Shown: piece by piece, positions 1-32,000 of the stretch | How the letters are laid out: each line of letters begins with the position of its first letter | Numbering within the stretch: position 1 is the stretch's first letter | Origin: Pyrobaculum aerophilum str. IM2 | GTDB lineage: Archaea; Thermoproteota; Thermoprotei; Thermoproteales; Thermoproteaceae | Length of the DNA: 32,000 bases | Reading direction: 5' to 3' | Assembly: GCF_000007225.1 (NCBI RefSeq) | Contig: NC_003364.1 | Span: forward strand, 2,160,001-2,192,000 | The notes under the pieces: generated by a model | Databases searched by the model: none | Seen by the model: only the letters and a program-made list of their open reading frames with translations | Told to the model about the DNA's origin: nothing | Translations under genes and position numbers: made by a program

Positions 1-857
1 AACCCCAAGGCTAAGGCGTGCGTCGCGACGTCCCGCCACAAGGTCGGGGCGCCGAGGAAAAGTATTAACCCCGCCGCCATTAGCCAGAGGTAGGCGGACC
101 AAATCTTCACGTATGAGAAGAGCTTCTCCGTCCTGGCGTATTGGGCGACGCCTGAGAAAAGTATTGACGCCGTCCCGCTGGCCGCCAGGAGCGCGCCGGC
201 GGCTTCTACAATTCCAAAAGTCCACATGGCGAAGGAGGCGACGAGCAATAGAAAGGCCAAGACGCCTAGCCGCTCCCTCGCGGGCCTTCTCCCCGTCACT
301 AATGCGATGTCTCTGGCCATAACGGCGTAAATCATACTCACTGGGAATATCAACATGGCGACGCCCAAATCCCCTCCCCCAATCCACGCCGTTATATACA
401 GCGCTATAGACGCCGCGAGGGAGGCGACGATTAGATAGTTATAGGCCGAGGGCCTAAACCCCATTTTAGACGGCTTTAGATACGTCCTGGAGTATGTTAT
501 CAAGACTAGCAACATCGCGAGGTAGGCCGCTGAGGACAGCCACGCGGCCCCCGCAACAGTCCCCGCCAGCAGAGCCCACAACAAGGCGGCGTATAGGGCC
601 AGCGTAATGCCGCCCGCCTGCCTCCCAGACCACTCCATGGACAGCACGTTTAAAAGCTCGTTCCCTATGAGAGCTGCGAAAAAGCCGGCGATCATTAAAT
701 AAAAGTGTTGTGTAACTTCAAGCTTAATGGGGAAGCTGGTGCCGGCCCAGCTCCACATAATTCCAATTCCGCCAAGTCCTCCAAGCACTAGCGATATTAA
801 GCCGGGGGCCATTACGGGTATGACTCTCCTTGGCGTAAACACCTCTCCCATAGCCAT
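1..857 (-). CDS. Polytopic membrane protein, tentatively NnrS-like (N-terminal ~285 codons only; the gene runs off the left edge)
   Basis: It is missing from the ORF track only because it has no stop codon inside the window. The reverse complement from 857 reads ATG GCT ATG GGA GAG GTG... = MAMGEVFTPRRVIPVMAPGLISLVLGG..TQHFYLMIAGFFAALIGNELL..EWSGRQAGGITLALYAALLWALLAG..RDVATHALALG, and I read it as open down to nt 1. It has a strongly hydrophobic multi-TM pattern. The H-x3-M-x2-GF segment followed by W-S-G-R and an LLW helix resembles NnrS N-terminal motifs as I remember them. Its divergent position next to qNOR fits the usual NnrS context. The family call is tentative. Confidence 0.5.
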   Translation of the reverse strand, partial: MAMGEVFTPRRVIPVMAPGLISLVLGGLGGIGIMWSWAGTSFPIKLEVTQHFYLMIAGFFAALIGNELLNVLSMEWSGRQAGGITLALYAALLWALLAGTVAGAAWLSSAAYLAMLLVLITYSRTYLKPSKMGFRPSAYNYLIVASLAASIALYITAWIGGGDLGVAMLIFPVSMIYAVMARDIALVTGRRPARERLGVLAFLLLVASFAMWTFGIVEAAGALLAASGTASILFSGVAQYARTEKLFSYVKIWSAYLWLMAAGLILFLGAPTLWRDVATHALALG

Positions 858-1160
858 GTTCTCGTTATGAAGACAAATACGTGGCAGTTATTCTGATTAA
901 CTAAAGGGCATAAAAACCGCGGGATGCGGAATTGGCGTAATGCCCTTCTAGGGCGCCCGTTGCAACGCCCCATTTTAATAGCCTTTGTATAAGGCGCGTA
1001 CTTCCCTCTGTACTGATGTGAGGGTGATGATGGTCAAGCATGTGTTGAGATCTGTGCGCGTTTAAACTTGGCGGAGGCCGAGAGATCGGATGTCTGTTAT
1101 CTCTACCCGCTTAATGTTAACATTTGGCGTAAGCTTGCACTTTGTGTTTTTATGTTATTG

Positions 1161-1181
1161 TGGTTAACCAGAATTTATAAC
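1161..1181 (+). promoter_or_regulatory. qNOR promoter: perfect 10-bp palindrome TGGTTAACCA abutting the TATA box AATTTATAA
   Basis: TGGTTAACCA lies at 1161-1170 and the TATA-like AATTTATAA at 1172-1180. The TATA centre is about 26-29 nt before the ATG at 1205, which matches the leaderless geometry seen at most genes in this window. Confidence 0.55.
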
Positions 1182-1204
1182 TTAACACCGGCGTAATAGC
1201 GTTC

Positions 1205-3370
1205 ATGAAAAACGGCTGGACTTATTTCGTGCTTGCCGCCACAGTTCTCGTCTACGTTGTGTACATAGCCATGGCGGTGTGGACTTTTTACAACTTGCCC
1301 CCAATACCTGAGAGAGTGGTTACTAAGAGCGGTGAGTTGTTATTCACGGCGCAGGACATAATAGAGGGTAAGACGCTTGCTCAAAAATATGGTCTTTTAG
1401 ACTACGGCTCCTTCCTGGGATTCGGGGGGTATTTCGGCATTGATTACACCGCATATACCATGAAGTTTTTTGTAGATAAAATAGGACAGTTGAAAGGCAC
1501 TGCCCTGGCCTCAGAAATTAAACACCTCATGACGCCGCAGTTCTCTGCAAAAACCTCCTCTCTGTTTGCCCCAGCGGCAGGAGTCGCGGTGGTCAGCGAC
1601 GAGTTCGGCGCGGCTTATAAACAGGCTGTTGACTTCTACAAACAGCTATTTGGGCCTAAGGCTGAGGAGATAGGCCTCAAGCCCAATTTAATCACAGACC
1701 CCGAACACGTCAGGAAGATAGTATCTTTCTTCACCTGGGGCGTTATGATCGCCATGGCTAATTACACGAACGGCTTCCCCTACATGCCTGGCATTCTCAC
1801 GCCTAATATACACGTCACTGTTGCCACTTGGGTCACTTTCTTTATACTACTGCTTGTCATTATGCCGCTGGCGGGGTGGATAATAATTAAATTTATAGAC
1901 TACTGGAAAGAGCCGAGGATAACCGTTGATCTCCCGCCGCCTTCTAAAGAACAGAGGCTTGCCCTGCTCGGGTTTGTTCTGGCAGTGTTGGGCTTGTCCA
2001 TTCAAGGCCTCCTCGGGGGCTACCTCATGCACAAATACACAGAGCCCTCAACGCTATACGGCATTTCGGGGATAAACAACGTACTGCCCTTCAACGTGGC
2101 CAGGGCGCTCCACTACAATTTGGCCCTACTGTGGATAGCCGTCTCCTGGGTCTCATTCGCCTTGTTCGTCTTGCCGTATTTAGGAGTTAAGCTGTCTAAA
2201 GGCAAAGTCCTCGCAATTTTAGGCGCCGGGGCCTTTACCGCCCTGGGGATACTCCTCGGCGTTTGGTCCTCCTACTTACAGCTACTGCCAGATCCTCTGT
2301 GGTTCATAATAGGGTCGCAGGGCAGGCCGGTAATTAGCCAAGGCACTCTGTGGCTGTTGCTTATTGCCGCTTTGCTTTCCTACCTCTCGGTAACTGTGTG
2401 GAGAGCCTCTAAGACCTCCCCCGAGCCCATACAGCCGTTAGTCAAAATCCTGTCTATTGCGCTGGCGGGCACTGCCTTCGGCGCGTTTATGGGCGCACTG
2501 CCCGTGGTGACGCCGTGGTGGCACTTCACAATTGACGAGTACTTCCGGTGGATAATAATACACTCATTTGTAGAGGGCTTTTGGCCCGCCATTGTAATTC
2601 CTATACTGTTAATACTCTTAGTAATCGCGGGGATGGTGCCGCCGAAAATGGCCGTCGCCGCGGCGGGGCTAGACGCCACTCTTGAAATAGTCACGGGCAT
2701 GATCGGCACAGCCCACCACTACTACTGGGGCGGCCAGCCCACACTGTGGATGTACGTAGGCGCCGTGATGTCCACTTTAGAAGTGCTCCCAATAGGCTTT
2801 CTCATTGCATACGCTGTGGTTTTATGGAAGAGGGGCGAGTATAAGACAGAGCTTCAAAAGACGTTGCTCACCTTCGTCTTAGTGGCAGCCTTTGGAGGAG
2901 CCATAGGCGTAGTGGCCTTCGGCGCTGGTCTCATAAACATGCCGGTGGTTAACTATTATCTTCACGGAAGCCAGGCCACTATGGTCCACGCCCATCTCGC
3001 CATGCCAATGGCATACGGCGTGCCCACCATGTTGATGTGGACCGTGGCCTTCGCCCTCGCGGGGGCCTTCGGCGCAGTTCAACTGCGCAGATTGAGAATG
3101 GCGGTTGTGATAATGGCGGTTGGGTTCTACTTACAAGTCACCTTATCGCTTATGTTATTAATGACTAATCAGTTTGTAACCACGACGCAAGTTGGCTACT
3201 GGGCCTCCAAGGCCATCTTCGCCCCCGACGGCACGCCGGCGTTTTGGTCAAGGCAGGATATTCAGATGTATGTGTGGCTGAGGATGATTGGAGACGTGGT
3301 GGCCGCAGTGGGCATAGGCACTTTCTTAATCTACATGTTAAGGGGATTGCCAAAGGTGTTTAAAACTTAA
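1205..3370 (+). CDS. norZ: Quinol-dependent nitric oxide reductase (qNOR, single-subunit NorZ/NorB type)
   Basis: The ORF encodes 721 aa. An N-terminal TM helix and a ~200-aa extracytoplasmic domain are fused to a 12-TM NorB core, which is the qNOR architecture. The catalytic signatures appear in the expected order: ALHYNLALLW (TM2 His), IIHSFVEGFW (FeB His plus Glu at +4), GTAHHYYWGG (TM7 HH) and MVHAHLAM (TM10 HxH). Confidence 0.9.
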   Translation: MKNGWTYFVLAATVLVYVVYIAMAVWTFYNLPPIPERVVTKSGELLFTAQDIIEGKTLAQKYGLLDYGSFLGFGGYFGIDYTAYTMKFFVDKIGQLKGTALASEIKHLMTPQFSAKTSSLFAPAAGVAVVSDEFGAAYKQAVDFYKQLFGPKAEEIGLKPNLITDPEHVRKIVSFFTWGVMIAMANYTNGFPYMPGILTPNIHVTVATWVTFFILLLVIMPLAGWIIIKFIDYWKEPRITVDLPPPSKEQRLALLGFVLAVLGLSIQGLLGGYLMHKYTEPSTLYGISGINNVLPFNVARALHYNLALLWIAVSWVSFALFVLPYLGVKLSKGKVLAILGAGAFTALGILLGVWSSYLQLLPDPLWFIIGSQGRPVISQGTLWLLLIAALLSYLSVTVWRASKTSPEPIQPLVKILSIALAGTAFGAFMGALPVVTPWWHFTIDEYFRWIIIHSFVEGFWPAIVIPILLILLVIAGMVPPKMAVAAAGLDATLEIVTGMIGTAHHYYWGGQPTLWMYVGAVMSTLEVLPIGFLIAYAVVLWKRGEYKTELQKTLLTFVLVAAFGGAIGVVAFGAGLINMPVVNYYLHGSQATMVHAHLAMPMAYGVPTMLMWTVAFALAGAFGAVQLRRLRMAVVIMAVGFYLQVTLSLMLLMTNQFVTTTQVGYWASKAIFAPDGTPAFWSRQDIQMYVWLRMIGDVVAAVGIGTFLIYMLRGLPKVFKT

Positions 3371-3412
3371 TTTTTAAACATAAAAGTGTTTAAGTACATA
3401 TTTTTTTCTTTG
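3371..3412 (+). terminator. Oligo-T tracts downstream of qNOR (archaeal-type termination signals)
   Basis: TTTTT at 3371-3375 follows the TAA stop directly. TTTTTTTCTTT lies at 3401-3411. No ORF occupies this spacer. Confidence 0.4.
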
Positions 3413-3447
3413 CGCAATTCTTAAAAATAGAAAACAAAAGATATTCA

Positions 3448-3912
3448 ATGAAATATCTTGTTCTATATTTAAAGCCTTGTAGTAAAATGCCCCGCGACGC
3501 CTATGCCTATCTCGGTTTTCAAATTAACAACGGCAAGGTAAAACACTTAGTGGCCACGTCGAGGGGGCTCGAAACGGTTACCTCAAGATGTGAAGAATGT
3601 ATATTTTATAAACTGGCCTCTTCCTCATACGTATACGGCCAGCCCGCCATCGTAGGGGGGAAGTTAAAGGTAATTGTGTCTGACAACCGCGCCGTCAGGA
3701 GGCTGATTTCACAACACCTCCCTCAGGTTGTTAAAGTCGTGGAGATGCGCCATACGGGGTTAATAATTACGGACAGACAGAGGGAGGTGCTCCTCAGCCT
3801 CGCCAACGGCCATAATTTGACCACAGTGGCGAGGCAGAACAACGTGTCAAAGGTGGCCGTCTATAAAATGTTTAAAACAGCGCTGAGAAAACTCTCACTT
3901 ATCCTAGCTTAA
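3448..3912 (+). CDS. Small transcription regulator with a C-terminal LuxR/GerE (sigma-70 region 4-like) HTH and N-terminal Cys residues
   Basis: The ORF encodes 154 aa. The C-terminus ITDRQREVLLSLANGHNLTTVARQNNVSKVAVYKMFKTALRKLSL fits the L-T-x-R-(Q/E)-x-x-V-L...G...I-A...V-S...V HTH pattern. A CEEC (CxxC) motif lies upstream. An AT-rich TATA region at about 3418-3435 precedes the ATG. Confidence 0.6.
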   Translation: MKYLVLYLKPCSKMPRDAYAYLGFQINNGKVKHLVATSRGLETVTSRCEECIFYKLASSSYVYGQPAIVGGKLKVIVSDNRAVRRLISQHLPQVVKVVEMRHTGLIITDRQREVLLSLANGHNLTTVARQNNVSKVAVYKMFKTALRKLSLILA

Positions 3913-4227
3913 AATTTCAACAACTTTTTTAAGAGCTCTTTTTACAAGTTTACAAGCTGCCGATTTAGATATGCCGAGCCCCTGAGCGACGGCCTCCAGC
4001 CCTCCATTAGAGAAGAAGATGAGAGCGGCGCGTTGCCGGGGCGTCAAGCGCGGGTTTCTCCACCTCTTTACCACTGCCTTCACCCGCCGCCTTCTTACGT
4101 ATTTTTTCACGGCGTTGTTGGCCACCACGGTGAAGACAATAAAGCCGTCTCTTATTTCAGGCATTTTAACCAAAGCGGTGTTTTTCAACAACTCCGACAA
4201 GATACAAGAGGAACAATATATTTTCAC
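3904..4227 (-). CDS. Small transcription regulator with a C-terminal LuxR/GerE-like HTH (paralogous fold to 3448..3912)
   Basis: The ORF encodes 107 aa from a GTG start at 4227. The C-terminus LTPRQRAALIFFSNGGLEAVAQGLGISKSAACKLVKRALKKVVEIL is a LuxR-type HTH. The N-terminus has a CSSC (CxxC) motif. A TATA-like CTATATTAAAC sits about 25 nt upstream on the minus strand. The gene is convergent with 3448..3912, with a 9-nt overlap. Confidence 0.6.
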   Translation of the reverse strand: MKIYCSSCILSELLKNTALVKMPEIRDGFIVFTVVANNAVKKYVRRRRVKAVVKRWRNPRLTPRQRAALIFFSNGGLEAVAQGLGISKSAACKLVKRALKKVVEILS

Positions 4228-4454
4228 AAGCCCATCGCCCCGTTTAATATAGTGTATAACTTTACCATTTTGTATAGAAAAACCTAAATATTCAGCTCAT
4301 TTCCCACAATCTCCAATACTTTCTAAAAAATTTTTACAAGGTTTTTCATAAATAGTGAGAAGTTCCATTACAAAAAGTGCACATAGCGATTTAAAAACTT
4401 TATGATCAACGAGTTTAAGGGATAGAGAGAAATAAGGAGGCGTAAATTATACAC

Positions 4455-5033
4455 ATGTTCGGCGTTGTAATGAGTATAGTGGCGGCACTGGCGCTGGGAT
4501 TTGGCCTGTTCTGCCTGTGGAGATGCGTAAAAACAAAGGAGTTGGCGGATTTATTCGTCTCCATAGGGGCATTTGTGCTGGCCGCCCTCGCTCTGCTCTT
4601 AGCTACACAGGGACTTGCCGCTCTGCAGTCCCCGCTGGCCGCCCCGCTGGGCGCCCTAGTGCCTCTTTTAATATCTCTGGGGGTTGTGAAAATCGCCGCG
4701 GCTAAGTGGTGGAAGTGGTATGCCGTTTTTGTCCTAGTTGGGTTAATTGCGATATCAGTCGCCAGGACGGCGGTGTCCGTGGTGCATTCAATTGCCGGGC
4801 TTGTGATTGTCATCTTGCCTATATACGCCGTGTTGAAGAAAAAACTTCCGCCCCACTTCATAGGGGTGTCTATTGGAGGGGTTTTAATTGGAATAGGAGG
4901 CGTGGCCCTGGCCTCGGCGGTCATGGCTAGGCCGATACTGCCTCTAGAAACCGTGGTGGCGCTCCTCCCGTGGATACTGCTTTTAATGACTGTCTTCTAC
5001 GCCTATGGGTTCATCCTAGGGGTTAGGAAATGA
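4455..5033 (+). CDS. Integral membrane protein (~7 TM), family unknown; first gene of a two-gene operon
   Basis: The ORF encodes 192 aa of almost entirely hydrophobic helices. Its stop overlaps the next start (ATGA at 5030-5033). An alternative start at ATG 4470 (MSIVAAL) fits the TATA-like GTAAATTATACA just upstream better. Confidence 0.65.
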   Translation: MFGVVMSIVAALALGFGLFCLWRCVKTKELADLFVSIGAFVLAALALLLATQGLAALQSPLAAPLGALVPLLISLGVVKIAAAKWWKWYAVFVLVGLIAISVARTAVSVVHSIAGLVIVILPIYAVLKKKLPPHFIGVSIGGVLIGIGGVALASAVMARPILPLETVVALLPWILLLMTVFYAYGFILGVRK

Positions 5034-6370
5034 GAGAAATTAAACTCCTCCTGTTTTTCACCTTACCACTGCTCGCCTTTTTCGGGCTGTTGTCCGGCCC
5101 CCTGGCGGAGGCCGGGGTGAAAGAGGCGTTGAGCCGCTACCTATCAATAGGCCCCGGCGAGGAGGATTTCGCGGCGCGTGTTATTATGGCGTATCACATA
5201 GCCGCAGTGGTGGTAATGGCCGGGACGCTCTACTTAGCGGCCAAGTACGTAGACCACGAGCCGAACACTGGGAGAATTGCGGTAAACCTAGCCACGGCCG
5301 GGTGGCTTATAGCCGTGCCGTCAGACTTGGCGTTTGCCTATTTCGGCAGGAGCCCCTTGGCCCACGGCCTGTGGCTCGTGGGGCTGAGCTTAATGTTCGC
5401 CGCAGGCCTTGTATTCCTCTACTCCATTTCCCCCTGGAGGTTGAGCTGGAGGGAGAGGACTCTCGAGCGGGCTACTGCCTTCACAGTGGGCGCGACGCTT
5501 TTAATTGCAGTAATTATGGGGGCGATATACGCCGCTCACCTCGGCTTTGATGAAAACGTAAAGATATACATACTGGAGGAGCACTCCACAAGGGAGTACC
5601 GGGGGCTCGCCCCGGCCTCCACGCCGTTGCAACTCTTAATCTCAGGCCATGCCCATGCCGCCGTGGCTCTGTGGGCGGCTGCTGTAATGTTTATAGGAAT
5701 GAAGTGGGCCCGGATGGACAACTGGAGGCCTAAGTTGTATAAAATTACTTTGGCGCTAACGGCAATAGGGGCTTTAATTACATTAATTGGAAGCGCCGCT
5801 GTGGCGGTGGTGAGGCCCATAGCCCATCAGATAATTTTCGGCGGTATTGGGCCGTTGCACCTGGCCCTCTTCTTCTTATGGCTGAGGCTCGGGGGCATGC
5901 TAAAAGGCGGGGGGTGGAGGGATCCCGTGAAGTTGGGCCTATTCCTAGTCCCCATTTGGACTGTGGTATTCGTCACGTCAACTGGGCCCATGCTCGCCTC
6001 TCAGACAAAAACCGTAAGGCTCGTCTGGCCTTTAGAGGACGAGATTGCGTACAACGTGGCGCATTGGCACATGTTGGCGTTTATCATAGCCTCTGCAATG
6101 TTTCTCCTCTATCTTTCGGAATTCGCCGGGCGCATCAGACAAATTTCGGGGTTTTTGTTGGCAATAGGGGGGACAATCGCGCTCGCGGGGGCTTTTATCT
6201 ACGAGCTGTCTCCCCTATTTGCCCGCAAAGCCGGCGTCCAGCTGGCGCCAGCCTCAGCCGCTTTAAAGAAGGGCATCCTCCCGGTTATAGACGCGGGGCT
6301 GGCCTTGTCTTTCGCCGCGTTTGCCCTCTTTGTACTGTGGTTATTTGTAAAAACTGTTAGAAAAGCCTAA
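5030..6370 (+). CDS. 12-TM histidine-rich membrane protein, family unknown; candidate divergent NorB/heme-copper-oxidase-like protein
   Basis: The ORF encodes 446 aa and is translationally coupled to 4455..5033. I count about 12 hydrophobic helices. The TM histidines are H56 (MAYHIAAV), H207/H209 (SGHAHAAVALW), H266/H277 and H345/H347 (VAHWHMLAF). The coding call is strong. The functional call is an inference, explained in the findings. Confidence 0.7.
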   Translation: MREIKLLLFFTLPLLAFFGLLSGPLAEAGVKEALSRYLSIGPGEEDFAARVIMAYHIAAVVVMAGTLYLAAKYVDHEPNTGRIAVNLATAGWLIAVPSDLAFAYFGRSPLAHGLWLVGLSLMFAAGLVFLYSISPWRLSWRERTLERATAFTVGATLLIAVIMGAIYAAHLGFDENVKIYILEEHSTREYRGLAPASTPLQLLISGHAHAAVALWAAAVMFIGMKWARMDNWRPKLYKITLALTAIGALITLIGSAAVAVVRPIAHQIIFGGIGPLHLALFFLWLRLGGMLKGGGWRDPVKLGLFLVPIWTVVFVTSTGPMLASQTKTVRLVWPLEDEIAYNVAHWHMLAFIIASAMFLLYLSEFAGRIRQISGFLLAIGGTIALAGAFIYELSPLFARKAGVQLAPASAALKKGILPVIDAGLALSFAAFALFVLWLFVKTVRKA

Positions 6371-6797
6371 ACCCTTTTTTCACCTCTTTTTTCACCCTCT
6401 CCACTAGCGCGTCGGCCCAGTCTTGAGGCGTGGCGTAGTGGCCGTCCACCAAGCCGAGGCTAGTCAACGCGTTTAAGTGGATGGAGTAATACGGACATTT
6501 TAAACACTCAGTTTCGCAAACCTCTGGTATATACACGCAGTGCTTCTCGGTCAGGATGAGAAGGGGCCTTTTAAGAAGCTGAAAAGCGCCGTCTACTGCC
6601 TCCATGGGGATATAAATACAGGGCTCTCCCAGCCCCAAGCGCTGAAGTTTATTAAGCCTGCGGTAGACGGAGCTGAGGGGCAGGCCCAGTACAAAACTAA
6701 TTTGTTTAGGTTTAAGCCTAGCCGAGAGGCACAGCAGTTTTACGTCCTCGGCGGATAAAGAGGCGAGGATGAAACGGGGGACGATTTTTATACACAC
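6357..6797 (-). CDS. Transcription regulator with an N-terminal LuxR/GerE-like HTH and a C-terminal C-x6-C-x3-C-x2-C cluster
   Basis: The ORF encodes 146 aa from a GTG start at 6797. A TATA box (TATTTAAAA on the minus strand, plus-strand coordinates 6817-6825) lies about 24 nt upstream. The HTH is LSAEDVKLLCLSARLKPKQISFVLGLPLSSVYRRLNKLQRLGL. The Cys cluster is HCVYIPEVCETECLKCPYY (C87, C94, C98, C101; nt 6495-6539). Confidence 0.65.
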   Translation of the reverse strand: MCIKIVPRFILASLSAEDVKLLCLSARLKPKQISFVLGLPLSSVYRRLNKLQRLGLGEPCIYIPMEAVDGAFQLLKRPLLILTEKHCVYIPEVCETECLKCPYYSIHLNALTSLGLVDGHYATPQDWADALVERVKKEVKKGFRLF

Positions 6798-6843
6798 TTA
6801 GGATGGCCTGACACACTTTTAAATACTTAATTGTTAATGCGGT

Positions 6844-7422
6844 TTACTCCCCCGCCTCGAATTCCTCGTCAAATAGCCTTTGTAACAAGTTTACTATATG
6901 TCTATAAGGGCTTTTAGACTCCTCCACGCATTTTTTAAATTTGGGGAACCAGGGCTTTATAAAACGTCTATAGAAATCGCGCCTCACTTGCGCCGAGGCT
7001 CCCTCGGCCTCTGAGGTGGCCGCTAGGAATTCCAACATAACGGGGAGGTAGTCCGGCAGCTCCCTCCTGACGTCCATGGTGAAGCCCAGCGCTTTGTAGT
7101 AAGTGAGTATTTGGTGCATGTAAAGCCCCCTTTCTCTGCTGTCCTCCCCCAGGGCGTAGTAGCCTCCATAAGGGGGACATCTGGGGGCTAGTTCAAACAT
7201 CTCCACTCTGTGAGCCTCAATACTCCCATCATCCGCCTCTTGGAAGAAGTCTCTGAGCTCCGACAGCCCGAGCGCCTCGGCTAATTTCAACACCTCCTCG
7301 CGTTTAGAGTAAACCTCTTTGGGATTGTCGAAAAGCCTGGCGGAGATCACGTAAAGAACTCTTAAGACATTCACGCGCATACTCTGCCCCATATTTAAAA
7401 ATATCGACGGCGGTAAATGCAA
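6844..7422 (-). CDS. narJ: Nitrate reductase assembly chaperone NarJ (TorD/NarJ family)
   Basis: The ORF encodes 192 aa. FELAPRCPPYGGYYALGEDSRERGLYMHQILTYYKALGFTM..ELPDYLPVMLEFLA is the typical NarJ/TorD core. The gene is divergent from narG. The start is uncertain, with in-frame alternatives at 7392 (ATG), 7380 (ATG) and 7374 (GTG). Confidence 0.8.
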   Translation of the reverse strand: MHLPPSIFLNMGQSMRVNVLRVLYVISARLFDNPKEVYSKREEVLKLAEALGLSELRDFFQEADDGSIEAHRVEMFELAPRCPPYGGYYALGEDSRERGLYMHQILTYYKALGFTMDVRRELPDYLPVMLEFLAATSEAEGASAQVRRDFYRRFIKPWFPKFKKCVEESKSPYRHIVNLLQRLFDEEFEAGE

Positions 7423-7448
7423 CGCGGTTTTCGACGTGTTTTTCTCGC

Positions 7449-7466
7449 CTATATATTGTTAAAAAC
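7449..7466. promoter_or_regulatory. AT-rich TATA region of the narG promoter, possibly shared bidirectionally with narJ
   Basis: The sequence is CTATATATTGTTAAAAAC. It lies 20-36 nt before the narG ATG at 7486. Read on the other strand, it lies 27-44 nt before the first narJ ATG at 7422. Confidence 0.5.
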
Positions 7467-7485
7467 CTCTCTTTTTAATGAAACT

Positions 7486-10400
7486 ATGCTTAAAACAACT
7501 AGGCGGCGGATGTTAGCCGGCGTTGCTACTATAAGCGCGGCAGCTTGGGTAATGGCGTTGGCCCAGAATTTGCAATATTTACAGCCGCTGGCGCAGTTTG
7601 TAAACACGAGGCTTCAATACCCTGACAGGTCGTGGGAGGAGCTCTACCGCCGCCGCTGGCAGTACGACAAAGTGGCCAGGTCTACACACGGCGTTAATTG
7701 CACCGGCTCTTGCTCGTGGAATGTGTACGTCAAGGACGGCCTTATAGTGTGGGAGCTACAGGCCACGGACTACCCGGACATCTCGCCGGACATACCCAAT
7801 TACGAGCCCAGGGGATGCCCGAGGGGGGCCAGTTTTTCGTGGTACGTATACTCGCCCTTGAGGGTGAAATATCCCTACGTCAGAGGGGTACTCATAGACA
7901 TGTACCGGAGGTTTAAACAAGAGACCGGCGATCCAGTGGAGGCGTGGCGCCGCATTGTGGAGGATCCCGCCAATCGCGCGGCCTATCAAAAGGCAAGGGG
8001 GAAGGCCGGGTGGGCCAGGGTCACTTGGGACGAGGCCCTTGAGCTGATATCCGCGGCGTTGATATATACAATTAAAAAGTACGGCCCCGACAGAATCTAC
8101 GGCTTCACCCCCATTCCCGCCATGTCCCCCGTGAGTTACGCCTCAGGGGCGAGGTTTATTGAGCTAATCGGCGGGGCAATGGGATCGTTTTACGACTGGT
8201 ACGCCGACCTTCCCCCGGCCAGCCCTCAGATGTGGGGCGAGCAGACAGACGTCCCTGAAAGCGCCGACTGGTACCACGCCCAGTATATGATCGTGTGGGG
8301 GACTAATTTGCCAATGACTAGGACGCCCGACGCGCCTATGTACACACAGGCTAGATATAGGGGGGCGAAGGTAGTTGTAGTCAGCCCGGATTACAGCGAG
8401 CACGTCAAATTTGCCGACTTATGGCTCCCGGCATTGCCCGGCACAGACGCCGCACTGGGCTTGGCCATGGCGCACGTGGCTTTAAAAGAGTTTTACGTGG
8501 ACAAGCAGTTCAAATGCCTGAGGGAATACGCGAGGAGGTATACCGACCTCCCCTTCCTTGTTATACTAGAGCCCGCTGGAGACGGCACATACCTACAGGG
8601 GAGGTTCCTTCGGGCTTCAGACGTACCGGAGCTTAAGGATAAGGTGGGCGGAAACCCGGAGTGGAAAACAGTTGTATTGCAGAGCGACGGCACTTTGGCG
8701 GCTCCCTACGGCTCTATAGGCTTTAGATGGGATGGGAGCGGGAAGTGGAATTTAGAGCTGAAAGGAATTACGGCGAGGGGCGAGGGCGATATAGACCCTG
8801 TGCTTTCTGTAATGGAGGTGGGGAAGTATGAAAAAGTGCCGGTGAAGTTCTTCGCCATGGACTTCGACGTGAAGAGTACGGTGAGGGAAGTCCCCGCGAT
8901 TAAAATTGGCGATAAATACGTCACTACTGTATTCGACTTATTGGCGGCGCATTTAGGAGTAAAGAGAGGCGACTTGGGAGGCGATTACCCAGCTGATTAC
9001 AACGACCCCAAGCCCTTCACTCCCGCGTGGCAGGAGTCTATAACAAATATCTCGCGCGACCTAGCCATAAGAGTTGCCAGGGAGTTTATGAGCACTGCCA
9101 TTTACTCTAAGCCTGTTTACGGCAAGCCGGGCGATCCCCCGTTCTTTGGAGACGACGCCACGCCTTGTGGGGGCAGAGCTATGATATTCGTAGGTCCTGG
9201 GATTAACCACTGGTATCACGCAGATTTAATATACCGCTCAGTCTTATTATTAGTACTGCTGGGCGCCACCCAGGGCAAGAACGGCGGCGGCTGGGCCCAT
9301 TACGTGGGGCAGGAGAAAATAAGGACTCTCATCGGGTGGTCCACAATAGCCTTTGCGCTTGACTGGATAAGGCCGCCGAGGCTACAAAACTCCCCCAGCT
9401 ACTGGTACGTCCACACCGACCAATGGCGTTACGACCCGGTCACCACTAAATTATACGCCGCCACCTGGGCGAAGAAGTGGGGCGATATTCACGAAATGGA
9501 CGCCAATGTAATTGCCGTGAGGCTTGGCTGGTTGCCCTTCTACCCGTCGCTTAATGTAAACCCGCTTGAGCTAGGCGACAAGCTAGTGAGCGAGGCTAAG
9601 GCTCAAGGCGTCCCCGACGCGCAATTAGGCCAGTACGTGGCGAGGAGAGTGGCGCAGATGTTGAAAAACGGCGAGATTAAGCTGGCAATAGAAGACCCCG
9701 ACGCTCCTGAGAATTGGCCAAGGGTGTTGTTCGTCTGGAGGGCAAATCTGCTGGGCTCCTCCTCTAAGGGCCATGAATACTTCCTTAAACACTTGCTGGG
9801 CACTGACAACAACGTAATGAATAGGGAATACGCTGTGGAGGAGGGATTAGTTAAAGAGGTGAATATTAGAAAGCCGGCGCCTGAGGGCAAGCTGGACTTA
9901 TTAGTTGTGTTAGACTTCAGAATGGCAACGTCAGCGGTCTATGCGGACGTAGTACTCCCCGCGGCGACGTGGTATGAGAAATACGACTTATCCATGACAG
10001 ATCTGCACACGTTTATACATCCCTTTACGCCCGCTGTGGATCCGCCGTGGGAGGCAAAGGCCGATTGGGATATATTCAAGGAGCTCGCAAAGAAGTTCTC
10101 TGAGCTGGCTAGGAAATATCTGCCGCAAGAGGCGTATGACGTAGTGCTAACGGCTCTTCTCCACGACACGGCTCAAGAAATCGCCCAGCCGTTTGGCGAA
10201 GTGAAGGACTGGAAAAAGGGCGAGGTGGATCCCGTCCCCGGCAAGACTATGGCCGCTGTGTCTCTAGTGAGGAGGAGGTATTGGGACGTATACGACATGT
10301 ACATCACGCTGGGGCCGCTCGTAGTGACGATGGGTCTATCGACAAAGGGCATACCCGCGTTTAAACCCGTGGAGAGCTATAACTGGCTGAGGGAGATAAA

Positions 10401-11370
10401 CGGCTTGACAAGCGCTACGTCGCAATTCGTACAAGCGCAGTGCGCCAACGTAGGGGGATGCCCGAGCATTGAGAGGGATAAACAGGCGGCTGAGGCCATG
10501 CTGGCCATATCTCCTGAGTCAAACGGCGAGGTGGCCTATATGGCTTGGAGTAATTTGGAAAAAGTAGTGGGTCTTCCGTTAAAAGACCTCCCCGCTAAAG
10601 AGCACAGAATTATGTTTAACGATATCGTCGCCCAGCCGAGACGCGTGACTACCTCGCCTGTGTGGAACGGAATAGAGGCTCCCGGGAGGACTTACTCGCC
10701 ATTTACTGTAAACACAGAGAGGAAAGTGCCCTGGCGCACTCTGACAGGCCGCCAGCACTTCTACATCGACCACGAGTGGTTTAGAGAGCTGGGCGAGTCG
10801 CTTCCAGTATACAAGCGCCCGCTCGACCAAGTAATGGCCAAGTTAATTGCTGACGTTAATCTATCCGACTACTGGTACGATCCCGCCAAATATAGAGTGG
10901 AAACTCCCGGCGGCAAATACCTAGTCCTCCGCTATTTAACTCCACACGGCAAGTGGAATATACACTCTACGTATTGGGACAACCTAATTATGTTGACGTT
11001 ATTCCGCGGCGGGCAGGTGGTGTGGATTAACGACGAAGATGCTAAGTGGCTCGGCGTTAAAGATAACGACTGGATTGAGGTGTATAACGCCAACGGCGTT
11101 ATAGTGGCCAGAGTGGCCGTCAGTCCGAGAATTCCGCGGGGCACAGCCATTATGTACCACGCCCAAGAGAGGCATGTGTACGTCCCCATAAGCCCCAAGA
11201 CTGGCAAGAGGGCTGGAATTCACAACAGCGTCACTATAACTCACCTCAAGCCGACAAAAATGGTGGGCGGCTATGCGCAGTTGAGCTGGTCCTTTAATTA
11301 CTACGGCCCCACTGGCGTAAATAGAGACACTCTAGTAGTAGTAAGACCCGCCGGCAGGGTGAGGCTATGA
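7486..11370 (+). CDS. narG: Respiratory nitrate reductase catalytic subunit NarG with an N-terminal twin-arginine (Tat) signal, i.e. the outward-facing pNar type
   Basis: The track ORF starts at 7417. The ATG at 7486 instead gives MLKTTRRRMLAGVATISAAAWVMALAQ, a textbook Tat signal, and lies about 30 nt after the TATA box. HGVNCTGSCSWNVYVKDG is the H-x3-C-x3-C FS0 cluster motif of NarG. The size (~1294 aa) fits the molybdopterin oxidoreductase family. The stop overlaps the narH start (ATGA). Confidence 0.92.
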   Translation: MLKTTRRRMLAGVATISAAAWVMALAQNLQYLQPLAQFVNTRLQYPDRSWEELYRRRWQYDKVARSTHGVNCTGSCSWNVYVKDGLIVWELQATDYPDISPDIPNYEPRGCPRGASFSWYVYSPLRVKYPYVRGVLIDMYRRFKQETGDPVEAWRRIVEDPANRAAYQKARGKAGWARVTWDEALELISAALIYTIKKYGPDRIYGFTPIPAMSPVSYASGARFIELIGGAMGSFYDWYADLPPASPQMWGEQTDVPESADWYHAQYMIVWGTNLPMTRTPDAPMYTQARYRGAKVVVVSPDYSEHVKFADLWLPALPGTDAALGLAMAHVALKEFYVDKQFKCLREYARRYTDLPFLVILEPAGDGTYLQGRFLRASDVPELKDKVGGNPEWKTVVLQSDGTLAAPYGSIGFRWDGSGKWNLELKGITARGEGDIDPVLSVMEVGKYEKVPVKFFAMDFDVKSTVREVPAIKIGDKYVTTVFDLLAAHLGVKRGDLGGDYPADYNDPKPFTPAWQESITNISRDLAIRVAREFMSTAIYSKPVYGKPGDPPFFGDDATPCGGRAMIFVGPGINHWYHADLIYRSVLLLVLLGATQGKNGGGWAHYVGQEKIRTLIGWSTIAFALDWIRPPRLQNSPSYWYVHTDQWRYDPVTTKLYAATWAKKWGDIHEMDANVIAVRLGWLPFYPSLNVNPLELGDKLVSEAKAQGVPDAQLGQYVARRVAQMLKNGEIKLAIEDPDAPENWPRVLFVWRANLLGSSSKGHEYFLKHLLGTDNNVMNREYAVEEGLVKEVNIRKPAPEGKLDLLVVLDFRMATSAVYADVVLPAATWYEKYDLSMTDLHTFIHPFTPAVDPPWEAKADWDIFKELAKKFSELARKYLPQEAYDVVLTALLHDTAQEIAQPFGEVKDWKKGEVDPVPGKTMAAVSLVRRRYWDVYDMYITLGPLVVTMGLSTKGIPAFKPVESYNWLREINGLTSATSQFVQAQCANVGGCPSIERDKQAAEAMLAISPESNGEVAYMAWSNLEKVVGLPLKDLPAKEHRIMFNDIVAQPRRVTTSPVWNGIEAPGRTYSPFTVNTERKVPWRTLTGRQHFYIDHEWFRELGESLPVYKRPLDQVMAKLIADVNLSDYWYDPAKYRVETPGGKYLVLRYLTPHGKWNIHSTYWDNLIMLTLFRGGQVVWINDEDAKWLGVKDNDWIEVYNANGVIVARVAVSPRIPRGTAIMYHAQERHVYVPISPKTGKRAGIHNSVTITHLKPTKMVGGYAQLSWSFNYYGPTGVNRDTLVVVRPAGRVRL

Positions 11371-12788
11371 ACGTCCGGGCCCAGATAACAATGGCGATGA
11401 ATTTAGACAAGTGCATTGGTTGCCATACTTGTTCCGTAACGTGTAAAAACGTGTGGACTAACCGCGCCGGCGCTGAGTATATGTGGTGGAACAACGTCGA
11501 GACAAGGCCCGGCCCAGGCTACCCGCGGCAGTGGGAAGACCAGAATAAGTACAACGGCGGCTGGGCCCTCGACGGAGGAAAGCTGAAGCTCAAGATAGAA
11601 CTGACTAAAAACTACAAGCCGCCCTCTTTAAAAGACTACTACGAGCCGTGGACTTACGACTATGAAGCGCTCTTCTCAGACAAGCAGACAGATCAACAGC
11701 CAGTCGCCAGGCCGATCTCGCTTATAACAGACGAGCCCATGGACGTCGCCTACGGCCCCAATTGGAACGACGACTTGGCGGGCACTGACTATATATTGGA
11801 GGACCCCAATCTAGACGGGTTGCAAAGGGAGATCTACGCCCAGTTTAAAGACGTGTTTATGATGTACCTGCCCAGGATATGTAACCACTGCCTCAACCCG
11901 TCTTGTCTTGCGGCATGTCCGAGAAAGGCTATATACAAGAGGGAGGAGGACGGGATTGTCCTAATAGATCAAAACAGGTGCAGGGGGTATAGGTATTGCG
12001 TCGCCGCGTGTCCATACAAGAAAGTGTACTACAACTGGAAGACCGGCAAGTCGGAGAAGTGTATCCTCTGCTATCCGAGCGTCGAGGCGGGCCAGCCCAC
12101 TGTCTGCTCTCTGACGTGTGTGGGGAAGATTAGGTACATGGGAGTACTGCTTTACGACGCCGATAAGGTGTTAGACGTGGCGGCCACCCCGGACCCGGCC
12201 CAATTAGTTAGGAGGTTTATAGACGAGGTGTTGCTGGACCCGTTCGATCCCGCCGTAATAGAAGCCGCTAGGAAAAACGGCATCCCCGACTACTGGATCA
12301 CAGCGGCTCAGAGATCGCCGGTGTATAAAATTGTGAAGAAGTGGAAAGTGGGCTTTCCGCTACGCCCAGAGTTCAGGGTGTTGCCCATGGTGTTTTACGT
12401 GCCTCCGCTGAGCCCAGTGGTGACGACGTTTGAGAAGACCTACGGCGCACAGATCGCGGACATCTTCCCCAAGGTGTCTGAGCTGAGAATTCCCATTAAA
12501 TACCTGGCCAATATGTTCACCGGAGGCGACACGGCGTTAATCGAATCGGCGTTGAAGAAGCTCATAGCCGTGAGGATATACGAAAGGGCTAAAAACGTGG
12601 CTGAGCCCGGCCTAGCCGACAAGGCCAAGGCCGCCTTGGCGGAGGCCGGCCTCTCAGAGGCGGACGCGGAGGAGATGTACCGCCTATTTGCCTTAGCTAG
12701 ATACGAGGACAGATTCGTAATACCCACTAATCCGAAGAGATACGCCGCGCAACCACAAATAATGCGCGGCACGGTGGGGTTGCCATGA
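11367..12788 (+). CDS. narH: Nitrate reductase Fe-S subunit NarH
   Basis: The ORF encodes 473 aa. It has four ferredoxin-type Cys groups: CIGCHTCSVTCK, CNHCLNPSCLAACP, CRGYRYCVAACP and CILCYP..CSLTCVGKIRY. It is coupled to its neighbours on both sides by ATGA overlaps. Confidence 0.92.
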   Translation: MNVRAQITMAMNLDKCIGCHTCSVTCKNVWTNRAGAEYMWWNNVETRPGPGYPRQWEDQNKYNGGWALDGGKLKLKIELTKNYKPPSLKDYYEPWTYDYEALFSDKQTDQQPVARPISLITDEPMDVAYGPNWNDDLAGTDYILEDPNLDGLQREIYAQFKDVFMMYLPRICNHCLNPSCLAACPRKAIYKREEDGIVLIDQNRCRGYRYCVAACPYKKVYYNWKTGKSEKCILCYPSVEAGQPTVCSLTCVGKIRYMGVLLYDADKVLDVAATPDPAQLVRRFIDEVLLDPFDPAVIEAARKNGIPDYWITAAQRSPVYKIVKKWKVGFPLRPEFRVLPMVFYVPPLSPVVTTFEKTYGAQIADIFPKVSELRIPIKYLANMFTGGDTALIESALKKLIAVRIYERAKNVAEPGLADKAKAALAEAGLSEADAEEMYRLFALARYEDRFVIPTNPKRYAAQPQIMRGTVGLP

Positions 12789-13708
12789 GGCGCGACGTCG
12801 TCCTCCCGGGCATCGCCCTGGCGATCTCGCTACTACTGGCGTTTATGGGCGTGGTAGTGGTAACTGCCCAGCAGGGCGTAGTGACTGTTAAATACATTGC
12901 AGGCCCATTGCCGGCCGATCCGTTTTCCAACCTCTGGCCCGCCCCAGTGGAAGTGCCGCTGACTTCGCAGACGCTAGTCTATCCACTGCCCGCGGCTACT
13001 GAGACGAGGTCGATAGGCGTATCCGCCGTGTACAACGGGACGCACATAGCGTTCCTACTGACTTGGAGCGACAATACGCAAGACGTGGCGACGCCTGGAG
13101 GACTCGACGTCTTCCCAGACGCCGTGGCCGTGCAGTTCCCAGTGTCAAAGGCGCAGTTGCCGTATATATGTATGGGCACGGTGGACAACCCCGTGAATAT
13201 AATCTACTGGAGGGCTGGATTCGGGGCGGAGAATTTAGTGGCCGGCGCTGGCTACGGGCTAAATCCACAGCAGAGGGAGGCGCTGGGCTTACAAGCAACG
13301 CCGGCGTCTCCAGTAGAGCTACTGCCCGCCTCGGCGCAAGTTATAAACGCCACTGCGGCGTATAAAGACGGCAAGTGGTACGTCGTTATTATAAGGCCGC
13401 TCGGCTCTGTCCACCCGTTAATGGCCTCTCTGGCCGAGGGCTTTAGCGCCGCATTCGCGACATGGGACGGCGCAAAGGGCGAGATAGGAGGCTTAAAAGC
13501 GACAAGCGGCTGGGTCACTTTCCAGCTGGAGAAACCCGTTGCCCCCACAGCGCCGGCAACGCAAACTGTGAGAGAGACTGTGACTGTTACGCAGACAGTA
13601 ACCGCTACACAATTAGTGGAGACGACGCCTACTTGGGCCTGGGCAGTCATTGGGGTCTTGATAGCAGTAATAGCGTTGCTGGCAGGGCTGGCGCTGCGCC
13701 GTAAATAA
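12785..13708 (+). CDS. narM: NarM-like heme-b gamma subunit (EbdC/DdhC/SerC-type domain) with an N-terminal signal, a Thr/Val-rich stalk and a single C-terminal TM anchor
   Basis: The ORF encodes 307 aa. The N-terminus is a signal or anchor, MRRDVVLPGIALAISLLLAFMGVVVVTAQQ. The FPDAVAVQFPV segment is typical of the heme-b subunit of type II DMSO-reductase-family enzymes. The stalk is TQTVRETVTVTQTVTATQLVETT and the anchor is WAWAVIGVLIAVIALLAGLALRRK. It is not a NarI-type 5-TM diheme protein. Confidence 0.65.
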   Translation: MRRDVVLPGIALAISLLLAFMGVVVVTAQQGVVTVKYIAGPLPADPFSNLWPAPVEVPLTSQTLVYPLPAATETRSIGVSAVYNGTHIAFLLTWSDNTQDVATPGGLDVFPDAVAVQFPVSKAQLPYICMGTVDNPVNIIYWRAGFGAENLVAGAGYGLNPQQREALGLQATPASPVELLPASAQVINATAAYKDGKWYVVIIRPLGSVHPLMASLAEGFSAAFATWDGAKGEIGGLKATSGWVTFQLEKPVAPTAPATQTVRETVTVTQTVTATQLVETTPTWAWAVIGVLIAVIALLAGLALRRK

Positions 13709-14407
13709 ATGGATTTTTTCCTACTCCTCTTATTCCTAGAATTTTTACTGAACCGTACGTTGAACCGTCTTTGGATTTTTATTCCCCAAAACCCCTTTAC
13801 TCACGCCTTATTTCTCGGAATTCAATGGGCTGGGTACGTCTCCATGCTGGCCCTTTACGTCTACTCGTTTCTGCTCATTGGGAGCTGGGGGAAGAGAGGA
13901 GTGCCGCTGGGCGTGTTGGCCCTTGTTTTAACCGCATTAGATCTGTCAAAAGACTACTTGGGCTTCGGCGTCAAGGCGCTTTTCCTACTTCCCCTGATTT
14001 TCAGCGTGTTTTTTAAACACAGAGTGGCCATCGCCTACTCTCTTTACTACTTAGCCGAGGGGGTTATCAAACTCACCAAGCCTTTATACTTGGCCCAGCT
14101 GGAGTGGGCCTGGGCGTTACTGCCGCTTGTGGGCGGGTGGAGGTTTAGAAAAATCGCCGTTATTCTCGCCGCGCTGTTATTAGTATTAATAGCGGCCTCG
14201 CCTTATTACACAGGGATGATATTCGTCTTCGGAATGGGGCTTAGCCAAGTTTTCCTACTGCCGGCGGCGCTCTTTCTGTCCCTGTCTTCCAAGTCGAAAT
14301 ACCCCCTTTACTCCCTCCTGGTCGGCCCCTCGGTGCAACTGTCAGTACATTATATAACCCTAGCCGTTGCTACGGGATATGTTAATAGTGGGAAACGCCA
14401 GGGGTGA
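13709..14407 (+). CDS. Polytopic membrane protein (~7 TM), unknown; apparent fourth gene of the narGH-narM operon
   Basis: The ORF encodes 232 aa. Its ATG is the nucleotide directly after the narM stop. The sequence is hydrophobic throughout, and I recognise no family. Confidence 0.6.
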   Translation: MDFFLLLLFLEFLLNRTLNRLWIFIPQNPFTHALFLGIQWAGYVSMLALYVYSFLLIGSWGKRGVPLGVLALVLTALDLSKDYLGFGVKALFLLPLIFSVFFKHRVAIAYSLYYLAEGVIKLTKPLYLAQLEWAWALLPLVGGWRFRKIAVILAALLLVLIAASPYYTGMIFVFGMGLSQVFLLPAALFLSLSSKSKYPLYSLLVGPSVQLSVHYITLAVATGYVNSGKRQG

Positions 14408-15200
14408 GCTCTTCGTGGTGAAAAACGGCATTGCCAGGGGTCCGAAGGGGGTGGAAATACCAGTCCCCTGGTCTGACGAGGGCATCCATTACGGCTCTGT
14501 CGTGTTGAAGGGGAGCAGAGTGTACAAGCCCGGGGGAGAGCTAGTGGCAGAGTACAACCTGTCCCTTGTTCCATACGGGCTTTATGGAGACGGCTATGTG
14601 ATGCCCCGCTACGGGCTCTTCGTCAGGGGCGAGTCTCTTTACATCATGGACTTACGAAATTGGGCCGTGGTGAGGAGGGCGAAATGTCTGGGGAAATGGG
14701 ATTACATGCCCGTCTACCCCTTTGCCGATGAGAAGTCCCTATACTGTACAGACGGCTATATCGCCTATGTCACCCCTGTGGAATACGGCGTGATCCCGGC
14801 GCCTTGCGGGGTAAGTTATTACGTTGACGTCTTAAACCCAGGTAGGGGGATTGTGGTGGATTACGAATACACAGAGGAGGGGCTGAGCGTATTGGCAAAG
14901 GTAGTCTCTCTCCGCGGCGAGTATATCGACACAGTAGAAATGGAATTTAGGGGGGCCCGGGCGGTGGAGGTGCTGTCCTCCAATCCCTTTGCCGTATATG
15001 TTGAAGACGACAGCGGCACCTACATCTTGACTAGGGGGTCGCGCATATCTGTGGAAAAGCCGTTTTTCCTGACGCGAGCGGGGGTAGTAGTTGCCGACGT
15101 TTTAAACGGGGTAGAGAAGTTGAAATGCGTCCCCGCCCACGTCCACGGGAATTACTACGTATGTGGAGAGGAGGTGCTGGAAATAGGTGAGCGCGGTTAA
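14379..15200 (+). CDS. Hypothetical soluble beta-rich protein, unknown function
   Basis: The track ORF starts at TTG 14367. The ATG at 14379 (MLIVGNARGELFVV) sits about 26 nt after TTATATAA (14350-14357), which lies inside the 3' end of the upstream gene. I see no signal peptide or TM helix, and no recognisable motifs. Confidence 0.55.
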   Translation: MLIVGNARGELFVVKNGIARGPKGVEIPVPWSDEGIHYGSVVLKGSRVYKPGGELVAEYNLSLVPYGLYGDGYVMPRYGLFVRGESLYIMDLRNWAVVRRAKCLGKWDYMPVYPFADEKSLYCTDGYIAYVTPVEYGVIPAPCGVSYYVDVLNPGRGIVVDYEYTEEGLSVLAKVVSLRGEYIDTVEMEFRGARAVEVLSSNPFAVYVEDDSGTYILTRGSRISVEKPFFLTRAGVVVADVLNGVEKLKCVPAHVHGNYYVCGEEVLEIGERG

Positions 15201-15217
15201 CCGCATTTCTTAAATTA
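15193..15217 (+). promoter_or_regulatory. Promoter of the 15236 gene: 12-bp perfect palindrome GCGGTTAACCGC overlapping AACCGCATT, followed by the TATA box TTAAATTA
   Basis: GCGGTTAACCGC lies at 15193-15204 and contains the stop codon of the upstream gene. AACCGCATT lies at 15199-15207 and TTAAATTA at 15210-15217. The ATG is at 15236. Confidence 0.55.
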
Positions 15218-15235
15218 CGCAGCTTAATCTCTGCC

Positions 15236-15946
15236 ATGCTTCCGCGGGAGAAAAGCGTCTTGGGAATTCTCACTTTTTCCTACTTGCTGGCCGTAGCCAC
15301 ATCTCTCCCCCCGCAGAGCTTGCTGGGCGCCGTATTATTTACTGTTGCCTACGCGACTCACCTCCTGACCTTTGACCCCATTTTCTACGGGCGTAAGTGG
15401 TCGCGGATAATTGCTCTATTGGGGATAAACACTGCGCCGTACTTAATTTCCATGGCCTTTGACAGAGGCGATTTTGTAGTATACGGGGCTGGCGCGCTTC
15501 TGCTCGCGGCGTACCTCTGGCTGATGAGAATGGGCTTGGGCAGGAGCGTCCAGGGGGTGATAATCGGCACGGCCCTCCTTTCCTATACTTTCATAATTGG
15601 CAAGGCCATGTTAATGCACAGTATTGCCTTGAAGGACGTGGCTCTTGCCCTATTTTTCATAGGCTATCACGTGTCCACGGCCTATTATGTAGAGAGCAGG
15701 CTGGCTTTTAGAAAGGTGAGCCCGCTGTGGTCCTCAGCCGCCTGGCTATTAACTCTAGCAACGACGTTGCCCCTTTGGTGGGCCTTAGTCATACCGGCGT
15801 TAGAGCCCAGCGTTAAATTCCTCCTCAACACGGTTAAAAACGTAAAGGTTTCTAGACATGAAGACATTGTAAAAATGGGCTGGAGGGAATTAGCACGTTC
15901 CGCTTTACTGACGGCACTGCTCGGGGCGGCGTATTATTTAGCGTAG
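15236..15946 (+). CDS. Polytopic membrane protein (~8 TM), unknown
   Basis: The ORF encodes 236 aa of hydrophobic helices. Histidines fall in or near TM segments (YATHLLTF, LMHSIAL, IGYHVSTAYY). It has its own promoter. Confidence 0.6.
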   Translation: MLPREKSVLGILTFSYLLAVATSLPPQSLLGAVLFTVAYATHLLTFDPIFYGRKWSRIIALLGINTAPYLISMAFDRGDFVVYGAGALLLAAYLWLMRMGLGRSVQGVIIGTALLSYTFIIGKAMLMHSIALKDVALALFFIGYHVSTAYYVESRLAFRKVSPLWSSAAWLLTLATTLPLWWALVIPALEPSVKFLLNTVKNVKVSRHEDIVKMGWRELARSALLTALLGAAYYLA

Positions 15947-15986
15947 TGAATTGAGGGCGCGTTACGGAGAGACGCAGAAGCGCCCC

Positions 15987-16547
15987 CTAGGAGAGCTCTC
16001 TGCTCAGCGCTATGGCGATCGCGGCGAAGGCGGGCGCTGTTAGCGCTGTGGCTACGCTCAGCCCCTCTCTGACTAAAGACGCGGAGAAGCCGAGGGAAAG
16101 CGCCGAGGTTAAAAAAAGCGACATTATTTGTTTTGTCCTCGTGGACAGCGCTAAAAAGGCGCTGGCGGTGGATACCACTCCTAAATACGCTGGTGTGTAC
16201 ACGGCGGCTATAAAGTCAACGGGGCGGAGCGACGCGGCGGCGTATACAGCTGTATAGGAGGCGGAGGTGAGCAGGTTTAACAGCGCGGTGGCCGTTGTTT
16301 TAGCTAGGAAGAACTCCTCGTGTTTTTTCAAGAGCCGCAGCCCGTCGAGAGTGCCCAGCTCTTCCTCCCTCAAGAGGAGCAGGTGGCTGTAGAGAAATGA
16401 GGAAATTAACACGGCGGCTAAAAGCCCGCCTCGGTAGTCAACCGCCGAGAACACCAGGGCGAGCGCCGTGGCGATTAAGGCGTTTACAACGGCTAACTCC
16501 CAGTTTCGCGCCGCTATTTTCAACTCCCTTTTTAAGAAGAGGAGCAT
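15987..16547 (-). CDS. ccmB: ABC permease, CcmB-like (heme exporter membrane component)
   Basis: The ORF encodes 186 aa with about 6 TM helices. The N-terminus LKRELKIAARNWE resembles the CcmB F-x-R-E-L-R start. It overlaps the upstream ccmA-like ATPase gene by 16 nt and sits next to ccmC/E/F. Confidence 0.55.
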   Translation of the reverse strand: MLLFLKRELKIAARNWELAVVNALIATALALVFSAVDYRGGLLAAVLISSFLYSHLLLLREEELGTLDGLRLLKKHEEFFLAKTTATALLNLLTSASYTAVYAAASLRPVDFIAAVYTPAYLGVVSTASAFLALSTRTKQIMSLFLTSALSLGFSASLVREGLSVATALTAPAFAAIAIALSRELS

Positions 16548-17122
16548 TGCGGCCGTTGTTGTATAAGCCTTCCGTCGTGAATGTAGTAATACTCATCGAA
16601 CTTGACGGCGAGGTAATCGCAGGGGGTGGAGGCCGTTATTAGGGCGGGGCCGCGGTGGCGGTTTACGACGTCAATTACCACCTCCCTCGCGCTGGGGTCT
16701 AGGCCGAGGAGGGGCTCGTCTAGGATTAAGACGTCGGGATTTCCCAGCATAGCCCTCGCCAAATCGGCTCTTTTCCTCCAGCCGTAGCTCAAATGGGCAA
16801 ACCTCACGTGGAGATATCCGCGCAGTCCGAGCTCCTCTACTATGTGGGAGTGCTCCGCCCCAACGGCCTTTGCGAAAAAGGACAAATTTTCGTCAACGGT
16901 GAGGTCGGGATGGAGGAGGGGGTATTGGAGCAACACTCCCAGCTTCCCGCCCCTCTCCACGCGTCCCTTAGTGGGCTCTAACAGCCCAGCGGCTATTTTC
17001 ACTAGAGTTGTCTTGCCGCTTCCGTTGTGGCCGTATACTAACGCCTTTCCCCTCACCTCTAGGGCGACGCCTTTTAAAACCCAGTGGTCGAACTTCTTCC
17101 ACACGTCGATGAGCCTCAACAC
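16532..17122 (-). CDS. ccmA: ABC ATPase, CcmA-like
   Basis: The ORF encodes 196 aa from a GTG start. It has Walker A (GHNGSGKTTL), the ABC signature (LSYGWRKR) and Walker B (VLILDEP). The short single-domain ATPase and its position upstream of the CcmB-like permease fit CcmA. Confidence 0.7.
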   Translation of the reverse strand: MLRLIDVWKKFDHWVLKGVALEVRGKALVYGHNGSGKTTLVKIAAGLLEPTKGRVERGGKLGVLLQYPLLHPDLTVDENLSFFAKAVGAEHSHIVEELGLRGYLHVRFAHLSYGWRKRADLARAMLGNPDVLILDEPLLGLDPSAREVVIDVVNRHRGPALITASTPCDYLAVKFDEYYYIHDGRLIQQRPQCSSS

Positions 17123-17139
17123 AGATGGCGCTGGGCGTT

Positions 17140-17184
17140 GTTTATAAAAGTTAATGCGGTTTTACGAAAAGTATTTATAGAAAG
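17140..17184. promoter_or_regulatory. Divergent ccmBA / ccmCEF promoter region: two TATA boxes flanking GTTAATGCGGTTTTAC
   Basis: TTTATAAAA (17141-17149) serves the minus-strand GTG at 17122. TATTTATAG (17172-17180) serves the plus-strand ATG at 17199. AATGCGGTT (17153-17161), which reads AACCGCATT on the minus strand, lies between them. Confidence 0.55.
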
Positions 17185-17198
17185 GCCCTTGTGGTGAC

Positions 17199-18128
17199 AT
17201 GCTCGGCCCTGTCCTCCTCGCGTATTCGCTTCTTTTGTTATACGCCGTGTTGTACGGCCCGTTTCCCGCCCTTGTCCCCCTCGGCTCTCCTACGGCCTAC
17301 AGAAACCTCTATATCCACGTGCCGCAGTCTATCGCCGCACTCCTCATGGCCCTCATTTCGTTTTTTGCCGCCCTGTGGTTTTTAAAAAAGAGGGGTACCA
17401 AGTCGCGTTCGCTAATGCATAAGTCCGCTGTACTGGCCGCGGCGTTCTCGTGGCTTAGTTTTATCACAGGTACTGTCTGGGCACAAGAGTCTTGGGGGTC
17501 GGCGTGGTCTGGGGACCCGAGACAGCTGTCAGTCGCCGTTATGGCAGTCCTATACACCGGTTATATTATACTCAGGCGGGGCGTGGAGGATCCCGATAGG
17601 GCCGACAGAGTGTCAGCCGCCTACTTAGCCCTAGCCTTTGTCTCTGTGCCAATTACTTTAATAGCCCCCGTGCTTTTCCCCGCGTTGCACCCGCCTCCCG
17701 GCACTTTGGCGGAGCTTGCCGCGCCAATAAGGGCAATTTACATCGCCGTGTTGCTGGCGTTGTTAACAGCCGCCGCGCTAATTCTGGCGGGGTTTGAGGC
17801 GAAAACGGCGTGGGGAGTTGCGGCGATGTTAATTCTCTTTGCGGCGGCCGTTCTGGTTTTAATGCCCTACTCCCAGCCAGTATATAGAGTTTATAACGCC
17901 ACCATCTCCGGGTCGGCGGTCACCGCAATTACAAACGGCGGCGTCTTGACTATCCCTGTGGAGAAAATAACTCTGAGACCTCTTGAGATTAACGGCAAGT
18001 CAACTCTTGCGGGGCACTTAATTACTAAAGACGGCGTAGTGGTGACTCACTGGTCAGTGGCGGTGAACCTGCTGGTGACCGGCGCCGCGTTACTTATATT
18101 AACGAGGTTGAGCAATAGGGAGATATGA
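17199..18128 (+). CDS. ccmC: Cytochrome c maturation protein CcmC (heme lyase/handling, WWD family) with a ~85-aa C-terminal extension
   Basis: NLYIHVPQS carries the first conserved His. WAQESWGSAWSGDPRQL is the WWD motif. LFPALHPPPG carries the second His. Canonical CcmC is about 245 aa, whereas this protein is 309 aa and has an extra soluble segment plus a terminal TM (WSVAVNLLVTGAALLILTRL). Confidence 0.85.
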   Translation: MLGPVLLAYSLLLLYAVLYGPFPALVPLGSPTAYRNLYIHVPQSIAALLMALISFFAALWFLKKRGTKSRSLMHKSAVLAAAFSWLSFITGTVWAQESWGSAWSGDPRQLSVAVMAVLYTGYIILRRGVEDPDRADRVSAAYLALAFVSVPITLIAPVLFPALHPPPGTLAELAAPIRAIYIAVLLALLTAAALILAGFEAKTAWGVAAMLILFAAAVLVLMPYSQPVYRVYNATISGSAVTAITNGGVLTIPVEKITLRPLEINGKSTLAGHLITKDGVVVTHWSVAVNLLVTGAALLILTRLSNREI

Positions 18129-18511
18129 AGACGTTGATACTACTGGCCGTGGCCGCCGCAGCGATAGGCGGCGCTATTTTTGCCTTTCTTAACAGCGCCG
18201 GCATTACAGACGTATCCGCCCTCCGCGGAGTCAACGCCCCTGGGGAGTATGTAGTATCGGGCTCTCTTAAAGGCGTTGAGATCACTGACAAATACGTCAT
18301 ATTAAAACTGGGAGGCGGCGGCTTTGAGATAACCGCGGTGGGGGACAGGAGGAGCATGGAGGCGTTATACGGGCCTATCACCCCTGCTAGTTTTGAGAGC
18401 ACTGTAGTAGTGAGGGGGCTCTACTACCCCTCAAATAAGACGCTTGTGATAAGGGCAATTTTAAGGGGGTGCCACTCGGCGTATGGCCAGCCTGCGGCGA
18501 ATACTCGCTAA
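18125..18511 (+). CDS. ccmE: Heme chaperone CcmE, archaeal CxxxY variant
   Basis: The ORF encodes 128 aa with an N-terminal TM anchor and an OB-like body. The C-terminal motif is RGCHSAYGQ (C116-x3-Y120, nt 18470-18484) in place of the bacterial HxxxY. It overlaps ccmC by ATGA. Confidence 0.8.
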   Translation: MKTLILLAVAAAAIGGAIFAFLNSAGITDVSALRGVNAPGEYVVSGSLKGVEITDKYVILKLGGGGFEITAVGDRRSMEALYGPITPASFESTVVVRGLYYPSNKTLVIRAILRGCHSAYGQPAANTR

Positions 18512-20591
18512 TTATTTCCACCTATCCCCGGCCGTTTCTCTCGCCCTTTTATTTTTTTACATCTCTAGGTTTATAACGCTAGACACCTCCTATTTAGACG
18601 TCTACGCCAACACCTCATGGGGAATGCCGCTGTACTACCGGCTGGCCGCCTCGCTTGTAAACGTGGGGGGGATTATGTTGTACATCGCCGCGATTTTAGG
18701 CCTAATGGCCGTTGTGGCAAAAAGCTGGAGGCTCGCCGCGGCTTCGCACGTATTTCTACTCGCCGCATTTTACTGGGGGGCTTTTGTCAAATGGGGAGGC
18801 GGGGGGCCGGGCATTGGCCTAAACCCCTTGTTGAGAAACCCCTGGGCCCTCCCCCACCCGCTAATGGTTATTGCCTCTTACGCCATGGTTTTAGCCGCAG
18901 TGGCGGAGCCCAGAGTCAGGGAGAGAGCGGGCGTTTTGGCCTGGGTTTTCTCCACGGCCGGGCTGGCCGCGGGCGGGTATTGGTCTTATACCACCTTCGG
19001 CTGGGGGGGCTACTGGGCGTGGGACCCCGTCGAGACCTCTGTGTTTATTATGTGGCTTTTCCTAACCGCTTGGATACACGGCAGAGGCTCCGGGGCTTTG
19101 TACGCGGCGCTTGGGGCCGTCTTCCTCACCATGGCCGTCACGTACAGCGGGGTGTCGCCGTTGCACTCCTTCGCGGGAGTGGCGGCCGCGGGGAAGTGGC
19201 TCCTCATAACCTCTGTAATTGCCTTAATCTACGGCCTCATAAAGGCGAGCTGGGAGAGGGGATCTGCGTTCTCCTACCTCCCGCCTCTCGTCGCCGGGGC
19301 GTATATCTATTGGATAATCGCCGGCCCCATGGCGGCGCAGTCATTAGGCCTCCCCGTGGCTATTCCCTCAGGGGATAGCGCCGTGGCGCTTATCCACCCG
19401 CTCTTAATACCCGCAGTCTTGGCGGCGTTTTTTGGAATGGCGAAAAGGGCCTTTCCCCCGAGGGCAGTGGCCCTTTACATGGGGGCGTCGGCAGTTGCCT
19501 CGCTCGCCCTAGTCTCTATGGGCATTCTCTGGTCCCCCCTGAGCAGCCTCTGGACAAACGTGGCTATTTACCTCATAGTCCTAACCGCTCCGCTGCCAAT
19601 TGCCGCGTCGCTTTTAAAAATACGTAAAGACTTGGCAGAGCTTTCCCACATAGGCTTTGCCGTTTTAGCAGTGGGGGCCGCGCTGAGCGGCCCGTATGCC
19701 TATCACATGCAGTACGGCGTCGTGGTGCCCCTCGGCGTGGGACAGCCGGCGCTTGTGCCCCTGCCCAGCCCTTACGGGCCGGAGGCGGTTAGCATTAAAG
19801 TTGTGGAGTGGCGGGCGGCGGGGCCGTGGGAGTTAGTGTCAATCCCGCCGTATCTCTCAAGGCTCGTCTCGCCCGATTTGGCCGGCTTAATGGGCGTGTG
19901 GGGCTTGGATTTGAGGTTTGACAGCGTCGTCCTCAACGGCACTAAATACGTAGTGGCCTTTGGCAATTACACGCCTGGTTTTCACAGGCTGGGTAGCTAC
20001 TGGCTATACGTTAACTCCACAGTAGACACCCCGAGGGGCAAGCTTTTAGTAGCCGCCCTGGGCATCGGGGACAGGGCCCTTGTCTTCAGCCCTCAGAAAT
20101 TCGACGTAATTTCAGCAGTCGTCGCGTGTAAGCCCAACGCCACTTCATTGAATTTAATAGAGGAGAGAGTCATCCTGGGGATAGACGGCGCGGCTGTTGA
20201 GGCTACAATTAGATACGAGGCCTCGGGGGAGTTCAAACTCATTAGGGGCTTAATACACGGAATAGCCACAGTGCCCAGAGGGCTAGACGACGTTTATATC
20301 GCCGTGACCCCCGAGGTGGCCGTGGTGGGCAACGTGAGCTATACCCGCATCGCCTTAGAGCTGGCGAGGCGGAATTTAAATGCGTGTCTCCCCCTTGGCG
20401 CGTGGATGTTGCTGTCGGCATATAGCGGTAGGCCGCTCAGCGGCGGGGAGGTAAACGCCTTGTTGAAAAACAGCCCCCAGGGCTACGTGGCGTATGTAAA
20501 GATAATCCCCATGGTTCAATTAGTGTGGATAGGGGCGGCGCTTTTAGTAGCAGGAGGCCTTGTAAAGGCTGTTAGGAGACATGTGGCTTAG
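18483..20591 (+). CDS. ccmF: Cytochrome c heme lyase CcmF
   Basis: The ORF encodes 702 aa. Conserved elements are ALPHPLMVI (P-His1), GGYWAWDPVETSVFIMWLFLTAWIHGR (WWD motif plus TM-His1), SGVSPLHSFAG (P-His2), LSHIGFAVLAVG (TM-His2), and the C-terminal DVYIAVTPE...IPMVQLVWIGAALLVAGG, as in full-length bacterial CcmF. Confidence 0.88.
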   Translation: MASLRRILANYFHLSPAVSLALLFFYISRFITLDTSYLDVYANTSWGMPLYYRLAASLVNVGGIMLYIAAILGLMAVVAKSWRLAAASHVFLLAAFYWGAFVKWGGGGPGIGLNPLLRNPWALPHPLMVIASYAMVLAAVAEPRVRERAGVLAWVFSTAGLAAGGYWSYTTFGWGGYWAWDPVETSVFIMWLFLTAWIHGRGSGALYAALGAVFLTMAVTYSGVSPLHSFAGVAAAGKWLLITSVIALIYGLIKASWERGSAFSYLPPLVAGAYIYWIIAGPMAAQSLGLPVAIPSGDSAVALIHPLLIPAVLAAFFGMAKRAFPPRAVALYMGASAVASLALVSMGILWSPLSSLWTNVAIYLIVLTAPLPIAASLLKIRKDLAELSHIGFAVLAVGAALSGPYAYHMQYGVVVPLGVGQPALVPLPSPYGPEAVSIKVVEWRAAGPWELVSIPPYLSRLVSPDLAGLMGVWGLDLRFDSVVLNGTKYVVAFGNYTPGFHRLGSYWLYVNSTVDTPRGKLLVAALGIGDRALVFSPQKFDVISAVVACKPNATSLNLIEERVILGIDGAAVEATIRYEASGEFKLIRGLIHGIATVPRGLDDVYIAVTPEVAVVGNVSYTRIALELARRNLNACLPLGAWMLLSAYSGRPLSGGEVNALLKNSPQGYVAYVKIIPMVQLVWIGAALLVAGGLVKAVRRHVA

Positions 20592-21525
20592 GATAGGTCA
20601 TTCAGAGCCGAGGCGGTTTTACAACGCCGTTATTTGGGTCATAAGGGCCAGCCAGCTGGCCTTGTACCTCTCAGCCGTTTTGTTCGCAACAGGCGTTTTA
20701 GCGGCCTCTTTTGGTTTAATAACATGGCACTTGCAGTTAATGACCTCGGCGCTCGTTTCCTTTTACTTCTCTGTGATGTACCTCCAGCTCCCAGGCTTTA
20801 TTAACGCCGCGCCGTCAGTAAAGGCGACGCTCCTAGTGACATCGGCGTTTTTAATCTCGGCGGCGCAGATCTTGCCGTACCCGCTTCTCCCGCTCGCCCT
20901 CGTCTATATAGTCTTACATTTAAAGGCCCTCCGGGGCGCCCCCAATTACTACCCCAATTGGATAACAGTCTCAGGCGCTTTGACGGCGGCCGTCGCCGCG
21001 ACGCCCTATGAGATAATCGCCTCGTTCCCCCTGGCCTCTGTCTTAACGCTGATGTACCGCATAGACAGCTCGAGGGGGAGGAAAAAGTTCACCGTATGGG
21101 GCGCCGGCTCTATCGCCGCTGCCCACGGGGCTGGGTTTTTGTTAATTAAACTGGGTTATTTCTGGGGCGTTGCCCTCCCCCTTGTTGTGACTTCACTAGC
21201 GGCTCCGCCTAAAGTAAGAGATGTTTACGGAGCAGGTGTCGTTTTGGGCAGAGTCGCCATGGCGCTGGGGTGGCTTCACCACCACTTTCTCTACATGGGA
21301 TTTGCCGTGGTAATGGCCGTTCTTTGCGTGCCCTACTTCTTACCCAGCGTCGTCTATAGACGCGTCCCCAAGTTCTCTTGGGAGAATTTAGCCATAGCGC
21401 TGGCCGCCGCCGCGCTGAGACTAGCCGGGTATATTGAAATCGCCGCCATCTCTGTCTTGGCCCTAATCGCCTATGTGGCTTACAAAATCCTGAGAGAGGA
21501 GAAAGTGCCGCTCAAACCGCCCTAA
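20581..21525 (+). CDS. Polytopic membrane protein (~8 TM), unknown, overlapping the ccmF 3' end
   Basis: The ORF encodes 314 aa, and its ATG overlaps the ccmF end by 11 nt. The sequence is hydrophobic and includes GWLHHHFLYMGF. It has no CxxC motif, so it is not a recognisable CcmG or CcmH. Confidence 0.6.
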   Translation: MWLRIGHSEPRRFYNAVIWVIRASQLALYLSAVLFATGVLAASFGLITWHLQLMTSALVSFYFSVMYLQLPGFINAAPSVKATLLVTSAFLISAAQILPYPLLPLALVYIVLHLKALRGAPNYYPNWITVSGALTAAVAATPYEIIASFPLASVLTLMYRIDSSRGRKKFTVWGAGSIAAAHGAGFLLIKLGYFWGVALPLVVTSLAAPPKVRDVYGAGVVLGRVAMALGWLHHHFLYMGFAVVMAVLCVPYFLPSVVYRRVPKFSWENLAIALAAAALRLAGYIEIAAISVLALIAYVAYKILREEKVPLKPP

Positions 21526-21532
21526 TGCGCCG

Positions 21533-22624
21533 CTACCGTCCCCTAGCCGCGGCCCTGAGTTTTTCCAAGGCCGCCGGCACGTAGTATTTCTGTAAGACGT
21601 AGTCCATTACCTCTTTTGTGCCGCGGCAATTGAGGGTGGAAATTTCGCCTATTGGCGCGAAGATAGCCCTAGCCTTTTCTAACTCCTCCTCCGTGGCGAT
21701 GTCGATTTTATTTAGCACAGCCACCGCCGGGGCGGAGAAGCCCTCTTTTATTTCCCTCCAGAGGCGTTCTTGCATTTCCAAGGAGTAGCCGCTGTGAGGT
21801 GTGGGGTCAACGACGAAGACTATAACGCCTGCTAGGTGCCTCAGGGCTAGAATTGCCTGCTTCTCTATTTGGTTCCTCTCCGAAAGCGGCCTGTCCAACA
21901 GCCCGGGGGTGTCTATTACCTGTACCCTGTCCCCCCTGAGGAATATGTGGCCTAGGTGGATTTGCTTTGTGGTGAAGGGGTACTCCGCCACCTCCGGCTT
22001 GGCCGTGGACACGCATCGGACAAAACTGCTCTTGCCCACGTTAGGCGCCCCCGCCACTACTATTGTGAAAAGCTCAGGGTCTATTGACGGCAGTTTTCTG
22101 AGAAAAACGACGATTTCGCGCATTTTCTCTAACTCCGGCCTCAAGTCGTTTAGCAGATCAATAATTCTTGCTTTGTACATCCTTCTGGCGTCTAATAAGG
22201 CCTTTTTGTCGGGGGCTGTTCTAACAGCGGTAATGGCCTCTTTAGCAATGGCCTTCACGGCTAAATTGGCGTTTCCCACTTTAGCCACGACGTGTTTATA
22301 CGCCCGGGCCCCGATGACGGCGTCTATAAGCTCTCTGTAAAAGGGGTGGAGGCGGTCTAAAAAGGGCATTCTCAGCGCCATCTCCCGCAGAATTGAGGCA
22401 ATTGCCTTGCCCGAGGACACTATTCTCTTAATCTCAAGGCGTTTTTGTTTAACAAATGCGGGCTCCGCCGTGGAGCCCCTGGCCTCCTCCCTGCTGTATG
22501 TGGTGAGGAAGAGGGAGATGAGCTCGTCTGCGGCGTAGACGTAAGGCAACTTCGACTTATCAACGACTTCCACGCGGCTAACTAAATAAGATTTATATAA
22601 ACTTGTAAAAATCGACATGCCCAT
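21533..22624 (-). CDS. NOG1-type GTP-binding protein (archaeal Nog1/MMR-HSR1 family)
   Basis: The GTPase motifs are G1 GAPNVGKSS, G3 DTPG and G4 NKID, preceded by a ~170-aa helical NOG1-type N-terminal domain. The track ORF begins at GTG 22648. The first ATGs are at 22624 and 22618, and an AT-rich patch (plus-strand coordinates 22651-22662) would place transcription initiation near 22631. Confidence 0.8.
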   Translation of the reverse strand: MGMSIFTSLYKSYLVSRVEVVDKSKLPYVYAADELISLFLTTYSREEARGSTAEPAFVKQKRLEIKRIVSSGKAIASILREMALRMPFLDRLHPFYRELIDAVIGARAYKHVVAKVGNANLAVKAIAKEAITAVRTAPDKKALLDARRMYKARIIDLLNDLRPELEKMREIVVFLRKLPSIDPELFTIVVAGAPNVGKSSFVRCVSTAKPEVAEYPFTTKQIHLGHIFLRGDRVQVIDTPGLLDRPLSERNQIEKQAILALRHLAGVIVFVVDPTPHSGYSLEMQERLWREIKEGFSAPAVAVLNKIDIATEEELEKARAIFAPIGEISTLNCRGTKEVMDYVLQKYYVPAALEKLRAAARGR

Positions 22625-23396
22625 TGCCCTATTGACGGACTTCGGCACTAGGGATTATTTCGTAGCGGCGATGAAGGGAGTGATCCTCTCCATAAACCCC
22701 AAGGCGGTTATTATCGATATCACTCACGAAATCCCCCCGCAAGACGTGTGGACAGGCGCTTTTGTATTAAAATCGGCGTATAAGTGGTTTCCCAGCGGCA
22801 CTATATTTCTGGCTGTGGTGGACCCCGGAGTTGGAACGGAACGGTTGCCGTTAATAATAAAGACGCGGCGTTATTACTTTGTGGGGCCCGACAACGGCTT
22901 GTTGTCGCTAGCCGCTGAGGAAGACGGCGTGGAGGCAGTATATAAAATTGAGGCGAAGTTGCCCCGGATATCCACTACATTCCACGGCCGCGACGTCTTC
23001 GCCCCGGCCGCCGCATATCTTTCACTGGGCATAGAGCCGCGTCTCTTGGGCGTCCCCGTGAAGAGCTGGATTAAGCTTGAGTTCCCGGCGCCACGCGTCG
23101 AGGACAACGTTATCCACGCCAGGGCTATCTACGTGGACAGATTCGGCAATGTCTACACATCAGCCCGGGAAGAGGCCTTTCAAATAGCCCAATACGGAGA
23201 TACCTTGTGTTTTGAGGCGGAGGGCCGTATAATTAAGGCGAAGTTCGTGGAGACTTACGGCAGGGCCAGAGCCGGCGAGACTGTGGCGTTGATAAACAGC
23301 GAGGGCTATTTAGAGCTGGCCGTGGCCATGGGCAACGCCGCCTCCACATACGGCTTAAAGCCGGGGCTTGATTTAAAAATACGTAAATGCATATAG
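22617..23396 (+). CDS. S-adenosylmethionine hydroxide adenosyltransferase (DUF62 SAM hydrolase, fluorinase/chlorinase-like fold)
   Basis: The ORF encodes 259 aa. MPIALLTDFGTRDYFVAAMKGVILSINP..IIDITHEIPPQDV...FLAVVDPGVG is the characteristic DUF62 N-terminal domain signature. The TATA box TTTATATAAA (22591-22600) sits about 22 nt before the ATG. Confidence 0.8.
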   Translation: MPIALLTDFGTRDYFVAAMKGVILSINPKAVIIDITHEIPPQDVWTGAFVLKSAYKWFPSGTIFLAVVDPGVGTERLPLIIKTRRYYFVGPDNGLLSLAAEEDGVEAVYKIEAKLPRISTTFHGRDVFAPAAAYLSLGIEPRLLGVPVKSWIKLEFPAPRVEDNVIHARAIYVDRFGNVYTSAREEAFQIAQYGDTLCFEAEGRIIKAKFVETYGRARAGETVALINSEGYLELAVAMGNAASTYGLKPGLDLKIRKCI

Positions 23397-23399
23397 GCG

Positions 23400-23451
23400 G
23401 TGATGACCTAGCGCCGCCGCACTGTAAAGATGAAGAAGGCCGTTTTTCTGA
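23400..23451 (+). ncRNA. Weak candidate C/D-box sRNA abutting the DUF62 stop codon
   Basis: The candidate boxes are GTGATGA (C, 23400-23406), CTGT (degenerate D', 23422-23425), AAGATGA (C', 23427-23433) and CTGA (D, 23448-23451). The spacers are 15 and 14 nt rather than the usual ~12, and the D'-C' gap is 1 nt. The TTTTT before the D box could simply be the upstream gene's terminator. Confidence 0.3.
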
Positions 23452-23968
23452 AAAAATGGGCCGCTGGCGCTTTTATCTTCACGTATTAACCTATATTAAA
23501 GGGGACGTACGTGGAGCCAGAAAGCTCCCTGTAGCAGGAGTGGATCAACACATAGAGGCGACGGAGGCAGTTAAGGCGATGCTCGCAAGAAATAGTTTTG
23601 CCCGAGGTTTTTAACTGCCGAGGGGGTTTGGCGTGTCGTGGGGCTGTCTGTATCGAGGTTAAGGGCGATATGCGACTGGTATGGGTTTAAGATGATTTAC
23701 TATGTGTACCGCTTCCCCGAGGGGATACTTGTAGGGCCGGCGATAAATCTCTATGGATAGTGGATAAGAGTGTTACGCTACGATTGCAACAGACGACGTG
23801 TAGAAAAGTGGCATTACCGGTTTTTAGCATATCGCTAAAATTGGGCCACTGGCGTACGCGGAGCTGTCACAGCGGCCCCAATAGGGCCTCTCTGCCCCGG
23901 GGAGAATACAGCAAAGTGGTTAAAAATTTACCATGGAAAAGTTTATAAACCAGTACGTTATTGGAGTT

Positions 23969-24098
23969 GCCCCTAACCCGGCCATAGGCGCCGGTGATAC
24001 GCCCGGTCTCATCAGAACCCGGAAGCTAAGGCCGGCGCCGCGCTCGGGAGTACTGGGCTCCGCGAGGGCCCGGGAAACCGGCGTGCTGGGAGGGGGCT
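23969..24098 (+). rRNA. rrf: 5S ribosomal RNA (stand-alone gene)
   Basis: The sequence is GCCCCTAACCCGGCCATAGGCGCCGGTGATACGCCCGGTCTCATCAGAACCCGGAAGCTAAGGCCGGCGCCGCGCTCGGGAGTACTGGGCTCCGCGAGGGCCCGGGAAACCGGCGTGCTGGGAGGGGGC. It carries the archaeal 5S hallmarks (CCCGG.CTCAT....GAACCCGGAAG.TAAG, GGGAGTACTGGG, CCCGGGAAAC) and a 5'/3' helix I pairing (GCCCCT / AGGGGGC). TTTATAAA at 23942-23949 lies about 25 nt upstream, and a pyrimidine/T-rich tract (24098-24111) follows. The ends are good to about +/-3 nt. Confidence 0.9.
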
Positions 24099-24154
24099 TC
24101 TCTCTTCTTTTGTGGACACTTTTAATGCGTTTGCCGGGCTGGCCGCGGAAAATC

Positions 24155-24775
24155 CTACGGCGCGTTGCGCACTTTGACTCGGTCTATGAAGTCAACTGTT
24201 ATTTCATAATTCCAAGCGGTTGACGGCGCCCCCCGTTGTACTGAGAACTTGGCAGTCGCCGAGAGTAGCCCCATGCAGTAAATTTCCACTTGGTAGTCTG
24301 TGGCGGGGGCTTGGAATAAACTCACGGAGCCGTCTGACGCCGTGTTGGCAAATATGCTGACCCAGCGGCCTCCAGTCATGGCGTCTAGGATTTTTGCATA
24401 ACACCCGGCCAGCGGTTTGCCCGACTTGCTTCTCACAGTTATAGTAATGGGGTAGACCCAAGTGCGCACTTTACCCGCGGTGGGATAGCCCAGCTCGGCC
24501 ACGTCTCTGGCGGTTTGGCTATCGTAAACCCAAATGACCCTCCCCGAAAGGATTTCGCCTAGAGACGCCACTCCCCAAGCCACTCTTAAGCTATAGCCAG
24601 GCCTCCAGGGCAGGCCGTAGGCCAGTGCGCCGTTTATGACGTAGGACAAGGCCACTGGCTCTCCCCTCTCGTCGTAGACAACAGCTGTGCCGTAAGAGAG
24701 AGGCCGGTCGTTCCAGTCTCTAACCTCCATGGCAAATACGGCGAGAGCTAATAGGAGGATTAAAAACACTCTCAT
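24155..24775 (-). CDS. Secreted hypothetical protein (signal peptide, beta-rich)
   Basis: The track ORF extends to 24898. The ATG at 24775 instead gives a classic signal peptide, MRVFLILLLALAVFAMEV, and lies about 26 nt after a minus-strand TATA (CTTATATTT, plus-strand coordinates 24797-24805). The longer version would overlap the divergent gene and its promoter. Confidence 0.6.
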   Translation of the reverse strand: MRVFLILLLALAVFAMEVRDWNDRPLSYGTAVVYDERGEPVALSYVINGALAYGLPWRPGYSLRVAWGVASLGEILSGRVIWVYDSQTARDVAELGYPTAGKVRTWVYPITITVRSKSGKPLAGCYAKILDAMTGGRWVSIFANTASDGSVSLFQAPATDYQVEIYCMGLLSATAKFSVQRGAPSTAWNYEITVDFIDRVKVRNAP

Positions 24776-24796
24776 AACGGCAAAGGGAGTAGCGCA

Positions 24797-24813
24797 AATA
24801 TAAGTTTTAAAGG
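24797..24813. promoter_or_regulatory. Back-to-back TATA boxes for the divergent leaderless genes 24775(-) and 24831(+)
   Basis: The sequence is AAATATAAGTTTTAAAG. The left half is centred about 26 nt from the ATG at 24775, and the right half about 23-27 nt from the GTG at 24831. The whole intergenic spacer is only 55 nt. Confidence 0.5.
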
Positions 24814-24830
24814 CAATTCCACAAGCCCCC

Positions 24831-25739
24831 GTGAGAATTCTCATATACGGCGGCTTGGGCTTCATAGGGGCCAACGTGGTGGAGGCCTTAGCTGGCAACG
24901 AGCTCTATGTGGCCCACAGACCTGGCTCGCCGGGGAGGAAGCCGAAAATTGCCAGTTTCGTGTCGCAGTACGCCGGACTTGTCGAGTATACAGACCCGGC
25001 GAGGCCGCTGGAGGCCGTTAAGCCGGAGTTAATAATAAACCTAGTGGGGGAGTACTTCGGCCCGCCCGAAGTTATTAAATCCGCCAATGCGGATTTTCCG
25101 AAAAGGCTGTGCGAGGCGAGCCGCAGGGCGGGTTGGAGGGGAAAGGTAATTCACATTTCCGCGGCGACAGTCAGAGGGCCCGTGGGAGAGGTGATAAGGG
25201 AAGAGGAGAGACATCTAGAGGGGATATCGCCTGTTTCGTACTTCGACGAGACTAAGGCTGAGGGCGAGAGGGCAGTGGCGCAGTGTTTTGAAGACTGGGT
25301 TATTGTGAGGCCCGTGTTGGTATACGGCAGGTTTAACGACCATCCCGAATGGGTAATGCTAGTGAATTACTTGCAAAAAGGATTTGCCCCCGCCATAAGG
25401 GCTAGAGTCTCTGTAATATCTGCGAGGGAATTGGCGAAAGTAATAAAGGCTTCTATGGCTTTGTCTAGAGAATACTTCTTCGCTACGGAATGCTTGCCGC
25501 GCATGCTTGTAGACTTCATAGACGCAATGGCCAGGGCCGTCAGAAAACGCGTTGTTAAAATCCCAGTTCCAACTTCCCTACTTAAATTAGCAGCCCCCCG
25601 GGAACTACGCTCTCACATACCCTTTTTAAACAAGACTTTTAGCTGTGAGAAACTTAAAAAACTACTAGGCTTTACTCCGGCTCCAGATTTTGAAAAAGAG
25701 ATTATGGAAATGACAAATTTTATTTTAAATATACATTAG
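24831..25739 (+). CDS. NAD(P)-dependent epimerase/dehydratase family protein (extended SDR)
   Basis: The ORF encodes 302 aa from a GTG start. The N-terminal Rossmann motif is MRILIYGGLGFIGANVV. The segment SYFDETKAEGE occupies the position of the catalytic Tyr/Lys, but with Y-x4-K spacing rather than Y-x3-K. Confidence 0.7.
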   Translation: MRILIYGGLGFIGANVVEALAGNELYVAHRPGSPGRKPKIASFVSQYAGLVEYTDPARPLEAVKPELIINLVGEYFGPPEVIKSANADFPKRLCEASRRAGWRGKVIHISAATVRGPVGEVIREEERHLEGISPVSYFDETKAEGERAVAQCFEDWVIVRPVLVYGRFNDHPEWVMLVNYLQKGFAPAIRARVSVISARELAKVIKASMALSREYFFATECLPRMLVDFIDAMARAVRKRVVKIPVPTSLLKLAAPRELRSHIPFLNKTFSCEKLKKLLGFTPAPDFEKEIMEMTNFILNIH

Positions 25740-25740
25740 A

Positions 25741-27105
25741 TTATCTAATATTGACAACTTCGAGAAGTACATTCATATATTGTGATTTTAAATCATAGTA
25801 TAGCATCATGCCACTAGACATACATATCTGTATCTCGCCGCTGATTAACGCCGGCAACGTCTTTCTGTACAGTTGCCCTGTACGTCCCGTAGCTTGACAT
25901 TCGCCAATTGTATCGCCTGGGGAGTATTGCCCCGATGCTATTAAGACTGGGTCGTATTCCGGTAAGAGTATATTCGCCAATGGGATTAAGCCATAAGGCC
26001 CCTCATACTTTTCCTCATTACAGGCGCCTTGAGTGCAGTACTTAATTATTGACTGCTTTCCGTCGTAGTTCACAGATGCGTTTAAATCACTGCCGTTGAT
26101 TATATACCAATATTGACCGTCCGCCTCAATATGTAGTTTCAGAGTTGCATGTCTCAATTCCCCTCCAAAATTCATTTTAACGGTGTAATCGGCCTCGTAG
26201 CTAATAGGCTTTACCAACTCACCTCCCAATACCAGCTTTTTAATTTCCTCTATTTTGCTCTCATTAAAAGGTACTACGCCAACGAGCACCATTTGTATAT
26301 TTGTAAATGGAAGCGGAGAATCTTTTACAGTTTCTGGATTTACTTGAGCAAAGGTATATATAAGGATCCCTTTATTGTTTATACAAATTTCTGCATTTTT
26401 AAGCGATCCTTGTGAGTAATCTTCGGGATTTTTTAATACAAACTTATAGCCAGACCGCTCGCCGTAAGAACACGTCCCTTCAAAACGCCAAGCGTCGTTA
26501 AGCTGTTGATATACTTCCTCAGGGGATAAGTTCGTAATATTTGCCGACAGCCTAGTCTCTACTACCCTCCCAGTACAGAAGCCAGAGGTGCATTGATAGA
26601 TAAATGTCTTTTCTCCGTCGTAAGCCTGATGTGAAAGCAAAGTTAAGTTCCCAAACTCCACCCTACCTATTGTATAGGATTTGTTTATACCAACGCCGTA
26701 AATAACAGTAATAAAGTGCATAGTAGACTGGTTGATACCAACATTAATGTGGTACTCTGCCTCATAAGGTTCAAAATTTCTTAGTATTTCTTCCACGATA
26801 TTGCCAACCTCTTTAGGTTGTTGCGTAGTAGTCTCGACATGCGTCGTGGTGGTAGTCTGCTGAGTAGTTGTAGTCTGGGCAGTAGTATGTGGCGTCGTTG
26901 AAGTCTGCGTATTTGTATAAGTCGTCGTAATGGTTTCCACCGACGTGGGGGGTTGTGATGGCGATTGTTGTATCGTAGTAGTTTGTACATTTGTGGGCGG
27001 TAGATAAGTTGTTTGAGACTCTCCCGGCTTGGTCAATGAAATAAACCCCACAATCACCGCACTTATTGCAATTATTACAACCGCCGCTATTATTAGCCAC
27101 TTCAT
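25741..27105 (-). CDS. Membrane-anchored surface protein: N-terminal TM, Thr/Gln-rich stalk, and two tandem copies of a 4-Cys domain
   Basis: The ORF encodes 454 aa. The TM anchor is MKWLIIAAVVIIAISAVIVGFISL. The low-complexity T/Q/P stalk spans residues ~31-97 (nt 26815-27015). There is an internal duplication (residues ~112-255 versus ~300-440), described in the findings. The GC content is clearly lower than in the flanking genes. Confidence 0.7.
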   Translation of the reverse strand: MKWLIIAAVVIIAISAVIVGFISLTKPGESQTTYLPPTNVQTTTIQQSPSQPPTSVETITTTYTNTQTSTTPHTTAQTTTTQQTTTTTHVETTTQQPKEVGNIVEEILRNFEPYEAEYHINVGINQSTMHFITVIYGVGINKSYTIGRVEFGNLTLLSHQAYDGEKTFIYQCTSGFCTGRVVETRLSANITNLSPEEVYQQLNDAWRFEGTCSYGERSGYKFVLKNPEDYSQGSLKNAEICINNKGILIYTFAQVNPETVKDSPLPFTNIQMVLVGVVPFNESKIEEIKKLVLGGELVKPISYEADYTVKMNFGGELRHATLKLHIEADGQYWYIINGSDLNASVNYDGKQSIIKYCTQGACNEEKYEGPYGLIPLANILLPEYDPVLIASGQYSPGDTIGECQATGRTGQLYRKTLPALISGEIQICMSSGMMLYYDLKSQYMNVLLEVVNIR

Positions 27106-27621
27106 ATATAGTTAGTATCACTATCTATTAATTAAATTTTTCGATTTTCTAATTTTTATTTTCTCTATGATAAAATTTATATTGAAGAGATAATTTAATA
27201 TATTTTATATAAACATTTACTATATTAATCTGTTTCTACGGGGTCGATATTAACGAACCTTTCTACATGCAGTGAGCGATACAGATTGGCCCAAGAAATC
27301 CAGTGAAGTGACTTATATATCACTATTTCTGAAGGGGTTGTAAAAGAGGTTAAATATCGTGGTAGCTGTTCTCCATCGCTATATGCTAGAGTAGGAAACA
27401 CTTAAGCATAATCTTTAGCATCTTGAGACATCAGGCGTAAGTAATTGCCTCCAGCGCTTATGGCTTTGCTCAGGGTGACTTAGACTTTGGAGCTTAGTAG
27501 ACACCTCTCCACCTTGGTGAGGAAATGAAACAACCACTATAGTCTCAAAATTCCCTTGAGATAGGGTAACATAAAAATGGTTTTGGAAAATGTTTTAATA
27601 AATACACTTTCTATATAATAT

Positions 27622-27909
27622 ATGGAAATACCACTGGCTTTCATTTTTCGGCGCTGTCCTCCTCGCTATTATTTAGAACTGCGCTTGTGGGGAATACGGC
27701 TGGCCTCCCTTTCCCCCTGCCCTTGGGCTGAGGAAATAAACGAGGATCAACTGCCGGAGTATATAAAAGACAAATTCGTCGTTATCGTCGGCGATAAGGC
27801 CTTGGCCAAGAGGCTTGAAGTGGCCTATGCCACATATAAAGAGGTGGAGAGGTTTTTAGACTATTTAAAAAAGGAGCTGAGTCCTGTCTATATGCCCTAC
27901 CTCCAGTAA
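27622..27909 (+). CDS. Hypothetical small protein
   Basis: The ORF encodes 95 aa. The C-terminal half (LPEYIKDKFVVIVGDKALAKRLEVAYATYKEVERFLDYLKKEL) looks protein-like, but the N-terminal 40 residues look less so. An AT-rich promoter-like sequence lies directly upstream. This is a weak call. Confidence 0.35.
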   Translation: MEIPLAFIFRRCPPRYYLELRLWGIRLASLSPCPWAEEINEDQLPEYIKDKFVVIVGDKALAKRLEVAYATYKEVERFLDYLKKELSPVYMPYLQ

Positions 27910-27938
27910 AGTCTTTTAAAATATGCTTTTTCTACGCC

Positions 27939-28520
27939 ATGAGTTTTGAAAAAAACTTATTAGAGAGAATTGCCTCCTATATCCCGGGCTACGCCGGGTA
28001 TAAGGAGAAGGAAATACGCCGGGAGACAGACGCGTTGTTGAGAAGGCACATATCCTCTATTCTGGCCTCGGCCGCCTCCCAGCTGGTCCTCGCCCCCGCA
28101 GACGCCAGGACGGTGGCCGCCAACCCGGACGCCCGCTATTTATGGGACGCCGTGAGGGCAGAGCTGGATAAAGTCGTGCAGAAAATAGACAAGGCCCCCC
28201 ACGGCTACGTAGGGTTTTTCGACTTGGTAAAGGTGGACGAGGGAGTGTTGGAAAAGGTGTATAACCACGACCTCGCGCTGGTGGAGGAGGCCAAAAAGAT
28301 CGCAGACGCCGTAAGTGCCTTGAAGAACTTGCGCCCGGGATCCGCCGAGTGGCTAGACGCCTTAAGGCAGATATTCGCCCTTATTAAAAACTTCGACGCA
28401 AAAATCGATGAGAGGGCCAAGTTGTTAAAAGCCATAAGCGAGCCGCCTCCACAGCTGTGGGAGAGGGGGGAGGAGAAAAAGAGAAGCATATTGGATAGGT
28501 TGTTCAAGAGGGGGAAATAG
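27939..28520 (+). CDS. Hypothetical all-helical cytoplasmic protein
   Basis: The ORF encodes 193 aa with charged, heptad-like helices (MSFEKNLLERIASYIPGYAGYKEKEIRRETDALLRRHI...). TTTTAAAATA lies about 20 nt upstream. I recognise no family. Confidence 0.55.
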   Translation: MSFEKNLLERIASYIPGYAGYKEKEIRRETDALLRRHISSILASAASQLVLAPADARTVAANPDARYLWDAVRAELDKVVQKIDKAPHGYVGFFDLVKVDEGVLEKVYNHDLALVEEAKKIADAVSALKNLRPGSAEWLDALRQIFALIKNFDAKIDERAKLLKAISEPPPQLWERGEEKKRSILDRLFKRGK

Positions 28521-28687
28521 GATGCCGCCCCCCGCGGGTTAAGGTCGTTAAATCCTCACATAGCTTACTGCCACCGTGTTGTAATAAGTTACGCCACGTT
28601 CGCAGTGAACGTTCATTACAGCTATTAACGTAGTCGTTTTGCGCACACTTTATACAACCCCCCTGCCGTCACGGGGCGCGGAGGGGC

Positions 28688-29428
28688 TTACTTCCCAAGT
28701 GTAGTATCTAAAAAGAGCATTAAGAGCGTTCCTGCGACAAAGCCGTAGGTGGGGTACTTTTTGTCCTTTCCCTCGGCGTAAATATCGGGGTAGAGCTCAG
28801 CCACGGTGACGTATATCATGGCGCCTCCTGCTATGCCCATGGCAAGCCCCAGCGCCGCTGGCAAGGCCGATGAGGCGGCCCCAGACGCAATTACCGCCCC
28901 TCCCTCAACTAAGGCGCTGAGCACTCCGACGAGCAAGGGAATTCTCAGCGTGTTAAATTGGAGCAATGGTAGCACAACGGCGACTCCCTCAGGCACGTCT
29001 TGTACGGCTATTGCCACGGCTGTTATAAGCCCCAACTCTACGTCGTAAGCTGTTGATACCCCCACTGCCAGCCCCTCTGGTATATTGTGTATTGTTATGG
29101 CCAAAGCTATTAGCCAACTTCTCTTTAACCTCCCCAGTAGCGCCTGAGGCCCCTCATATCCCTTGACTAAGTGTTCGTGGGGAATTACTGCGTTTAAGAA
29201 ATTTATTAAAAAGACGCCAAGCACTATGCCAATACCCACTTGCCAAAACCCCCAGCCTTCAACCCCCGGTATTATTAAGCTAGTGAAGCTGGCCACTAAC
29301 ATAACGCCGCCTGTAAAGCCGAGTCCGAAGTTTATCCACTTTTCCTCCCTCTTTACTAACACTCCGCTTGCCACTCCAAGGAGCGTGCCTCCTGTGACTA
29401 TTAGCGAATGTAAGAGTAGGGGGTCCAC
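28688..29428 (-). CDS. ZIP-family divalent metal (zinc) transporter, ZupT/GufA-like
   Basis: The ORF encodes 246 aa with about 8 TM helices. It carries the paired ZIP signatures IHNIPEGLAVG and VQDVPEGVAV. Confidence 0.8.
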   Translation of the reverse strand: MDPLLLHSLIVTGGTLLGVASGVLVKREEKWINFGLGFTGGVMLVASFTSLIIPGVEGWGFWQVGIGIVLGVFLINFLNAVIPHEHLVKGYEGPQALLGRLKRSWLIALAITIHNIPEGLAVGVSTAYDVELGLITAVAIAVQDVPEGVAVVLPLLQFNTLRIPLLVGVLSALVEGGAVIASGAASSALPAALGLAMGIAGGAMIYVTVAELYPDIYAEGKDKKYPTYGFVAGTLLMLFLDTTLGK

Positions 29429-29483
29429 AGTAAGCTCGGGTTTTTACCTTAATAAAGTTATTTAATTTAGAAAAGTCTAGGTC

Positions 29484-30452
29484 ATGCCACAAGTAATTCA
29501 GTGGGTTAATCCGAGAGAGGGGGAGATAATATGGCGCTACCCCGTTGATCGAATTGAGTGGGGGGCCCAGTTAATAGTGGAAGAGTGGCAGGCGGCGGTG
29601 TTTATGAGAGACGGAAAGGTATACGACGTGTTTAGAGCCGGCCGCCACACTCTCACAACGCTTAATCTCCCCCTCTTGACCCAAGTCCTCAGCAGAGTGG
29701 CCGGCTATGAGAAGTCCCCCTTCGTCGCCACGGTTATTTACGTCTCTTTAAAACAACACCAGTTGCCCTTCGGCGGGAGGGGGCAGACGGCGGAGCTTGC
29801 GCCTATACAATTCTTCGGCACGGCTTGGTTTAGAGTGGCCGACCCCGCCCTGTTCGTGACGCAAGTGGTGGGCGGGCAGAACATCTACACCACGGAGGAT
29901 CTCCAGAAATTTCTAAGAGGCTATTTCAACGAGCTTTTAATGGCGGAGCTCTCAAGGCAGTCAATATTCACAATTTACGGCAATTTAGAACAAGTGAGTT
30001 TCATCGCGAAAAACGCCATACAGCCCCACTTCGGGAGAATAGGCCTTGAGCTTATAGACGTGAGGTTTGAGGGACTGGACGTGACAGACCCTGTTTGGAG
30101 AGACAGGCTGTTTTACATCAGAGCCACCGGCGTAAACCCCGCCGAGTATTTACGCATGGAGACTGTGCAAAAAGCGGCGGCGGAGCTGGGGAAAAGCCCC
30201 GGCGCCGCGGCTGGGACCGGAATTGTTTTAATCCCGCCGTTGCTCTGGCCGCAACAACAGCCGCAGCCAAGCGCACAGCCTCAACAGCAACAAGGCGGCG
30301 TGGTGTGCCCTCAATGCGGCTATGTAAACCCGCCGGGGGCCAAGTTCTGTATAAATTGCGGTTATATGCTGGGGAAGAAGTGCCCCCAGTGCGGCCACGT
30401 CAACCCACCTGACGCGAAGTTCTGTATGAACTGCGGGGCTAAATTGCCGTGA
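29484..30452 (+). CDS. SPFH (stomatin/prohibitin-like) domain protein with a C-terminal Gln-rich linker and double zinc ribbon (COG4260 / B. subtilis YdjI type)
   Basis: The ORF encodes 322 aa. The N-terminus VIQWVNPREGEIIWRYPVDRIEWGAQLIVEEWQAAVFMRDGKVYDVFRAGRHTLTTLNLPLL is the hallmark of the YdjI-like SPFH subgroup. The linker is QQQPQPSAQPQQQQ. Two ribbons follow: CPQCGYVNPPGAKFCINCG and CPQCGHVNPPDAKFCMNCG. Confidence 0.8.
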   Translation: MPQVIQWVNPREGEIIWRYPVDRIEWGAQLIVEEWQAAVFMRDGKVYDVFRAGRHTLTTLNLPLLTQVLSRVAGYEKSPFVATVIYVSLKQHQLPFGGRGQTAELAPIQFFGTAWFRVADPALFVTQVVGGQNIYTTEDLQKFLRGYFNELLMAELSRQSIFTIYGNLEQVSFIAKNAIQPHFGRIGLELIDVRFEGLDVTDPVWRDRLFYIRATGVNPAEYLRMETVQKAAAELGKSPGAAAGTGIVLIPPLLWPQQQPQPSAQPQQQQGGVVCPQCGYVNPPGAKFCINCGYMLGKKCPQCGHVNPPDAKFCMNCGAKLP

Positions 30453-30745
30453 CGCCGGGGGAGACAGCCGCCGCAATAGCCGCCTTGGCTGTTGGGATTT
30501 ATTTAATTCTGGCGTCCGCGGGGCTGGTGCAAATAGCAATTAATCAGTTAATAGGCTTGGCAGTTGGCGCATTCGGCGTGGCGTATATCGCGGCGGGCAG
30601 GACGAGGGAGTCGGCCTTTTGGGGCGGCGTGTTGGCCATACTGGGAGTTGCGATGGCCGCAGGCTGGGGAGCCTCCCCGTTGTTTGTAGTCGGCGTAGTC
30701 CTCGTCTTCATTTCCCTTTTCGCCCTATTGGCAAGTAGGCGGTAA
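30449..30745 (+). CDS. Small membrane protein (3-4 TM) translationally coupled to the SPFH gene
   Basis: The ORF encodes 98 aa. Its GTG start overlaps the SPFH TGA stop (GTGA). It consists of Gly/Ala-rich TM helices. Confidence 0.55.
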   Translation: MTPGETAAAIAALAVGIYLILASAGLVQIAINQLIGLAVGAFGVAYIAAGRTRESAFWGGVLAILGVAMAAGWGASPLFVVGVVLVFISLFALLASRR

Positions 30746-30774
30746 GGCTAATTAGGTCGGGCTATTCCCCCTCC

Positions 30775-31695
30775 ATGCCTCTATATTTGGCCGTTGGAGG
30801 GGGCGGAGACGTTGTGATGGCCGCGGCACTGGCGGGGGAGGAGGCCGTGGGGCAGATACCCTGGGAGAGGTACGTGGTTGACCCAGAGCCCGGCCCCGTG
30901 CCTCCTCCCTCGTTGCGGGAGGTGTTAGATCTGGGAAATGGGCTTTATTTGGCGACGCCCAGGAGCTTCGCGGAGAGAGGGGGGAGGCTTTTTAAAACCC
31001 AGGGCATGTGCGTTGCTGAGGCGTTGCAAAAATCCGTCTACTTGGTGGATCCGTACAGAAGGCCTAGCGAATTGGCGAAGGCGCTTGTCCGTTTTGATAA
31101 AATTATTGGCGTTGACGTTGGCGGCGACGTCTTGGGGGTTGGGTGTGAGGAGTCTCTAAGGAGCCCGCTGGCAGACGCCTACGGACTCGCCGTCTTGGCT
31201 AAGGCGAGTGAACTCGGCGTGGAGGCCGAGCTGTGGGTGATGTCGCCTGGGGCAGATGGCGAGTTAAGCCTAGAGTACTTAATTCGCAGAGTCGCAGAGG
31301 CGGCGAGGGAGGGCGGCCTACTGGGGACTGTGGGGCTTGACAGTAAGCAAGTTGAAGTTTTGGAAAAACTAGTAAAGCGCTGTGTGACTGAGGCCTCCGC
31401 CGTTGCCGTGAGGGCCTTCAAGGGGGAGTACGGCCCGGCCCACATACGGGGAGGCGCCAGGCTCGTGGAAATAGGGGCTTGCGCGTTGATCGGCTTTAAA
31501 TTCAGCCCAAAGGCCCTCTTAAAGTTAAACAAAGCGGCGCGTTTAATTTACGAAAGCGACGCGCCTATTGACAAGGCGGCTGACTTGCTTATAGAAAACG
31601 GAATTCCCACAGAGCTCCATTTAGAGCAGTTATTGGCTAAGGGCCTCGACATATACGCGGCCTTAGAGGAGTTGAAAAAGAAGAAGAGTTGTTAG
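30775..31695 (+). CDS. Hypothetical protein with two Gly-rich Asp motifs (resembles archaeal DUF1152 as I recall it)
   Basis: The ORF encodes 306 aa. The motifs are MPLYLAVGGGGDVVMAA and KIIGVDVGGDVLGVG. The protein is soluble. The family assignment is from memory only. Confidence 0.5.
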   Translation: MPLYLAVGGGGDVVMAAALAGEEAVGQIPWERYVVDPEPGPVPPPSLREVLDLGNGLYLATPRSFAERGGRLFKTQGMCVAEALQKSVYLVDPYRRPSELAKALVRFDKIIGVDVGGDVLGVGCEESLRSPLADAYGLAVLAKASELGVEAELWVMSPGADGELSLEYLIRRVAEAAREGGLLGTVGLDSKQVEVLEKLVKRCVTEASAVAVRAFKGEYGPAHIRGGARLVEIGACALIGFKFSPKALLKLNKAARLIYESDAPIDKAADLLIENGIPTELHLEQLLAKGLDIYAALEELKKKKSC

Positions 31696-32000
31696 GCGCT
31701 TGCCCTTTGGGCCGCCTTTGCCTCCGTGAGTAATAGCTTGTAACGAGTGGAGTTATAGGCGCTTATAGACACGGCCGAGGAGTCGACGATGAGTTTAATT
31801 GTGAGCACTTGGCCGTATAAAGTGACGTTGAGGTAAACATTCGCTGAGGTCGTGAGGGGGACTCCGCCAGCTTCACAGACAACAGCTGTGAAGACCCCGG
31901 TGCCATTGACGGAGAGATCGCTTAGTATTTGAGAGAGGGTCTCTGGGCTTATTCTCCCCCTCTCCTCATAGAGAGTCCCCGCCTGTCCCAAGTGGCTACA
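31692..32000 (-). CDS. Hypothetical protein (the 5' end may lie beyond the right edge)
   Basis: The track ORF 31692..31991 starts at a TTG. The frame stays open to nt 32000, so the true start may lie outside the window. It is convergent with 30775..31695, with a 4-nt overlap. I see no motifs. Confidence 0.4.
   Translation of the reverse strand, partial: CSHLGQAGTLYEERGRISPETLSQILSDLSVNGTGVFTAVVCEAGGVPLTTSANVYLNVTLYGQVLTIKLIVDSSAVSISAYNSTRYKLLLTEAKAAQRASA

What the first reader, a model, noticed from the sequence alone, without database searches (positions are those of the whole stretch)
4455..6370. Unassigned 12-TM protein whose histidine positions mirror NorB/heme-copper oxidase subunit I, co-translated with a 7-TM partner
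**Context.** ORFs 4455-5033 (192 aa, ~7 TM) and 5030-6370 (446 aa, ~12 TM) overlap by ATGA, so they form one operon. The operon lies between qNOR and the nar operon and is divergent from a small HTH gene. I cannot assign either protein to a family.

**Histidine positions in the 446-aa protein.**
- H56 in TM2 (MAYHIAAV).
- H207/H209 in TM6 (SGHAHAAVALW).
- H266/H277 in TM8.
- H345/H347 in TM10 (VAHWHMLAF).

**Comparison with known NORs.**
- The genuine qNOR in this same window shows the same order of motifs in its core: ALHYNLALLW, IIHSFVEGFW, TAHHYYWGG, VHAHLAM.
- As I recall the P. aeruginosa cNOR structure, the NorB ligands are His60 and His349 (heme b), His347 (heme b3), and His207, His258, His259 and Glu211 (FeB).
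- That is nearly identical numbering in a 12-TM protein of similar size.

**Differences.**
- The adjacent HH pair of TM7 is missing.
- The Glu four residues after the TM6 His is missing.
- Instead there is an HxH in TM6 and two His on one helical face (i, i+11) in TM8.

**Interpretation.** This could be a very divergent HCO/NOR-superfamily member with a rewired non-heme metal site, or it could be convergence. Pyrobaculum-type denitrifiers are, to my recollection, reported to reduce N2O without a recognisable nosZ. The outward-facing Nar here also lacks an obvious quinol-oxidising partner. The pair is therefore a candidate for a missing respiratory activity.
Basis: partly seen in the sequence, partly recalled or inferred. 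Interest (0 to 1): 0.8.

Follow-up and report, generated by a model that had tools for sequence, protein, structure and literature searches.

The report
Unannotated oxidase-like 12-helix haem protein family
Two overlapping genes in the Pyrobaculum aerophilum denitrification island encode a membrane protein pair, and the large subunit founds a widespread, unannotated family that has the fold of respiratory haem-copper oxidase/NO reductase subunit I but a re-wired set of invariant histidines and a still-visible three-fold internal repeat.

Summary
ORFs 4455-5033 (7 TM, PAE3607) and 5030-6370 (12 TM) overlap by ATGA and lie between qNOR and narGH.

The 446-aa protein matches no Pfam, NCBIfam or PDB sequence. 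It belongs to a family with relatives in at least 570 species genomes, mostly Anaerolineae, plus Pyrobaculum and Thermofilaceae.

- **Conserved residues.** H56, H112, H207, H209, H266, H345, H347 and E338 are 96-100% conserved. H277 is not.
- **Fold.** A confident AlphaFold model (pLDDT 93) matches only haem-copper oxidase subunit I chains (cbb3 CcoN, aa3, NorB) over its full length (TM about 0.55).
- **Ligand positions.** Histidine spacing and outer-side depth mirror the qNOR in the same window. The TM7 His-His pair, the NOR Glu and the oxidase Tyr are absent.
- **Internal repeat.** The protein is a sequence-detectable 3 x 4-TM triplication (E 4e-11). qNOR shows no such signal.
- **Bacterial operon.** It carries a haem O synthase (50 of 58 loci), an FGE-like lipoprotein and the 7-TM partner.

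My best reading is a haem-binding, oxidase-like oxidoreductase with a novel TM6/TM8 histidine metal site. The substrate is unknown. The missing N2O reductase idea and the Nar-partner idea remain unsupported.

The parts
4455..5033 (+). 7-TM partner subunit (PAE3607, 192 aa). Predicted N-out/C-in. Its single invariant His, H111 (codon 4785-4787), lies near the outer face.
   Evidence: ORF and ATGA overlap. Named PAE3607. Model pLDDT 90.6 with 7 helices. H111, G115, P122 and G148/149 invariant in 40 sequences. The same family sits at -1 and/or +3 of the 12-TM gene in 47 of 58 bacterial loci and in archaeal loci. No Pfam or NCBIfam match. Foldseek finds only generic 7-TM bundles.
5030..6370 (+). 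12-TM protein of 446 aa, listed as 'hypothetical protein [Pyrobaculum aerophilum]'. HCO-subunit-I-like fold.
5033..5425 (+). Internal repeat unit 1 (TM1-TM4, residues 2-132). Carries R50, Y55, H56 (codon 5195-5197, TM2), Y104 and H112 (codon 5363-5365, outer start of TM4).
   Evidence: hhalign self-comparison: residues 45-295 against 198-446, probability 97%, E 4e-11; residues 3-138 against 299-443, E 3.6e-5. Conservation.
5462..5905 (+). Internal repeat unit 2 (TM5-TM8, residues 145-292). Carries H207 and H209 (codons 5648-5650 and 5654-5656, TM6) and H266 (codon 5825-5827, outer start of TM8).
   Evidence: H209 aligns with H56 and H347, and H266 aligns with H112, in the repeat alignment.
5924..6364 (+). 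Internal repeat unit 3 (TM9-TM12, residues 299-445). Carries R330, E338 (codon 6041-6043), and H345-W346-H347 (codons 6062-6070, TM10).
3448..3912 (+). HTH regulator type A (154 aa) with Cys at positions 11, 48 and 51 in both the window protein and its Infirmifilum homologue. It accompanies the gene pair in Pyrobaculum and Infirmifilum.
   Evidence: 45% identity to the gene upstream of the pair in Infirmifilum lucidum. 51-64% identity to neighbours of the pair in two other Pyrobaculum loci. Weak HTH matches only.
3904..4227 (-). HTH_10-type regulator type B, divergent from the pair. It is 107 aa here against 152-158 aa in other genomes, so it is N-terminally shortened.
   Evidence: 43-49% identity to L006 8868-9344 and L008 11710-12168; the Thermofilaceae locus L007 has one directly upstream, divergent.

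Best explanation
PAE3607 and the downstream 446-aa protein form a two-subunit integral-membrane metalloprotein.

**Architecture (shown)**
- The large subunit has the 12-helix architecture of haem-copper oxidase/NO reductase subunit I.
- It is built from three 4-TM repeats that are still detectable in sequence.
- Its N-terminus is cytoplasmic.
- All invariant polar residues lie in the outer third of the membrane.

**Cofactor assignment (inferred by analogy with HCOs)**
- H56 (TM2) and H347 (TM10) sandwich a low-spin haem.
- H345 (TM10) carries a second haem.
- H207 and H209 (TM6) plus H266 (TM8) replace the canonical TM6-His plus TM7-His-His set as ligands of a non-haem metal. H112 and E338 may contribute to this site or to a further one.
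- In bacteria the haem is probably haem O, made by the haem O synthase encoded two genes downstream.

**Activity (inferred)**
- The enzyme most likely reduces a small oxidant at the outer face, in the order NO, then O2, then N2O.
- Protons would come from outside, because no conserved polar residues line the cytoplasmic half. That would make it non-pumping, like cNOR and qNOR.
- Electrons would come from quinol or from periplasmic cytochromes.
- The 7-TM protein is an accessory subunit. In bacteria an FGE-like lipoprotein forms an outer cap.

**In Pyrobaculum**
The module is embedded in the nor-nar(-nir) island and probably controlled by its two Cys-bearing HTH regulators.
For: **Fold**
- Model pLDDT 93.3, pTM 0.92.
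- Eight of the ten best PDB matches are HCO subunit I chains: cbb3 CcoN 8smr_E and 3mk7 (TM 0.54-0.56, 436-446 aligned columns, probability 1.0), aa3 3fye_C, NorB 4xyd_A, bo3 and bovine CcO.
- The transporters listed among the top 50 score TM 0.11-0.20.

**Ligands**
- Seven His plus E338 are 96-100% conserved in about 165 sequences.
- TM2-to-TM6 and TM6-to-TM10 His spacing is 151 and 138 residues, against 150 and 142 in the window's own qNOR.
- The HxH on TM10 is as in HCOs.

**Topology**
- The conserved His lie 3-12 residues from the outer helix ends.
- Positive-inside count: 14.3 K+R in 74 positions on the N-terminal side against 9.2 in 117 on the other side.

**Haem link**
- The UbiA gene at +2 is haem O synthase: TIGR01473 217.9 bits against a cut-off of 210.3.
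- It is present in 50 of 58 bacterial loci with enough downstream DNA.
- It is also adjacent in P. ferrireducens, at 241 bits.

**Respiratory flavour**
- Crp/Fnr-type regulators occur in 25 loci and 6-7-haem cytochromes c in 7 loci.
- Two members are fused to an extracytoplasmic FGE-like or beta-propeller domain, each preceded by an extra hydrophobic segment after TM12: a clear 13th TM helix in the beta-propeller fusion, a short signal-like one in the FGE fusion.
- In Pyrobaculum the pair is next to qNOR in four genomes, each differently arranged (window).
Against: - No sequence-level link to HCOs. There is no COX1 hit at E <= 1 and none in 37 members. A profile search of the PDB finds no HCO. 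hhalign against a qNOR profile gives probability about 1%, and its best local alignment is shifted by four helices.
- The defining TM7 His-His pair, the NOR Glu and the oxidase Tyr are absent.
- I could not inspect coordinates, so the ligand assignment rests on spacing, depth and the full-length Foldseek alignment, not on superposition.
- No subunit-II-like partner is present.
- Thermofilaceae carry the pair without denitrification genes or haem O synthase within 8-10 kb.
- There is no haem O synthase in this window.
- The substrate is pure inference.
Confidence: 0.5

Rival explanations
1. A haem O-handling protein rather than a reductase. It would be a triplicated analogue of haem A synthase (CtaA/COX15), in which each 4-TM unit binds a haem between His on its helices 2 and 4. 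It would modify, store or deliver the haem O made by the adjacent haem O synthase.
For: - The 4-TM repeats carry His on helix 2 and helix 4 in units 1 and 2 (H56/H112 and H209/H266). This is the pattern described for haem A synthase, with His on TM II, IV, VI and VIII in a duplicated 4-TM unit (PMC12808453).
- The family is tightly linked to haem O synthase, as ctaA-ctaB often is (my own knowledge).
Against: - There is no PF02628 hit.
- The HAS E-x-x-H-R motif is absent from the sequence.
- The helix-2 and helix-4 His differ in depth by about 9 residues (12 against 3 from the outer end), which is awkward for bis-His ligation within one unit.
- The best structural matches are HCO subunit I over all 12 helices, and no CtaA chain is in the top 50.
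- Multihaem cytochromes, a Crp/Fnr regulator and a periplasmic lipoprotein partner are unusual for a cofactor-biosynthesis enzyme.
- In archaea the pair occurs without haem O synthase nearby.
Confidence: 0.2
2. An NO- or metal-stress membrane protein working like NnrS, or a convergent histidine-rich metal-binding, sensing or transport protein. On this view the oxidase-like fold reflects only the 3 x 4-TM architecture.
For: - It is a 12-TM, His-rich protein sitting in denitrification clusters beside nor and nir, as NnrS does in proteobacteria (my own knowledge).
- Dedicated regulators sit next to it.
- It has no sequence relation to HCOs.
- It is present in fermentative anaerobic lineages.
Against: - There is no PF05940 (NnrS) hit for the query at E <= 1 or for 37 members at E <= 0.01.
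- Transporter folds among the top 50 matches score TM 0.11-0.20.
- The haem O synthase linkage and the HCO-like register of the His are not explained by a simple metal transporter.
Confidence: 0.15
3. One reading: the pair is the missing N2O reductase of nosZ-less Pyrobaculum, or the quinol-oxidising partner of the outward-facing Nar.
For: - A genome-trait survey scores P. aerophilum IM2 without nosZ, whereas P. calidifontis has it (PMC11052009).
- There is no nosZ or nosD in the window or in the other archaeal loci.
- In P. ferrireducens, which has a nosZ-type gene (nos_propeller domain) with nosD and nosL genes beside the pair, both genes of the pair are frameshifted.
- P. calidifontis did not appear among the homologues, although its qNOR is in the same database.
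- A putative HCO-derived N2O reductase family has been proposed before (PMC11214002).
Against: - The anti-correlation rests on three genomes.
- Most family members are in Anaerolineae and Thermofilaceae, in non-denitrification contexts.
- The conserved His all lie on one side of the membrane, which rules out a NarI-like transmembrane di-haem quinol dehydrogenase.
- The nar operon has its own EB_dh haem-b subunit and conserved downstream genes.
Confidence: 0.08

Closest known systems
Haem-copper oxidoreductase superfamily subunit I (cbb3 CcoN, cNOR/qNOR NorB, aa3/bo3 subunit I; Pfam PF00115)
   Same: - 12-TM fold, with full-length Foldseek matches only to these chains.
- N-in topology, with metal-ligand His in the outer third of TM2, TM6 and TM10.
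- HxH on TM10, and His spacing almost identical to the neighbouring qNOR.
- As I recall, P. stutzeri CcoN uses His60, 207, 257/258, 345 and 347. I did not check this here.
- Operon link to haem O synthase.
- No conserved cytoplasmic-side polar channel, as in cNOR and qNOR.
   Different: - No detectable sequence or profile similarity.
- The TM7 His-His pair is absent. Murali et al. 2024 state that the active-site histidines are completely conserved in every HCO family except gNOR, where one is replaced by Asp (PMC11214002).
- There is no NOR Glu and no cross-link Tyr.
- It has extra invariant His on TM6 (HxH), TM4 and TM8.
- It has a sequence-detectable 3 x 4-TM repeat (E 4e-11) that the qNOR profile lacks.
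- Its partners are a 7-TM protein and an FGE-like lipoprotein rather than a cupredoxin or cytochrome c subunit II.
Haem A synthase (CtaA/COX15, Pfam PF02628)
   Same: - Tandem 4-TM units with conserved His on helices 2 and 4 near the outer face.
- Encoded next to haem O synthase (PMC12808453).
   Different: - Three units rather than two (or one), and the third unit lacks the helix-4 His.
- No PF02628 hit.
- No E-x-x-H-R motif.
- Overall helix packing matches HCO subunit I, and no CtaA chain is among the top 50 structural matches.
NnrS (Pfam PF05940), a haem- and copper-containing 12-TM protein of denitrification clusters
   Same: - 12 TM helices, histidine-rich, encoded among nor, nir and nar genes with local regulators. 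Function is linked to NO (my own knowledge).
- The context here is shown.
   Different: - No PF05940 match.
- Structural comparison could not be run, because the AlphaFold-database libraries were unavailable.

Membership tests
Haem-copper oxidoreductase superfamily, subunit I | Sequence or profile match to COX1 (PF00115) or to NorB/qNOR profiles | tested here: not met
   No Pfam hit at E <= 1. None in 37 members. The family profile against PDB sequences finds no HCO. hhalign against an 18-sequence qNOR/HCO profile gives probability about 1%.
Haem-copper oxidoreductase superfamily, subunit I | 12-TM subunit-I fold | tested here: met
   Model pLDDT 93.3, pTM 0.92. Foldseek top hits are CcoN, CoxI, NorB and CyoB, with TM 0.45-0.56, probability 0.99-1.0 and 436-556 aligned columns. 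The transporters listed among the top 50 score TM 0.11-0.20.
Haem-copper oxidoreductase superfamily, subunit I | Invariant His on TM2 and HxH on TM10 (haem ligands), in the outer third of an N-in protein | tested here: met
   H56 171/171, H345 166/166, H347 164/166. Depth of 10-12 residues from the outer helix ends. Positive-inside count. Actual haem ligation and residue superposition were not testable.
Haem-copper oxidoreductase superfamily, subunit I | TM6 His ligand of CuB/FeB at HCO-like spacing | tested here: met
   H207 164/165. Spacing TM2-to-TM6 is 151 and TM6-to-TM10 is 138, against 150 and 142 in the window qNOR.
Haem-copper oxidoreductase superfamily, subunit I | Adjacent His-His pair at the outer end of TM7 (CuB/FeB ligands) | tested here: not met
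   No conserved His at positions 250-263 in about 160 sequences. The nearest invariant His is H266, one turn into TM8, at +59 from the TM6 His against +51 in qNOR.
Haem-copper oxidoreductase superfamily, subunit I | NOR-type Glu four residues after the TM6 His, or the oxidase cross-link Tyr | tested here: not met
   Position 211 is Met in 81% (Ala in archaea). Position 213 is Ala or Thr. There is no conserved Tyr on TM6 or TM7.
Haem-copper oxidoreductase superfamily, subunit I | Contains two haems plus a non-haem metal | not testable with these tools
   Needs purification with haem and metal analysis, or a cofactor-aware structure prediction.
Haem-copper oxidoreductase superfamily, subunit I | Genomic association with haem O synthase | tested here: met
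   TIGR01473 above its cut-off. Present in 50 of 58 bacterial loci. Adjacent in P. ferrireducens. Not present in this window or in the other archaeal loci.
Haem A synthase (CtaA/COX15) | PF02628 match and E-x-x-H-R motif on helix 2 | tested here: not met
   No Pfam hit. The helix-2 motifs are RxxxxYH, GHxH and GHWH. The HAS motif is taken from PMC12808453.
Haem A synthase (CtaA/COX15) | Tandem 4-TM units with His on helices 2 and 4 | tested here: met
   The hhalign self-alignment equates H56, H209 and H347, and equates H112 with H266. The third unit lacks the helix-4 His.
NnrS | PF05940 match | tested here: not met
   No hit for the query at E <= 1 or for 37 members at E <= 0.01.

The most novel reading that the evidence does not exclude
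The family is a true deep relative of the haem-copper oxidase/NO reductase superfamily that still preserves, in sequence, the 4-TM triplication that created the 12-helix scaffold. It would use a previously unseen binuclear centre (a haem plus a metal held by the TM6 HxH and a TM8 His) to reduce a nitrogen oxide. In nosZ-less Pyrobaculum aerophilum that could be the long-sought N2O-reducing (or a second NO-reducing) activity.
Probability: 0.15. Interest if true: 0.95.

Novelty: new variant of a known kind. Interest (0 to 1): 0.8.

Why it matters
**Origin of the oxidase scaffold.** Haem-copper oxidases and NO reductases are central enzymes of aerobic respiration and denitrification. Their origin, and how their active site diversified, are long-standing questions. 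This family has the same 12-helix scaffold and the same histidine register on TM2, TM6 and TM10. It lacks the TM7 His pair that the cited review describes as conserved throughout the superfamily. It also retains a statistically clear three-fold internal repeat. That makes the idea that the scaffold arose by triplication of a 4-helix haem-binding module directly testable.

**Scale and blind spot.**
- The family is large (at least 570 species genomes) and has no Pfam or NCBIfam model. Its members seen here carry no source name or are called 'hypothetical protein'.
- It is therefore invisible to the Pfam/NCBIfam-style family searches run here, and probably to gene-marker surveys of N- and O-cycling.
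- If it turns over NO, N2O or O2, budgets based on nor, nosZ and cox markers in anoxic Chloroflexota-rich habitats and in hot springs would need revisiting.

**Tractability.** The P. aerophilum pair, located inside the nor-nar island, offers a thermostable entry point for biochemistry.

Tried and rejected
**Sequence and profile searches**
- Pfam, NCBIfam and PDB sequence searches gave nothing for either protein. The PDB profile search gave only chance hits.
- hhalign of the family against a qNOR/HCO profile, global and local, was not significant. The best local alignment was shifted by four helices, pairing the family's TM6 HxH with qNOR's TM10 HxH, so sequence cannot fix the register.

**Structure searches**
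- No coordinates are exposed, so His-His distances and superposition on 3MK7 or 3O0R could not be measured.
- Transporter identity is rejected. MATE, CNT, APC, MurJ and similar chains score TM 0.11-0.20.
- COX3-like identity for the 7-TM partner is not supported. Only generic GPCR or rhodopsin bundles matched, with E > 0.08.

**Partners and neighbours**
- The FGE-like partner is not a true formylglycine-generating enzyme. The representative sequence lacks the Cys pair that I recall binds copper in FGE (recollection; sequence read, not tested against a bona fide FGE).
- The c3 and c5 membrane proteins of the bacterial operon are unrelated to the 7-TM partner.
- The role as Nar quinol-oxidising partner is rejected. 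All conserved His lie on one membrane face, and the nar operon has its own EB_dh haem-b subunit.

**Literature**
- Ten full-text searches found no description of the family.
- The P. aerophilum transcriptome paper (Cozen et al. 2009) is not held, so expression could not be checked.

**Other**
- The hemerythrin/DUF438 fusion P0016 rests on a single 2.2-kb contig and may be chimeric.
Full report
**1. The observation**

The window comes from Pyrobaculum aerophilum. The 446-aa product is 100% identical to a 'hypothetical protein [Pyrobaculum aerophilum]', and the 192-aa product is PAE3607.

- ORFs 4455-5033 and 5030-6370 are present on the + strand and share ATGA at 5030-5033.
- Upstream are a genuine qNOR (1205-3370; PF00115 plus PF22085; 2.7e-67 to PDB 3AYF), an HTH gene (3448-3912, +) and a divergent HTH_10-like gene (3904-4227, -).
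- Downstream are a convergent winged-HTH gene (6357-6797, -), narJ (6844-7422, -), narG, narH and an EB_dh haem-b subunit.
The four qNOR motifs are real.

**2. A real, large and unannotated family**

- Neither protein matches Pfam or NCBIfam. The 446-aa protein also matches no PDB sequence.
- A word-indexed search found only 23 relatives.
- An exhaustive profile search found 280 cluster representatives, 201 of them at E <= 1e-10.
Most are Anaerolineae or other Chloroflexota. There are single examples in Calditrichota, Ignavibacteria, Neomarinimicrobiota, Aminicenantes and Clostridia. Among archaea it occurs in Pyrobaculum and Thermofilaceae.
- None of 37 full-length members hits a Pfam or NCBIfam family, apart from fused extra domains.

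Conservation across 249 sequences aligned to the family profile:

| Residue | Conserved |
|---|---|
| H56 | 171/171 |
| H112 | 162/169 |
| H207 | 164/165 |
| H209 | 160/164 |
| H266 | 159/161 |
| H345 | 166/166 |
| H347 | 164/166 |
| E338 | 164/166 |
| R50 | 164/169 |
| Y55 | 168/171 |
| Y104 | 162/170 |
| R330 | 155/168 |
| W346 | 159/166 |
| H277 | 23/157 (lineage-specific) |

**3. Fold**

- With a 37-sequence alignment, AlphaFold2 gave a confident model (pLDDT 93.3, pTM 0.92) with 12 TM helices.
- Foldseek against the PDB returned haem-copper oxidase subunit I chains for eight of the ten best matches:
  - cbb3 CcoN (8smr_E, 3mk7; TM 0.54-0.56, 436-446 aligned columns, probability 1.0)
  - aa3 subunit I (3fye_C)
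  - cNOR NorB (4xyd_A)
  - bo3 and bovine CcO
- Transporters and other helical proteins in the list have TM 0.09-0.25.
- Alignments spanning almost the whole chain exclude a register shifted by four helices.
- E-values are modest (about 1e-3) and identity is about 14%. This is fold-level evidence, not proof of homology.

**4. Topology and register**

- Loops on the side of the N- and C-termini carry 14.3 K+R in 74 positions. The other side carries 9.2 in 117 and is net acidic. The N-terminus is therefore cytoplasmic, as in HCO subunit I (established knowledge).
- All invariant polar residues lie within 3-12 residues of the outer helix ends: H56 on TM2, H112 on TM4, H207 and H209 on TM6, H266 on TM8, and E338, H345 and H347 on TM10.
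- In the qNOR of this window the TM2, TM6, TM7 and TM10 histidines are residues 303, 453, 504/505 and 595/597. The spacings are 150, 51 and 142.
- The family has spacings of 151 (H56 to H207) and 138 (H207 to H345). H266 lies at +59, just across the short TM7-TM8 hairpin.
- There is no conserved His at the outer end of TM7. Position H207+4 is Met (81%) or Ala, never Glu or Tyr.
- No conserved polar residue lies in the cytoplasmic half. This argues against a conserved proton-uptake channel from inside.

**5. An internal triplication**

- hhalign of the family profile against itself aligns residues 45-295 with 198-446 (probability 97%, E 4e-11). It also aligns residues 3-138 with 299-443 (probability 71%, E 3.6e-5).
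- The protein is therefore three 4-TM units: TM1-4, TM5-8 and TM9-12.
- H56, H209 and H347 are equivalent. H112 and H266 are equivalent. A54, H207 and H345 are equivalent.
- The same test on an 18-sequence qNOR/HCO profile finds no repeat (probability 0.2%).
- HCO subunit I is known to have pseudo-three-fold helix packing, with TM2, TM6 and TM10 related by that symmetry (established structural knowledge). Here that symmetry is still written in the sequence.
- HxH motifs sit on two of the three central helices and a single His on the third. Residues i and i+2 of a helix face nearly opposite directions. Each HxH can therefore serve two neighbouring pockets, as H376 and H378 do in bovine oxidase (my own knowledge).

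**6. Genomic context**

*Bacterial operon.* In 70 bacterial loci I called ORFs and clustered the neighbours. The conserved order is:

(Crp/Fnr regulator; 6-7-haem cytochromes c) - [7-TM] - 12-TM - FGE-sulfatase-like lipoprotein - UbiA - [7-TM] - further small membrane proteins.

- The UbiA gene is haem O synthase: TIGR01473 at 217.9 bits against a cut-off of 210.3.
- Among the 58 loci with at least 2.5 kb downstream, haem O synthase is present in 50, the FGE-like gene in 48 and the 7-TM family in 47.
- No canonical HCO lies within 8 kb of any bacterial locus.
- The FGE-like protein has a lipoprotein signal. It appears to lack the copper-binding Cys pair of true FGE (recollection of the FGE motif, not tested here) but has invariant H113, E114, H150 and H264.
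- Two family members are fused to an FGE-like or a beta-propeller domain, each preceded by an extra hydrophobic segment after TM12. This is a clear 13th TM helix in the beta-propeller fusion and a short, signal-like segment in the FGE fusion. It fits a C-in topology with an extracytoplasmic cap.

*Archaeal module.* In archaea the module is one or two paralogous HTH regulators plus the 7-TM and 12-TM genes.

| Genome | Position of the pair |
|---|---|
| P. aerophilum (window) | Between qNOR and narGH |
| P. oguniense | Between qNOR and narGH |
| A Pyrobaculum MAG | Between cd1 nirS and a narG fragment, EB_dh and qNOR |
| P. ferrireducens | Next to haem O synthase, qNOR and a nosZ-type gene with nosD and nosL; both genes of the pair frameshifted |
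| Thermofilaceae | No denitrification genes within 8-10 kb |

**7. The partner**

- PAE3607 models confidently as a 7-helix bundle.
- It has one invariant His (H111) near the outer face.
- It has no specific structural relative. Only generic GPCR or rhodopsin bundles matched.
- It is best treated as an accessory subunit of unknown role.

**8. Interpretation**

*Shown:*
- A conserved, widespread two-gene (in bacteria multi-gene) membrane module.
- An HCO-subunit-I-like 12-TM fold.
- Invariant outer-side His in the HCO register on TM2, TM6 and TM10.
- Absence of the TM7 His-His pair, the NOR Glu and the oxidase Tyr.
- A 3 x 4-TM sequence repeat.
- Operon linkage to haem O synthase.

*Inferred:*
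- H56 and H347 bind a low-spin haem.
- H345 binds a second haem.
- H207, H209 and H266, possibly with H112 or E338, bind a non-haem metal or a third cofactor.
- The complex reduces a small oxidant at the outer face without pumping.
- The substrate is not determined. NO is favoured by the Pyrobaculum context and the Crp/Fnr regulators. O2 scavenging is favoured by the distribution in anaerobes.

*Rivals:*
- **Haem A synthase-like haem O-handling protein.** It shares the His-on-helices-2-and-4 repeat logic (PMC12808453). It fits the fold match and the cytochrome and lipoprotein partners less well.
- **NnrS-like stress protein or convergent metal binder.**
It is backed only by an anecdotal anti-correlation with nosZ in three Pyrobaculum genomes.
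It is contradicted by the one-sided His distribution and by the EB_dh subunit in the nar operon.

**9. Novelty**

- Murali et al. 2024 describe gNOR as the first HCO family to replace an active-site histidine (PMC11214002). A family that lacks both TM7 histidines and escapes the COX1 model lies outside every described HCO family.
- Ten full-text searches found no description of it.
- I class it as a new variant of a known kind (an HCO-like scaffold). Function is unknown, and the family is directly relevant to the origin of the scaffold.

Noticed in passing
L008 (Pyrobaculum ferrireducens CP003098.1) 9205-11140: Both genes of the pair look inactivated in this species. The 7-TM gene matches in two reading frames, and its annotated product has an unrelated C-terminus. 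The 12-TM gene is split into 88-aa and 379-aa ORFs. The locus sits beside haem O synthase, qNOR and a nosZ-type gene (nos_propeller domain) with nosD and nosL.
   Followed up: partly
window 3448-3912 (+) and 3904-4227 (-): Two paralogous HTH regulators accompany the pair in Pyrobaculum. Type A has Cys at positions 11, 48 and 51 in the window protein and its Infirmifilum homologue. Each Thermofilaceae locus has one of the two types. The P. aerophilum type B copy is only 107 aa, against 152-158 aa elsewhere. The Cys triad could be a redox, NO or metal sensor.
   Followed up: partly
window 6357-6797 (-): A winged-HTH gene with a Cys-rich C-terminal half overlaps the 3' end of the 12-TM gene by 14 nt in convergent orientation. 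A 35%-identical homologue lies next to narJ in another Pyrobaculum locus (L006 4342-4779).
   Followed up: partly
window 12785-15946 (+): narGH is followed by an EB_dh-type haem-b subunit (12785-13708) and by ORFs with no family, including a 232-aa one. A comparable set (EB_dh subunit followed by a 231-aa family-less gene) occurs in L006 and (310- and 230-aa genes) in L009; homology between them was not tested. These genes are the more obvious candidates for the electron-entry module of the outward-facing Nar.
   Followed up: no
L089 821-1987 (protein P0016): A 388-aa protein joins an N-terminal DUF438 plus hemerythrin region to exactly the third 4-TM repeat (residues 301-444, 63% identity) of the family. 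It is seen on one 2.2-kb contig only, so it may be a real single-repeat fusion or an assembly chimera.
   Followed up: partly
bacterial loci, e.g. L012 9422-10360, L036 5330-6016, L033 6900-7718, L062 4549-6664: The bacterial operon also carries three further components. One is an FGE-sulfatase-like lipoprotein with invariant H113, E114, H150 and H264. The second is two families of small membrane proteins without annotation (c3 and c5, weakly related to each other). The third, in 7 loci, is tandem 6-7-haem cytochromes c.
   Followed up: partly
family alignment, query position 211 (window 5660-5662): Four residues after H207, where NORs have the FeB Glu and A/B-type oxidases the cross-link Tyr, 81% of the family (the bacterial H-L-H-I-M motif) has Met. 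The archaeal members have Ala. About half of the family has further His at positions 107 and 237.
   Followed up: no
window 15987-17122 (-) and 17199-20591 (+): An ABC-2 permease and ATPase pair lies beside three cytochrome c assembly-type genes (PF01578). There is no nosD or nosZ anywhere in the 32-kb window.
   Followed up: partly
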